NCBI GenBank assembly: GCA_034520945.1
Contig: JAXHNB010000006.1
Location: 922,677 to 986,676, forward strand
Length of the DNA: 64,000 nt
Reading direction: 5' to 3'
Source of the DNA: Trueperaceae bacterium
GTDB lineage: Bacteria > Deinococcota > Deinococci > Deinococcales > Trueperaceae
Positions within the stretch are counted from its first letter, which is position 1, and each line of letters opens with the position of its first letter. Below are positions 1 through 64,000 of this stretch, piece by piece. A model generated the notes under the pieces. It was not told the DNA's origin. It did not search any database and worked only from the letters and a program-made list of their open reading frames with translations. Position numbers and translations under genes: made by a program.

Positions 1-1655
1 AACCACACGTCCACGGTGTAGGGGACGCGCGTGAACCTCTTGCCATTTTTGTCGAAGGTCACCTCGTCCACGTACGGGCGGTGCAGGTCCAGGCCGGACA
101 GGTCCCGGCCGGTCAAGGATTCGAGCTGCGCGACGGATCCGACGCAGATCCGTTCGCTGCCGTCCTCCGCCTCCCAGATCGGCAGGGGACAGCCCCAGTA
201 CCGTTCGCGGCTGATCGCCCAGTCGACGTTGCCCTCGAGCCAGTTGCCGAAGCGGCCGGTCCGGATGTGGTCCGGAACCCAGTCGACCCGGTCGTTGTTC
301 GCCAGCAGCCGGTCCTTGAGGGCGGTCGTGCGGATGTACCAACTCTTCTTGGCGACGTTCATGAGCGGTTTGCCGTCACGCCAGTTGAAGGGGTAGGCGT
401 GGCGGATCACGTCCCGCCGGTACATCAGGCCGCGCGCGATCAGGTCGTCCGCAATGGCGCCGTCGGCCTCCTTGAACCAGCGCCCGGCGTAGGGGCCCGG
501 CGTCCCGTCGGAATGGTCGAGGGGGGCGACCTCCGGGAGCACCTCGCCGGTGAGGGAGACGCTGAACAGGGTGGGCAGGCCGTGGGTGCGGCCCTGCTCC
601 AGGTCGCCGTAGGCGGGTGCCAGGTGCAGCACGCCTGTGCCGTCCTCCAAACTCACCGAGGGATCCAGCACCACGCGGTGGCCGCGCGCCGCGTCGTCCG
701 TCGCCTCGGCGCGGCCACGCAGGATCGGCCGGTAGGGAAGCCCCTCCAGCGCGCGTCCCGCGAAGGTGGTGAGCGTGTCGTGCGGATCGTCCCCGAACAC
801 GTCCGCCACCCGGTCTTGGGCCAGGATGAACGCCGTGTCCATCTCCGACCCGCCGCGGCGCGCGGGCGCGTGGACCAGCGCATAGGTGGCGTCGGCAGCG
901 ACCGCCAGGCCCGTGTTGGCCGGCAGCGTCCAGGGGGTGGTGGTCCAGGCCAGCAGTCGCACGGGCGTCGTTAGCCCGCTCGGCAGCAGGTCGCGGGCCC
1001 GCAGCTCTTCCTCGTCAGCGGGAAAGGCGGGGTAGACCGAGGGGTCCTCGACGTCCTCCTCGTAGCCCAACGAGACCTCGTGCGAGGCGAGGGTGGTGTT
1101 GCTGCTGGGGCTGTGCCAGGTGGTCTTGTAGTCCTCCTGCAGCAGGCCGCGCTGGTAGAGGTTCTCGAAGATCCACCAGCAGGACTCGATGTAGTCGTTG
1201 TCGTAGGTGACGTACGCGTTTTCGAGGTCCAGCCAGAACGCGATCCGCTCCGTCATGGCGGTCCAGTCCTGGATGTTCTCGAACACGTACTCGCGGCACA
1301 GCCGGTTGAACGCCTCGATGCCGTATTCCTCGATCTGCTGCTTGCTGGTGAACCCCAGGCGCTGCTCGATGGCGATCTCGACCGGGAGGCCGTGCGTGTC
1401 CCAGCCGCCCTTGCGCTCCACGTGGTAGCCCTGCATGGTGCGGAAGCGCGGAAACAGATCCTTGAACGCGCGGCTGATGACGTGGTGCACGCCGGGTTTG
1501 CCGTTGGCGGTCGGGGGGCCCTCGTAGAACACCCAAGGCCCCTTCGGTGCTGGTTTGCGCAGCGATGCGCCGAACACGTCGCGTTCGCGCCAGCGTTCGA
1601 TCACCTCGCGCTCCAACGCGGGAAAGTCGGGATCGTTCGGTACCTCGTCGAACAT
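1..1655 (-). CDS. ileS: Isoleucine--tRNA ligase (IleRS2 type), runs off the left edge
   Basis: Manual translation from ATG 1655: MFDEVPNDPDFPALERE...FYEGPPTANGKPGVHH (HIGH-like)...GWDTHGLPVE...DLHRPYVD...VDVWF. Same frame at both ends; upstream T-box with Ile specifier. Confidence 0.96.
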   Translation of the reverse strand, partial: MFDEVPNDPDFPALEREVIERWRERDVFGASLRKPAPKGPWVFYEGPPTANGKPGVHHVISRAFKDLFPRFRTMQGYHVERKGGWDTHGLPVEIAIEQRLGFTSKQQIEEYGIEAFNRLCREYVFENIQDWTAMTERIAFWLDLENAYVTYDNDYIESCWWIFENLYQRGLLQEDYKTTWHSPSSNTTLASHEVSLGYEEDVEDPSVYPAFPADEEELRARDLLPSGLTTPVRLLAWTTTPWTLPANTGLAVAADATYALVHAPARRGGSEMDTAFILAQDRVADVFGDDPHDTLTTFAGRALEGLPYRPILRGRAEATDDAARGHRVVLDPSVSLEDGTGVLHLAPAYGDLEQGRTHGLPTLFSVSLTGEVLPEVAPLDHSDGTPGPYAGRWFKEADGAIADDLIARGLMYRRDVIRHAYPFNWRDGKPLMNVAKKSWYIRTTALKDRLLANNDRVDWVPDHIRTGRFGNWLEGNVDWAISRERYWGCPLPIWEAEDGSERICVGSVAQLESLTGRDLSGLDLHRPYVDEVTFDKNGKRFTRVPYTVDVW

Positions 1656-1689
1656 CTCTTCGCCTCGCCTCCTCCGGCCCGGGCCCACG

Positions 1690-1970
1690 CAGAACGGGGC
1701 GTCCGGACGCGCGTGCGTCGGGACGCCCCGTGGAGCGTGGTACCACCCGAACGTCGCCTCGGCCCCTACGACCGCAGCCTCTCGGTCGCCCGCACCGCCG
1801 CGGGAGCGGCGCGAGGACCCGGCGCGATGACGTGCGCCACGCGGCTCCGTCTACTGACCGGCCTCCGCCGGCGTTCGGGGAGCGGCTCGGGGAGGATATC
1901 CGCCGGTGGCCACCGCCGGGCTCGCACCGTTCCCGGCTCGCTGGGCGTGGTTCGCTTCCGTCGAACGTGT
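1690..1970 (-). promoter_or_regulatory. T-box riboswitch with AUC (Ile) specifier
   Basis: Minus strand shows stem I apex AGCGAGCCGGGAACGGTGCGAGCCCGG, specifier GGATATC, AGTAG box, T-box TTCGGGTGGTACCACG, then a GC-rich hairpin (1694-1731) before ileS. Confidence 0.9.
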
Positions 1971-2017
1971 TCCCGTCGTCGCCTGAACTCGGGCCGCGCT
2001 CCGGTGAACCGAAAAGG

Positions 2018-2079
2018 TTGCATCGTGCCCCGCGACCCGCGTATACTCGACGCTAGCAGCCGGTCCGTAAGCGCGTCAA
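2018..2079. promoter_or_regulatory. Overlapping oppositely oriented sigma70-like promoters for rho (+) and the ileS leader (-)
   Basis: + strand TTGCAT(2018)-18-TATACT(2042); - strand TTGACG(2079)-18-TAGCGT(2055). Confidence 0.5.
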
Positions 2080-2244
2080 TACGCCGGTGCGCCCCGACCA
2101 CAACCTGATCGCGCCGCGCGCATGCACGTACCCCGTGTCGCGTTCAGGCCTAGCGGCGCACCGGTCCGCCGGTCCGCACGCGTGACCTGATACCCCAGAC
2201 CAAGACGCTTCGCGAATATCCGTCGTGTCTGGAACGGAGCCGAG

Positions 2245-4029
2245 ATGAGCCCACGTACCAAGAAGCAGGACGCCGACGAGCAGCCCGAGGCCTCGGACGC
2301 GGACGCGCCCAAGAAGCGGCGCGGACGCCCGCGCAAGAACGCGGACGAAACCGTAGACACCAGCGACGGTTCCGCCACGAGCAGCGAGGGCAGCGAGGGG
2401 GGCGAGGCCGCATCCGCGCCGAAGAAGCGTGGGCGCCCCCGCAAGAAGAAGGCGGACGAAAGCAGCGAAGCGGCGGACGCCGCCTCCATCGGCGAGGCCA
2501 CGGCGTCCGGCGAAGCCGACGCTTCGGCCGGCGAGGACACGGCACCGCGCAAGGAGGCCCGCCGCGGCCGCAAGAAGAAGCGCGACGCGGAGGAGGCGGA
2601 CACGGGCGGAGAGGACGACGGCGAGTCCGGCCGTTCGTCCGACGACGCGGACCGGAGGGACGAGGGGGATGACGCGGCCGCGTCGGCCTCCGAACGTGAC
2701 GAGGACGAGGGCAGCGAGGGCGAGGACGAGCCTCAGGGTGGCAGTCGCCGTCGCTCGCGCCGTTCGCGCGGGAACCTGCGTGTCAACTACCGGGACCTGC
2801 AGGCCAAGATTCTGCCCGAGCTGCACCTGCTGGCCAAAGAGGTAGGGCTCGACGACTACCGTGCCATGGAGAAGGACGACCTGGCCGTCGCCATCCTGGC
2901 GCGACTGTCGGAGTCCGAGGGGCTGAAGCTGGTCAACGGCTACCTGGAGATCTCCAGCGACGGCTACGGGTTCCTGCAGGACTCCCTGTTGCAGAACGAC
3001 ACCCGCAAGGTGATCGTGTCGGCCGGCCTCATCAAGCAGTTCCGCCTGCGGACCGGCGACTTCATCATGGGCAAGTCCCGGGCCCCCCGCAAGAACGAGC
3101 GGTACGGCACCCTGATCCGCGTGGAGGCGGTGAACGGCGTCGACCCGTTCCAAGCGTCCAAGCGGCCCCGCTTCGACGACCTGGTGCCGACCTTCCCCGA
3201 GGAGCGCATCAAGCTCGAGACCACCCCGAATGAGTTGTCGGCCCGCGTGATCGACCTGCTGGCGCCGATCGGCCGGGGTCAGCGCGGGCTCATCGTGGCG
3301 CCCCCCAAGGGCGGCAAGACCACCCTGCTCAAGACCATCGCGCACTCGGTCGTCACCAACGAAACCGACGTGAAGGTGATCGTGCTGCTGGTCGACGAAC
3401 GGCCGGAGGAGGTCACCGACTTCCGCGAGTCCGTCGACGGCGTCGAAGTGGTCGCCTCCACCTTCGACGAGCCGCCCACCAACCACATCCGCGTCGCCGA
3501 ATTCGTGCACGAACGCTCGCGCCGCATCGTCGAAGAGGGCGGCAACGTGGTGATCCTGCTCGACTCGATCACCCGCCTGGCGCGCGCCAACAACCTGGTG
3601 ACGCCCCCGACGGGTCGCACCCTGTCGGGCGGCCTGGACAGCAGCGCGCTGCACTGGCCCAAGCGCTTCCTCGGCGCCGCCCGCAACATCCGCGGTGGGG
3701 GCAGCCTCTCCATCCTGGCGACCGCGTTGGTCGAGACCGGCTCCCGCATGGACGACGTGATCTTCGAGGAGTTCAAGGGCACCGGCAACATGGAGCTGCA
3801 CCTCAGCCGCCGCCTCGAGGAGCGCCGCATCTTCCCGGCCATCGACATCCTCAAGTCGGGCACGCGGCGGGAGGACCTGCTGCTGGACGAGTCCAGCCTG
3901 GCCAAGATGTGGCTCTTGCGGAAGGTGATCAGCGACATGGACGCCTCCGAGGCGATGGAGATGCTGCTGTCGCGCCTGTCGCGCACCAAGACCAACGAAG
4001 AGTTCCTCTCCACCCTGGGCCAGGGCTGA
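2245..4029 (+). CDS. rho: Transcription termination factor Rho with long N-terminal low-complexity extension
   Basis: GYGFL RNA-binding motif, APIGRGQRGLIVAPPKGGKTT Walker A, LLVDERPEEVTD, DSITRLARA, FEEFKGTGNMEL. Confidence 0.98.
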   Translation: MSPRTKKQDADEQPEASDADAPKKRRGRPRKNADETVDTSDGSATSSEGSEGGEAASAPKKRGRPRKKKADESSEAADAASIGEATASGEADASAGEDTAPRKEARRGRKKKRDAEEADTGGEDDGESGRSSDDADRRDEGDDAAASASERDEDEGSEGEDEPQGGSRRRSRRSRGNLRVNYRDLQAKILPELHLLAKEVGLDDYRAMEKDDLAVAILARLSESEGLKLVNGYLEISSDGYGFLQDSLLQNDTRKVIVSAGLIKQFRLRTGDFIMGKSRAPRKNERYGTLIRVEAVNGVDPFQASKRPRFDDLVPTFPEERIKLETTPNELSARVIDLLAPIGRGQRGLIVAPPKGGKTTLLKTIAHSVVTNETDVKVIVLLVDERPEEVTDFRESVDGVEVVASTFDEPPTNHIRVAEFVHERSRRIVEEGGNVVILLDSITRLARANNLVTPPTGRTLSGGLDSSALHWPKRFLGAARNIRGGGSLSILATALVETGSRMDDVIFEEFKGTGNMELHLSRRLEERRIFPAIDILKSGTRREDLLLDESSLAKMWLLRKVISDMDASEAMEMLLSRLSRTKTNEEFLSTLGQG

Positions 4030-4090
4030 GCGAAGGCCGGTGGCGCATGGCGGCCCGCCGGCACCGGCCCCTTCGCCCGCGCGGTGTGGC

Positions 4091-5173
4091 ATGCGCGCCT
4101 GGACGGGTCGGGTGCTGCGCCGGATCGTGCTGGCCGGAAGCCTCGCCGGCTGCCTGATCGTCTCCGTGGCCGCCGCTCAGGGCGAGCACGTGGTGCGCCC
4201 GGGCGACACCCTGTACGACCTGGCGGTGCGCTACGACACCGACGTGGCGACGCTGCGGGAACTGAACGACCTCAGCGGCGACCTGCTGCGGGTCGGTTCG
4301 GTCCTGCGTCTGCCGGGCCCGGACGGTTGGCGTCAGGCGCGTGCCCCAGGCGACGCCACCTGGGCCACCATGGCGGACGCGACCGGCCGCGCGGAGCAGG
4401 TGTTACGGGCCGCCAACCCCGAGCGTGACGATCCGGCGGGGCGCACCGTGCGCATCCCGCCCGCCGACGGCGCCGTCACCTGGGTGCGGGACGGCGAGGA
4501 CCTCGTGCTGGTGGCCGGGCGTACGGGGGTCTCGCCGGGCACCCTGGCCGAACGGAACGGGCTGGAGCCGCCCTACCGGCTGAAGGTGGGACAGCCGTTG
4601 GTGGTGCCCCTCGGTGCGGCCGGCGTCGCCCCCGCGAACGGGATGGGCGGTGCCGAGGGCGAGCCCCAGGACCAGGGGGACGCCTCGACGGCGGCGACGC
4701 ACGCCGAGCTGCGACAGGCCGCCTTGGCGGCGCTGCCCGAAGTGCTGGGGCGGCAACAGCTCGACCCGCCCGAGGAGGGCTTCGCGTGGCCTTTGGCGGG
4801 TTCACCGCGCATCACCAGCCGCTTCGGTTGGCGGAACCTCTCCGTCCTCGGCAACCGCTACCATCAGGGCCTGGACCTGGCGGCCGCGCCCGGCACGCCG
4901 GTGCTGGCCGCCCGCGCGGGCGAGGTGGTGCGCGCCGGCTGGGCGGGGGCCTACGGGTACGCCGTCTACGTGCGGCACACGGACGGGTTCGAGACGCGCT
5001 ACGCGCACCTGCAGCGCCTCGGCGTTCGCGTGGGACAGAGGGTGGCCCGCGGCGCCGAGCTCGGGCGCGTCGGCTCCACCGGCGCCTCGACCGGCCCGCA
5101 CCTGCACTTCGAGACGCGCCTGGGCGCGTCGGCGGTGGATCCGCTGGAGGTGCTGCCGCCCGCTGGGCGTTGA
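4091..5173 (+). CDS. LysM-domain M23 family peptidase (secreted)
   Basis: Signal peptide, LysM repeats (HVVRPGDTLYDLA), M23 motifs HQGLD, TRYAHL, STGPHLHFE. Confidence 0.92.
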   Translation: MRAWTGRVLRRIVLAGSLAGCLIVSVAAAQGEHVVRPGDTLYDLAVRYDTDVATLRELNDLSGDLLRVGSVLRLPGPDGWRQARAPGDATWATMADATGRAEQVLRAANPERDDPAGRTVRIPPADGAVTWVRDGEDLVLVAGRTGVSPGTLAERNGLEPPYRLKVGQPLVVPLGAAGVAPANGMGGAEGEPQDQGDASTAATHAELRQAALAALPEVLGRQQLDPPEEGFAWPLAGSPRITSRFGWRNLSVLGNRYHQGLDLAAAPGTPVLAARAGEVVRAGWAGAYGYAVYVRHTDGFETRYAHLQRLGVRVGQRVARGAELGRVGSTGASTGPHLHFETRLGASAVDPLEVLPPAGR

Positions 5174-5190
5174 GCACGTTCACGGCGGCG

Positions 5191-5219
5191 TTGACCGCCT
5201 CACCGGGCCGGGATATCGT
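5191..5219 (+). promoter_or_regulatory. Sigma70-like promoter for the Rrf2-desulfurase pair
   Basis: TTGACC-17 bp-TATCGT; GGAGG RBS before ATG 5248. Confidence 0.65.
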
Positions 5220-5247
5220 GCAGGTGAAACGGACGGAGGCGACGCCC

Positions 5248-5697
5248 ATGTGGGTCTCGACCAAAGCACAGTACGGGATGCGGGCGCTCGTCGAGGTGGC
5301 GCTCAGCGGCGAGCGTCCCACCAGCCTGAAGACGGTGGCGGAGCGGCAGGACCTGTCGCACCAGTACCTCGAGCAGATCTTCGCGGTGCTGCGCCGTGCC
5401 GGGCTGGTCGACAGCGTCCGCGGGGCCCATGGCGGGTACCGCCTGGCGCGCGCCCCCGCCGACGTGACGGCGCTGGAAATCGTCGAGCTCCTCGAAGGTT
5501 CCGTCGCGCCCGTCACCTGTATCGACGACGAGGACACCTGCAGCCGCGTCGGCGCCTGCAGCACCGAGTCGTTGTGGCGCCAGGTGGACCACGCCGTGCG
5601 CGAGGTCCTGCGCGCCAAGACGCTGGCCGACCTGGTGCAGGAGCGCCAACTGTTGAACCTCGAACCGCTGCCGGATCGCTTCTCGCTGTCCACGTGA
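5248..5697 (+). CDS. Rrf2 family regulator (IscR/CymR-like)
   Basis: MWVSTKAQYGMRAL...YLEQIF...SVRGAHGGYRLAR; three C-terminal Cys (CIDDEDTCSRVGAC). Confidence 0.93.
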   Translation: MWVSTKAQYGMRALVEVALSGERPTSLKTVAERQDLSHQYLEQIFAVLRRAGLVDSVRGAHGGYRLARAPADVTALEIVELLEGSVAPVTCIDDEDTCSRVGACSTESLWRQVDHAVREVLRAKTLADLVQERQLLNLEPLPDRFSLST

Positions 5698-6860
5698 CGC
5701 ACGGGCGGATCTACCTGGATCACGCCGCCACCACCCCCCTCGCGGAGGCGGCGTTGGCGGCGATGCAGTCATGGTGGGGGGTGGCCGCCAGCGCCAGCTC
5801 CGTCCACCGTAGCGGCCAGCGCGCCCGCGCCGCGGTGGAAACGGCGCGCGAACGCGTCGCGGGGGCCGTGGGTGCGCACCCGTCGAAGATCGTGTTCACC
5901 TCCGGTGCCACGGAGGCGGACGGCTTGGCCGTGCGGGGCGCGCTGGATGCTGCGGACCCACAGGCCGCGCTGGCCTACGGCGCGACCGAACACGCCGCCG
6001 TGCTGCGACCCGCCGAACGGGAGGGCCTCGGCGGGCGCCCGGTACGGAGCGTGCCGCCGGCGGCCAACGGTGCCATGTCGGTGGACGCCCTGCGTGCCGT
6101 GTTGGCGTCGCTGGAGGGTCCGGTCGGGCTGGTCGCCGCCATGCACACCAACAACGAGACCGGAGGGCTGGCCGACGTGCCGGCGCTGGCCGAAGCGGCG
6201 CACCGGGCCGGGGCGGTGTTCCTGTGCGACGCGGCCCAGGCCTTCGGGGTCACGCCGCTGGACGTGCACGCGCTGGGGGCGGACCTGGTGACGATCTCGT
6301 CGCACAAGATCGGCGGTCCGCAAGGCGTCGGGGCGTTGTGGATCCGTGCGGGGACGACGGTGGTGCCGCAGCAGCTGGGCGGCGAACAGGAGCGAGGCAT
6401 GCGGGCCGGCACGCATCCCGTGGCGGCTTTGGTCGGCTTCGGCGCGGCGGCCGAGGCGGCCGGACGCGAGGCGGAGGCCCGCGGCCGGACGTGCGCCGCA
6501 CGGCGCGACCTGCTGGCGTCCCTGCTTCACGCCACGCCGGGGATCGAACCCAACGGGACGGGCCCCCGCGGCCCCAAGCACCTGAACCTGCACGTGGCGG
6601 GCGTGGACGGGGAGACGTTGCTGATGGCGCTGGACGACGCCGGGGTCGAGGTCAGCGCCGGCTCCGCCTGCGCCGCGGGCAGCGTCGAGCCCAGCCACGT
6701 GCTGTTGGCCATGGGTCTCCCGGCGGCGAAGGCGCGCGCCAGCCTGCGCTTCAGTGTGGCGCCGGACACGACCGAGGCGGAGGTGCACGAGGCCGCCGCC
6801 CGCGTCGCTGAGGTGGTCGGGCGGCTGCGGGCGCTCGGTGCGCCCGCAGCGGTGTCCTGA
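5694..6860 (+). CDS. iscS: Cysteine desulfurase (IscS/NifS family)
   Basis: IYLDHAATTP, FTSGATEAD, NNETG, SSHKIGGPQG (PLP Lys), SAGSAC (catalytic Cys); GTGA overlap with the Rrf2 stop. Confidence 0.9.
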   Translation: MTHGRIYLDHAATTPLAEAALAAMQSWWGVAASASSVHRSGQRARAAVETARERVAGAVGAHPSKIVFTSGATEADGLAVRGALDAADPQAALAYGATEHAAVLRPAEREGLGGRPVRSVPPAANGAMSVDALRAVLASLEGPVGLVAAMHTNNETGGLADVPALAEAAHRAGAVFLCDAAQAFGVTPLDVHALGADLVTISSHKIGGPQGVGALWIRAGTTVVPQQLGGEQERGMRAGTHPVAALVGFGAAAEAAGREAEARGRTCAARRDLLASLLHATPGIEPNGTGPRGPKHLNLHVAGVDGETLLMALDDAGVEVSAGSACAAGSVEPSHVLLAMGLPAAKARASLRFSVAPDTTEAEVHEAAARVAEVVGRLRALGAPAAVS

Positions 6861-6912
6861 ACGGCGGCGGTCCCGCGCGAGCACGGCTCGTGGAGGTCCG
6901 CCCGGGCTCGGC

Positions 6913-8142
6913 TCAGGCCGTCTTGCGTCGCTCCACGCGCTTCAGCAGCCCCGAGGGGTCCAGCACGTCGTCGCGCTCGACCCGTACGGCCGTCACGTCG
7001 GAGCCGGGCACTTCGAACATCGCCTCGTTCAGCGTCCGCTCGAGAATCGAGCGCAAGGCCCGCGCGCCGGTGCCGCGGGCTTGGGCCTGGCGCGCGACCT
7101 CGAACAGCGCCTCGCGCGAGAACTCCAGCGACACCCCGCCGAGCGAGAACAACTGCTGATACTCGCGCACCAGCGCGCCGCGCGGCTGCGTCAGCACGTT
7201 CACCAACGCGTTCACGCTGAGTTCGTGCAGTCGCACGGTCACCGGCAGGCGCCCGATCAGTTCCGGGATCAGCCCGTACTTCATCAGGTCCTCCGGCATC
7301 ACGTCGGCGTGCGCGACGGCCTCCTCGTCGCCGGTCTGGAACCCGACGCGGCTGACGTCGACGCGGTTGCGGACGATGTCGTCCAGACCCTCGAACGCCC
7401 CGCCGCACAGGAACAGGATGCCGTGCGTGCGGACCGGGATCAGCTCCTGGTGCGGGTGCTTGCGGCCGCCCTGCGGCGGCACGTGCGCGGTGGTGCCCTC
7501 GATCAACTTCAGGAGCGCCTGCTGGACGCCCTCGCCGGACACGTCCCGCGTGATGGAGGTGCCTTCCGACTTGCGGGCGATCTTGTCGACCTCGTCGAGG
7601 TACAAGATCCCGCGCTCGGCGCGGGCGACGTCGTGGTCCGCCACCTGCAACAGGCGCAGCACGATGTTCTCGACGTCGTCGCCGACGTAGCCGGCTTCGG
7701 TCAAGGTGGTGGCGTCGGCGATCGCGAACGGCACGTCCAGGGATCGCGCCAGCGTCTGCGCCAACAGGGTCTTGCCGGTGCCGGTGGGCCCCACCATCAT
7801 CACGTTGGCCTTCTGCAGCTCGGCACTGGGATGCTGCAGCCGCTTGTAGTGGTTGTACACCGCGACCGACAGCGTCCGCTTGGCGTCCTCCTGCTCGATC
7901 ACCCACTGCTCGAGGTCGGCCTTGATCTCGCGCGGGGTCGGGACCCGCAGCGCGGGCTGGGGGGGTTCGGGTTCCGCCGGTTCCGCCGGTTCCGCCTCGC
8001 GGCCGGGGGCATCGGCGTGACTCAGCACCTCGTCGATCCGGGCGACGCAGTCGTCGCAGATGTGCGTCGCGCCGTCCTCGGCGGCGATCAGGCGACGCAC
8101 CTCGCCGTGGCCGCGGCCGCAGAAGCCGCACGTCGGCGCCAC
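6913..8142 (-). CDS. clpX: ATP-dependent Clp protease ATP-binding subunit
   Basis: N-terminal C4 zinc finger (CGFC...CDDC), [42 protein letters not shown] loop. Confidence 0.97.
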
Positions 8143-8143
8143 G

Positions 8144-8755
8144 TCAGCCTCCGGTGCGGGCCGGCGCCTGCTCGCGCGGCTCGATCACGCGGTCGATCAG
8201 ACCGTAGCGCTGGGCCGCCTCGGGGGACATGAAGTTGTCGCGCTCCATGTCGCGGCGCAGCTGCTCGCGCGGGTGGTGGGTGTGACGCTCGTAGATCTCC
8301 TCCATGATGCCGCGAATCTCGGCGTACTCGCGGGCCTGCACCTCCAGGTCCGGCAGGCTGCTGCGCGGGAATCCCGCCGACCCGGCGTGAATCATGATCC
8401 GGCTGTGGGGGAGGGCCACCCGGTGGCCGGCCTCGCCTGCCGCCAGGATCACCGAACCCATCGACATCGCCACCCCCACGCAGTTGGTGTGCACGGGCGC
8501 CCGGACGTACTGCATCACGTCGTAGATCGCCAGTCCCGCGTACACCTCGCCGCCGGGACAGTTCAGGAACAGGTTGATGGGCTGTTCCGACGACTGCGAT
8601 TCCAGCAACAACAACTGGGCGACCACCACGTTGGCGATCTCCGAGTCGATCGGGGATCCGAGGAAGATGATCCGCTCCTTGAGGAGGCGGCTGTATACGT
8701 CGTAGGTCCGTTCCCCGCGACCGGTCTGTTCGATGACGTACGGAACCAGCGGCAT
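8144..8755 (-). CDS. clpP: Clp protease proteolytic subunit
   Basis: [46 protein letters not shown]. Confidence 0.97.
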
Positions 8756-8840
8756 GGCGGCATGCTACCAGAGCGCCGCGGCGGCCCGACGTGCGCTGCA
8801 GGCGGCAGGGAAGGCGCACACGGCGCCCCGGCGCGGGGCG

Positions 8841-10190
8841 TCACTCGGCCGGATTCGCCTCGGCGTCGTCGGGTGGCGTGTCGCTGCCGGGCGTCGTGCC
8901 CGCTTCGTCGGAAGCGCTGGGGGACGACGTCTCGGCCCGCTCGGCCACCGCCGCGCGGAGGGCCTTGTCGCGCCGCAGCAGGAACCGGTAGTTGCGCAAC
9001 CAGGTGTCGCCGCGCTCGCGCCGGAAGGTCTCGGCGTCCTTGCCGGCCCTCGCCGCCATCTGGCGGACCGCTTCGTCGAACTCGGCGTCGGAGACCTCGG
9101 CCGGGCGTTCCTCCAGCAGCTTCTCCAGCACCAGGTCTCGGCGCACGCCCTTTTCGGCGCTACTCTTCAGCTCGGCGTCGAATTCTTCGCGCTTGTCGTC
9201 GGCTTCGAGGCGCTGCAGGTAGGCGTCCAACTCCATGCCCTTCTGGCGCAGATCATCGGCGAGCTCCTCCAACAACTGACCCTGGCGGCGCCGCACCAAA
9301 TGATCGGGAAGCGGCGGGTCGGCCTGTTCCATCAGCTTGTCGACGAACTCTTCGCGCCGCTGCTCGTCGGCGCGTTCCTGGGTTTCGCGCTCCAGGCTGC
9401 CGCGGATGGCGTCCAGGACCTCGGACCAGGACTCGAGTCCGAGCGTCGCCGCGAAGGCGTCGTCCGCGTCCGGCTTGTCCTTCTCCTTGACGTCCTCGAT
9501 CCGGACCCGCATGGTGGAGGTGCCCTCGGCGCCCTCCTGGTCGCGCTGGGAGGGATCCTCGACCGTCAGGGTGAGCGTTTCGCCGATGCCGTGCCCCACG
9601 AGCTGTTCCGCCAACTCGTCGCCGACCCGTTCCAGGTCGAGCGGCATCACGTTGCCCTCTTCGCGCGGTTCGTCGTTCTCGTCCAACGTGGTGATCAGGA
9701 CCTGATCGCCCGGCTCCGCCTTGCGGTCGACCGGCACCAGGGTGGCGTGCTCACGCCTCAGGTTCTCGACCGTCTCGTCGATCTGCGCGTCCGTGACCGG
9801 CTCCGCCTCGGTGTCCAGCACGATCTCCGACAGGTCCGGAAGCGAGAACTCCGGGTACAGGTCGAGGTGCAGCTCGAACTCGTACGCCTCGCCACGGATG
9901 GGTTCCTCGCCGTGCACGTGGGCGTGCACGGGCGCCAGGTCGTGCTCGCGGACCGCCTCGGGGTACACCTCGTCGATCAGCACCTCGCGGACCTCCTGGC
10001 GCAACGCGTCCTCACCGATCTTGCGGATCAGCACGCCGCGCGGCACCTTTCCGGGCCGAAAGCCGGGCACCTTGACCTGGCGCGCGTAGCGGTCCAGCAC
10101 CTGGTCGAAGGTGGCGTCCACCTGCGAGGCGTCGATCGTGACGCCGAGGGTGGCCTTGACGGGTTGCTTGTCCTTGAGGACGGTCTCCAT
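8841..10190 (-). CDS. tig: Trigger factor
   Basis: VPGFRPGKVP ribosome-binding signature; tig-clpP-clpX order. The longer listed ORF overlaps tRNAs, so start placed at ATG 10190. Confidence 0.95.
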   Translation of the reverse strand: METVLKDKQPVKATLGVTIDASQVDATFDQVLDRYARQVKVPGFRPGKVPRGVLIRKIGEDALRQEVREVLIDEVYPEAVREHDLAPVHAHVHGEEPIRGEAYEFELHLDLYPEFSLPDLSEIVLDTEAEPVTDAQIDETVENLRREHATLVPVDRKAEPGDQVLITTLDENDEPREEGNVMPLDLERVGDELAEQLVGHGIGETLTLTVEDPSQRDQEGAEGTSTMRVRIEDVKEKDKPDADDAFAATLGLESWSEVLDAIRGSLERETQERADEQRREEFVDKLMEQADPPLPDHLVRRRQGQLLEELADDLRQKGMELDAYLQRLEADDKREEFDAELKSSAEKGVRRDLVLEKLLEERPAEVSDAEFDEAVRQMAARAGKDAETFRRERGDTWLRNYRFLLRRDKALRAAVAERAETSSPSASDEAGTTPGSDTPPDDAEANPAE

Positions 10191-10260
10191 GGCGGTCTCC
10201 ATTCCGGGCGTGGGGGCACCGGCGTGCCAAAACGATCGGCAAGCTCGCGCTTGCCGATGG

Positions 10261-10345
10261 TGGTGCGAGGAGCGGGACTTGAACCCGCACGGACAAAGCC
10301 ACCAGATCCTAAGTCTGGCGCGTCTACCAATTCCGCCATCCTCGC
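10261..10345 (-). tRNA. tRNA-Leu(TAG)
   Basis: Cloverleaf with long variable arm, anticodon loop CTTAGGA, encoded CCA. Confidence 0.97.
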
Positions 10346-10442
10346 GCGCGGTCCACGCTGGCGCGCGGCCGAACGGCCCGCGGAAGCTCTTGGCGACGGC
10401 CCGCGAAGAGGCACCTCGGCGCCCGTCCGGTACGAAAATAGG

Positions 10443-10519
10443 TGGGGTGGATGATGGGATTTGAACCCATGGCCCCCGGAACCACAATCCGGTGCTCTAA
10501 CCCCTGAGCTACACCCACC
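10443..10519 (-). tRNA. tRNA-His(GTG)
   Basis: Cloverleaf, anticodon loop TTGTGGT, G-1, encoded CCA. Confidence 0.97.
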
Positions 10520-10534
10520 GCGCACGCGCCAGAA

Positions 10535-10562
10535 AGTGTACCAGACGCGCGGCCTCTGGCAA
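10535..10562 (-). promoter_or_regulatory. Promoter upstream of tRNA-His
   Basis: TTGCCA-16 bp-TACACT with TG extension on the minus strand. Confidence 0.6.
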
Positions 10563-10621
10563 GGTCCCGGGCGACCTGGCCGCCTCGCTGGTGGAGGGCG
10601 GGGTCCCGCCAGGTGAACCCG

Positions 10622-10697
10622 TGGTGCACCAGGAAGGATTCGAACCCTCGACCTACCGCTTAGAAGGCGGCTGCTCTATCCCCTGAGCTACTGGTGC
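10622..10697 (-). tRNA. tRNA-Arg(TCT)
   Basis: Cloverleaf, anticodon loop CTTCTAA, encoded CCA. Confidence 0.97.
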
Positions 10698-10707
10698 AGA
10701 AGAGGAG

Positions 10708-10783
10708 TGGAGCGGGAGACGGGATTCGAACCCGCGACATTCAGCTTGGAAGGCTGACGCTCTACCAACTGAGCTACTCCCGC
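10708..10783 (-). tRNA. tRNA-Gly(TCC)
   Basis: Cloverleaf, anticodon loop CTTCCAA, encoded CCA. Confidence 0.97.
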
Positions 10784-10991
10784 ACCGGGGGGCGCGCGAC
10801 CGGAACGGTGCCAGGGTCGGCCTGCGCTCGCGAAGAATGTAGCACGGCGTGGGCGCGCACGCCAGCGGCGGGTCCGGCGGCATGACCTGCTCGGTATCGC
10901 GTGCGGGCCGGAGGCCGGGATCCGCGATCCAGCCGTGCGCCGCCGCGCGGGAACATCATGTCCCATACGTGAGCGCTAGAGTTGCATCTAT

Positions 10992-13967
10992 ATGCGACTC
11001 CGTACGCTCGGCACCCTCGAGCTGGAGGGGGCTGAGTTCACGCGCCCGAAACCGCTGCTGCTGCTGGCGTACCTGGCGCTGGAAGGCCCACAGGAGCGAC
11101 GGTTCGTCGCCTCCCTGTTCTGGCCGGGACGGCGGGACGCCATGAACAGCCTCACCGTCGCATTGAGCCGGTTGCGGCAGGGTGCGTCGGGCGCGGTGCA
11201 GGCCGACGGGCGGCGGGTGTGGACCGATGTCACCTCCGACGCGGCGCAGTTCCTGTCGTTGCTGGAGCACCGCCAGATCGAAGAGGCTCTTGGGGCGTAT
11301 CACGGGCCGTTCCTGGCGGGGGTGCACCCGCGCCATGTGGGCGTCGAGTTGGAGGAGTGGATTTGGAGGACGCGGGAGTACCTGGCGGGGCTGGCGCAGG
11401 ACGCCATGCTGGACTCGGCGGAGCGTGAGGCGGCCCGGCGTCGCTTCACGGCTGCCGCGCGGTCGGCCGAGAAGGCGTTCGAGCTGGCCTCGACCGCGCC
11501 CGAACCGGAGACCCTGGCCCGCCTGCACACGCTCCTGCTGGCGGGGGAGAGCCTCAAGACGGCGCGGGTGCGCCGCGAGGCCGAGGAGTTCGGCTTGTCG
11601 CTCGTCGACAGTGTCGACGCGGCCCGCGCGCGTGTGCAGGCGTCGATCGGAGGGGGCGGGCCGGGAACGTCGCACAACCTGGACGCGCTGGGCGGTCGGG
11701 ACACGGGATACGTGGGGCGCGACCTTGACATGACCGAGGTGGCGACGCAGCTGTCCCGTCCGGAGTGCAGGGTCCTGACGCTGGTCGGCGTGGCGGGGGT
11801 CGGCAAGACGCGCCTGGCGCGCCAAGTGGCGCAGGAGCAACTCACGTTGGGCGCATTCCCAGGGGGCGTGATCGGGGTGCCGCTCGAGTACGTGCGTTCG
11901 CCCGAGGCCGTGCCCGCCACCATCGCGGCGGCGCTCGACGTCGACGTGCATCGCACCCAGGACGTGCATCGTTCGCTCGCGAGCCGACTCGGCGAGGCGC
12001 CGGCGCTGCTGGTGCTGGACAACTTCGAGCACCTGATGGACGCTGCGGTGGAGGTGTCGTCGCTGGTGCGGGCCTGTCCCGAGCTGACGGTGCTGGTGAC
12101 CTCGCGCGAGCGACTGAACCTGGAAGGCGAGCACATCTACCGCGTCACGGGCCTGCCGTTCCCGGCCGACGACGACGTGGGGGAGGACGAGGCGTACGGG
12201 TTCGACGCGGTGCGGCTGTTCGTGCGGCGGGCGCAGCGGGCGCGGCCGGACTACGAATTCACGGCGGACGAAGTCCCCCACGTGATCAGGATCTGCCGCC
12301 TGGTGGAGGGCCTGCCTCTCGGGTTGGAACTGGCGGCGGTGTGGGCGAAGGCCATGACCAGCCGCGAGATCGCCGAGGAACTCGAACGCGACCTGGACCT
12401 GCTGATCACGCCCAGTCGGGACGTCGCCGAACGACATCAGAGCCTCCGCGCTGCGTTCGAGCACTCCTGGCGGCTCCTGGCGCACGACGAGCAGCAGGTG
12501 CTCCGGGAGCTCGCCTGCTTCCAGGGCGGTTTTCGCCGCCGCGCCGCCGGCGAGGTGGCGGGCGCCACCATCCCGATCCTCGCCTCGCTGGTCGACAAGT
12601 CGTTGCTGCGCGTGGACGCGACGGGCAGGTTCGACCGGCACCCGCTGCTGTACCAGTACACCGAGGGGAAGTTGCAAGAGGGCGGCGACCGTGCACACGA
12701 GGTGTGCGAACGCCACGCGGCCTACCACGTGCGCCTGTTGGACGCGTACGGCGCGGAGGTGCACGCGGGCGAACAGGGCGAGATGCTCGACGTCATCGAC
12801 GAGGAGCTCGAGAACCTGCGGGCGGCGTGGCACTGGACGATCGACCAGCGGCGCTTCGATCGGGTCCGTCGCATGATCGACCCGTTGGCCTGGTTCTTCA
12901 AGATCCGCGGTCGGTGGCAGGAGGGCATCGACTTCCTCGATGCGGCGGTGGGGCGCACCGGCGACGACGAAGCGGTGGACCGGTCGGTCCTGGGAAGCGT
13001 GTACACCGCGCAGGCCAGACTGCTTCAGGAGTTGGGCCGGTACGAGGAGGCCGCCCGGCTGGCGCACCGGGGGTTGGCGTCGCTGCAGCCGGACCGGGAC
13101 GCGCAGGGCACGCTACGGGGATTGGACACGCTGGCGCGCGTCGCCTGGCGCTCCGGACGGTCCGCGGAGGCGAAGGTGTACTGGGACAAGGCGCTGGACG
13201 TCGCCCAGGCACACGACGATCCGCAATCCACCGTGGTGTTCCTGGGTGACGTCGCCATGATCGAGCAGGAGTTGGGCGACTACGTCAGCGCCGAACGCAC
13301 CTACGGAGAAGCGCTGGAACGGAGCCGGGAGGGAGGCAACCAGCTGCACGTCATCCGCAACCTGAACAACCTGGGCGAGCTCTGCCTCCTCACCGATCGT
13401 CCAGCGAAGGCGCGCGATCTGGTCGTGGACAGCATCGCCCGCGCGGAGCGCATCTCATTTCACGGCATCCTTCCGTACCTGACCCTGAACCTGGGCCTGA
13501 TCGCGTTCGAGCAGGGCGATCTGCAGGAGGCCGAAGCCAAGCATCACGAGGCCCTGCGCCAAGCGGGCGATACCGGCGATCCGTCGCTCCGGGCCCGTGC
13601 CTTGGCGGGCCTCAGCCGCTTGTCCGTGGCGTCGGGCGCGCTGGGTCGCGCCGCTGCGTACGCCGAGGAGGCGATGCGGTTGTCGTGGGAGATTCGCGAC
13701 ATGCCGGACGTGTTGGCGTCGGTCGTCTCGCTGGCCGAGCTGCGCGCCCAGCAGGGACGGCCAGCGGACGCCGCCGGCCTGCTGAGCCTGGTGTTGCGCC
13801 ACCCGGCCACCAGCCAGATCGATCGCCGTCGCACGCACCGGTTGCTGCACGACGTGCGGAACGAACTCACGCCCAAGGCACTGGTCGATGCGATGGAACG
13901 CGGCCGGGAGCGCGGGCTGGCCGACGTGGTGACGTCGGCACTGCAGGCGCCCTCGGCCGGGCCATGA
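10992..13967 (+). CDS. AfsR-like STAND regulator: wHTH/BTAD-like N-terminus, NB-ARC ATPase, TPR repeats
   Basis: MRLRTLG...LLLLAYLALEG...LFWP; Walker A GVAGVGKT; LLVLDNFEHL; VTSRERL; EGLPLGLELAA; RHQSLRAAFEHSW; C-terminal TPRs (LNNLG). Confidence 0.9.
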   Translation: MRLRTLGTLELEGAEFTRPKPLLLLAYLALEGPQERRFVASLFWPGRRDAMNSLTVALSRLRQGASGAVQADGRRVWTDVTSDAAQFLSLLEHRQIEEALGAYHGPFLAGVHPRHVGVELEEWIWRTREYLAGLAQDAMLDSAEREAARRRFTAAARSAEKAFELASTAPEPETLARLHTLLLAGESLKTARVRREAEEFGLSLVDSVDAARARVQASIGGGGPGTSHNLDALGGRDTGYVGRDLDMTEVATQLSRPECRVLTLVGVAGVGKTRLARQVAQEQLTLGAFPGGVIGVPLEYVRSPEAVPATIAAALDVDVHRTQDVHRSLASRLGEAPALLVLDNFEHLMDAAVEVSSLVRACPELTVLVTSRERLNLEGEHIYRVTGLPFPADDDVGEDEAYGFDAVRLFVRRAQRARPDYEFTADEVPHVIRICRLVEGLPLGLELAAVWAKAMTSREIAEELERDLDLLITPSRDVAERHQSLRAAFEHSWRLLAHDEQQVLRELACFQGGFRRRAAGEVAGATIPILASLVDKSLLRVDATGRFDRHPLLYQYTEGKLQEGGDRAHEVCERHAAYHVRLLDAYGAEVHAGEQGEMLDVIDEELENLRAAWHWTIDQRRFDRVRRMIDPLAWFFKIRGRWQEGIDFLDAAVGRTGDDEAVDRSVLGSVYTAQARLLQELGRYEEAARLAHRGLASLQPDRDAQGTLRGLDTLARVAWRSGRSAEAKVYWDKALDVAQAHDDPQSTVVFLGDVAMIEQELGDYVSAERTYGEALERSREGGNQLHVIRNLNNLGELCLLTDRPAKARDLVVDSIARAERISFHGILPYLTLNLGLIAFEQGDLQEAEAKHHEALRQAGDTGDPSLRARALAGLSRLSVASGALGRAAAYAEEAMRLSWEIRDMPDVLASVVSLAELRAQQGRPADAAGLLSLVLRHPATSQIDRRRTHRLLHDVRNELTPKALVDAMERGRERGLADVVTSALQAPSAGP

Positions 13968-14001
13968 GGGCGCGGAGGTGGATCCGCGGGGACTCGTGAA
14001 G

Positions 14002-14049
14002 TGGTCGGGGCGGCAGGATTCGAACCTGCGACCCCCTGCTCCCAAAGCA
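14002..14049 (-). repeat. att site: 48-bp duplicate of the 3' part of tRNA-Pro(TGG)
   Basis: Identical to 50288-50335 (TGGTCGGGGCGG...CTCCCAAAGCA). Confidence 0.97.
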
Positions 14050-14173
14050 CGCCCACGAATGTCGCTGGGCTATGGGGTGATCTCGTAGGGTCGAGCCCCA
14101 CAGCATTTCTGAGAGGTTGAGGCCTGGTCTACGTGTGCCCCGTATGGCCAGTTGAGATCCGGTTCGCGTGGAG

Positions 14174-14195
14174 CGACACACCAGATGACCCACCA
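14174..14195 (+). repeat. Candidate integrase arm-binding sites (left)
   Basis: CGACACACCA (14174) and TGACCCACCA (14186); the same decamer occurs twice inside the right end. Confidence 0.65.
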
Positions 14196-14494
14196 AAAGG
14201 AGATCCTCTCTCGGGACCAGGCCACAAGCAGAACCGACCCCTCTATGGAGGGCCACACGTGCGAAGACTGGGCTGGGCCAGGAGGCGCGGCAAAGCGGCT
14301 CCACCGCGGGCGGGGACGGTGAGGAACGTGCAGTGGTCCTTGAATCGCATGCCTCTCACGGAATGACCAACCCTCCGTCGAAACCAGGATACTTCGATAT
14401 GTGTCAAGCCACGCGCACGCCATTCACGTCCACTGAAACGGGACGCTGGAATCGATCATGGTATAAAAAAGCCCGTCAGAGACGCAAACGCGTA

Positions 14495-14523
14495 TGGACT
14501 TGCGCGGCGTGGTTTGGTAGAAT
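14495..14523 (+). promoter_or_regulatory. Sigma70-like promoter for the xis-primase operon
   Basis: TGGACT-17 bp-TAGAAT with extended TG. Confidence 0.65.
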
Positions 14524-14651
14524 TGTTTCCGTACGGGCAGTTGAAGTCGCGTACACACAAGTGAAGGCAGAGCGGCCGCTCTCCGGCAAGAGTAAATGCG
14601 GCCGCTCCCTAGCCCGGGCCATGAGGCTCGGTGGTTCACAAAGGAACCCCA

Positions 14652-14915
14652 ATGAGAATAGCAGAAAAACAGGCTGTCTACATCGTGCCTCTTCGCGATC
14701 CTCGTGTGCGCGAGCTCATTGATGTGCCCTTGTCGTCGCTCTACGAGATGGCTCGCCGATCTCCCCCTACGCTCCCTGGCGTTGTGCGCGTCGGGCGCCG
14801 CGTGATGATCGACCTGGTGGTGCTCCAGGAATGGGCGCGGTCCGCAGCGCGGTCGCGGTCCGAGCATGGGGCGACTTTGGATCTGCGCGCATCGGCCGAG
14901 GGCGATGCCTCCTAG
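14652..14915 (+). CDS. Small excisionase/AlpA-like HTH protein
   Basis: RELIDVPLSSLYEMARR...PGVVRVGRRVMIDLVVLQEWAR resembles the MerR/HTH_17 excisionase pattern; AAGGA RBS; precedes the primase. Confidence 0.75.
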   Translation: MRIAEKQAVYIVPLRDPRVRELIDVPLSSLYEMARRSPPTLPGVVRVGRRVMIDLVVLQEWARSAARSRSEHGATLDLRASAEGDAS

Positions 14916-15013
14916 GCGCGCTCGTAGGGAGGCTCCGGAAGGCACGACCGGGGAGGACGTCACGGAGGCGAGTGAACACGGCCTCAGTGCCCCGTCGTCC
15001 GCGAGCCGTTGTG

Positions 15014-17503
15014 ATGACGTCAGCCGCTAACGACAAGCGTGGGGTGGGGCGTGCTGCTACCGCGGCTGAGCGACCCAGCGGCGATAGGAAATCTGACCAG
15101 TACGGCCGCCACGTGCCTGAGATCGATCCGCCGAACTGGCAGGCCGTTCCACCGGAGATCCGTGAAGCTCGCGTGTGGGTGCTTTGGCACTACGAAGAGC
15201 GGAGCGGCAGGTGGACGAAAGTCCCGTACCAGCCCGATCGCCAGCGGCGTGCCGCGTCGGACAATCCCGACACGTGGACCACGCTTGACGAAGCGGCCGC
15301 TGCCCTTCGCCCGGGTTGGGGCCTTGGCATCATGTTCCGGCCTGAGGACGACATTATGGGCGTTGACATCGACCACGGCCGCGACCCCGACACGGGCGAG
15401 CTGTTCGACGAAGCGCGCGACATCGTGGAGACCCTCAACAGCTACACCGAGGTGTCGCCCAGCGGCAAGGGCATCCACGTCCTGATATGCGCCAGCCTCG
15501 CGGAACTGCACGGTCGCCGGCGCGGCAGAGTCGAGATGTACGAGTCGGGCCGGTTCTTTACCTTCACCGGAGACGTGGTCGAGATCGGGGGGGCCGGAAT
15601 GAGTTTCGGCATCGAGCCTCGTCAGGTGCAGGTCGAAGCGGTCCACGCCCGGTACATCGACCTCACAGAGCGCCAGAAAGCGCCCCGCAGCGCGCCGCGT
15701 GGGGTAGCTGTCAGGCACGATGACCGCGAGGTTCTTGAGGCCATGTGGCGCAGCAAGAACGGCGACGCGGTCCGTTCGTTGTGGGAGGGTAGGCCTCTCC
15801 TGTGGGGCGAGGGCAATCGGTACCCGTCACAGAGTGAGGCTGACGAGGCGCTTGCGTCGCACCTGGCCTGGTGGACGAACTACGATCGCGTTCAGACGGA
15901 CCGTCTGTTTCGCGCCTCAGGCCTCATGCGCTCAAAGTGGGACGAGCCACGCGGCGCCACGACGTACGGGGCGATGACCCTTGATGTAGCGTTCGCGCGG
16001 CACGAACCAGGCGATGGCTACACGGGACGGGGGCCCCTCGTCGGGTCGCGTGAATCGCTCGGCGGTGGAGGGCGATCGGGAGCGAATCCCACCGCTGCGC
16101 ACCAATCGACACGTGAAGCGGATCGGGCGTTGGTGGATTACGCGGATACGGATGCCGGCAATGCCGAACGGTTCGTGCACCAGGTTGGCGGTCGGGTCCG
16201 GTATGTACCCGGGCTTGGTTGGCATCTGTGGACTGGGACGCATTGGCAGCCCGACCCGAGCGAACTTGTACAGCAACACGCGATTGACACCCTCCGCTCA
16301 ACAGGAGCTGCTGCAGAGCTTCATGCGGAGGGCAATCGGCGACGTGATCTACGTAAGCACGTTCTGACGAGCGAATCCTTGCCGCGCCTGCGTGCCATGG
16401 TTGAGCTGGCCCGCACCGACGCCCGTATCCACACGCTCGTGGATGCCCTCGACGCCGAGGCATGGATGCTCAATGTGGAGAACGGCATGCTTGACTTGCG
16501 GACGGGAAGGCTGCACCCGCACGATCGGAATGCGCTGTTCACCCGTGTTGCGCCAGTCCGCTTCGAGCCCGATGCTGAGCATCCCGCCCTTCACGCCTTG
16601 CTCGATGTCCTTGGCCAGGACGACCGGGCCGAGTACCTCCGGAGCGTTGCCGGCCAAGCGCTGACCGGTCGTGGCGCGAAGCGAGCGTACGTGTGGACTG
16701 GTCCGAGCGGCACGGTGAAGAGCACGACCGCCGATGCGCTCGCTGCCGTGCTGGGTGCATACGCCGTCAGCGTTGAGCCGAGCACGCTTGTCGTGGGTCG
16801 GCATGGAGAGGTCGCCGGCAGGGCTCGCGCCGACCTGATCGCTTTGCGCGGCAGGCGCTTCGTCGTCTCCGCTGAGTTACCGAACGGTGGGCGGCTGGAT
16901 TCCGAACTCGTGAAGCGCATCACCGGCCAGGACCCCATCACAGCGCGTGCGCCGTACGCACGGACGGGTGTTACCTTTACGCCTGGGCACACGCTCGTCA
17001 TGCACAGCAATCACGAGCCGCAGGTCGACTGGAGCGATGACGGCATGCGCAAGCGCCTCGTAACGGTGCCTTTTGCCGTGAAGCCCTCCAACCCAGTGAA
17101 ACGCGTCCGAATGCAACTCAAGCATGACGCAGACGCCCGTGCGGCGGTTCTGGCATGGGCCGTGGTCGGTTCAATGGCGTGGCATCGGGCGGGCGAGCAG
17201 GACCCTGAAGCGCCCGAGATCGTCCGGCAGCGAACCGCAAAGTTCTGGCGGGAGCAGGATCCATTCGCGCCGTGGGCCGAGGAGCGCCTCGATTTCGACG
17301 GCGATTCGTTCACGCCGACGGAGGACCTCGGCCGCAACTACCAGGACTGGGCCTACGAGAACGGTGAACACCGCCAGAGTACGAAGTCGCTCGGCCGATG
17401 GCTGCAAGCGAACTCGCACCGATACGGGATCGAGAAGGTCAGGCACGGCAAGGCCGGCACGCGCGGTTGGAAGGGCGTTCGTATCCGAAAGGAAATGGGA
17501 TGA
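15014..17503 (+). CDS. NrS-1-like primase-polymerase fused to helical bundle, D5_N and SF3 helicase domains (start uncertain)
   Basis: WVLW...KVPY...NPDTW, GVDID, YTEVSPSGKGIH, VEMYESGRFFTFTG (AEP); SQSEADEAL...LFRASGLMRSKW; TDAGNAERF (D5_N); GPSGTVKST, RFVVSAE, KRITGQDPITAR, SNH (SF3). Confidence 0.92.
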   Translation: MTSAANDKRGVGRAATAAERPSGDRKSDQYGRHVPEIDPPNWQAVPPEIREARVWVLWHYEERSGRWTKVPYQPDRQRRAASDNPDTWTTLDEAAAALRPGWGLGIMFRPEDDIMGVDIDHGRDPDTGELFDEARDIVETLNSYTEVSPSGKGIHVLICASLAELHGRRRGRVEMYESGRFFTFTGDVVEIGGAGMSFGIEPRQVQVEAVHARYIDLTERQKAPRSAPRGVAVRHDDREVLEAMWRSKNGDAVRSLWEGRPLLWGEGNRYPSQSEADEALASHLAWWTNYDRVQTDRLFRASGLMRSKWDEPRGATTYGAMTLDVAFARHEPGDGYTGRGPLVGSRESLGGGGRSGANPTAAHQSTREADRALVDYADTDAGNAERFVHQVGGRVRYVPGLGWHLWTGTHWQPDPSELVQQHAIDTLRSTGAAAELHAEGNRRRDLRKHVLTSESLPRLRAMVELARTDARIHTLVDALDAEAWMLNVENGMLDLRTGRLHPHDRNALFTRVAPVRFEPDAEHPALHALLDVLGQDDRAEYLRSVAGQALTGRGAKRAYVWTGPSGTVKSTTADALAAVLGAYAVSVEPSTLVVGRHGEVAGRARADLIALRGRRFVVSAELPNGGRLDSELVKRITGQDPITARAPYARTGVTFTPGHTLVMHSNHEPQVDWSDDGMRKRLVTVPFAVKPSNPVKRVRMQLKHDADARAAVLAWAVVGSMAWHRAGEQDPEAPEIVRQRTAKFWREQDPFAPWAEERLDFDGDSFTPTEDLGRNYQDWAYENGEHRQSTKSLGRWLQANSHRYGIEKVRHGKAGTRGWKGVRIRKEMG

Positions 17504-17540
17504 GCCGCGTATCGTTGCTGGGGCCACCGGCCACGCCCGT

Positions 17541-17769
17541 TCGAGAAACGTCGGCCACAGGATGGCGCGTCGAGGACGTGAATACCTGGCACCCGCTTGG
17601 GTTGGCTGACGTTTCTATCCATCACCCGAAGAGAAAGCACAAAGTGGAGGAGCATAGGGAAGTTGTGTACATGCGCTTTCAAACGGCAGCCCGTGTCACT
17701 TCTAGGGCGCGAGAAAGCGATGACCACGTGAAAACTCGCGCTGCTATATCCAATCGAGAAATGTCGGCC
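17541..17769. repeat. Four-copy iteron-like motif, candidate replication origin
   Basis: TCGAGAAACGTCGGCC (17541), inverted TGGCTGACGTTTCT (17603), AAACGGCAGCC (17681), TCGAGAAATGTCGGCC (17754), just after the primase stop. Confidence 0.55.
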
Positions 17770-18071
17770 TCCGGGGTCGGAGCGGACGTCGCCCCGCATG
17801 TGCGGAGCCCACGAGGTCGATGCGCCACGAACGGGGGTGGATCCGGTGGACCGCAGTGGCGAGCCTTTGGACCGGTATCCACTCGGTCCATGGTTCGGGC
17901 AATGCTGGTGGTGCGGATGATTGGCCCACTGAAGTCCATGCATTCGGGCAATCTTGCTATGCCTGAAGGGAGCCGCTCATGGGCACGCATGTACCTAAAT
18001 GCGGATAGCGAGCAGCATGGTGCGGTTAACAATCAGGCCGAGCACCTCGGCGTTCTCGCGGAGGCGGAGTC

Positions 18072-18254
18072 GTGATCCCGACTATTCACGAGTGCCCCTC
18101 GTGCGGCGCGCGCGTGATCGTGCACGGGCCCGCTGCAGCAACGTGCCTTCCTTGCGCTCGACGCATGCGACAGGTACGCTCGCGCGCCCCTTCAGAGGAT
18201 TCGCCTGCGGTGTTTCGATGGGGCGCGTGGGCGGGCCGTAACACCGTGATCTGA
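18072..18254 (+). CDS. Small putative zinc-finger protein
   Basis: CPSC...CLPC; GGAG-rich RBS region. Confidence 0.45.
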   Translation: MIPTIHECPSCGARVIVHGPAAATCLPCARRMRQVRSRAPSEDSPAVFRWGAWAGRNTVI

Positions 18255-18613
18255 TCTCACCCATCACCCCCTTACAGGCCCTCCACCCCACACGGGGCCC
18301 GTTGACATGTGGCGGCCAGCGGGCCTGGCGGGTTGGCCATCGCGGCAATCTCGGGGGGATGGCGATGATCGGTCGGTACTCTCTACGGATCTCCCGAAGC
18401 TGCGCGTGAGGTCGAAGACCGCGACGGTCGACCGCAAGAGGAGGTGCGGCATTGGGCTGCCACCAACCTGAACGGCGCGCCGGTCTGGTGGGGGTCGACG
18501 ATCCTTACGGAACCCGTGGCCGTCGCGGTGGCCCTCCGTCTCCTTGATCGGCACGAGGTCGCGCCGATTCACGCCCTGAACGCGGCCCGTACCGCAGTTC
18601 GGGGGAATGCAGC

Positions 18614-18940
18614 GTGACGCCCACGAGGGATGATCGCCTCGCCGAGCTCGCCGCGCGTCACTACCTCGGCGAGTACACGGGTTTGGTGGCACGCCGACTG
18701 GATGCACTGTTGGGCGTACCTGGCGGCGCGGAGAACGCAGATTCGTTGCTGATCGCTTGCGAGCACCTGGGTGTGACGGGGGAGGCGGTCGAAGAGGTCG
18801 TGGCCCGGCTGCCGGGGGCACGGCCTGACGCGCGGGTTCGGACGTTGGTTGGGGGCGTCGCGTGTGGCCGCTTGAACGTCGCCATGCCGCGTTTCGGCCC
18901 GCTGCGGGGGTACGGGACGTTGGGCGGGGGGTGCCGTTGA
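18614..18940 (+). CDS. Hypothetical protein
   Basis: Protein-like 108 aa ORF; GTGA overlap with an upstream open frame (18369-18617) that lacks a clear start. Confidence 0.5.
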   Translation: MTPTRDDRLAELAARHYLGEYTGLVARRLDALLGVPGGAENADSLLIACEHLGVTGEAVEEVVARLPGARPDARVRTLVGGVACGRLNVAMPRFGPLRGYGTLGGGCR

Positions 18941-18955
18941 GCTTGGCGGCGGGGA

Positions 18956-19643
18956 TTACCGTCGGCGTGCGGTCAGGCCGCGCATCTTGTCGAGGAGTTT
19001 GCGGAGTGTCGTGCTGTTGCGGCGACGTCGCGCGCCGGTCTTGGCGGCGTGCTTCTCCCGGCGTAGTTGCAGGCGGGCTGCGGCGTCGGGGTTGCCGCGG
19101 GCTGCGTCGCGTCGGTCTTGTGCCGGGGTGCGGTGGTGGGCGCGTGATCGGTAGGTGAGGCCGAGGCAGTCCCTGCAGGCGAGGACACTCTCTTCGCGGT
19201 TGAGGGCGCCGAGGTGTCTTGCGTCGAAGTAGTAGAGCAGGCTCTTGTTGTGTTGGCAGTGGGGGCAGATCCACCAGTGGCGTATACCGATGTGCTGGCG
19301 GGTTGTGGCGACGTCGATCGGTTCGCTTTGCTGGCCGGGGTCGAGCGTGAGGAGTAGGCGATTCGGGTCGAAGTAGAAGCGGTGGGCGCGTCGGTTCTTG
19401 TGGTCGAACGTCTGTAGGTCGTCGACGGGGTACTGAATGTCGAGTATGCCTTGGGCTTCGTCGACGCGGGGCGCGCTCTCGGGGCGTGCCGTCCTTACGC
19501 TTGGTGATGTACGTGAGTTCTGGGGAGGTGGCGCTGGTGAAGACGATGGAGCGTGGGTCGGCGGGTCGGAGCCAGCTGTAGCCGTTGACGTCGTATCGTC
19601 CGTGCTCGATTCGTACGTGGTCCCGGTCTTTCTTGGTGCCCAT
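18956..19643 (-). CDS. Hypothetical protein with CxxC...CxxC zinc site, apparent frameshift at ~19468-19484
   Basis: RBS + ATG 19643 (MGTKKDRDHVRIEHGRYDVNG..., C-ending codons) continues in another frame as PRVDEAQG...RHWWICPHC...LACRDCLGLTYRS. Confidence 0.7.
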
Positions 19644-20674
19644 TCTTGGGCTCCTTCCACCCCAGCCTGGGAATTTTGCTTGCGGCACGATCTCATATGA
19701 TTTCGGCGATTTTGGGGTCGTACCGGCCGTTGTGTTGGAATTGGGACTTCGGGCCAAGGGGTCGGCGCTTGCGTGGGCGTCACGGTCGGGCGTGGCGCAA
19801 TGGTACCGATCGTGGGTGCATATCGTTCTTCGAGTCGGGTTCAGTCCGAGGTGCTGGCATGGACTGAGGGAGGCGTGATTGGCCGTAGCCAACGTACCTT
19901 CTCTACGGGTCGAGGGACGGCGCGATCGCTGGTGTAGCTACAGTCCTGGAGAAGCTTGCGGATTCGGTCGCGTGGGGTTCGCCAGATTCGCCCCGTGCCT
20001 CGTCCCGGTGACAGCGTCACGTTCGGGTTCGGTCATTACTTGTCCGGCCTGGTGGCCGAATTCTTCCGCTCACAGCGTGGTGCGTGGGAGATCCCTCCTT
20101 CGGAGTTGTTCGCGCCTCGGAGTGGTTGAAGATTTTGAGGTCACGCCTCCTTCGGAAATCAACCGGCATGAGTGACGGGAGACCTGTGAGCGCTGACGAT
20201 GTGTCATTGGGTGGGCAATGCATCATGGTGACTGGCTTGTAGAGCTTCTTGACGAGGGATGTGCACGCATATGCTAGCCGACACGGCAAGGCGAACAGGC
20301 ACCGCCCAAAGGTATTGCAGCTTCTCTAGTTCGCACGTGGAGGAGCGCTCAACGGTGAATGGCCGCTCTCCGGCGCGAGGGACGCCAAAGCCGAGACGAG
20401 ATTCCGTGGGCGGTCGCCTGAGAACAGAATGGAGTTGCGCCTATACCAACAAGCTAGACTGGACAGCATCAATAATGGAGATCTGTTTTGCTGCACTGTT
20501 CATATGGGCGTAGCGGCAATGTGATTACCCGAATCGAGGGTTCGTAGTAGGCTAAGCATACATGCGAACGAAGGGTATGCCGCGAGGCTGGAGCGTTGGG
20601 TGTGACAGGAGCTGCTGCGTGTTGATCACGTGTACATGCTCGTTTGGTCGAAACCATGGTTTGGACCGGGGTTA

Positions 20675-21598
20675 ATGTTGCCTGATAGGCCTGACGAGCG
20701 AGATGACCGGGAAGAGGTAGCACCGGGCGTGAAGCTTGGACGTCCGCGGGGCCACGTAAAGACCGATCGTACGCGGCCCGAGGAGTCAGTGCCCCCACGT
20801 GCGTCGCGGGCTCCTTGGATGGCAGTGATCGGAGTCGGGCTCGTCGTCACGGCGATCGTTGTCATGCTCCAGGTGCTGCAAGGACGGCAACCGGAGGGGA
20901 CAATAAGGAACCCGGCGGTAGCCGGCGAGTTCCTTACCTATACGGACCTACCCGAGATCCAGGGCTTGATGGAACACATCAGCCTTGCCTCGGTCACGTG
21001 GATTCAGGCGTTCCCAGACGGCAGCGGCTCGTCCACCGTTGAGGAGGCCTCGGAACACATTCACGGTTTGGAACGACGCTTCGAATACGCGCGGCCTAGC
21101 GAGGCAGCCTTCGTCCAGGCATTCGAGCCACACGTGCGGGAAATCTTGTTGGACTTCCGGTCATTTTTTGGGGGCCATCGCGTTCGCATCACTCACGCCA
21201 GCGAACCTGTCGTTCGTTTCTTTCAGCACGAGGGTCAGGCAGGGATGTTCTTTCCGGGCATCGGCTTGGGCAGCAGCTTCAATACGTTCAGCACGAATGA
21301 GCGAGACAGATTGTTGCGGATCGTGTACGAGTCCGCGGTTCCGGAACTACGCGCCTTCGTTTCGCCGCTGCAAGGCACGGACGTTGCCTACGTAGGGTAC
21401 GCGATTCACTTCGGTACACGCGACTTCACGAATTCAGTCACAAACCTCGCATTGCCCGAGACGGTGATCCTGATCGCATCGCTTGAGTCCGTCGTGGATC
21501 ATCGAGAGCTTCGAATCACGGACACGGAACTGGTCGAGGAGAGCATCGTGTTCTTTGGCTCAGGGGAAAGCTTGAGACGCGTCGACGCGACACGATGA
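20675..21598 (+). CDS. Hypothetical single-pass membrane protein
   Basis: Long ORF with one TM helix (WMAVIGVGLVVTAIVVML) followed by a globular-looking domain. Confidence 0.75.
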   Translation: MLPDRPDERDDREEVAPGVKLGRPRGHVKTDRTRPEESVPPRASRAPWMAVIGVGLVVTAIVVMLQVLQGRQPEGTIRNPAVAGEFLTYTDLPEIQGLMEHISLASVTWIQAFPDGSGSSTVEEASEHIHGLERRFEYARPSEAAFVQAFEPHVREILLDFRSFFGGHRVRITHASEPVVRFFQHEGQAGMFFPGIGLGSSFNTFSTNERDRLLRIVYESAVPELRAFVSPLQGTDVAYVGYAIHFGTRDFTNSVTNLALPETVILIASLESVVDHRELRITDTELVEESIVFFGSGESLRRVDATR

Positions 21599-22297
21599 TT
21601 GGCCGCGTGTATCGTGCCGGCTGGTTGAAGCGGATGTCGGCTGGTGTGGTTTCTAAGGCCGCCGAACTATCATTGCGACTGCGGAACGCCAGACTCGCGT
21701 GGCCGGGACCCGGGAGGGCGGGATCGTCTTGAACGCGTCGTTGCGTTGACGACGTATGACCTACCACTACGGAGAGGGTCGGCAGTGCAAGACAAGGCGC
21801 TGTAAGCGCTGAATGGCACGAGATGCGTCCTCTGAGCGTAAGTGAGGACGTGCCCAATGTGCTTGGTCCGGCCGAAGAGTCGTTCGCTCTCGTTCGATCG
21901 CTTGGATAGCGCGGTGTCGCAATCCCAAGGGGGCGCATTGCGTCTGCAGGGAGAGCTACCCGCCAATCACCTCGCCCGTCGTGCCAAGCATTGGGCCTCG
22001 CGGGCGCCATACTCTTGGTCGATGATCAGTGGGAGTTTCATGTTGTTTGGCCGCATTGGGTTTGGCACCTCCCGGCCGAGCGGCGCATTCCTTCGCCGGG
22101 ATGGAACTCTATGAGGCCGGGGGTCGCCTCCAGTGGTCAAACGGAGCTTGTTGTGGACGGCCCCCCGCTTCCGTCGCTGCTGAAAGCCTGGTCATCGCCG
22201 GGCAGTGCCGAAGCGGTCAAGGCAACTGTTGCTTCTTGACGATTTATCCGGGGGTGCCCTTCGAGGCGAGCGGCTACCTTCCCTGCCGACAGGAGGC

Positions 22298-23236
22298 TTA
22301 TGGGCTTCCATCCGGGTTAGCGCGTTGTAGAATCTCGTCGCGCATTTCGTCAGGCAAGGCTTCGACCATTGCTCGCGCGGTAGTCGCCCGCTTTCGTGTC
22401 GCTTGCAGATTCGCGACGGTCTCGGCTACCGCGGCAGGGTCTGGATTCTCGGAATGCGTCAATTCATGAAAGCGCTTGGCGAGGCGTTCTTGCTCCATTC
22501 GTAGTTCCCTAAGCATCACGGAGACACGTTCGATCTTGTCTGCATGGTTGGTTGCGGCGAACGCATCGTCGTGGACTTGTTGTACTGGCTCAGTGGCTTC
22601 AGTGGCTCGCGTGACGTCCGTGCCATCGGTGTCGCCGATTAGTGCCTCAACGTCATCATTCGTGAGAGTTGAACGGTGCCTTAGGGCCGCAGCAACCGCT
22701 TCCACGCTTGCCCAGTGCTCTCGCAAGAGTTGCTCGGTTTCCTCAGACCAGCTTTCGAGGATGGTATTCCGCTCCGAATCGGTGCCATCAAGAAGGTTCA
22801 GCAATTCGATGACGCTAGGTTCTAGTTCGGGCTCGGCCTCAGGCCACGAAAGCGACCGTCTCGCGAAGTCTTCGGCTACGGTACCAGCGATGCCTGTCAT
22901 AGCTTCCCCACGTATCGCGTGAAGTGTGATTACGGCGGTGAAGTCCGCGGGGGTAGCGCTGTTAGCACCGTTGTTGACGAAGGTAGGTACCTCCTGGTTT
23001 GTAATGGTAGCGCTGGCGGGCGGGTGCCCCCACAACGTCGTAAGCTTGGCTGCAATCGTGTTGACACGGACTTCGCTGTGTGACTCGGTCACTTCGATTG
23101 ACTCCAGGCCCGCATGGAGAATCGTCGCGATGACGGCTCGCCCTGCGGCAGAATAGGCGATGATTTCGCGTGCCTGGTCTAGCATCTTGTTGTCACTGCT
23201 CGGGCCTTGATCGTGGTTGAGATCGTTCATTCGCAA
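22298..23236 (-). CDS. M41/FtsH-protease-like protein with degenerate zinc motif and C-terminal coiled coil
   Basis: IIAYSAAGRAVIA aligns to TAYHEAGHAxxA; IAGTVAED; LLREHWASVEAVAAALRHRSTLTNDDVEALI resembles the FtsH C-terminal helix. Confidence 0.65.
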   Translation of the reverse strand: MRMNDLNHDQGPSSDNKMLDQAREIIAYSAAGRAVIATILHAGLESIEVTESHSEVRVNTIAAKLTTLWGHPPASATITNQEVPTFVNNGANSATPADFTAVITLHAIRGEAMTGIAGTVAEDFARRSLSWPEAEPELEPSVIELLNLLDGTDSERNTILESWSEETEQLLREHWASVEAVAAALRHRSTLTNDDVEALIGDTDGTDVTRATEATEPVQQVHDDAFAATNHADKIERVSVMLRELRMEQERLAKRFHELTHSENPDPAAVAETVANLQATRKRATTARAMVEALPDEMRDEILQRANPDGSP

Positions 23237-24379
23237 CTACACCGTCCGACCGCTCTGGCGTACTGACTTAGTGCCCATTGTCCGTTACTGTTTAGAGTAG
23301 CGCAGTGTGTGTGCGCCGGGAATTAGAACGTTCACTCTGCACCGTATTGCGCTAGCCTCGGCGATGCGCGACAGTTGCTTGAGTGAACGCCTGGCCGTGC
23401 CAACTCGGTGCGCCATGTGGGTGCCGCGGTCATCATTAGTGGTCGCCAGCTGCGGAGTCGGCATTTTGTGGACCAGCATGCGCCTGGGAGGACTGCTTTG
23501 CTTGACGTGGAGCCGCGCGTCCGGCGGAGGAGGAGGAGGAGGAGGGGTCGCGGGTTGGAACCCTTGCCATGCTCTTCCATGCGTACGCTGGTTCAGGCGC
23601 GCTGTCGGCTCGATGCAACCTGGGATTCGTGCGTTGTGCGCGTCCAGACCGTGGATGGCACAAGCCCCACACCAACAAGCCATGATTCCTGGACAAGCGG
23701 GCACACCACTTGGTCGTGCTCGATTTACGGGGTTGGGCGCCTCAGTGGGCATCCGCAATTGGTCCAGCTCGCAAGCCACGGCCGGGCAGCTTCGGGGAGG
23801 GCGCCTTTTGGCGTCCCGTGTGGTGTCCACAGGGGGCCATGAAGGCCTTCGAGAGTCGTGCCCAGGGTGCTATAACTAGGTAGCGTCGATTTGTCATGAT
23901 CATGACGCTCTGATGATGGTGTTTGCGGGGATCCTCGGGAATGGTGTAACTTGATCTCACTCGTCGTAGAGGTCACGGGTAATTCCGGTCACCGTTTCGG
24001 CGAGTGCGGGGCGCGCGCTCTTGGGCGAGCTCCGGAACCAAGGATCCGAACGAGGCCACACGTCATGATCGAGCGCTATGGCGCCCATGATTGGCGATGC
24101 TTCGATCGGTCTGAGGGGCCCGGCTAGAACGGGGACTGCACGAAGCCGGGGCTGAAGGCCGGAAGGCTGGACCAGCTGCAGGGGCCTGTAGGGGCCTGAA
24201 CCAGCCGATCAGCAGCACCTGCATGTCTGCTGGGCTCAGTTGCGACGGCCGATGGGGCGACGCGAGCTGATTCGCCAAATGTCGGATCATTGCTTTGATC
24301 CGAAACGTCGCAAGAGAGCAGAAGGCGGGGGAAGGCTTCGTGCCTCTCCTAGGGAGACCTTTTGCTCTATTGCTCTAAC

Positions 24380-25480
24380 CTTCAAGGGCTCAACGAGCTG
24401 TCGCCGATTCGGATAATCCGATCCGCGCTATGCACGTTGGATGAAGTACTGTCATAGGGCCCAATCACGGTCAATATCGTTAGCGGACCGCGCGATGGAT
24501 ATGCACACCGGTTGTGGCGTGGCGAAACGCCCGTTGACTGCGTTGCAGCAAGTTCGAGCGACCTTGGTCGTACAGTCGGCAGGGCCACCATGCGCAGGCG
24601 AACACGTTCCTCCGCGTCGGTAAGACACGGCGTGCGTTGCGTACCCCCCATATTTCCGTCCGTGGCCATCGTTTAGGCGGTCAAGCGAGCTCTTGGCGCA
24701 TCTGGCCACGCGGTGCGCTTTGTGAACACGCTGGCATTCACTGGTCGGCGTGGACCCGAGCGCCAATGGAGTGGTGACGAGACTGGGTGCGGCGCGTGGC
24801 CGCGTCATCCCCTGAAGGCGCTGGGGCTGCCGGATTTCTTCAAGTAGCGCCGCCGATTTTGGCGTCGAAGTCGAAGGTGACAAGCGCGACGTGAACGACT
24901 GGTTGCTGGACCGAGCGTTCGTCGTCGCCGAGACCGCCATCAACAGTTCCGCCAAGCGCAGGACGCTTCAGGGCGCCGAGGACGCGTTCACCCTCGGTCA
25001 GAAACGCAGGCTCGGGCCGGACGGGGTACTTCTGGAGGCCCTGCGGAGGTCTCGCCGATTCAAGGGCTTCCAGGACGCCCTGCGCACTAAGCAAGTCACG
25101 CCCCACGAGGCGCGCGTGGTGTCTTGCAGGTTCATGATCGTGTACGATCCCCAGCTAGTGGAGCGAGAGCAGCTCAAGCGGAATGACGTCCGGTGGGACA
25201 CCGAGCTGCGCTTTGCCAACCTCTTCAAGTTCCAAGGTGCGGCACACTCCAAGATGGCATGGCGTGCAACCTGCGGGCCCACCCGACCTTCGGGCGGTAC
25301 GTCCGCCACAATGAGACCGGGATCCTAAGTGTTCACGGGGAAGGATTGATCGCGAAGCGATGCTGGAAGGGCAGTTCCTCGTTGCTATTGGCGCCCGGCA
25401 CTGGAGCGCAGAGGCCATGGCGCTGGGGCATAAGCCACTGCACGAGGTGGGACGCGCCCACAGGGACTTGAAGCGCGCCG
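24380..25480 (+). pseudogene. Probable decayed gene of unknown family
   Basis: Protein-like stretches (DFGVEVEGDKRDVNDWLLDRAFVVAETAINSS...) broken by stops and frameshifts. Confidence 0.35.
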
Positions 25481-26338
25481 TCGACAGGCGGCCCGTCTAG
25501 CACTGGCATTGTGAGCGGATTCGCGCGCACACGCTTTGCTGGCCCGCCTTTCTCGTGTTCCGTGTGCTGGAGAACCAGGTTCGGACGGACGTAGTTCCAG
25601 CTCAAACGGATTCGTCATTCGTTGTCGACGCCGCTGCACACCATCCAAACCGGCTTCATCGCGAAAACCAACAAGCCCAACTCGAATGAGAAAGCCGTCC
25701 TGGACGTCCTGAACCTGATGCTACCTCTCAGGTACTTCGCGGCCCTCCCTTCGGCTGCGTGAACCCGTAGGCAAACACCATCTGCGTGACCTCAATGGCG
25801 GTTCTGGCGTCCTACAAGACCCGAACGGCCGTTCCGTAGGACTTCTGATTGTGGAGCGCCAGACTGATCAGGAGGCTGTTTACGTCAGCGACCCGCCGTA
25901 GAACGGGGATGATGATGTTCGCGCGACCCCAGTTGCGTGATGCGACAAGCGTCACGTCGAATCGCTAGACGATGATCTCTGGCTGGGCCATTGCTGGTGA
26001 CGAGCTACCCATCATGCGTCAGCGTGAATTGGCCCGTGCCGTACATTAATTCAGGCGTCCGGCTTGAGCTGTGCCTTTGAGATCGGGCGGACGATTCAAT
26101 CCGGTGCTGCTTAGCTTCGAAGAATGCGGGGCGGAGGCTTCGGCGGCGGCTCATTGCTAAGTGGTCCGCTTTCTGGGAAAGGTGGGGTAAGACGCATTCT
26201 GGTAGCCCGTAGCCGGACGTTCGACTACTGCGATCGAAGTCGCCGGCTGCGATTCCTTGTGCACGCGCAGCGAGGAACTCAGGCTGGCTACGGTATACAC
26301 TCAGTTCAGGCTCGCGTTTTGTAGAAAGGTTAGTTGTT

Positions 26339-27217
26339 ATGGACGACCGCTTTGGCATCAAGTTGCTTGCCGCTGTTCCTGCAGCCCACTCGGAGGTAGC
26401 GGGGCAGATTGCGGAACTTCTTGATGTCGACGTAGTTGAAGTCGAGCGAGCACTGGCTAGTAGTCCGGACGTGCCGGCGATGACAGCGCCATCGCGCGAA
26501 GGTGCCGAGCGCATGCAAGATGCTTTCGCGGCCGTAGGGATCGCGTCTAGGATCGTGGCGCTTGAATCGGGATCTGTTGGTCAAGGCACGCGAAGAATCG
26601 CTACAGAGGGTCGCTACACGGTTGCTCCAGGTGAGAAGGCAGAGATTCCCGAGCCCTTGCACGAAAGAGGTGAGGCCGCGCCCGATTCGTCGTCTGGTAG
26701 CGGCGTGGGCGCTGTAGGACGTTGGATTGCGCAAGTCGACCGAGCACGTACGACTGAGCCATCTCCGCAGTCCGGTGGTCTTACCATCACAATTCCACCG
26801 ATGAACCGGGAGCAGCGCATCGTTGTTGTGGCTGCTGGCGTAACGGTGCTGGGGCTGTTCGCTCCGGTCATTCGGGGGCCGTTGGGGGTGACGTTTAGCT
26901 TCGTCGATGGATCGAGCTTCACTGCGCTCGTACTGTTCGCGGCATGCGTGCTGGTTGCAGGGCTCGTCGCGACTCGGCGGACGGCTCTCGCGGTGATTCC
27001 CTTGGCCGCCTTGGCGAGCACCCTCGGGTATCGCTTCGTACGGCTGTCGTGGGAGATGATCCGTCTCGAAGGAGAGATCCAGTCGATGCAGCAGGAAGAC
27101 GTTTTTGGTCTCTCCAGCGCGTTGTTCGGCAGCGTTGGGATGGCATGGGGATGGGTGCCTCTCCTGCTTGGCGTTGGCGTGATGATCTACGGTGTTGCAT
27201 CTCTCCTGCGCCAGTGA
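26339..27217 (+). CDS. Membrane protein with N-terminal bL12(L7/L12)-CTD-like domain
   Basis: FGIKL...EVAGQIAELLDV...VERALASSP...SREGAERMQDAFAAVG resembles the bL12 CTD; about 4 TM helices C-terminally. Confidence 0.7.
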   Translation: MDDRFGIKLLAAVPAAHSEVAGQIAELLDVDVVEVERALASSPDVPAMTAPSREGAERMQDAFAAVGIASRIVALESGSVGQGTRRIATEGRYTVAPGEKAEIPEPLHERGEAAPDSSSGSGVGAVGRWIAQVDRARTTEPSPQSGGLTITIPPMNREQRIVVVAAGVTVLGLFAPVIRGPLGVTFSFVDGSSFTALVLFAACVLVAGLVATRRTALAVIPLAALASTLGYRFVRLSWEMIRLEGEIQSMQQEDVFGLSSALFGSVGMAWGWVPLLLGVGVMIYGVASLLRQ

Positions 27218-27608
27218 CGGGACCGACCGCCTGTCCATGCTGCTCGGACGCCCCAATCGCTTGACTCTGCGTTGAGTGGCCGAGCACCGAATGCGTTGAT
27301 CGGCTGGCTTGCTCTCCTGACGTGTTCATCTGCGCCGCGCCGCGGCAGCGGGAAAGTGGCGCCTATCGTTGCGGCATTGCGAGGCGGTGTACCCAGCAGG
27401 GGCCGAACTCATGCCGGCTTGCTCCAAGCAATTGCCCATCCCCAGCACGGGGCGTGCGAGAAATGCGCCACGATCGCGTGAGATGATGACGAGCGACAGC
27501 GTCCTTGAGAGTCTAAGAGGAGTCCAATTCCGTTTCGTGCAGGTGCGAAATGGGCTCTACCTACTGGATCGAGGAGACCTCAGCTTCTCGGACATGCTGG
27601 TTCGGCTA

Positions 27609-28410
27609 GGCCCTGTTCACACTAGGTGTTGTGATGCGGTATGCAGCTTTCGGAGGAGCAGTTCGCGCTGGTCGAGCACCTGTTGCCCAAACAGCGTGGC
27701 AATGTCTGGATCGACAACATGACGTTCCTGAACGCGATTCTCTACGTCGCCGTGAACGGGTGCACTTGGCGTTGATTGCCCAAGAAGTACGGCCGGTGGC
27801 ACACGGTCTACACCCGCATGAGGAGATGGGCGGACAACGGCGTGTTGGACAGGGTGTTCGAGGAACTCCAGTTGTTGAACATCTTGAAGGTGAAGATCGA
27901 GGTGGTCGCCATCGACAGCACCAACATCAAGGTGTACCCCGACGGGACGGGCGCGCTGAACAAGGGGGGCCGCAAGCCATTGGATGCAGCCGCGGCGGGC
28001 GGGGCAGCAAGCTTCATCTGGCTGCCGCGGGCCGGGGGTAGGTCCTCGGCTTCGCGTTGACGCCCGGCCAAGCGCACGACGCGCCACCCGGACGCGACCT
28101 GCTGCAGGAGATCGGCCTGGACAACATGCAACTCCCGCTGATCATGGATCGCGCCTATGAGGGCAACGAGACACGATGGTTGGCGCAGTCCCTCGGCTTC
28201 GATCCGGTCGTGCCGCCCCTGCAGACGCGCCGGGACCCCAGGGCGTACGACACGGAGCTGTACAAGCGCCGCAACGAGATCGAGCGCCTGTTCGGCCGCA
28301 TCAAACGCTTCAGGCGCGTCTTCACCCGCTACGACAAGACCGACCTCATGTTCAGCGCCTTCATCACCCTCGTCTTCATTGTGGACCTACTCCGCAGTGT
28401 GAACACGCCC
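27609..28410 (+). mobile_element. IS5 family (IS427-like) insertion sequence, inactive
   Basis: IRs GGCCCTGTTCACACT / AGTGTGAACACGCCC (13/15), flanked by TA in a CTAG context. Confidence 0.92.
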
Positions 28411-28413
28411 TAG
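27641..28413 (+). pseudogene. IS5 family transposase pseudogene
   Basis: MQLSEEQF...NAILYV...WR*LP..YG.WHTVY.R; AIDST; second frame SRGG..SKLH..*..TPGQAHD, MDRAY, YKRRNEIERLF. In-frame stops in both parts. Confidence 0.92.
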
Positions 28414-28450
28414 CCGCCAGGTACTTGACGTTCTCCACCCCATCAAGACC

Positions 28451-29200
28451 GATCGCGCTGTGGGCGGCGTGGGCGTTGCCATTGCGTAGGAGGCTGGTCA
28501 GGACGTACTGATCGGCCTCCTGCTGGAACTGGATGGCGGCGACCAGCGGCAGGTAGCAGTGCCCGCCGTAGAAGCCGTTGAACAGTGCGCCCTGCTGGGT
28601 GCCGTGCGTGGGGTCGTCGGTGCCGTCCAGGTCGATCGTGATGCGTTTCGCCCGGCCCCGCCGGCGCGTGCGGTGCCGCTCGATCACGCACTCGGCGAGC
28701 GCGACGCCCATCTCGAACACTTCGCGCCGGGTCACGTCGTTCTCGAAGCGCGACAGGGTCGGTTGCGACGCGAGGTCCCGCCCGCCCTCGGGGTCCCGGT
28801 CCAACACCAGCTTGTGCATAGGGTCGTCCCGCAGGCGATCGGCGTCGTTGCCGTCCTCGTACCCGCACGCGATCCCCACCACCCGCTGGCGGACCACGTC
28901 CCGAAGAGGGTGCTGCACGCGTTCCGGGTTTCGCCGGTCCACCAGGACCGACGCCATCGCGTTCGTCAAGCCCAGCCGATCGTCCGCGCCGCGCAACAAG
29001 ACCGCGCCCCCGTCGCTGGTACTCACCGGGTGATCGAACCGGGCGACGACCGGCTTGGTGAACCACCCCTCGAACAGAACCGACTGTCGCGTGCTATCCT
29101 CGCTCATTAGAAGGCCTCCAACGTGTAGAAAGTTCGTGCCTCACACCCTTTCTACCACGTTGGAGGCCTTCACTCCTTCAAGACTCATGAATTATCCCGG
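28451..29200 (-). mobile_element. IS1380 family element, truncated (5' half only)
   Basis: Transposase N-terminus from ATG 29107 (TSDGGAVLL, GYEDGNDA, LASQPTLSRFEN, IDLDGT); left IR CCGGGATAATTCATGAG; homology to the full copy ends at ~28451. Confidence 0.92.
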
Positions 29201-29335
29201 CTAGACAAACCCAACCCCGCCAACGTACAACCTGAACCGAGCAACACCTGAGTCAAGCTCGCGAAAGGACCTGAGCAAAGCTAGTGAGAAGTGACAGCGT
29301 GCCGGCGCCCCTCGCGAGCCCCGTATGATCGAGCC

Positions 29336-29818
29336 ATGATCCGCCTACGCAGCCTCATCCTCACCAGCCTCGCCAGCCTGCTGTTGGCCCCCGCCCACGC
29401 GGACGACCTGTCGAGTCTTCGCAACGAGAACCTCCAAGCGATCTCCTTCTACTGCGTTGAGACGCGCATCCATTGGGATCGGCATCAGGATTTCGTAGAA
29501 TCCGCCGTCAAATCCGAGTTCGCAGCCGTCGCACGCGATCGCGGATTCCCGCTGGTCGACTGTTCCGACGCCGACGGCTGGATCTACGCCATCATCGAGG
29601 TCGAGCCTCAAGGCGTTGCCATGAGACTCGAAGTAGTTCAGATGCTCCCTTTAGCCAACCCACTCGGCGGAGTGCTCGTGGCTCCGACGCTCTGGTCGGC
29701 AAGCTACCTGACGACCTACCCGGGCACCCCCTCCGACTCGGTGATTCCCGACGTTGTCGTTGGCGGCACCAGCGGCCTCTTCCAAGCCCTGATCCACAAC
29801 TGGCGCGACGCCAAATGA
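29336..29818 (+). CDS. Secreted hypothetical protein
   Basis: Signal peptide MIRLRSLILTSLASLLLAPAHA; TATGAT 6 nt upstream of ATG. Confidence 0.8.
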   Translation: MIRLRSLILTSLASLLLAPAHADDLSSLRNENLQAISFYCVETRIHWDRHQDFVESAVKSEFAAVARDRGFPLVDCSDADGWIYAIIEVEPQGVAMRLEVVQMLPLANPLGGVLVAPTLWSASYLTTYPGTPSDSVIPDVVVGGTSGLFQALIHNWRDAK

Positions 29819-29862
29819 ACGAGCCCCTCGGGCCGAATCACAGAATCCCCTCCAGGCACTAG

Positions 29863-31586
29863 CGCGATTTATTCATGAGAGGCGTGCTTAGGGGGTTTCG
29901 GGGGGGCGGGGGGGTTGGGCGTCGTGATTCCGGGGTGGGGGCTTGTCGGTGGGCGCGGTGGGGTCTCGTTGGAGGCGTTGAGGGCAGTTCGGGCGTCGTG
30001 AACGGCGAATTTTTGGTGTCGAAGGGCCGGTTGGGGTGTAGGGGGTCCGCTCGCCGCCGGAGTTCGGCGTCGACGGGACACACGGCGGGGGTCTTGGTCC
30101 GCCTTGGCGTGGGTCAGGCGGTGGTGGTGGCCTGGAGGGAGCTTGCCACGCGGGCCCATTCGCGCCGCCAGGGCGCGTCGCGGGGGAGGTGCAGCACGAT
30201 GCGGCGGGTGGAGGTCTTGATCCACGCGCCGAGCTTGATGAGGCGTTCGCGGAGGGTGCCCGCGTACGCGCGGGCGAGGCCGGTGCCGGTCGCGTGCAGC
30301 CGGAGTTCCTGGTAGAGGGCGTACGCGGCGGTGTGGACCAGCAGGCGGGCTTGGTTGGCGAGGAACCGCGTGCAGCTGAGCCGGCCTGCGGCGAGGTGCT
30401 CCTGGAGTTCTTTGAGGCGGTTCTCGACGTCGCCGCGCTTGGCGTAGATGCGGCGGTAGACGGTCTCCGGGTCGGCGCTGATGTTGGTGATGATGAAGCG
30501 GGGGTTGTCGCGCGCCTCCCGTCCGGGGTACCGGGTGACCTCCGCCTTGTACGCGACCTTTCTCTTGTGCGGCCAGCTGCGCGCCTGGTAGGGGGCGTGC
30601 CCGTACCGGCGTTTGCTCTGCCCGCTCGCCCGGCTGGCCTGGCGGGCTTCTTCTAGGAGGGGTTCCGCGAGGCGTTCCAGCACCGCGTTCTTGGCCGGCG
30701 CCACTACGAACTCCACGCCTTCTTCTTCGAGGAACGAGAAGATCTCGGGCGTGGCGAACCCGCCGTCCAACCGCACCCGCAAGCGCGCCTTCGGGAACGC
30801 ATCGCGGAGGCGCACCAGGATGCGCCGCAGCAGGGGGATCGCGCCGTGGGCGGCGTGGGCGTTGCCATTGCGTAGGAGGCTGGTCAGGACGTACTGGTCC
30901 GCTTTCTGCTCGAACTGCATGGCGGCGACCAGCGGCAGGTAGCAGTGCCCGCCGTAGAAGCCGTTGAACAGTGCGCCCTGCTGGGTGCCGTGCGTGGGGT
31001 CGTCGGTGCCGTCCAGGTCGACCGTGATGCGTTTCGCCCGGCCCCGCCGGCGCGTGCGGTGCCGCTCGATCACGCACTCGGCGAGCGCGACGCCCATCTC
31101 GAACACTTCGCGCCGGGTCACGTCGTTCTCGAAGCGCGACAGGGTCGGTTGCGACGCGAGGTCCCGCCCGCCCTCGGGGTCCCGGTCCAACACCAGCTTG
31201 TGCATAGGGTCGTCCCGCAGGCGATCGGCGTCGTTGCCGTCCTCGTACCCGCACGCGATCCCCACCACCCGCTGGCGGACCACGTCCCGAAGAGGGTGCT
31301 GCACGCGTTCCGGGTTTCGCCGGTCCACCAGGACCGACGCCATCGAGGTCGTCAAGTCCAGCCGATCGTCCGCGCCACGAAGCAGGACCGCGCCCCCATC
31401 ACTCGTGCCGAGCGGCTGATCGAACATGGCGACCAGCGGCTTCGTGAACCACCCTTCGAACAAGACAGGCTGTCGCGTGCTATCCTCGCTCACTAGAAGG
31501 CCTCCAACGTGTAGAAAGTTTGTGCCTCACACGCTTTCTACCACGTTCGAGGCCTTCACGCTTTCAAGACTCACGATTTATCCGCG
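29863..31586 (-). mobile_element. IS1380 family element, full length (~1.72 kb)
   Basis: Imperfect IRs CGCGATTTATTCATGAG / CGCGGATAAATCGTGAG; flanks CTAG and TTAA do not match. Confidence 0.9.
30114..31493 (-). CDS. IS1380 family DDE transposase
   Basis: VDLDGT, RLDGGF, YAKRGDVENRLKE, FLANQARL, TLRERLIKLGA. Confidence 0.95.
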   Translation of the reverse strand: MSEDSTRQPVLFEGWFTKPLVAMFDQPLGTSDGGAVLLRGADDRLDLTTSMASVLVDRRNPERVQHPLRDVVRQRVVGIACGYEDGNDADRLRDDPMHKLVLDRDPEGGRDLASQPTLSRFENDVTRREVFEMGVALAECVIERHRTRRRGRAKRITVDLDGTDDPTHGTQQGALFNGFYGGHCYLPLVAAMQFEQKADQYVLTSLLRNGNAHAAHGAIPLLRRILVRLRDAFPKARLRVRLDGGFATPEIFSFLEEEGVEFVVAPAKNAVLERLAEPLLEEARQASRASGQSKRRYGHAPYQARSWPHKRKVAYKAEVTRYPGREARDNPRFIITNISADPETVYRRIYAKRGDVENRLKELQEHLAAGRLSCTRFLANQARLLVHTAAYALYQELRLHATGTGLARAYAGTLRERLIKLGAWIKTSTRRIVLHLPRDAPWRREWARVASSLQATTTA

Positions 31587-31816
31587 TTAAGTGGATCGTC
31601 GAGCCGGAACCCTCCTCCGTGTGCGTCGAAGGGCGCTCAGACGGGCCTGCGCCCCCCTCCACGTGTCCACGGCCGTCCATCCACGCGGCGTTTCGAGCCT
31701 GTCGTGTACGAGGGCTTCACGGTGGCTTTCGGGGGGCTTTGGAACGGCATCGGACTGCTACGCGGGTCCCGTACCCGCCCAAACCGTACGGCTTTCAACC
31801 TGCTAGCGTTGAGTAC

Positions 31817-32476
31817 ATGTCAAGGCCAGTACTTGCCGTCGGATCGATCGCTCTGGCTCTCTTCCTTGTCGCGATTGTCGCGCTGGCGATACAGAAGCCC
31901 GACGTAGGGAATGCGTTGGTAGCAGCGGGCACGCTGGGCCTGGCCAGCGTAGCTTTGGCGCAAGTCTTCTCCGACGCTCGTGCGCGGGAGCTGGATCGTA
32001 GGCTCGCCCTCTCGTGGAAGGACGTCGATCTGACCAGTGACGGCAGCCTCCGGCTCCGGATGGTCGCGAACCTTGGGAATTATCCCGTCGTCGTCCGCTA
32101 CTTCGCCATCGTCAATCGCCAAGGTGAGCGGATCGCCCACAAATTCGGACCCGTTCTCGCCCTACCTCCAGGCCGTGCCGACGGGCACCAAGTGAGCCTT
32201 GCCGCCACGAATCCCCGTTTGCTGGAGGACATGTACGACCGGGTCCCCGCCCAGGTTCTTGAGAAGGAGCGCTGGCTCGATGAAGCTTACAAGGTGCACC
32301 TCGTCATTCAGCACGGAGGGCGGCCGGGCGCCGACATTCACGCGTGCATGCCTGTCGGGCGTGTAATCAAGCAGGGCCTGCAGGTCGCCTTCTCGCACGT
32401 TCGCGTGGACTATGACGTGCGACCACCGAGAGCCCCCCAATCGGTTGATGAGGATGAAGCCATCGGTGCCGGATAG
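31817..32476 (+). CDS. Hypothetical protein with two N-terminal TM helices
   Basis: MSRPVLAVGSIALALFLVAIVALA...LVAAGTLGLASVALAQV; TAGCGT 7 nt upstream. Confidence 0.75.
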   Translation: MSRPVLAVGSIALALFLVAIVALAIQKPDVGNALVAAGTLGLASVALAQVFSDARARELDRRLALSWKDVDLTSDGSLRLRMVANLGNYPVVVRYFAIVNRQGERIAHKFGPVLALPPGRADGHQVSLAATNPRLLEDMYDRVPAQVLEKERWLDEAYKVHLVIQHGGRPGADIHACMPVGRVIKQGLQVAFSHVRVDYDVRPPRAPQSVDEDEAIGAG

Positions 32477-32707
32477 GTCCAGATGGCCACAAGCCGGAAA
32501 CCGGCATCGGACAACCAAATGGTCGGTGGGCGTCTGCATTGGCCTCAGCTTCACCACCTCGCCCTGCCGACGTGGGCAACTCTTTCGCTCGGCCCACAGA
32601 GGGAAGGCGCGAGTGGCGGTGCTGCCGAACTGTAAGGCACCGGAAGCGTCGTTACTGCCGGTTGCGCCTGGCTACACCGTCGCGACATCGCCGACAGTGC
32701 CGCGGGA

Positions 32708-32733
32708 GTGGCGACAAGACGTGTTGTCACAAC
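32708..32733 (+). repeat. Candidate tyrosine-recombinase site (left end of nested cassette)
   Basis: GTGGCGACAA-GACGTG-TTGTCACAAC: inverted 10-bp arms (8/10) with a 6-bp spacer. Confidence 0.55.
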
Positions 32734-32900
32734 CTGGAGACACACGACCTAGCTGGGCAAAACGACAGTGATTGGATCAGTGTTCAAGAAGTGACAGCTC
32801 GACGCCCTTCACAAACAAGGTGACTCAAGCATTGGTGTTTGGTGCTCTACCGCCAAATAGCATGGCCTGATGTGTAGGAGCGGCATGCGAGACTAAGTGC

Positions 32901-35900
32901 GTGCCAGAACCAGGAGCGCTTGCAGCAGCATGGGTCATTGGATCGCTACTGGTGGAAATTGCAAAGGCAGAGGCATCTAGCTTCATCCGAAGGGCCGCGG
33001 GCGCTGGGCCTGTGGAACGTGCGGCGCAGACCACTGGAAAGCACTTTGTTGACAAATACGACGGTGTGGCTGACCAAGTACAGCAGTGGGGGCAATCGAG
33101 GGCGTTCGAGGTACTTCTGGAGCGGGCTCGCCGGGGTGAACCCGTAGACTTGCCGCGAGTTGCCGTAGGAAGCTTCGTCGAGGAATCTGGCTTCGATAGC
33201 GGCGAAAATCGCAGTACGGAGGAAGAGGCCGCAGCGGTGTTGCGTTACTTCCTTGAGGAACTCAAGAGGGAGTTGTACGGGCCTGGAACCGTGGCTGTGA
33301 TGCAACATGTCGATGCTAAGTTTGAAGATCTTGAGCGCCGTACGTTACCTAAGCTTCTCGGCACCGATGAGCAACATGGTGGCCCGATTCCTGGCTACGA
33401 GGAGTGGCAGGTTCGTCTCGACGTAGTGAAACGCATGCTGACGCGTGGGCACCTAGACTCTGCCCAAGAGATGTTGAGTGACATCCAGAAGGAGGTGGAG
33501 GAGAAGGGAATTGACCTTCCAGCGACGCTACGGTTTCGTCTGGACACGAACTTGGGAGCTGTCTACCTCCACAACGACTGTCTTGAACATGCTGCTGAGG
33601 CGTTTGTCAGGGCCTTCGAGCACGAGAATGATTCCGCACGCGCCCTAGCCCATCGCGCCTACGCCGAGCTCATCAGGGATAATCCGGCAGGCGCAAGCGC
33701 GTACGTCGAAATGGCGCTTCGGAAAGACCCCGATCACGACGTTGCGTTGGCGACGTTGGCTCACACCCTTGAAGCACAAGGGCGAGACGCCGAAGCAACA
33801 CAGTTGTGGGACAAGGCGAGTTTGGAGAAGCCTGAACTGCTTGTCGCGCTGTGTTATGTCGAATTATCCAAGAGGGAATACGACCGCGTCGAAGCGAAGC
33901 TAAGCGGTTACCAAGTCGATGCTTGCGAGAGTCCGCGATTGGGGGTTGCCCATGCCCATGCGCTTCTTGGGCCGTTGATTGAGGTCTATAGAGCGGATCA
34001 CCCCCCATCAGATGCCATTCCAGAAGCCCACCTCAGTAGGCTGCGCAATGCTCTGGCCATCCTAGATTCTGTCTTGGAGCCTGACTCGGCGCCACTACCT
34101 CTAGAGTCTCGGGTGCAAGCCCTGTCGCTACGGGGGCTGGCACTAAGTGCGCTTGGACGGCGGGACCAGGCCATTTCAGACTGGGAGCGATTGCTGGCAA
34201 TGCGTCCGAACGATCCCCCGACGCTCCACAATCTCTTCGTGGCGTACCTCTCGGCTGACCGCGAAGGCGCAGCAGAGGGGGCCTTCTTGCAGTTGCCTAC
34301 GGAACAGCGAGATCTGCCTGTGGTACTCGCTTACTGCGAACTTCTGGTTTCGCAAGGAAGGACTGACAAAGCTGCTGGGTGGTTGGCGCCCTTGGAGCGC
34401 GACTCGCCAAATGGCAGTGAGGAGCGCGACTTAATTGCCGCCACCCGAGCGGTGCTAATTGCCGAATTAGAAGGTAATGATGCAGCTGTTGGATTCCTCG
34501 ATGCTGAGCTGCGTCGTTGTGGTGTGTCCGCCGTTGCTTGGGCTTACCTTGGAGAACTCCAAGCTCGGTGTGGCAATTTCGAAGGTGCGATACAAGCGTT
34601 TGACACGGCTCTAGCACGAGCGACCGGAAACACTCGCATGCGTATTGAGCGTGCATTTGCAGGGTTGTTGGCCGCCAGGGGCGAGGTCAGGCGTGCAGCG
34701 GAGATTGCGCAAGGGCTAGCACAGCGCACGAATAGTGAACGCGACTGGGATATGTACGTGTGGTGCCTCTACGAGGCGAGGGAGTTCCCTGCCATTCACC
34801 AGGCCATTGACGACCTCACGCGGCTGGGTGTGCCTCAGACGGCGACGGTGCGTGAGGTCCGGGCCAGATTAGCCATCTTTGAAGGGGACTTGGCATCGGC
34901 ACGATCGCAGTTCGAGGCGTTGGCAAGGGATTATCCGGCTCAAGCGTTCGAAGTTGATGTTGCGATCATTCATGTCCGGTTAGGGAATTTCGAGGCGGCC
35001 GTCAGAGTCGTTAGTCGTATGGAAATGGGATCGCTTGAGGGGCGGGCATTGCTACGTGCGATATCGGTCCTGAACGTTTCAGGGCGCCAAGATCTCGCGC
35101 TGCCATATGCGTATGCCGCCCTCCGAGAGCGCTTCACCGATCCTGAAGTTCACCATCTCTATTTGGCTGTGTTTTTCGCGGCGGAGCGTGAGGGCCGCAT
35201 CCGTGACCCAAAGGTCGTCGAGGTTGGGACGGCTGTACGATTGCAGATGGACCTTGGTGCACGCTGGGTCAGCATACTTTCGGACCCAAAGCCCTATCTC
35301 TTGGGGAGCGAATTTGGTCCGGATCACCCAGCCTCGAAAGCGCTCCTTGGGCTTGCCGTTGGTGACGAGGTCTATCTTCCGAACGGTGAAGCCGATGGCT
35401 CTACCGCAGTTCTCGTAGAGATCCAAGACAAATTCGTTCGGGCCTTCCAGGATGTAATCACAGACTACCGAAGCCGCTTTCCTGAGGACAAGAGCCTACA
35501 GAAGTACACTGCCGACCTAGATAGCCTTAATCCGTTGGGTGGTGTGCTGGAGCATGTCGTTCAGCGAAACGACGTTGTGACGCGCGCGCTTGAGAACTAC
35601 CGCTCGGACGTACTTCTCACAGTTGGTAGCGTCGCAAACGCCACACGGCAATCGTACTTCGCAGTGTGCGAAGCCTTCATTGCTGACAGGGCGCTCGCAC
35701 TCGATTCCACTACTCATGCGCCTTCGGAGCTAAGCTCAGGAGAGGCTCTCGTGGCACATCCCGGAGCCGTGGTCGAACTCACGTCCTTAATGCTGTTGCA
35801 CTGGCTTGGGCTCGGTGAGGCGTTCGCTCGAACACTTGGGCCCTTGTATGTCCCACAAGCCACCGTCGACTTGCTCCGACAAGAACTCCAAGACTTCCGT

Positions 35901-36671
35901 CAAGAGGAGCAGCAGGCGGGGACGTTAACAATGCACGATGGTCGGTTGGTGATGCATGATTCAGACCAGCAAGATCTGCATGCAAGGCGGCGCCTGCGAG
36001 AGGAACTGCTTGAGTTTGTTACCTCGCGCTGCCGGATCGTTCCAGTCCGCGCGCTGACGCGTCGTCCGGCTAATGAGCTAGAAGCGTTGTCAACGCTGTG
36101 GTCGGACAGTGCGTATGGTAGCGTCCTGGCCGCTCAGGAACGTGGCTTGCCTCTGGTGTCCGATGATCGGAAGCTCCGTGCGTGGGCCGAGAACCTGTTC
36201 CAAGTCAGCAATGTGAGTAGTCTGGTACTACTGGGTGTCCTACAGCGCAAACAACAACTCGCGGGCTTCGACTACCATGCGATCGCAATCGAGTTGGCCC
36301 GCATGAACGTTCAAGTACCGTGGATTACCTTCGAAACCTTGCAACGAGCCATGAACGAGAGCGGTTATGTGGTCACAGAGGACGTCCGATGCCTTCTTTC
36401 TGCGTTGGCGCAACCACGTGTGAGTGCTCGATATGCCACCGGCGTCCTCGTGCGGCTCTTGAAGGACGTTTTTGTCGTAGGTCGGCCAGCAATCTCTCGA
36501 CTGGCTTGGGTGGAAGCCTGTCTTGACTGCCTGTGTGAACACAGGACGCTGCAAGACGTGATGCCGCTGGTCAGGGGCTTCATTTCACATCATTTCGAGC
36601 TGCTACCGTTGCATGAACGCGAAGCGGTGAGGCTTGTTGAGGCGTGGTATGCACGCCGCTTGCGTACATAG
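32901..36671 (+). CDS. TPR-GreA/B-C-terminal-PIN protein (predicted conflict/defence effector)
   Basis: Long TPR array; GreAB-C-like VEVGTAVRL...DHPASKALLGLAVGDEV (~35210-35430); PIN-like AVVELTSL...YVPQATV...LPLVSDDRKLR. Confidence 0.85.
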   Translation: MPEPGALAAAWVIGSLLVEIAKAEASSFIRRAAGAGPVERAAQTTGKHFVDKYDGVADQVQQWGQSRAFEVLLERARRGEPVDLPRVAVGSFVEESGFDSGENRSTEEEAAAVLRYFLEELKRELYGPGTVAVMQHVDAKFEDLERRTLPKLLGTDEQHGGPIPGYEEWQVRLDVVKRMLTRGHLDSAQEMLSDIQKEVEEKGIDLPATLRFRLDTNLGAVYLHNDCLEHAAEAFVRAFEHENDSARALAHRAYAELIRDNPAGASAYVEMALRKDPDHDVALATLAHTLEAQGRDAEATQLWDKASLEKPELLVALCYVELSKREYDRVEAKLSGYQVDACESPRLGVAHAHALLGPLIEVYRADHPPSDAIPEAHLSRLRNALAILDSVLEPDSAPLPLESRVQALSLRGLALSALGRRDQAISDWERLLAMRPNDPPTLHNLFVAYLSADREGAAEGAFLQLPTEQRDLPVVLAYCELLVSQGRTDKAAGWLAPLERDSPNGSEERDLIAATRAVLIAELEGNDAAVGFLDAELRRCGVSAVAWAYLGELQARCGNFEGAIQAFDTALARATGNTRMRIERAFAGLLAARGEVRRAAEIAQGLAQRTNSERDWDMYVWCLYEAREFPAIHQAIDDLTRLGVPQTATVREVRARLAIFEGDLASARSQFEALARDYPAQAFEVDVAIIHVRLGNFEAAVRVVSRMEMGSLEGRALLRAISVLNVSGRQDLALPYAYAALRERFTDPEVHHLYLAVFFAAEREGRIRDPKVVEVGTAVRLQMDLGARWVSILSDPKPYLLGSEFGPDHPASKALLGLAVGDEVYLPNGEADGSTAVLVEIQDKFVRAFQDVITDYRSRFPEDKSLQKYTADLDSLNPLGGVLEHVVQRNDVVTRALENYRSDVLLTVGSVANATRQSYFAVCEAFIADRALALDSTTHAPSELSSGEALVAHPGAVVELTSLMLLHWLGLGEAFARTLGPLYVPQATVDLLRQELQDFRQEEQQAGTLTMHDGRLVMHDSDQQDLHARRRLREELLEFVTSRCRIVPVRALTRRPANELEALSTLWSDSAYGSVLAAQERGLPLVSDDRKLRAWAENLFQVSNVSSLVLLGVLQRKQQLAGFDYHAIAIELARMNVQVPWITFETLQRAMNESGYVVTEDVRCLLSALAQPRVSARYATGVLVRLLKDVFVVGRPAISRLAWVEACLDCLCEHRTLQDVMPLVRGFISHHFELLPLHEREAVRLVEAWYARRLRT

Positions 36672-36773
36672 AGCGATTCACCATGCCGTGGCGCTCGTGC
36701 CGCTACGCACTGGGGTCGCGCGTCCTGCGCGTGCTCGACACTGAGCGTGCCGAGTGGCGAGGGGGCGTTCACG

Positions 36774-37502
36774 TCAGTACTCCCAGTTCTCGTGCGCCAG
36801 TGGGCCTTGGTTGAGTTCGTCGCGGCGTAGGCGCCAGTGGGGCATGACTTCGTCCATGATGGCGACGAAGCGGGGGCCGTGGTGGCGTTCTCGGAGGTGG
36901 ACCATCTCGTGTACGAGTACGTATTCGAGGCAGGCTGGTGGCTTCTTGGCGAGTTCGAGGTTCAGCCAGATCCGTTGGGCGTCGGGGTTGCAGCTGCCCC
37001 ATTTGGTCTTCATGCGTTTGATGCCCCAGTGGGCTGGCTGGACGCCAATGGTGGGTTCCCAGGTGGCGATGAGGTCGGGGATGCGTTCGCGTAGGTGGTT
37101 TCGGTACCAGCGGTTGAGGATCTCGCGTCGTTTGGAGGGGTCGGTGTCGGGCCTAACGCGTAGGTGGAGGGTGGTGTTCCCGCGGATCGCAATGGAGGGT
37201 GGTCCCTCGTGGTGGGTGACGGAGAGCCGGTAGCGTTGGCCGAACAGGTAGTGGCTTTCGCCGGTGACCATGTCGCGTTGGGATTGGCGTGCTTGCGTTT
37301 GGAACGCTGTGCGCTGGCGTTTGATCCAGCGTAGGCGTGAAATGATGGCGAGGCGGATGCCGTCGTGGTCGAGGCGGAGGGGGGCGGCGACGCGGACCCT
37401 GCCGTCGGGTGGGTAGACGCCCACGTGGAGGTTCTTGATGTCCTTCTGGACGATCTCCACGGGGATGCCGCGAATCTCGATGTGTCGTCGGTCAGTACTC
37501 AC
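36774..37502 (-). CDS. YgjP/DUF45 (SprT-like) zinc metallohydrolase associated with type I R-M
   Basis: MKTKWGSCN, IWLNLEL, YVLVHEMVH (HEXXH), HGPRF; overlaps the hsdR end. Confidence 0.92.
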   Translation of the reverse strand: MSTDRRHIEIRGIPVEIVQKDIKNLHVGVYPPDGRVRVAAPLRLDHDGIRLAIISRLRWIKRQRTAFQTQARQSQRDMVTGESHYLFGQRYRLSVTHHEGPPSIAIRGNTTLHLRVRPDTDPSKRREILNRWYRNHLRERIPDLIATWEPTIGVQPAHWGIKRMKTKWGSCNPDAQRIWLNLELAKKPPACLEYVLVHEMVHLRERHHGPRFVAIMDEVMPHWRLRRDELNQGPLAHENWEY

Positions 37503-40500
37503 GTTGGTTGGTCACGATCTCGAAGATCTCGTCGGTTCGGTCGGTGTGGGGCCCGAGAGCCGTCTTGATGGCGTTGCGGAGTTTGCGTTGCTTGAAGCGG
37601 TTGCTGCGCCATCCGTCGAGCCTGTTGTCGCGGATGGCCTGGTCGACGGCTAGCGCGATGGGTTCGTTGCCGTCGAGGTTGTCGTAGAGCGCTTGCAGGG
37701 CGGGCGTGGCGATGCGGTCGGGGTACGCCGTGCTGGTGTGGGGTTGTTTTGCGTGCTTGGCGAGCTCCACGATCTTGGCGAGGTATTCCTTGTAGTTGAG
37801 GGCGCGTTGCTTGCGTTGTTGGATGAGGGCGTCGAGGAGTTCGGACATGCGCTCGTAGTACTTGGGGTTGACGGCGGATTCGTCGATGATGAGTTTGCGG
37901 ACGTTGTTCTCGATGGTGGAGGCGACGGCGTCTTCATTTCGTTTGATGCCGTCGGGGAGGGTGTCGATCGCGCCTGGGCCTTGTTGCAGGATGAGGTCAA
38001 CGAGGGTGTGGTCGTCGAAGCGGGATAGCGTTTCGGTTTCTTCGGCGCGGATGTACGTGTCGAGGAGGTGCCGCATGGCGGGTTCGAAGATTTTCATGTC
38101 GACGTAGTCGCCGCTGGCGAGTTTGACCTCTTGGCGGGCGTTTTCGTAGTGCGTGACCTCGTTCTTGAGCGTTCGCGCTTCGTCTTCGCTGTAGCCTGCT
38201 TGCTGCAGTTCGTTGGCGAGGTTGGCGTAGGCGCGCACGAAGGTCGCGACGTGTTTGTAGAGCGCGACGCGTTTGGGTTCGTTGTCCTTGAGTTGCTCCG
38301 CGTTGCCGCTGTCGGTGGCGCAGAAGTAGCGGAGGTAGGCGGCTGTGTCGTGGGGGGTTCGACGGGTTCGCATAGGGCCTTGACGGCTTCGCGGGCTTCC
38401 TCTAGCCGCTCGCGTCCTTGTTGAAGGCGGTCTTCGAGGAGGCCTTCGACGTCTTCGGCGTCGAAGCCGTCGAATGCTTCACCGGTGTAGTCCTGCAGGG
38501 ATTTCTCTAGGGACTTGAAGAGGTCTTTGTAGTCGACGATGTAGCCGACTTCCTTGTCTTCGGTGTGGAGGCGGTTGACGCGGCAGATGGCTTGGAATAG
38601 GCCGTGGTCGCGCATGTGTTTGTCGATGTAGAGGTAGGTGGCGGGTGGGGCGTCGAAGCCTGTGAGGAGTTTGTCGACGACGATCAGCAGTTTCATCTGG
38701 CCGGGCTCGTGGATGAAGCGGTGCTTGACGTCCCGTTCGAACGTGTCGACCTTGTGGACGGCCGTGTCGGGTGGCTCGTCGAAGTGTTCGGCGAGCATGC
38801 GTTGGTAGATCTCGTACTGGTGTAGCTTCTCGGTTTCCCCTTCGCCGGTTTCTTCCCCTTTGATGTGCGCGGTGGAGGGCACGTAGGAGGTGACGATGGC
38901 GCATTTGCCTTTGAGGTCGGTCTGTTGGAACATGTCGAAGAGGCGGCAGGCGGCGTAGATGCTGCCTGCTACGAGCATGGCGTTGCCGTGCCCACTCAGG
39001 AGGCGGTCGCGGGTCGCCATGTCCCAGAGGATGTCGGAGACGATCTTTTCGAGCCGGTCGCGGGAACTTAGGACCTTTTGGAGGGTGCCCCAGCGTTGTT
39101 TGAGTTGGGCGCGGGCGTAGTCGTTGAGGCCTTGCGTCTTGACGTCGAACCACTGGTCGATCTTGTCCTGGGAGGTGATGTGCTGGTCGATGTCGCGCGC
39201 TTCGTAGCGTAGGTCCAGCACGACGCCGTCGTGGACGGCTTCGTCGTACTTGTAGGTGTGGATGTAGGGTCCGAACGTCTCGATGCTCTTGCGTTTGTCG
39301 GTCTTGAGGAGCGGGGTGCCGGTGAACCCAATCAGCGTGGCGCCGGGGAGGAGGGCTTTCATGGCTTCGTGGAGCTTGCCGGATTGGGTGCGGTGGCATT
39401 CGTCGACGAAGACGAACATAGTGCCCTTGGCGCGGAACCCTTTGGGCAGGTGGCTTTGCAGGTCTTGGATGAAGGTGTCTACGTCGCCTTCTTCGGAGGC
39501 GCCGAACTTGTGGATGAGTGAGGCAATCAGCCACTCTTCGTTGTCGTTGAGAACGTTGATCAGGTCGGTGCCGCTCTTGGTGCGGTGGATGTGTTCGTCG
39601 ACGCCCTTGAAGACCGTTTCGATCTGCTGGTCGAGTTCGTTGCGGTCGGTGATGATCAGGACACGCCCGTCGGGCACGTGTTCGCGGATCCACTTGGCGA
39701 GCCACACCATGGTGAGGGACTTGCCGCTTCCTTGCGTGTGCCAGATGATGCCGCCTTCGCGGCGGCGTACGTGTTCTTGGGCAGCTTTCACCCCGAAGTA
39801 CTGATTGTGCCGGCAGGTTTTCTTTGTGCCCGCGTCGAAGACGATGTAGTCGTGAATGACCTCTAGGAGGCGGTCCTTGCGGACGAGGTGATCCAGTCCG
39901 CGTTCCAGCAGGTCCTCGACGTTCGAGGGTTCCTTCCACTGCAGCCAGTACTTCTCTGGGGTTTCGATCACGCCGTAGCGGAGACCTTCGGTGCTATTTC
40001 CCGCCATCAGGAGCTGCGTGGTCGAGAAGAACTCCTGGATGAACTCTTGCTTCTGGTTCCCGAGGGTTTGCCGGACGCCTTCGGCGACGGCTACCGTGGA
40101 GCGCTTGAGTTCCAGGACGCCCAGTGCGATGCCGTTGACGTACAGCACGAGGTCGGGTCGTTTGGTGTGCGTCCCCTCGATGGTGACTTCCTCGGCGATC
40201 GCGAAATCGTTGTTGTCCGGGTTGTTCCAGTCGATCAGCCATATCGTGACGTGCTGTTGTTCGATGGAGGGCTTGACCTTCACGCCGTAGCGCAGCAGGC
40301 TGTAGACCTCGCGATTGGCGTCGTACAGGGTCTTGCTGCCCGAGATTGCGGCGGCTTGATCCAGTTCTCGCAGCGCCTTTTCAAGGATGCGCTCATCGTG
40401 GCCTTGCCGTTGCAACCAGTCACGGAGGAGGCCCTTCTCGATGTTGCGGTTGTCCTCGCGATCCTTCCAGTTGCCGAGGTACTGATAGCCGAGTCGGTCT

Positions 40501-40559
40501 TGGAAGAACCGTAGGGCTTGTTGCTGCGTGCGGTATTCGCGTTGCCCGACGGTGCTCAT
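37492..40559 (-). CDS. hsdR: Type I restriction subunit R, frameshift at G6 tract 38352-38357
   Basis: RPDLVLYVNGI..ELK nuclease motif, WHTQGSGKS, VDECHR, GFTGTP, DKLLTGFDAP, QAICRVNR; one extra C joins EPVEPP to HDTAAYLRYFCA. Confidence 0.95.
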
Positions 40560-41446
40560 TCTGGTGATTCTGCGCGCGCTTGTTGTAGTTCCTTCAGGGT
40601 GCGTCCCCGGGCGTCTTTCCAGGCGCGCCGACCGTTGGCGTTTCCGCCTACGAGGACGCCCGCGGCCGTGGAGGGCGACGTGAACCGGTAGTCTTGCGCA
40701 AACAAGAGGCTGTCGCCATCCGTCACGAGTACGTCGCGGTCTTGGAGTTCAGCCCTTAGCTCCCGCAAGTAGTTGTGGATGGACTTGGTTTCGCTCGTGC
40801 GGGCGCGAGCGCCCTTCATGACGACGAAGCCCTCGGCCACTTCCGTGCCCTTCGCCTCGGCCCCTCGTTCAGCGAGCCGCAGCTCAGCGGAGTCGTCAGT
40901 TGTGTCGGGACCAGGGGCCCGTGCCTGGCTCGCGGCTGCGGAGAATGCGTCGATGCCGAGGACGGGGAAGATCAGCATCATTTCCTCAAGAAACCACTCG
41001 GCGTCGGCTCGGTCGGCCTCGGACAAGGGCGGCGATGCGGGTTGCGTGCCGTTTGCGACCTTCCATTGGTTCGCGTCCCTGGCCAGGCCGACGAGGCGCG
41101 ATTCCAGGTAACGAACGTGAGCCTTGTTCAAGCCTTCATTCGTGCTCGTAAATGCCACCAGCCGCGTCCAGAACTCCTTGCTCGCGACGTGCTGCTTGAT
41201 CCGTTCACGGAGCACGTCTGCCTCGCCCACGTACACTTGGGGCGTTGCCGCTTCGCCTGGGCCGGTCAGGACGTACACGCCAGGTTGGCCCAGCTCGTCG
41301 CGCACCAGGGCCCGGTCGAGCTGCGACCGGCTGGCCACCACGGCCCGGCCGGTCCAGTTCGACTTCTCTACGATGCGCAGCCCGTCGGGCACCCCATCAG
41401 CGAGGAAGATGCGAATCGAGGTGGGGCGCGGGCTGCTCGTCGTCAC
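40556..41446 (-). CDS. GIY-YIG nuclease with C-terminal DUF4357/RAMA-like domain
   Basis: PGVYVL...VYVGEA..LRERIKQH...YLESRL; C-terminal FTSPSTAAGVLVGGNANGRRAWK. Confidence 0.9.
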   Translation of the reverse strand: MTTSSPRPTSIRIFLADGVPDGLRIVEKSNWTGRAVVASRSQLDRALVRDELGQPGVYVLTGPGEAATPQVYVGEADVLRERIKQHVASKEFWTRLVAFTSTNEGLNKAHVRYLESRLVGLARDANQWKVANGTQPASPPLSEADRADAEWFLEEMMLIFPVLGIDAFSAAASQARAPGPDTTDDSAELRLAERGAEAKGTEVAEGFVVMKGARARTSETKSIHNYLRELRAELQDRDVLVTDGDSLLFAQDYRFTSPSTAAGVLVGGNANGRRAWKDARGRTLKELQQARAESPE

Positions 41447-42708
41447 GCCGCTACCTCCGGCTTTACCAAGCGGGTCCTCCCGGTCAACAACTGCTGCATC
41501 ATGCCCTGCTTGATCTGGCGCGTCTTGTCGCGGCGACGTTCTAGAGCCTCGATTTCAGCATCCATGTCGGTAAGCACTTCAGCGATCGCGGCTTGTTCTT
41601 CCAGATCAGGCATGGGAAGTTCAAGGTTCTTGACGTCGCGGCTACCAATAGCCGGGTAGTTAGAACCGGCAATGATCTTGTTGATTTGTTGATTAGCTGT
41701 GCTGCCAAAGAAGTGGGAATAGATGAAGCCTGGATGCGCATGACTTGGATCAGACCTCACAACGGTGAAACCCGTTGAACATATGGCATTTTGCAACTGC
41801 CCATCGAATAGAAGGTGTGATTTTAGGTTCGGCCGTACTGTGGATACCATGATGTCATCACGACGGAGGATTCGTCTTGCCCGTACGGGGGCAGAACGGA
41901 ATCGCTCGGTGGACCAGCCGCGGAGCTTACCTTCTTCTACGTCTTCCAGCGAAATGTAATGGAACGTGTAATGCGGAGGAGTGTTTTCACCAAGGTTCTC
42001 GGGGTCAATCTCAGCAACGTTCGCCAACCGCTTTGTCTTCCACTCGCCCGTAAAACCCGGTAGGCGGGTCTGGCCGGTGAGGAGTTGTTGCATGGTGGCC
42101 TGTTTTATGGCGCGCTTCTTGGCGATCAGGCGGTCGAGGGATTCGATCAGCGCGTCCGCATCCGACAGGGTGGTGGCGATGGCGCGTTGTTCGCGGAGCG
42201 GCGGAACCGGAAGTCTAACCGTCTTGATCCCACCCAAGGATATGAATGGTTGCGCTTGGCCACTCTTCGGCCATATTCCTGGTTCTCCAGTCGCAATGAA
42301 TAGAAACTTGACATCCATCTCGCCTACAACTGGCCTAATCCAGATGGTGTTCTTTATGGCCGTCCACTTGCCGCTGGCTAGCCATGTCCTACCGCATTTG
42401 GCTCCAATCGCACTTACAATCACCGCAGTCGCATCGTGGTCGTACCAACTTACGTATCCGTCCGGCCCAGACGCGCTAAACGCCTGGTATCCATGATCTC
42501 GATAAGCCGCTTTCGTGATAGACGTATTTCCCCAGTCAAATTCCGAGGTTTGGGACAACGTCTTCACCTCCCAATCCTCTGGAATAGTCCCAACCTCGGT
42601 TCGCGTATAGCCCGGCGAAACCTCGCTTTGCGCGCTTTCTGACGCACGCATATGATACGCAGCGGCAGTGCCCCGCACGGCTTCCAATGCTTGACTACGT
42701 TCCGACAT
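41443..42708 (-). CDS. hsdS: Type I R-M specificity subunit
   Basis: IPEDWEV, two lower-GC TRDs and two conserved helices PPLREQRAIA...MQQLLTG and PDLEEQAAIA...MQQLLTG. Confidence 0.95.
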   Translation of the reverse strand: MSERSQALEAVRGTAAAYHMRASESAQSEVSPGYTRTEVGTIPEDWEVKTLSQTSEFDWGNTSITKAAYRDHGYQAFSASGPDGYVSWYDHDATAVIVSAIGAKCGRTWLASGKWTAIKNTIWIRPVVGEMDVKFLFIATGEPGIWPKSGQAQPFISLGGIKTVRLPVPPLREQRAIATTLSDADALIESLDRLIAKKRAIKQATMQQLLTGQTRLPGFTGEWKTKRLANVAEIDPENLGENTPPHYTFHYISLEDVEEGKLRGWSTERFRSAPVRARRILRRDDIMVSTVRPNLKSHLLFDGQLQNAICSTGFTVVRSDPSHAHPGFIYSHFFGSTANQQINKIIAGSNYPAIGSRDVKNLELPMPDLEEQAAIAEVLTDMDAEIEALERRRDKTRQIKQGMMQQLLTGRTRLVKPEVAA

Positions 42709-45163
42709 CCGCCCGCACTTCCATCTTCTCCAAGTGGCCAGCTACCCTTCTGGCTAGCTCTTCGACTTCGTGCTCGATGGCGGGCAGCGGTTCCACGTAG
42801 CGTTCTTCGAGTTCCCGCACACGCCCTGCGAGCTGGTTGGTTATGCGTTCAACCTCGGCGTCTATAGCGGCGCGGATGTCTTCCAACCACTTGTCATCCA
42901 CGGTCAGGGTCTTGATCTCGTCCTCGGTCAGTTCGCCGTAGCGTGCCAGCACAGTCTGGTTGAGCTCGGCCTCGGCTTGCTTCATGGCCTTCTTGGCGCT
43001 GGCTTCGGCGTCCAGCAGCTTCTTGCACTGCTTGAGGGCGGTGATTTCGTCGTCACTGTCCAGCTCCCCATCGAGGGCTTTGAGACGCTTTGGGATCTCT
43101 GTTTTGGTCACGTTGCCCTTGTCGTTCTTGATTTCGCTCAGTAGGTCCTCTTCGCCGTCCTGTTCTTCAATGAACTCCTCCAGCTCGCGGGTGGCGGTCT
43201 CGTGCGCGGCTTGGAGTTCTTCGATTTGGGCCTGTTCGCTTGCGAAGTAGCGGGCGATGACCAGCTCGGGCGGGATCAGGTCCAGCTTGTACTTCCGGGC
43301 TTTCTTGCCGTTGCCGATGGTGAGGTCGGGCTCTTCCTTGATCTTGCGTTCCTTGTTCTCGATTACGCCGCGGGGCCGGGCTGCTTCCTGCCAGCCGTCG
43401 GCGGCGATGAGGTAGACATCGTCTTGCATGACCTCGGCCCAGTAGTCCATCAACCGTTGGTAGACGGCGTAGCGGTCCAGCAGGGGTACGTCAGTGAAGC
43501 GCTGGAGCAGGTCTTGGGATAGCGCGTGGATCACCTCTCGTGGCTTGTTGTCCTGCTCCAGGGCCAGCAAGGCCGCTCTGTGGGCGGTTTGCCACTGATC
43601 GATGACCTGGGTGACGGTGTCCGCGAAGGCCTTGAAGGCGGGATGCGCCAGCACCGTGGGTTTCACCTGCTGAGTCGCTACGCGTGGCTCAAGGTAGCCG
43701 TGCCGGCCGTTGTCCTGGAAGAGCGCGTCTCGTAGGCCGGGCAGTACAGTCCAGTAGGGCTGGAGCGCGTCCACGTCGTGCTTGGGGATGCCGCCGTTCA
43801 GGTGGGCGTACAGGTCGTGCAGGTCTTCGGGTTCGCTGGTGTCGATGTAGCGTGGGATGTTGAGGTTGTAGTCGTTGGCGTCACTGGCGATTTCGGCGGG
43901 CGGCACCATGCGGGAATAGCGTGGCACTTCGCGCTGGTGGTTGAACGTGTCGACGATCTTGTGGATGTCGCGGGAGCGTAGGCGGTTCTTATTGCCGTCC
44001 TTCATGAATTCGTGGCTGGCGTCGATCATGAAGATGCCGCCGGTTTCCGGATCCTGGCGGTTGCTGGCGTGTTCCTTGTCGATGACGAGGATGCAGGCGG
44101 GGATGCCGGTACCGTAGAACAGGTTGGGTGGCAGCCCGATGATGCCTTTGATCAGCCCGCGTTGGACCAGGTTGCGGCGGATGTCGGCCTCTTTGTGGCC
44201 GCGGAACAGTACGCCGTGGGGCAGGATGATGGCGCCTTTGCCCGTGGATTTTAGGGACTTGATGAGGTGCAGGAGGAAGGCGTAGTCGCCGTTCTTGGCC
44301 GGGGGAATGCCGTACTCGAAGCGGTTGAACTCCTCGTTGGCTGGGTCCAGGCCGTTGGTCCATGACTTGGCGGAGAAGGGTGGGTTCGCGACAGCGAAGT
44401 CGAAGGCCTTGAGGCTGCCGTTCGGGTTCTTGAAGTACGGCGCCGAGAGGGTGTTGCCTCGCCATAGTTCAGCCGTCGGGTAGTCGTGGAGAATCATGTT
44501 CATCTTCGCCAGCGCCCAGGTGGCGTTGTCGTTTTCTTGGCCGTAGATGCTCATGCCCTTGGACGCTTCGTTGGCTGCGCGCAGTAGGAGCGAGCCCGAT
44601 CCGCAGGTGGGGTCGTAGAGGGTGTGGTCTTGGCGGGTGTGTGGGCCGACGCCGACCACTTGGGCGATCACGCGGGAGACTTCCGCGGGCGTGTAGAACT
44701 GGCCCTTGCTTTTGCCGGCTTCGGTGGCGAAGTGGCGCATGAGGTATTCGTAGGCGTCGCCTAGGAGGTCGTCTCCATCCGTGCGGTTTGCGCCGAGGTC
44801 GAGTTGGTCGAAGATGGACACGAGCTTGGAGAGGCGGTCTTGCATGTCTTTGCCGGCGCCGAGTTTGGTTTCGTCGTTAAAGTCGGCTTGGTCGATGACG
44901 CCCTTGAGGTCGTTGGCTTCGGCGAGCCGGCCGATGATCTTGTTGATCTTGTCGCCGATCTCCTTGTCGCCCTTGAGGGCGACCATGTCCTGGAAGCTGC
45001 CTCCTTCCGGGACTTCGATCAGCGAGTCCCGCTTGTCGGAGACGTACTTCATGAACAGAAGGGTCAGGATGTAGTCCTTGTACTGCGAGGCGTCCATGCC
45101 GCCGCGCAGCTCGTCGCAGCTTTGCCAGAGGGAACTGTAGAGTTGGGACTTCTTGATGGCCAT
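42695..45163 (-). CDS. hsdM: Type I R-M N6-adenine methyltransferase subunit
   Basis: MAIKKSQLYSSLWQSCDELRGGMDASQY, GQFYTP, YDPTCGSG, ANPPF, LPHGVLFRG. Confidence 0.97.
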   Translation of the reverse strand: MAIKKSQLYSSLWQSCDELRGGMDASQYKDYILTLLFMKYVSDKRDSLIEVPEGGSFQDMVALKGDKEIGDKINKIIGRLAEANDLKGVIDQADFNDETKLGAGKDMQDRLSKLVSIFDQLDLGANRTDGDDLLGDAYEYLMRHFATEAGKSKGQFYTPAEVSRVIAQVVGVGPHTRQDHTLYDPTCGSGSLLLRAANEASKGMSIYGQENDNATWALAKMNMILHDYPTAELWRGNTLSAPYFKNPNGSLKAFDFAVANPPFSAKSWTNGLDPANEEFNRFEYGIPPAKNGDYAFLLHLIKSLKSTGKGAIILPHGVLFRGHKEADIRRNLVQRGLIKGIIGLPPNLFYGTGIPACILVIDKEHASNRQDPETGGIFMIDASHEFMKDGNKNRLRSRDIHKIVDTFNHQREVPRYSRMVPPAEIASDANDYNLNIPRYIDTSEPEDLHDLYAHLNGGIPKHDVDALQPYWTVLPGLRDALFQDNGRHGYLEPRVATQQVKPTVLAHPAFKAFADTVTQVIDQWQTAHRAALLALEQDNKPREVIHALSQDLLQRFTDVPLLDRYAVYQRLMDYWAEVMQDDVYLIAADGWQEAARPRGVIENKERKIKEEPDLTIGNGKKARKYKLDLIPPELVIARYFASEQAQIEELQAAHETATRELEEFIEEQDGEEDLLSEIKNDKGNVTKTEIPKRLKALDGELDSDDEITALKQCKKLLDAEASAKKAMKQAEAELNQTVLARYGELTEDEIKTLTVDDKWLEDIRAAIDAEVERITNQLAGRVRELEERYVEPLPAIEHEVEELARRVAGHLEKMEVRADVGT

Positions 45164-45482
45164 CGTTTTGGCACCCCAAGCCAGGCGTGTGTGAAATCGG
45201 TCGCCGGTTTCTACCCAAGATCGCATGCAGTTGGCGCAGCCGTCTATGGCTTTCTGGATCGGCAGTATCACTCTGCAATGCGCCGAGTCCGCCAAGCAGC
45301 GATGGTGGTGCCCATATTGCTGGGGCCAGCTCAAGTAATTGGAGTTCCCGCTGCCGCGTGGACCATGTGACTGCTTCTTGTAGGTCCGAGACGGGAAGGG
45401 CTGGCTGAGCTTCGCCCTAGCTGGCTGGCTATCGGGAGCACACTGGGCCGCCTTGCCGTAACGCAAGGTCTGGTCCTGCTGC

Positions 45483-46538
45483 TTACAGTTGCCGGGCCAA
45501 CGACGCTCCGAACGACAGCATCACCGCCCACATCACAGCTGAAGTCAGGCAACTGCTGCTATTCCTTGCGGATTGCGCGGCTTGAACTCCTTGCGTTGCG
45601 GTACTCGCCTTAAGAACACCTTCAATGGCGCGGGCGTGCTTCAGCCGATTCTTTTGCTCTACGGTTGGTTCCTCGCGGACCATGGATTCAGCCAGCCGCC
45701 TATCGTACTTTGCCATTTCAAGCGGCGTAATGCCATGCGAGCCCCTTGCCGATACATCTGCGCCTGCGAGCAATAGAGAACCAATGACAGACAAATTGTG
45801 GTCGTCTCCGGGCATCGAAGTCGCAGCGACGTGCAACGCGGTTTGACCTTGATCGTTCCGAAGCTCAAGTCCACATTGCTTGCTGAGGTCTACGATCGCT
45901 TGCAGCACATTCAGATTACCAAATCCGACACCGGCAACCAACATGAGTGGTGTGAATCCGTTTGAATCGTAGCTGCAGGGATCAATGCCGGATACCGCGA
46001 GCTCCCTGATTGCTGGGGAAAGGTCTGTTACCTGCAAGCCCTGCGTTCCGATAGCGCTCGCCGCAATTAAGGTGTGATAGGGCGTGGTTGCAGGTTTCGG
46101 CCTACCGAGGCCCGCATTGGCATGCACGAGAGATTGCACGGCGTCTGCTGTGTACGCAAAGTACAGAGCAGTTTGGCCGCCTTCATTTACCGCAGTTGGA
46201 TTTGCACCAGCGTCAAGGAGCGCTTGGACTCCATGGGAATTTCCCGTATTTGCCGCTGCACAGTGCAGTGCCGAGAACCCGCGCTTGTACCCCGACATTG
46301 CTGGGGCTGTCGAATCGTTGGGATCCGCGCCTGCTTCAAGGAGGATCTCCAGTACTTCTGGGTTTGGATTCGTCTCCGCTGCGTGCATAAGGACCGTGTA
46401 TTGCGTTTGGGGATCGCGAGCCTTCACATCCGCCCCCGCACTAATAAGATCGCGGATGGTGTCGTCGTTACCCATTTTGGCAGCTTCAAGCAGTCGCCTC
46501 GAAAGCAGTTGCCTCGAATTCTGATCCTGCTCACTCAT
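45483..46538 (-). CDS. Ankyrin-repeat protein with C-terminal hydrophobic tail
   Basis: Repeated TVLMHAA/SALHCAA/GQTALY/GFTPLM/GQTALHVAA and LL.AGAD motifs; AAGGAGG RBS. Confidence 0.9.
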   Translation of the reverse strand: MSEQDQNSRQLLSRRLLEAAKMGNDDTIRDLISAGADVKARDPQTQYTVLMHAAETNPNPEVLEILLEAGADPNDSTAPAMSGYKRGFSALHCAAANTGNSHGVQALLDAGANPTAVNEGGQTALYFAYTADAVQSLVHANAGLGRPKPATTPYHTLIAASAIGTQGLQVTDLSPAIRELAVSGIDPCSYDSNGFTPLMLVAGVGFGNLNVLQAIVDLSKQCGLELRNDQGQTALHVAATSMPGDDHNLSVIGSLLLAGADVSARGSHGITPLEMAKYDRRLAESMVREEPTVEQKNRLKHARAIEGVLKASTATQGVQAAQSARNSSSCLTSAVMWAVMLSFGASLARQL

Positions 46539-46722
46539 TGCTGCCTCCTTCGGCGCGCGCGTCCACGATGACACGTGTGCACCTGCGCTAGTGGCGTTCC
46601 AGTGCATCCGCAACGTTCTCGACGTGGTCGTCGGCACGCACAGCAAGGTTCAACACACCGTTTTCGCGGCCAGCGAGACCTAGGCAGGAGCATCAGCTGT
46701 GCAGGCATGCGATTATGCGACC

Positions 46723-46917
46723 GTGGCGCCTAAGCGGCAAGATGATCACGAGGATTCGAGTCTTCGTTCGCGTCTGGAAAAGGGCGAGGGAAAACAGCTC
46801 AACGTGGTGATTCCTGCCGATCTTCACAAGCGCTTGAAGGTGCAGTCCGTTCTGGAAGACGCTTCAATGTCCGAGATCGTTGCGGATGCGCTTCGGAAGC
46901 ATTTGAACGAGTACTGA
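46723..46917 (+). CDS. ParG-like ribbon-helix-helix protein
   Basis: KQLNVVIPADLHKRLKVQSVLEDASMSEIVADALRKHL. Confidence 0.8.
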   Translation: MAPKRQDDHEDSSLRSRLEKGEGKQLNVVIPADLHKRLKVQSVLEDASMSEIVADALRKHLNEY

Positions 46918-47077
46918 GAGCTGTGTCCCAGGCGAATGAGGCAATCGTCGCCAACATTCCTAGGCACCCCATGTCACAACATGTATAGTCACATAGGAGG
47001 CGGGACGTACCGCTCTCAAAAGTTGACCCCGCGCCAGGCCTGGTAACCGACGACGCGGGGGAGAGGCAGGACCCCTC

Positions 47078-48085
47078 ATGCGTGAGAATAGCGCCGGAAT
47101 CTCTAGTTCGCGAGCGGCGGTCGGCGGAGACGCCGTAGGCAGTGTCTTGGATCGTCAGTTGGGAACGCTCGCTCTACGCGCTCGTGACTGGGCGGGTCTG
47201 AGTGATGGCGACCTGAAGCGCCGCGCTGCTGCCGCTGCCAACGCACGCGACGTCGCGGAATTGTGGGGCCTCGTCGAGGCTCACTTGGTCACGAAGGGGG
47301 GCGCCGGAGTCCGCATCAGCGCTCACACGCTGCGCAATTACAGGCGTGGCCTACTAGATCTCGTTGTTGCGTGGCAGGGCGAGAATCTCCTGCGGCCGAC
47401 TAGAGATGCGGCGGACCTGTATGTCACCCACCTTGGCGAGCGCTTGGCGCCCGGCACGGTGCGGGTGAAGATCGCGGCCGCGCGAGCGCTCTACAAGGCC
47501 CTTCGGTGGGCGGGGGCGACGGAACTCCGGCCCTTCGAGGATGTCGTCTTGCTACGCGATCCTACAGCGGCGTGGGACAAGCGGCAGCCCTACACTGGCG
47601 AGGAGGTCAGCCGCCTGTTGGCCGTCGCAGAGCCCACGGACCGCGTTCTGGTGCTTCTCGGCGCCCACGCCGGCCTCCGCGTCAGTGAGATCGTCGCCCT
47701 CGCTTGGGGCGACGTCGATCTTGACGACGCTGTGTTGCGAGTATCACGCGGCAAGGGCGGCAAGGCAGGCGTCGTCCACCTCAGCGGGACGACGGTCGAT
47801 GCGTTGAACGCGATCGCGGCCACTCGCCGCCAGCGCGGCTTCGTCATGCCCTTCCGGAGCACGCAGCGGGCGTACCCGCGGATTCAGCGCCTGGCTGTGC
47901 GCGCTGGACTGGGGCGCGGCAAGGGGCTTCACGCCCTACGCCACTACTGCGGGACCAGGGTTGCGACGGAGCAGGGGTTGGAGGCGGCGCAGCAGCACCT
48001 TCGGCATTCGAACCTGGCGACGACGCAGACGTACGCGAAGTGGCGAGAGCGTATTCGGATCAAGGAGATGGTGGCGCAATGGTGA
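47078..48085 (+). CDS. XerC-like tyrosine recombinase (resolvase type, no arm-binding domain)
   Basis: SAHTLRNY, AGLRVSE, GKGGK, HALRH, LRHSNLATTQTY (R-K-H-R-H-Y intact). Confidence 0.93.
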   Translation: MRENSAGISSSRAAVGGDAVGSVLDRQLGTLALRARDWAGLSDGDLKRRAAAAANARDVAELWGLVEAHLVTKGGAGVRISAHTLRNYRRGLLDLVVAWQGENLLRPTRDAADLYVTHLGERLAPGTVRVKIAAARALYKALRWAGATELRPFEDVVLLRDPTAAWDKRQPYTGEEVSRLLAVAEPTDRVLVLLGAHAGLRVSEIVALAWGDVDLDDAVLRVSRGKGGKAGVVHLSGTTVDALNAIAATRRQRGFVMPFRSTQRAYPRIQRLAVRAGLGRGKGLHALRHYCGTRVATEQGLEAAQQHLRHSNLATTQTYAKWRERIRIKEMVAQW

Positions 48086-48104
48086 GAAGTTTGGTTGTCA
48101 CAAC
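48079..48104 (+). repeat. Candidate tyrosine-recombinase site (right end of nested cassette)
   Basis: ATGGTGAGAA-GTTTGG-TTGTCACAAC overlapping the recombinase stop; right arm identical to 32724-32733. Confidence 0.55.
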
Positions 48105-48227
48105 GGAACGTGGCCAGTTCAAAGAGGTGCGCGACGAACCGTCTTCCGTGGCGTCGTTCGGTGGAGGGGTGCATAGGGGACGTCCCACCCCCGGCCATTT
48201 ACATGACAGGGGCAGGAGGGTGACGTC

Positions 48228-49454
48228 GTGAGTCGCTACATCCGTGTCGACCGTGGCTCGGGGAGTCGTAGCGGCCAGCTGCTCCGTCATGAGACAGATC
48301 CGAAGCGCTGGCAGGTGCGCGTGTACTTGGGACGTGATCCCGGAGGACGCAAGCGGTACGTGACCAAGACCGTCCGCGGGACGAAGCGCGATGCCGAGGC
48401 TGCGCTGATCGATCTCCTTCGGGAGAAGAATGGTGGCAGCCTCGCCCCGCGCACCCAGATCACGTTGGCCGAGCTCGCTGACGAATGGCTGCGGCACAAG
48501 GTGCGCGATGTGGGACCTCGTACTCTGGGTGGCTACCGCGAGGCTCTGCAGCGGTATGTGCTTCCCAGTCTCGGGATGACCAAGATCGTCGACTTGTCGT
48601 TGAGAGACGTCGATTGGCTCATTGGGCTCATGCTGTCTGGCGAGCTACCCCAGCCCGAAGGTCCGTACGGCATCTCCGGCGAGCCGCTGGGTGGGCGCAC
48701 GGTTCGCCAGGCTCACTCCGCGCTGTCACAGGCGTTGGCGCTGGCGATTCGCTGGGGCTGGTTGGCCCACAACCCGGCAAGGGAGGCGACCTTACCTCCA
48801 TACAATCCGAAACGCCCGACACCGCTTTCACCGGACGAGCGTCGGCGATTCCTAAAAGCATGCAACAGCAGCTTCTACGGTGGCCTGTACCACCTGCTGA
48901 TCGACACGGGCCTTCGACCGGGGGAGGCCATGGCTTTGAAATGGGAAGATGTCGATCTGGCGCGAAAGTCCATCCGAGCAGTGCAAAGCGTTACGCGGGG
49001 GTCCGCGGGCGAGCCGGTCTTCACAGATCCAAAGACTCCTCGGAGCCGGCGGACAATCCCCATGCTTGATGGGCTGCGCGATCGGCTGCTTGCACATCGC
49101 GAATGGCAGAGGAGCCACGGGCTTGATGCCACTGGCCTCGTGTTCACGACATCGGAAGGTCGCCCGTTGCGCCCGTGGACGTTCACGCGCCGGGACTTGA
49201 AGCGGACAGCGACGCGCGCGGGCATTACGAAGACCGTGACAATGTACGTGCTCCGCCACACGTTTGCCACGCTCCACCTTGCAACGGGGACGCCGCTCAA
49301 GGGCGTGTCTGACCTCATGGGCCATTCAACGATTCAGCAGACGGCCGATACGTACATGCACGCCGACGTCTCGATGACCGAGGATTGGATGGCACGCTTC
49401 GGGAAGACCCTCGACGCATGGGACGACCTGGCAGAGCGAACGCCCCCCAACTAG
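48228..49454 (+). CDS. Site-specific tyrosine integrase with N-terminal arm-binding domain
   Basis: WQVRVYLGRDP.GRKRY...GTKRDAE; TGLRPGE, PKT, LRHTFAT, MGHSTIQQTADTY; ~830 bp from the tRNA att. Confidence 0.95.
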   Translation: MSRYIRVDRGSGSRSGQLLRHETDPKRWQVRVYLGRDPGGRKRYVTKTVRGTKRDAEAALIDLLREKNGGSLAPRTQITLAELADEWLRHKVRDVGPRTLGGYREALQRYVLPSLGMTKIVDLSLRDVDWLIGLMLSGELPQPEGPYGISGEPLGGRTVRQAHSALSQALALAIRWGWLAHNPAREATLPPYNPKRPTPLSPDERRRFLKACNSSFYGGLYHLLIDTGLRPGEAMALKWEDVDLARKSIRAVQSVTRGSAGEPVFTDPKTPRSRRTIPMLDGLRDRLLAHREWQRSHGLDATGLVFTTSEGRPLRPWTFTRRDLKRTATRAGITKTVTMYVLRHTFATLHLATGTPLKGVSDLMGHSTIQQTADTYMHADVSMTEDWMARFGKTLDAWDDLAERTPPN

Positions 49455-49498
49455 GGCGTGTTCACGCTGCCGAGTAGGTCTGCAGTGTGAACACGCCC
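49454..49498. mobile_element. 45-bp MITE-like remnant made of two IS5 right ends
   Basis: TA-GGGCGTGTTCACGCTGCCGAGTAGGTCTGCAGTGTGAACACGCCC-TA; both arms match the IS5 right end at 28384-28413. Confidence 0.85.
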
Positions 49499-49623
49499 TA
49501 GTCGAAGCGGCTTGCGGATCCACGAACCTGAATGAGATGCCTATCAGACTACCTTACGGCCCCCAGGTCGTGGGATATACCCGGTAGCCAGGTACGCAGG
49601 TAGTCATACGGCTTGCCTAGCCG

Positions 49624-49875
49624 TCATTCACTCGAAAGCGCCTTTAGGGCAATGCGAGCAGGTGTTGGCCTGCCCTCGCGACTATCCTGCGCGTCAGCAT
49701 GGACGCTTATGGCTTCGAGAGCAGCGCGCATACGCTGCGTATTGGCCTGGAGGTGCCTGAGCTCCGCGACAGCGTCTCGGATCTCACTAGCGTTGTCTGG
49801 GTTGATATCGGCCGCTTGGTACTCGATGTAGTCGGCAAGGTCTCGGAGCGAGTCCACCTTCTCTTCTAGGCTCAT
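49624..49875 (-). CDS. Small helical hypothetical protein
   Basis: MSLEEKVDSLRDLADYIEYQAADI... amphipathic heptad pattern. Confidence 0.6.
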   Translation of the reverse strand: MSLEEKVDSLRDLADYIEYQAADINPDNASEIRDAVAELRHLQANTQRMRAALEAISVHADAQDSREGRPTPARIALKALSSE

Positions 49876-50196
49876 GGTTCGAAATGGTGACACACGCGCG
49901 GTGCGGCATGCACGCGCGTCCTGCCCTTGGCCTGCCCAATCGCTGCCTATCGGTCAGGGTACGTGTAGGGATCCCGCTCAACCAGCGCCGGCGTCACTGC
50001 ACCCTGGGGGTGCTCACCCCAGTAAAGTGGGAAACCCAGTACGCTCGCAGGACGGCGCCCGCATGGCCCAAGGCGCCCAAGCCCGGTCCACCTTGCCGGG
50101 GGAGGACCACAAGGTCTCCCACAGGTAGCAGGCACGGGCTACGCCGTTTCCAGCATGGTCACATTGGGCAATCCCATCGACTGCGGAAGACGAAGC

Positions 50197-50217
50197 CGAC
50201 ACACCATCGACACACCA
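50197..50217 (+). repeat. Candidate integrase arm-binding sites (right)
   Basis: CGACACACCA-T-CGACACACCA tandem, identical to 14174-14183. Confidence 0.65.
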
Positions 50218-50287
50218 ATGCGGTCCATCCGCCGATACGTCCTGCGCCTTCGATGCGCAGAAACGGCGTCCTAGACGAATAAAATGA

Positions 50288-50364
50288 TGGTCGGGGCGGC
50301 AGGATTCGAACCTGCGACCCCCTGCTCCCAAAGCAGGTGCGCTACCAGGCTGCGCTACGCCCCG
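50288..50364 (-). tRNA. tRNA-Pro(TGG), integration target
   Basis: Cloverleaf, anticodon loop TTTGGGA, encoded CCA; upstream TTGACA-17-GAGACT. Confidence 0.98.
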
Positions 50365-50390
50365 ACGAGGCTCGCCCGCAGGCGAGCACC

Positions 50391-50920
50391 TCAAGTCTCC
50401 CGAGCGACCGCCCGGTTGTCAAGCGGCGACGTTCTGCCGCCGGACGCCTCCCGGAGCGCCAAGGTGCACCACGCTTGCATCTCCGGCTCCAGCTCCAGCC
50501 GGGCGAGGTCGTCGGGGCCGTACCAGCCGAGGCTGGGGTCCTCGTCGGCGCGGGGCAGGTGCCCGTCGTACGGCTCCAGAGGCCGCGCCAGGTAGATCAG
50601 GTCGATGTGTTCGTGACCGGGCCGGATGAGCTCGAGCTGTACCCCACGCGGGCGGCGCAATTGGCGCGGCCCAGGGGCGTCGATGGCGGTCTCGCCGCTG
50701 AGCACGACGTGGACGCCGGTCTCTTCGAGCACCTCTCGGACGGCGGCGTCGTCGGGGAGCTCGCCGGGCTCCACATGCCCGCCGGGGGGAAGCCAACGGT
50801 CCAGCTTGGCGTGCCGGTGCAGCAAGAGTCGGCCGCGCCACGCCACGAAGGCGGTGGCGCACCAGTCCCGTTCCGGCCCCGCGCCGCCCGCAGCGTTGCC
50901 CTCGAGACCGTCGCCCGACG

Positions 50921-50924
<4 letters not shown>
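50391..50924 (-). CDS. NUDIX hydrolase
   Basis: [30 protein letters not shown] overlaps the miaB stop. Confidence 0.92.
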
Positions 50925-52256
<1,332 letters not shown>

Positions 52257-52374
52257 GCGACACCTCCTCGAAGCCGAATTCCGGTCGGCCGCGCCGTCCG
52301 GGACGACGCACGAGGATACCAGCGGCTTCGCGCTGCGGGGAAGGCCGTGGGACGTACGCGGGCCTTCTGGACCG

Positions 52375-52584
52375 TCACGGGGTCCCGCCAGCTCCGAACA
52401 GACGGGGCACCACCCAGGACGCCAACACCAGCACGAAGCTGGCCACCGCCACCAGGAAGCCGAGCCCCATCGCGCCCGGCCAGCGGGCCCGCACGGCGGG
52501 CGCGGCGGACGCGGCGATCAGCAAGACCCCCAGCAGGAACGCCCACGCCGCCAGGCGGATGCCGGGCTCCCAGGTGGGGTTCAT
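52375..52584 (-). CDS. Small two-TM membrane protein
   Basis: [24 protein letters not shown]...[19 protein letters not shown]. Confidence 0.65.
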
Positions 52585-52650
52585 GGCGCTTCGCGGTGAG
52601 TTCGTTGGGGGACGCCGCGTTCGGGCATGCGGCGAGGATACCGCCGCGGA

Positions 52651-52745
52651 GGTGCGAGACGCCACGCCGCGGGTAGGCTCAGACATGCCCGAGCGTCATG
52701 GCGCGCCCGACGCCCCCACCGTGCGTTCGTTCCGTGACGCCGTCG
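52651..52745 (+). repeat. Diverged duplicate of the promoter and first 20 codons of the Atl/MGMT gene
   Basis: Gap-free match to 53657-53751 at offset 1006; 29/37 and 29/31 identity in two blocks. Confidence 0.85.
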
Positions 52746-53211
52746 ACGTACGGGTAAGGCCGGCAACGCGAAGCGCATCGTCCACCGCTTCGACCGCGTC
52801 CTCAACCGTGCGCCGGAAGCCGCCGGCCACGCCGGGCGCGTCGGGAAGGGGGAGCCCCGACGCTTGCAGGACAAGGGAGTCACACGGATTGCCGTCGATC
52901 TCGATCGCGAGGGTGACCGTACCGCTCGCGAAGAGGTCATCCGGATCGGGGAACGGCGTCAGCACGGCCAACTCGCCACCGGGAAGGGTGGCGACGGCGA
53001 CCTCGTCGCCGCCGTGACGAGCCCGGATGTCCATGGCCGTTTCGGGAATCCCGCGGAGCACGGCGAGCGAGCCCGCGGCGACGTTCGACGCCGATGCCGA
53101 CACCTCGCAGTTCGAAGGTGTGCCGGCGTCGCCCCCCGGCCCAGCCCCCGTCGGTCCACAGGCAATTACGGTGGCGGCCACCACCAAAGCGATGATGAGC
53201 GTTTTCCCCAT
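52696..53211 (-). pseudogene. Lipoprotein gene, probably 3'-truncated
   Basis: MGKTLIIALVVAATVIAC lipobox; the frame runs into the duplicated segment at ~52745 and stops. Confidence 0.65.
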
Positions 53212-53340
53212 GCCAATGCTCCTCTCGTCATGGCGGCGGCATGCGCGCTTGCGGAACTTTATAACATCCCGTGTGTGCGGGGAGGCGGGCGGTATGTGGT
53301 GGTGCGCGCCACGGGCTTCCGCCGGCCGCCGTGTGAGGCC

Positions 53341-53637
53341 ATGGCCCCGATGGCCGCGATCGGCAGAATCGAGATCAACATCGACCGGACCTTCACCCGC
53401 GATTTTCCGCACGACACCCACGCCGAAGCCATCGTTCGGGCCATCGACGCGGTGGCCGAGACGCTCGGTGCTGACACGGTCGTCGAAGGAATCGAACTGC
53501 CCGAGGTCCGCGACACCCTCCTCGACTTTAGTTGCGTCTACGGCCAGGACTACTTCTACAACTTCCCCCTGGCCGAAGAGGACTTCCGGTGGCTCCTGCG
53601 GCAACTGCCCCCCTTCCCCTCCGAGCGGCTTGAATAG
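53341..53637 (+). pseudogene. C-terminal fragment of an EAL phosphodiesterase domain
   Basis: INIDRTFT...IVRAI..VAETLG..TVVEGIE...GQDYFY..P matches the decayed KIDRSF...VAEGVE...QGY pattern; N-terminus absent. Confidence 0.8.
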
Positions 53638-53690
53638 GATCCGCGCGTCGTTCGACGGCGGGAGGCGCCACGGCGCGGGTACGCTGAGGC

Positions 53691-54045
53691 GTGCAACGTG
53701 GTGCAGGCGGTCCTGAAGTTCCCACCGTGCGTTCCTTCCGCGACGCCGTCGGCGCGGTGGTCCGCTCGGTGCCGCCCTGGCCGCGTCACCACCTACGGCC
53801 AGGTCGCCCTATGGGCGGGACGGCCGGGCGCCGCCCGGCAGGTGGGGGCGGCGCTACGGGGCCTGGCGCGGCAGGATCCGAACTTCCCCTGGCAACGCGT
53901 CATCAACGCCCGCGGGGGGATCAGCACCTACCGCGTCGGTGCCGGGGAGCTGCAGGAGGCCCTGCTGCGGCGCGAGGGGGTCGAGGTGAGGGACGGCCGT
54001 GTGGACCTGCGGCGTTACGCCTTCTGGCCCGGCCAGCCCGGTTGA
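53691..54045 (+). CDS. Alkyltransferase-like (Atl/YbaZ, MGMT family) protein, frameshift at ~53775-53777
   Basis: SFRDAVGAVVRSVPP + GRVTTYGQVA...AARQVG...PWQRVINARG (Trp in place of the catalytic Cys, Atl type). Confidence 0.88.
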
Positions 54046-54105
54046 CCCAGGGCTGCGGCTACCACGCAGAGGCAGGGTGGACGCTGCGCGTGAGCGCACG
54101 CCGGT

Positions 54106-54939
54106 TCACCCGATGTGCACGTCCTCGCCCGCCAACGCGTACACCACCACGCGCCGGTCCACGCGACGGTAGAACGGCCCCACCCGCACCGTGAGTCGCA
54201 CCCAGATGCCGCCGTGCTCGCGGAGGTTCCGGGCCATGTGCCCGAACCCCGGCACCAACCAGGCGAGCGCACCGAACAGCGACGCCTGCAGCTCCGCCAT
54301 CACGTCCCGCAGGCCCGCCGCGGGGAACGGTGCGATGAACCCTGCCTCGAACAGGCTGGCGCGCCGGCCCGGAAGGGTGGTGCCGCGCACCATGCGGTGT
54401 TTCGCCAGGCTGCGCGTGCGCGTCTGGATCTGCGTTTCGCCGCGACGCCCCTGTCGGCGGTGGTAGGTGTTCTCGAGCAGTTCCAGCGTCACGTTCACGC
54501 CGCGGGTGCGCACGTAGGGCACCACGCGCGCATCGGCGGTGATCTCCTGCCCGGCGGGGGCGCGCTCGGGGATCTCCAGCGCGACCTCGTGGAAGGTGCG
54601 TTCGGTCGCGGCCTGATTCACGGCCGCCAGGGTCGCGCCGAGCGACAGGGCCACCTGGATCGCCTGGGCGGGGGCGACCATGGAGAGCCAGGGCGCGACG
54701 TCGGGGCGGAGCAACAACGTGGCGCCCAACAGCGCCAGCCCGCCGTGGAGCAGCGCCAGCCACGCCGAGGGGCGCTCGAACCAGCCGGGCTGGGGTGGGA
54801 CGTCCAGCGGGGGGTTCTCCAGCCAGCGTCGGGCCACCCCGCAGCGATCGCAGGTCGCGCCGGCTTCGTTGGGGTAGCCGCAGGCACCGCACGTCCAGGT
54901 GGGGGACGTGGGTGCCGCCGGCCCTGGTGCGGCGTCCAT
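54106..54939 (-). CDS. Membrane protein with N-terminal RanBP2-like zinc ribbon
   Basis: WTCGACGYPN...CDRCG, two TM helices; TATCCT 6 nt upstream. Confidence 0.75.
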   Translation of the reverse strand: MDAAPGPAAPTSPTWTCGACGYPNEAGATCDRCGVARRWLENPPLDVPPQPGWFERPSAWLALLHGGLALLGATLLLRPDVAPWLSMVAPAQAIQVALSLGATLAAVNQAATERTFHEVALEIPERAPAGQEITADARVVPYVRTRGVNVTLELLENTYHRRQGRRGETQIQTRTRSLAKHRMVRGTTLPGRRASLFEAGFIAPFPAAGLRDVMAELQASLFGALAWLVPGFGHMARNLREHGGIWVRLTVRVGPFYRRVDRRVVVYALAGEDVHIG

Positions 54940-55009
54940 GCCGTGAGGATACCGGGCGCGTCCGGGGACGCGTCCGTGAATTCGCACCAAGAGCAGGTAG
55001 CATGGCGCC

Positions 55010-56157
55010 ATGGACGCAGTGAGCCCCACCACCGATCTTGCGCGGGCGCTGGTCCGTGCCGAGAGCCCCTCCGGCGCCGAAGGTCCCGCGGCGCAGGTCT
55101 TGTTGGGCGCCTTCCACCGCTTCGGGTTCGACCGGGCCTGGCTGGACGAGGCCGGCAACGCCATCGGCGTGTACGAGCGGGGCGAGGGGCCTTCGGTGAT
55201 GCTGAACGGTCACCTGGATACCGTGCCGGTCGGGGACGAATCGGCGTGGCCGTACCCGCCGTTGTCGGGCGAGATCGCGGACGGCCGCCTGTGGGGACGG
55301 GGCACCTCGGACATGAAGAGCAGCCTGGCGTGCATGACCGTGGCCGCGGCCGCCGCGGCCGAGCGGGGGTTCCGCGGCACCCTCACCGTGGCGGGCGTGG
55401 TGCAGGAGGAGGTCGGGGGGCTGGGCGCGCGCTGGCTGGGGGAGACCACCTCGCCGGACGTGGTGATCCTGGGCGAGCCCAGCAAACTGGCGTACAAGCT
55501 GGGGCACCGCGGGCGGGTCGAGGTGGACGTGCACCTGCCGGGCCGCATCGCGCACGCCGCCAAGGCGGAACTCGGGCGCAACGCCCTGTACCGCGCGGCG
55601 CACTGGTTGGCCAAGCTGGAGGCGCTTTCGTTGCCCGAAGGGGGGCCGTTGGGCGCGTCGTCGGCGACGCCGACGCGCCTGCGTTCGTTTCCCGAGGACG
55701 GCGCCAACGTCGTGCCCGGCGAGGCGGTGGTGACGGTCGATTACCGCAACCTGCCGGGCGATCCGCCGGACGAGGTCATGGCGCGCCTGCAGGCGCTGGA
55801 CCCGGACGCCACCCTGAAGCTGACGGAAGAGAACGCGGTCAGCGAGAACGGCGTGGTCGCCCGGACCTTCCCGCGCATCAACCCGGCCTACCTGGTGCCC
55901 GAGGACAGCCCGTGGGTGGCGCGGGGACGTGATTCGCTGCGCCGCATCCTGAGTGATCACGGCGTGCCGTTCGAGGAGGGAACGTGGTGGTTCGCGACCG
56001 ACGCGCCGTTCCTGGCGGAGAGCGGGGCGGTGGTGCTGGGCTTCGGCCCGGGCGAGGAGGAGGTGGCGCACACCAGCCGGGAGAGCGTCCGCCTGGACGC
56101 GTTGGAGGTCGCCACGGACGCGTACGAGCGGCTGGCGTTGGACCTGTTGGGGGCGCC

Positions 56158-56161
<4 letters not shown>
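55010..56161 (+). CDS. M20/ArgE-DapE family metallo-hydrolase
   Basis: NGHLDTV, GRGTSDMK, VQEEVGG, GEP, FGPG..AH..E. Confidence 0.92.
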
Positions 56162-56598
<437 letters not shown>

Positions 56599-56599
56599 G

Positions 56600-57523
56600 G
56601 TGACGCGGCCCGACCATGATCGTGCGCGCCTGCGGGCGGCGCGCCTGAGTCTGGTCGGCGCCGTGGTGGTGCTGGCCCTGAAGGTGATCGCCTGGCTGGC
56701 GACCGGGTCGGTGGGGTTGGCGTCCGACGCTGCGGAGTCGACGGTGAACGTGGTCGCCGGGTTCACGCTGCTGTTGGCGTTGCGGTTGGCCCGCACGCCG
56801 CCCGACTATGAGCACCCCTACGGTCACGAGAAGGTGGAGGACCTGTCCAGTGCGTTCGAGGCGGCGCTGATCCTCGGCGCGGCGCTGCTGATCGCGGGGA
56901 CGGCGGTCGGGCGCCTGATCGACCCGCAACCGCTCGGTCGCATGCAGGTGGGCCTCGGCGTGGCGGCCGCGTCCGCGGCATTGAACGCCGGCCTGGGGGC
57001 GTGGTTGTGGCGGGAGGGGCGCCGCCTGCGCTCGGTCGCGCTTCGCACCAACGCCCGTCACCTCGGCACCGACGTGCTGACCTCGGTGGGGGTGATCATT
57101 GGCGTCGCCGCGGTGGGCGTAACCGGCGTGCTCCGCTTGGACCCGCTGATCGCGCTGGTGGTGGCGGCGCACATCGCCGTGCAGGGGGTGCGGGTGCTGC
57201 AGCGGTCCGTCAGCCAGTTGATGGACGAGCGGTTGCCGCCCGACGAGGAGGCCCGCGTGATCGGTGCGTTGGAGGGCCATCCCGAGATCCTGGGGTATCA
57301 CCGCCTGCGGAGCCGCCGGGCCGGGCGCGCCCGGTTCATGGAGGTGGACGTGTTCGTGGCGCCCACCATGCCGGTCGCCGACGCCCATGCGTTGGTGGAG
57401 CGCGTGGAGGACGAGATTCGCCGCGCCCTGCCGAACCTGGTGTCGACGGTGCACGTCGAGCCGTTCGTGCCGGGGGTGCGGGAGGGCGCGACCGCTCCGC
57501 GCGACGAGTACCCGCCCGACTGA
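56600..57523 (+). CDS. Cation diffusion facilitator (FieF-like)
   Basis: GSVGLASDAAES, PPDYEHPYGHEKVE, HLGTDVLTS, LDP, VHVEP. Confidence 0.95.
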   Translation: MTRPDHDRARLRAARLSLVGAVVVLALKVIAWLATGSVGLASDAAESTVNVVAGFTLLLALRLARTPPDYEHPYGHEKVEDLSSAFEAALILGAALLIAGTAVGRLIDPQPLGRMQVGLGVAAASAALNAGLGAWLWREGRRLRSVALRTNARHLGTDVLTSVGVIIGVAAVGVTGVLRLDPLIALVVAAHIAVQGVRVLQRSVSQLMDERLPPDEEARVIGALEGHPEILGYHRLRSRRAGRARFMEVDVFVAPTMPVADAHALVERVEDEIRRALPNLVSTVHVEPFVPGVREGATAPRDEYPPD

Positions 57524-57537
57524 CCTGCCGGTCGGCT

Positions 57538-58488
57538 TCAGTCGAGCGGCTTCAGCCCGGCCAGGATGCGGTCGCGTTGCGGCTCCAGGAACGGTGGGAG
57601 CACCACGCGTTCGCCCAGGTGCTCCACGTCCTCGTCCACGGCGAAGCCGGGACCGTCGGTGGCCAACTCGAACAGGATGCCGTTCGGTTCCCGGAAGTAC
57701 AGGCTGCGGAACCAGAACCGGTCGACCGGCCCGCTGTTGGGAACGTTCATGCGGGACAGCCGGTCGGCCCAATCCTGGTAGGCGTGGTCCGGGACGCGGA
57801 ACGCGACGTGATGCACCCCGCCGGCGCCGGGGCGGGCCGGCGGCAGGTCCGGGGCGATGTCGAGGTGCAGTTCGGCGTGCGGGCCGGCGGCGTCGCCCAT
57901 GGCGTGCACGCGCACCTCGCGCCCGTCCTCTTCGTAGCTGCGCAGGTGGCGCATGCCCAGCACCCGTTCCAGCACCGTTTCGGTCGGCGCGGCCTCCGGC
58001 ACGGTGGCGCGGATGGGGCCGAGCCCGCGAATCTGGCGCCCTTCGGGGACCGGCGCGTCCCCCCACGGCACGGGCGGGTCGCCCGCCCCGTCGTCGACGG
58101 TGAGGGAGAGGCGTTGCCCCTCCGGATCCTCGAAGTCGAGGACGGCCCGGCCGTCCCGCTCGCTCGGATCGGCCGTGCGTACGCCGTGGGTACGGAGTCG
58201 TTCGTCCCAGTAGCGCAGCGTTTCCTCGTCCCGCACGCGCAGGCCGGTGCGGGTGATCACCCGAGAGCCCCGGCGTTCCGGCGGCGCCTCGAAGTCGAAG
58301 AACGTGAGGTCAGTGCCGGGCGAGCCGGCCCCATCGGCGTAGAACAGGTGGTACGCGGACACCTGATCCTGGTTCACGCTGCGCTTGACCAGGCGCATGC
58401 CCAGCACGTCCGTGTAGAAGCGCACGTTCTGCCGAATGTCGGCCGAGACGGCGGTCAGGTGATGAATGCCGTGGGGTGTCATCGTCAT
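57538..58488 (-). CDS. VOC/glyoxalase ring-cleaving dioxygenase (MhqO-like)
   Basis: [58 protein letters not shown]. Confidence 0.93.
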
Positions 58489-58594
58489 CGAGGTTCCTCG
58501 CTCCCTCTCGGCAGCTTCGCCCGGCTGCCCGGCGTCGCGCGGCGCCGGGACGACGCGAGGGGCCGCCCGCCTACGGTGCGCGCGGTGGGGTCGT

Positions 58595-59215
58595 TCAGGG
58601 GGCGGCGGCCGGGAACGGCTTGGACACCCAGGCGTCGTCGCCGTCGCCGAAGCGCAACGGCGCGTCGGCCCAGTCCTTCGCGTAGGCGACGCCGATGCGC
58701 GGTCCCACCCGCACCCGCGCCGGTGCCGGGCCGGGCTCGATGCGGATGGGGCCGTGCGTCAGGTCGCTCCGGTCGTAGCGGCGGTCGATCCCCAGGGCAC
58801 GCGTCAACAGGCCTGGGCCGCGCGTACGGGCGTCGAAGTTCAGCGGTCGGACCGCGCGCACCAGCACGGCGTGGGGGTCGCCCGGTTCCGAGGCCACCAC
58901 GTTGAACAGCTCGTGCATGCCGTAGACCAGGTACACGTATGCCGTGCCGGGGGGACCGTACAGGCTCTCCGTCCGTTTGGTGCGCCCCCGGTTGGCGTGA
59001 CAGGCCCGGTCCTCCTCGCCGAGGTAGGCCTCCGTCTCGGTGATACGGGCCCGCAGCGGCTCCCCGCCGTCGTGCGGCACGACCAGCACGCAGCCGAGCA
59101 GGCGGCGCGCCAGGACGTCGGCGTGGGCGCGGTACGCCTCGCGGGGAAGGGGGGCGACGTCGCGCGGCGCGGCGTGGCCCGTGACCGCGGCGGGTTCGCT
59201 GGGGTCGGTCATCAC
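58595..59215 (-). CDS. mpg: DNA-3-methyladenine glycosylase (MPG/AAG type)
   Basis: [46 protein letters not shown]. Confidence 0.93.
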
Positions 59216-60471
59216 CCGAAGTGCGGCGCCAGGGGGACGACGTCGACCGGGTCGCCCACCTCCAGGCGAGCATGGGGCGGGAGGATCGCCAGCGCGTTGG
59301 CCTGCGTCAGGGTGCGCAGCACGCCGGAGTTCTGCGGTCCGGCGCTGCGCGCGGTCAAGCGTCCCGCCTCGCGGGCGAGGGTGACGCGCGCCAACGTGGT
59401 CTTGCCGCCCGCCGCGGCCAGCGGTTCGCCGGCGTCGGCGGGGATGCGGGTGTGAAAGGGCAACGGCCCCTCACGACCGGACGCCCGGTCGATCCAGGCG
59501 CGCGCCAGGACCACGAAGGTGACGAGCGCCGACACCGGGTTGCCGGGCAGCGCCAGCCAGGCCACGTCCCGCAGGTGGGCGAAGGTGGCGGGCCCCCCCG
59601 GCTTGAGGCGGACGCGGCGGAACACCAGCTCGCCCTCCCTCTCCAACAGGTCACGCACCAGGTCGGCGCGTCCCGCGGAGATGCCGCCGCAGCTAATGAA
59701 CAGATCGGGTGGATTCGCGCCGGTGAGGGCGGCGTCGACGGCCTCCTCCAGGGCGCCGCCCCGGTCCCCGACGCGGGGCAGGAGCGTCGGCCGTGCGCCC
59801 GCCACCCGAGCCAGGGCCTCCAATGCCGGGCCGTTGCCGTCGTACACCTCGCCCGGCGCCAGGGTTCCGCCCGGCGTCACCAACTCGTCGCCGGTCGGCA
59901 GGATCGCCACGCGGGGGGTGGGTCGAACCTGCACCGTGTCGTGGCCCATGGTGGCGGCCAGCCCGAGCGCCGCCGCGTCGATCCGCCGCCCCGCCGGCAA
60001 GCCCACCGCGCCGGCCTCGAGGTCCTGCCCGGCAGCGCGGATCGCCTCCGCACGCGCCGGGGCGAACACCTTCACCACCTCGCCCTCTTCGCGGAGCGTC
60101 TCGACGGGCACGATGCCGTCCGCGCCCTCTGGGACGGCGGCGCCGGTCATGATTCGGATCGCTTCGCCCGCGCTGAGCCGCCCGTCGAACGGCCGGCCGG
60201 CGTGGGACGTCCCGATCAGGCGCAGCGTCGCCGGCGACGCCTCGCTGGCGTCCCGCGTGTCCGCCACGCGGCAGGCGATCCCGTCCAGCGCGGCGTCGTC
60301 CACGTTGGGGTGCGCGTCGCGCGCCCGCACGTCCTGGGCCAGGACGCGCCCGTGCGCCTGGCCCAGGAGAACCGGCTCCGCCGCGCCGGCGTGCGCGTCG
60401 GCCCACGCATGGCCGAACGCCTCCAGGCGCGCGGAGGCGGTCTCGACCGGCACGTCGTACGCGTCCTTCAT
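59212..60471 (-). CDS. moeA: Molybdopterin molybdotransferase
   Basis: GRVLAQDV, ALDGIA, IMTGAAVP, PTGDEL, GGISAG, KPGGP, LPGNPVSA. Confidence 0.95.
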   Translation of the reverse strand: MKDAYDVPVETASARLEAFGHAWADAHAGAAEPVLLGQAHGRVLAQDVRARDAHPNVDDAALDGIACRVADTRDASEASPATLRLIGTSHAGRPFDGRLSAGEAIRIMTGAAVPEGADGIVPVETLREEGEVVKVFAPARAEAIRAAGQDLEAGAVGLPAGRRIDAAALGLAATMGHDTVQVRPTPRVAILPTGDELVTPGGTLAPGEVYDGNGPALEALARVAGARPTLLPRVGDRGGALEEAVDAALTGANPPDLFISCGGISAGRADLVRDLLEREGELVFRRVRLKPGGPATFAHLRDVAWLALPGNPVSALVTFVVLARAWIDRASGREGPLPFHTRIPADAGEPLAAAGGKTTLARVTLAREAGRLTARSAGPQNSGVLRTLTQANALAILPPHARLEVGDPVDVVPLAPHFG

Positions 60472-60503
60472 GGGCTGCATGCTAGCAGGGCGCTCGCGCA
60501 CGC

Positions 60504-61037
60504 TCAGAGCTGCCCGTCCGCGTCGGGCGTGGCCGCAGCCGCATCGAAGACGAGCTGGTTGCCCCCCACCACCCGCATGCCGCGCCCGTCCCAGCCCGCG
60601 TAGCTATAGAAGCGCCCGGGCGTCCGGTCCCGCAGGTAGGCGGCCAGGGGTTCGCGCAACGGCGGAATCGGGATGGTCCGCTCGATCTCCTCGACCGGCA
60701 CGAACTTGGCCTCGACGATGAACCCGTCCGGGTCGCGCGGGTTCAACAACCCCTCGTACGCGGCGACGAACGCGAAGCTGATGGCACGGTCGTTGCGGCG
60801 CCGATCCTCGACGTGCACGGCGTACGCCAAATGCTCGATGCGCGTGATGTACAGGCCGGTCTCCTCGACCACCTCGCGGCTCAAGGCGTCCAGGGTGGAT
60901 TCGAAGCGTTCCACCACGCCGCCGGGCAGCGTGTAGCGGACGTGTCCGTGTCCTTGCCAGTCGTTGCCGACGAGCAGCACCCGCCCCTGCGCATCGAGCA
61001 GGATCGCCGCGGCAACGACGAACTCACGCCGAGCCAC
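60504..61037 (-). CDS. NUDIX hydrolase
   Basis: LPGGVVERFESTLDALSREVVEETG. Confidence 0.92.
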   Translation of the reverse strand: MARREFVVAAAILLDAQGRVLLVGNDWQGHGHVRYTLPGGVVERFESTLDALSREVVEETGLYITRIEHLAYAVHVEDRRRNDRAISFAFVAAYEGLLNPRDPDGFIVEAKFVPVEEIERTIPIPPLREPLAAYLRDRTPGRFYSYAGWDGRGMRVVGGNQLVFDAAAATPDADGQL

Positions 61038-62133
61038 CGGCGCCTACGACCGGCGAACGATCGTTCGCGGCCGTTCGTGCGAGGCGTTCGGCGCGTTCCT
61101 CCGCGGCGAGCGCCTCGATCACCTCGTCCAGGTCGCCCGCCAGCACCTGCTGCAGGTTATGGGTGGTGAAGCCGATTCGGTGGTCCGTCACGCGCGACTG
61201 CGGCACGTTGTAGGTTCGGACCTTCTCGGAGCGGTCGCCGGTGCCGATCTGCACCAGCCGCGCCTCGCGTGCTTCGCGTTGCGCGCGGACCCGCTCGCGC
61301 TCCAGCAGACGGGCCCGCAGGACGGTGAGCGCCTTCTCCTTGTTCTTGTGCTGGCTTTTGCCGTCCTGGCAGGTGACGACGATCTCGTCATCGGTGCCGG
61401 GCGCGTAGGTGATCCGCACCGCCGAGTCGGTGGTGTTCACCGACTGTCCGCCGGGACCCGACGCGCGAAACACGTCCACGCGGTAGTCCGAGGGCGAGAG
61501 GTCGACGTCGACGTCTTCCGCCTTGGGCAGCACCGCGACCGTGACGGTGCTGGTGTGGATGCGGCCCTGCGTTTCGGTCTCGGGGACGCGCTGCACGCGG
61601 TGCACGCCGGACTCGAACTTGTAGAACGCGTACGCGCCACGGCCGTGGACCTCGAACGACACCTTGGACAACCCCCCGACCTCGGTGGACGAACTGTCGA
61701 GCAGGTCGACGGTGAAGCCGTGCCGCTCGGCGTAGCGGCGGTACGCCTCCAGCAGTTCGCGGGCGAACAGCGACGCCTCGTCGCCGCCTGCGGCGGCGCG
61801 AATCTCGATGATGACGTCCTTGTCGTCGTAGGGGTCGCGGGGCATGAGGAGCGTGCGAAGCTCCGCTTCGACGGCCTCCCGTTCGGGCTCCAAGCGCGCC
61901 AGCTCCTCGCGCGCGACGTCCGTGAACTCGGGATCGTCCTCGAGTTCACGAGCCTGTTCGATCGAGGTCAAGAGCGCGCGATAGCGCCGGGCCACCTCGA
62001 CGATCGGTCTTAGATCGCCGTAGCGTTGCGACACCTCCCGGTAGCGGGACGTGTCGGCCAGCAACGCCGGGTCGGCCAGCGCGCGCTCGAGCTCCTCGAA
62101 CTCGTCCTGGATGCGTTGCAGTGAGGAGATCAT
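61024..62133 (-). CDS. prfA: Peptide chain release factor 1
   Basis: AGGDEA, ESGVHRVQRVPETE (PxT), GPGGQSVNTTDSAVR, RSEKVRTYN. Confidence 0.98.
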   Translation of the reverse strand: MISSLQRIQDEFEELERALADPALLADTSRYREVSQRYGDLRPIVEVARRYRALLTSIEQARELEDDPEFTDVAREELARLEPEREAVEAELRTLLMPRDPYDDKDVIIEIRAAAGGDEASLFARELLEAYRRYAERHGFTVDLLDSSSTEVGGLSKVSFEVHGRGAYAFYKFESGVHRVQRVPETETQGRIHTSTVTVAVLPKAEDVDVDLSPSDYRVDVFRASGPGGQSVNTTDSAVRITYAPGTDDEIVVTCQDGKSQHKNKEKALTVLRARLLERERVRAQREAREARLVQIGTGDRSEKVRTYNVPQSRVTDHRIGFTTHNLQQVLAGDLDEVIEALAAEERAERLARTAANDRSPVVGAGGSA

Positions 62134-62238
62134 TGCCCCAAGCATAGCGCGCCGCTCGGCGTTCCCGGTGTCTGCCCGTCCCGGCGGTGTCAGCGACGCC
62201 GCACGGCGGTCCCTTGCACGAGACCTCGGGACGTCCCG

Positions 62239-63408
62239 CTACTCCATGGGCACCAATCGGCCCCCTTCCAGGCGGGCCATCACCAGCCCCTCGGCGGTGG
62301 CCGCGGCGGGCTCGCCCGGATGGTAGGTGCCGGCCGCCAACGGCGTCGCCGACATCGACACCAGCCCGTCCCGCAACGCCGTCCGGTAGCGCGCCACGTC
62401 GCTGGGTGCCACGCCGTAGGTGGCGGTCCGCTCGAACGCCATCGCCAGCAAGGCCAGCGCGTCGTGCATCACCGCGCCCGCCGCGTCGTGGCTGCGGGCC
62501 TCCAGGCGGCCGTCCCCCAACGCGCGGGCGTCGGCCTGCCACGAGGCGCGGGGATCGCCTGCAGGCACCGAAGCGGGAAGCGAGGCGGGGGAGAGCGGGA
62601 CCCGCACCTCGCCGCGCAGTCCGGACGGGAGGCCGCCGGCCAACGGATCGGTCAGGGCCGTCGGCAGGTACACCGGCCCGGTCCACCCGCGCCGCCGCAG
62701 CGCGTCGACCGCGCGAACGGTGTCGTCGCGCGTGGCCCACACCACCACGGCGCCGGGCACGCGCGTGGCCAACCACAACGCCTCGGCGGTGAGCGGCTCC
62801 GCCCCCGGCGCGAACCGCGCGTCCTCTACCAGGCGCAGCGTCTCGGTCCCGATCAGGCCCTGAAGGTCGTCGCGCACGGCGTCGCCGTAGGCCCCCTCCA
62901 GCGTGAACAGGCCGATCGAGCGCAGCCCCCGGGCGTACAGGTCGCGCACCATCGCTCGCAGGGAGGCGCGGCGCGACGGGGCCAGCCCCACCTGCCAGCC
63001 TTCGCCGGCCGCGCTGCCGGCGCTGGCGGGGGACAGCAGCAGGATCCGCTCCTCGGCGGCGACGCGCGCCGCGACGTCGCTGGCGCGGGACGTGCTGCAG
63101 CACACCACCGCGTGTGCGCCCGCGTCCGCCGCCTCCTGCACCAGGCGCGAGGCACGGGTCGGATCGCTCGCGTCGCTGCGGACCTCCACGCGCACCTCTT
63201 GGCCAAAAATGCCGCCGCGCTGCCGTTGTCGGACCGCCCAGGCTTCCGCGACGGTGCGTTCCAGCCGCCCCCGCGCCGCCGCGGCGCCCAGGTCGGACAC
63301 GATCACCGTGACGCGAAGCGAAGCGGCGGACGGGTCTTGCTGGGCAGGGGCGGTCGCGCCGGCGAGAAGGAGCAACGCCAGCGCGGCGCGGATGGCTCGA
63401 ATCGGCAT
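62239..63408 (-). CDS. ABC transporter substrate-binding protein (LivJ-like)
   Basis: Signal peptide, GGIFGQEVRVEVRSDASDP..A, IGLF...AYG. Confidence 0.8.
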   Translation of the reverse strand: MPIRAIRAALALLLLAGATAPAQQDPSAASLRVTVIVSDLGAAAARGRLERTVAEAWAVRQRQRGGIFGQEVRVEVRSDASDPTRASRLVQEAADAGAHAVVCCSTSRASDVAARVAAEERILLLSPASAGSAAGEGWQVGLAPSRRASLRAMVRDLYARGLRSIGLFTLEGAYGDAVRDDLQGLIGTETLRLVEDARFAPGAEPLTAEALWLATRVPGAVVVWATRDDTVRAVDALRRRGWTGPVYLPTALTDPLAGGLPSGLRGEVRVPLSPASLPASVPAGDPRASWQADARALGDGRLEARSHDAAGAVMHDALALLAMAFERTATYGVAPSDVARYRTALRDGLVSMSATPLAAGTYHPGEPAAATAEGLVMARLEGGRLVPME

Positions 63409-63461
63409 GCGCCGGTCCTACCCCGAGCGGAGGTGAAGCGCGTGAGGCGCCAGCCTGGCAC

Positions 63462-63896
63462 TCACTCGGGGGCGGCGGCGCGTTGCGCCTTCAACATCTG
63501 CACCAGGCCCTCCAGCATGTCGGTGGTGGTGACGATGCCGATCAGGCGGTCGTCCTCGACGACGGGAAGGGCGCCGATCTTGTTCTCGCGCATGCGGATG
63601 GCGGCCGCCTCGACCGGTTCCTCCGGGCGTGCGGTCAACACCGGCGCGCTCATCACCTCCTGCACGGTGAGACGACTCAGCAGGTAGGCGAGCTCTTGGC
63701 GCGACACGTTGGGCGCCTCGGACGGCGTGGCGGCACGCAGGTCCCGCTCACTCACGAGGCCCAATAGGCGGTCGTCGACGTCCACCACGGGAAGGTGACG
63801 GAAGCCACGCTCCTCCATGCGCCACTCCGCCTCCATCAACGGCGTGTGAGGCGCGACGGTGACGGGGTTGCGCTGCATGAACTCACGCACCAGCAT
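63462..63896 (-). CDS. CBS domain pair protein (AcuB-like)
   Basis: MQRNPVTV, FRHLPVV..LLGLVSERD, KIGALPVV..LIGIVTTTD; AAGGAGG RBS. Confidence 0.92.
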   Translation of the reverse strand: MLVREFMQRNPVTVAPHTPLMEAEWRMEERGFRHLPVVDVDDRLLGLVSERDLRAATPSEAPNVSRQELAYLLSRLTVQEVMSAPVLTARPEEPVEAAAIRMRENKIGALPVVEDDRLIGIVTTTDMLEGLVQMLKAQRAAAPE

Positions 63897-64000
63897 GGGT
63901 CACCTCCTTGCCCTCATTGTAGGCGCGGGACGGCGTTCGTGGCTACGGTCGGGGCGCGATGCGCCGGCTGTCGATCCGGCGCGTCGCCGCGGGTGGGAAT

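Follow-up and report, generated by a model that had tools for sequence, protein, structure and literature searches.

A candidate site pair of an Xer-like recombinase around a defence-gene block in a tRNA-Pro island

One Xer-type recombinase with a palindromic target beside its own gene is the arrangement of XerS/difSL in streptococci and lactococci, and the locus described here is like it in this respect. XerH/difH is another single-recombinase Xer module with a gene-linked site. A linked tyrosine recombinase is also known from phase-variable type I R-M loci, where hsdS is shuffled. Further, the abstracts of two papers on Acinetobacter plasmids (PMC7399989, PMC6449649) describe dif (pdif) modules and IMEX, in which accessory blocks lie between short Xer-type sites with inverted arms and a 6-bp centre.

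The locus considered here lies in a 64-kb stretch of DNA, which is referred to as the window. The gene of an Xer-like recombinase in it, P0001, ends in a candidate site, and a second copy of this site stands upstream as a direct repeat, so that the pair flanks 15.4 kb. The preliminary description of this DNA took the enclosed block for a mobile defence module. The conservation of the right-hand site and the similarity of the left flank speak for that proposal. Against it stand the recurrence of the recombinase in another genome without the defence genes and the absence of the motif from more distant homologue flanks; in the assembled contigs, neither an empty site nor a circle junction came to light.

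The recombinase and the two copies of its candidate site

P0001 (335 aa; 47078-48085, + strand) is a tyrosine recombinase with a Phage_integrase catalytic domain (PF00589, E 9e-23) and an N-terminal core-binding domain of the SAM_1 type (Phage_int_SAM_1, PF02899, E 4e-8); both catalytic boxes, box I (GLRVSE) and box II (HALRHY ... LRHS ... TQTY), can be read by eye. In the PDB it is best matched by XerC-like, XerA and XerD proteins. The NCBIfam scores stay far under the curated cut-offs for XerA (85.8 against 220), XerC (73.2 against 335), XerD (63.5 against 330) and XerS (32.6 against 267). For this reason, and because the gene belongs to a tRNA-Pro island and not to a housekeeping context, we rejected its assignment as a chromosome-dimer recombinase of the XerC, XerD, XerA or XerS kind. 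Recombinases of that kind would also act at a 28-bp dif (11-6-11) close to the terminus of replication, and the site has no match to the dif core. A search of the genome with a dif consensus found nothing convincing as a canonical dif, and the literature searched gave no definition of a dif/Xer site for Deinococcota. An integron was rejected as well, since the IntI models score 48.7 against 265 and 29.7 against 435 and there is no cassette array. Viral contigs held no relatives of P0001 or of the island integrase P0002, and no site matches.

The preliminary description had placed an 11-mer, GTTGTCACAAC, at 32723-32733 and 48094-48104, and these coordinates are exact. Both copies are on the + strand, the left one 15,371 bp upstream of the right one, and the window has no further copy when one mismatch is allowed. 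The 3.47-Mb genome contains three copies in total, of which only these two, in direct orientation, are intergenic; the third was rejected as a further site, as it sits inside a housekeeping ORF. The layout of arm, 6 bp and arm also reads as had been described. The left site (32708-32733, + strand) consists of GTGGCGACAA (32708-32717), GACGTG (32718-32723) and TTGTCACAAC (32724-32733). The right site (48079-48109, + strand) consists of ATGGTGAGAA (48079-48088), GTTTGG (48089-48094) and again TTGTCACAAC (48095-48104). The two sites match at 20 of 27 positions. It is the register of this layout that we doubt: the 'spacers' are unlike at four of six positions and the identity lies in the 11-mer instead, where, as shared identity, strand exchange is to be expected.

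The left site lies in an intergenic gap, 168 nt 5' of the start of the TPR-PIN gene. The right site overlaps the stop codon of the recombinase (TGA, 48083-48085), starting 4 nt ahead of it, and a longer imperfect palindrome, GTTTGGTTG-TCA-CAACGGAAC (48089-48109), is present there and absent at the left site. A hairpin or terminator reading was rejected, the fold z-scores being -0.88, 0.21, -0.44 and -1.19 and no terminator-like site being found. A half-site upstream of the recombinase, announced earlier at 46971, is indeed present: ATGTCACAAC occupies 46971-46980, within a copy of the 11-mer that matches at 9 of 11 positions (46970-46980). It falls in the spacer of a promoter-like site for the recombinase, TAGGCA-17-TATAGT (46961-46989, + strand), which is a consensus match only. 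The 9-mer TGTCACAAC occurs four times in the 3.47-Mb genome; three of these copies are here, on one strand and all intergenic.

Conservation of the right-hand site and the question of chance

Among homologues with readable DNA the closest is L064, on a metagenome contig, with 86% amino acid identity over residues 146-335 and 80.6% nucleotide identity to the P0001 locus over 588 nt. The identical 11-mer stands 8 nt past the stop in both. In the last 85 nt before the motif L064 has three mismatches (about 96% identity), two of which are the middle bases of the proposed 'spacer'. Past the motif similarity is gone within about 25 nt: homology ends at 48106 and a different ORF follows. The earlier expectation that homologues keep the motif at their stop codon is thus borne out in L064 and fails in 85 of the 87 distinct homologue 3' flanks, where the motif is absent; these 85 belong mostly to genes of about 50% identity in housekeeping settings. 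Nor was the motif found at 32 other homologue loci. A scan of 127 other family genomes for GGTTGTCACAACGG gave no exact match, and matches with one mismatch were as frequent as with the reversed control. Palindromes just past the stop do occur in further family members, L019, L017 and L046. In our opinion the right-hand site is probably a genuine site of this recombinase.

The left-hand copy is a more difficult matter. The preliminary description conceded that an 11-bp match alone could be chance, and we agree. The intergenic DNA of the island (7.5 kb) holds about 12 unrelated same-strand repeat pairs of at least 11 nt, close to the 7 or so expected, so that the repeat by itself does not exceed chance. 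What exceeds chance, judged by sequence comparison, is the similarity of the left flanks together with the conservation of the 11-mer in L064. The 16-nt left flanks of the two copies match at 9 positions (empirical p 0.0066), the highest value among 24 flanks, namely those of the island's twelve 11-mer pairs; the right flanks match at 4 of 16 positions only. If the site is taken as defined by its conservation, simple arithmetic from base composition predicts about 0.006 further exact same-strand copies in the 36-kb island.

The left flank could also be read as what is left of another Xer-like gene, since decayed, and of its site, in which case modules would have been added in tandem and the pair would not be an attL/attR pair. 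The left site does have a left arm (TGGCGACAAG) that resembles the 3' end of the recombinase gene (TGGTGAGAAG), and a box-I-like stretch, LALSWKDVDL, is encoded on the same strand at 32004-32031. The subfamily profile scores 2.1 bits there, a value that 9 of 600 random genome windows equal or exceed. This score is tiny, however, and box II has no profile match. Box I and the site would be 719 nt apart, whereas this spacing is 400 nt in the intact gene, and for the ORF at 31820-32476 hydrophobic helices are predicted at the N-terminus and Pfam gives no match. We consider such a gene very unlikely.

Another possibility is that the copies of TGTCACAAC are operators and not crossover sites, through which the RHH protein or P0001 regulates the TPR-PIN, recombinase and island integrase units. 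Their positions agree with this, as all three lie 98-168 nt before + strand start codons (32901, 47078 and 48228) and one is inside the predicted recombinase promoter, in its spacer. No gene of the module is better conserved than RHH, which reaches 94% in the nearest relative where the recombinase reaches 83%, and the RHH protein has faint matches of the Omega/ParG type; Omega repressors bind heptads resembling TCACA. However, the distance from stop codon to motif is constant (8 nt in the window and in L064), whereas that from motif to next start codon varies, 124 nt in the window and some 33 nt in L064. Near the left copy no promoter-like site turned up, the RHH gene itself has no TGTCACAAC copy upstream, and an operator would not explain why homology is lost so sharply at the edge of the motif. 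Regulation as the sole role of these copies therefore seems unlikely to us.

Cargo, island and the cassette reading

The gene content given in the preliminary description is largely upheld by Pfam and PADLOC, which recover the TPR/GreAB-PIN, type I R-M, YgjP-like, ankyrin and recombinase genes; the RHH assignment is weak and a GIY-YIG domain has no match in either, the only ones there being DUF4357 and the PADLOC candidate PDC-S14. First comes a TPR protein of the PIN-TPR-GreABC type (1256 aa; 32901-36671, + strand; PF20698, E 4.8e-21, and TPR families), whose homologues, at most 27% identical, occur in 6 of 363 other genomes of the phylum. A YgjP-like metallopeptidase (36774-37502, - strand; PF01863, E 1.2e-62) and a type I R-M operon on the - strand follow. 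In this operon a G6 run (38352-38357) divides hsdR (37492-40559; PADLOC REase_I) into two frames. Positions 1-749 and 745-1031 of the REase_I profile map to the two ORFs, and the short-read contigs of the source sample have one extra G at the run. The DUF4357 protein (40556-41446), a single hsdS (41443-42708) and hsdM (42695-45466) complete the operon. An ankyrin-repeat protein (45483-46646, - strand) comes next; among 24 other proteins at E<=1e-20 there is no homologue of more than 34% identity. The small RHH-like protein (46699-46917, + strand), the conserved partner of the recombinase, has weak Pfam matches to RHH_10, ParG and Omega, that to RHH_10 (E 0.0057) being under the Pfam cut-off. 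Its 94% identical homologue is on a 2737-bp contig, and P0004, the 83% identical recombinase homologue, comes from a contig of equal length. The recombinase homologues P0004-P0012 (60-83% identity) are encoded on contigs of 2,737, 11,833, 12,289 and 6,770 bp. No other instance of the same cassette was found in phylum and family genomes or in homologue searches, and the left flank (31577-32900) gave matches of chance size only against 127 family genomes.

As had been proposed, the block is nested in an island. This island (36.3 kb, 14002-50335) uses tRNA-Pro (TGG; 50288-50364, - strand) as its integration target, and its distal end is a 48-nt direct repeat of the 3' part of that gene (14002-14049, 100% identical to 50288-50335). 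GC content is 0.58-0.66 between the repeats and about 0.70 outside. Tandem islands at tRNA-Pro were ruled out, since the 48-nt repeat exists in two copies only. The island encodes a primase/D5 helicase and an integrase, P0002 (408 aa; 48228-49454, + strand; Phage_integrase and arm-binding domains), which lies outside the proposed cassette. At 12 loci with P0002-like integrases (34-60% identity) the upstream DNA examined had no Xer-like gene, thus the module is not part of the usual backbone of that integrase; a second island of the genome, on contig C5, likewise lacks one. Recombinase homologues of 64-86% identity adjoin integrase-like genes that are only 26-41% identical, which indicates different gene histories, joined at the site.

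In G005, a genome of the same genus, an RHH-recombinase pair precedes a degraded integrase and tRNA-Asn; the RHH homologue, 33% identical, is directly upstream of the recombinase. None of the defence genes is near this trio, therefore the recombinase is not tied to this cargo and could belong to the island integration module rather than to the cassette. The degenerate post-stop site in G005 has no second copy of at least 11 nt in 21 kb.

These observations bring up a different explanation, in which only the right site works. The RHH gene, P0001 and this site would then serve the maintenance of the island, for example by resolving multimers of an excised, primase-encoding replicative circle or by controlling integrase-mediated excision; the left copy would be chance or a relic and the defence genes ordinary island cargo. 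A site beside the gene is what single-recombinase Xer and plasmid resolution systems have, and the post-stop palindromes of the other family members fit this too. In G005 the order RHH, recombinase, integrase and tRNA is found again, with cargo that is entirely different, and the island's primase/D5 helicase would suit a replicating circle. Members of the P0001 family are found on Deinococcus plasmids (20 records, 40-47% identity, some just 8-23 kb) and near SMC, aspS and dnaJ, that is, in housekeeping neighbourhoods; both suit replicon dimer resolution. Type I R-M also sits in the sister island on C5, without such a recombinase, and repeats of 11 nt are at chance frequency in the island. On the contrary, the rarity expected of a second exact copy and the matching left flank are not accounted for. 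In addition, the left copy stands in a gap between genes, where the first cassette gene starts, and the absence of the module beside the closest P0002-like integrases shows that it is not a stable backbone gene. We regard maintenance as possible, though rather doubtful.

The alternative that we favour is a cassette. The RHH gene, the P0001 gene and the stop-overlapping palindrome would form a small self-contained module for site-specific recombination. P0001 would bind half-sites containing TGTCACAAC and cross over within the 11-bp identity block, and the copy in its promoter spacer may permit autoregulation. The block 32734-48104, with TPR-PIN, type I R-M, DUF4357, YgjP-like, ankyrin, RHH and P0001 genes, would have arrived as a circle and docked just upstream of the integrase gene of the tRNA-Pro island. 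Recombination of its site with a similar resident site would leave two directly repeated hybrid sites, from which P0001 might excise the block again. A 15.4-kb cassette between the sites is in our opinion plausible, if slightly short of probable. The same holds for the joint reading of module and entry as a circle, for which we feel almost, and not quite, an even degree of belief.

With regard to excision, no joint of 32733 to 48105 is among the joints listed for the source-sample contigs (four runs), and no excision-circle junction was found in them; these are assembled contigs, which drop rare forms. Contigs bridge the left copy at 32723 (X1, 32286-36831; X2, 31439-34162) and the right copy at 48094 (X1, 45074-50055). 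The contig evidence says nothing for or against excision. At about 8x depth, an X2 contig breaks at 48090/48098. Neither the family genomes nor the 12 P0002-like loci yielded a related island with an empty site. In as many as three islands the module stands directly before an integrase-type gene; a cassette that inserts freely would have to prefer such targets to account for this.

Meaning and comparison with known systems

Gain and exchange of multi-gene defence systems between islands have so far mostly been explained by vague 'hot spots'. If the cassette is true, a recombinase-site pair delimiting TPR-PIN and type I R-M would offer a testable mechanism for modular exchange, and self-encoded Xer-type modules would be extended to Deinococcota. 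Even if the right site alone is real, it makes a well-defined recombinase-site pair fit for biochemistry. One may speculate further that the RHH-Xer-like modules of Deinococcota are a cargo-docking system, in which circular defence blocks would be loaded at the stop-overlapping palindrome, always just upstream of a tRNA-targeting island integrase. We consider this generalization unlikely. If it were true, islands with unrelated integrases or other tRNA targets could swap whole defence cassettes, in a manner resembling integrons or dif modules but with multi-gene blocks and a self-encoded Xer.

The site of P0001 starts inside the last codons of the gene and is conserved with it, a trait shared with gene-linked Xer modules. 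Unlike the XerS modules, P0001 belongs to a mobile island instead of a chromosome terminus, its site has a second copy 15 kb away, its scores are far under the XerS, XerC, XerD and XerA cut-offs, and no link to FtsK is known for it. With phase-variable type I R-M loci our locus shares an Xer-like recombinase near the R-M operon; hsdM, the ankyrin gene and the RHH gene stand between recombinase and hsdS, however, and an hsdS-shuffling locus was rejected, as there is one hsdS and no hsdS inverted repeat among the 25 longest repeats listed. A resemblance to dif modules and IMEX would lie in a discrete accessory block flanked by two candidate Xer-type sites. Those elements use the host XerC/XerD, have no recombinase of their own and carry sites like the host dif, whereas here P0001 is encoded in the block, and the sites, unlike those of dif modules, are direct repeats with 11-bp identity. 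Integrative elements are similar in that the recombinase gene adjoins one of two direct-repeat sites with cargo between them, here nested within an island. They differ in that P0001 has the Xer-type SAM_1 N-domain and no arm-binding domain, its target lies just before the integrase of another island and is not a tRNA or gene end, and its partner is an RHH protein and not a recognised excisionase. The feature is thus a variant of a self-encoded Xer-like module, a dif module or an integrative element, all of which are known kinds.

Setting and content of the block

The 3' part of tRNA-Pro(TGG) is duplicated as a perfect 48-nt direct repeat (14002-14049 and 50288-50335), and these repeats bound a 36.3-kb lower-GC island; the block of about 15.4 kb was therefore correctly described as nested in a larger element. 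A primase/D5-type gene (14831-17503) lies at the far end of the island, a transposase gene cluster (27.6-31.6 kb) precedes the block, and a second tyrosine integrase, P0002 (48228-49454), follows it and adjoins the tRNA.

As to the genes claimed for the block, TPR and PIN-TPR-GreABC, YgjP-like, hsdR, hsdS, hsdM, ankyrin and tyrosine recombinase genes are all confirmed, GIY-YIG is not confirmed, and RHH corresponds to sub-threshold matches. The type I R-M genes also include one for a DUF4357 protein. hsdR consists of two overlapping frames (38094-38373), split at a run of six G (38352-38357). The run is one G longer in short-read contigs from the source sample, both in run X1 (a single covering contig) and in run X2 (13.6 of 30.5 depth), which would join both parts in one frame; the split is either a homopolymer error in the assembly or length variation of the run.

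Several further features of the region deserve a record. The transposase graveyard (27600-31576) holds IS4/5-type fragments (27776-28413) and a partial (28376-29107) and a full (30114-31493) copy of DDE_Tnp_1_4, comparison with the same-genus genome G005 placing the element ends near 29861 and 31576; 300 nt at 28451-28750 are 97% identical to 30837-31136. Directly after the integrase stop is a hairpin (49450-49502; 24-nt arms, 92% complementary) whose arms resemble the end of the IS4/5-type fragment (28377-28416), possibly a solo terminal-repeat pair. The two arms of a 21-nt inverted repeat (46601-46621 and 46872-46892), 250 nt apart and 90% complementary, enclose the ankyrin gene start together with the 3' part of the RHH gene. 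Immediately beyond the distal border of the island, a gene for a 991-aa NB-ARC/AAA and TPR (STAND-type) protein (10992-13967) adjoins a cluster of tRNA-Leu, His, Arg and Gly (10261-10783).

The two copies of the motif

The 11-mer GTTGTCACAAC does occur at 32723-32733 and 48094-48104, both on the + strand, with no further copy in the window when one mismatch is allowed; both arm-6-arm layouts, and the half-site ATGTCACAAC at 46971-46980, agree exactly with the preliminary description. The stop codon (48083-48085) of the Xer-like recombinase P0001 (47078-48085) falls within the left arm of the right site (48079-48109). The 3.47-Mb genome has three copies of the 11-mer, the third inside a housekeeping ORF, and four of the 9-mer TGTCACAAC, three of these in this island region, on one strand and all intergenic.

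The 7.5 kb of island intergenic DNA contain about 12 unrelated same-strand repeats of at least 11 nt, and three or four 9-mers occur there three times. This is near random expectation, so the repeat by itself is no evidence. Unlike the bare repeat, the similarity to the left of the two copies is unusual: 9 of 16 nt match (empirical p 0.0066, with all island registers as the reference), the highest value among the 24 flanks of the twelve 11-mer pairs. The right flanks match at 4 of 16. A maintenance or resolution module that uses one site, the left copy being fortuitous or a relic, agrees with the repeat counts and less well with this flank; we consider it possible, if unlikely.

The left copy falls between an unknown ORF and the TPR-PIN gene, which are 424 nt apart, and a search of 127 family genomes gave no homologue of its flank. 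In that flank LALSWKDVDL (32004-32031), which resembles box I, scores 2.1 bits with a subfamily profile, a value attained with the same profile by 9 of 600 random windows of the genome. For a decayed recombinase gene in the left flank this is suggestive at best. Such a gene would accord with the sites being leftovers of two successive modules, an idea to which we assign very little probability.

Contigs assembled from the source sample are continuous across each of the two sites, and the joints listed include none that spans the block, an outcome neutral as to excision. Run X2, at about 8x depth, has a contig break inside the right site, with contig ends at 48090 and 48098; in run X1 a single contig is continuous through these positions.

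The recombinase family and its site

P0001 combines Phage_integrase and an N-terminal SAM_1 domain. Its nearest models and structures are of XerA/XerC/XerD type, at scores far below every curated cut-off, and membership of XerC, XerD, XerA, XerS or IntI is excluded by these scores. Homologues at about 45-54% identity occur widely among Trueperaceae and Deinococcus; four of five annotated loci lie among housekeeping genes (SMC, aspS, dnaJ, yebC), and the fifth has metabolic and transport gene surroundings. Homologues at 40-47% occur on twenty Deinococcus plasmids (PLSDB), some of only 8-23 kb, and we infer for the family as a whole a role in replicon maintenance. The closer subfamily (60-86%; P0004-P0013) comes from metagenomes only.

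The motif was expected at the stop codon of homologues. Among 87 distinct 3' flanks it is present in the window and in the metagenome locus L064 only. Of the relatives with readable DNA, L064 is the closest (86% protein identity over residues 146-335, the N-terminal half being replaced by an IS3-type insertion), and there GTTGTCACAAC follows the stop by 8 nt, the same distance as in the window. From 48020 to the motif end the two differ at 3 of 85 nt, whereas identity across the full 588-nt match is 80.6%; the central bases of the proposed spacer (TT to CC) account for two of these three differences. BLAST homology stops at 48106, and over roughly the following 25 nt matches are only scattered. 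The next ORF of L064 matches the N-terminus of P0002 at 7 of 17 residues, and its available 49 residues have no Pfam match. Because L064 keeps the motif and homology ends there, the right site is conserved with the gene in the sole close relative available and marks the edge of the conserved segment. In G005, a frameshifted homologue (64-74%) is followed by GTTGCCACTAG, which matches the 11-mer at 8 of 11 positions.

Distant members also have palindromes just after the stop: three tandem TCCTGCA-6-TGCAGGA units (7-6-7) in L019 (genome G027), and TTCACGA...TCGTGAA in L017 (G056) and L046 (Meiothermus granaticius). These are possible gene-linked recombination sites, and thus such a site may be a habit of the family.

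G005 has, in this order, RHH (33% identity), a broken recombinase, an integrase remnant (26-33% to P0002, E 1e-18) and tRNA-Asn, with no homologues of the other window-island genes at the locus. A 94%-identical RHH lies on a contig of 2,737 bp, the length also of the contig with the 83% recombinase P0004, and from this equality the pair is probably linked there too. At 12 loci whose integrases share 34-60% identity with P0002, no Xer-like gene was found upstream, within at most 1.5 kb of DNA each and sometimes much less. The sister island at tRNA-Val on contig C5 of the same genome (G000:C5:11200-37100; loci L137, L138) has no Xer-like gene either. It encodes Prim-Pol and a 718-aa protein, another type I R-M together with Mrr, an AAA protein of 1670 aa, an HTH protein and an integrase with 55% identity to P0002, and has a stretch 84-98% protein-identical to window 18264-19892. 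Therefore the RHH-recombinase-site unit is a module of its own, placed in front of very different integrases, and what lies on its cargo side varies. A mobile unit with the site as its right end would agree with this; so would an accessory maintenance module exchanged between islands.

Mode of action and known systems

In our opinion the stop-codon palindrome is most probably a real cis site of the RHH-recombinase module. The preliminary description read 6-bp spacers between the arms; these are unlikely to be the crossover region, because the two spacers differ at 4 of 6 positions. With strand exchange within the shared 11-mer, homology-independent exchange is not needed. P0001 would then recombine at the 11-bp identity. 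The block of 15.4 kb would have arrived as a circle and now lie between hybrid sites, and its excision may be possible. The copy at 46971-46980 lies in the spacer of a predicted promoter, TAGGCA-17-TATAGT, and could let the recombinase regulate itself. The same position would suit an operator for RHH or P0001 as the motif's whole role; the conserved segment edge at the stop codon is less readily accommodated, and we regard this as improbable. The account with exchange, circle and autoregulation is the most likely single explanation of the full pattern, though we hold it tentatively, at a little under an even chance.

XerS/difSL (PMC2731167) is the model of an Xer module that encodes its own recombinase and has the site linked to that gene, and the RHH-P0001-site unit would work alike. 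The consulted sections of PMC9764985 gave no Deinococcus dif or Xer site, and the main text of PMC3025954 does not mention Deinococcus or Thermus. If the site pair is real, the block resembles in its working a dif module or small integrative element (compare PMC7399989 and PMC6449649), but it differs from dif modules in encoding its own recombinase, P0001. Pending read-level or biochemical proof, we rate the block and its site pair as a variation on already known kinds.
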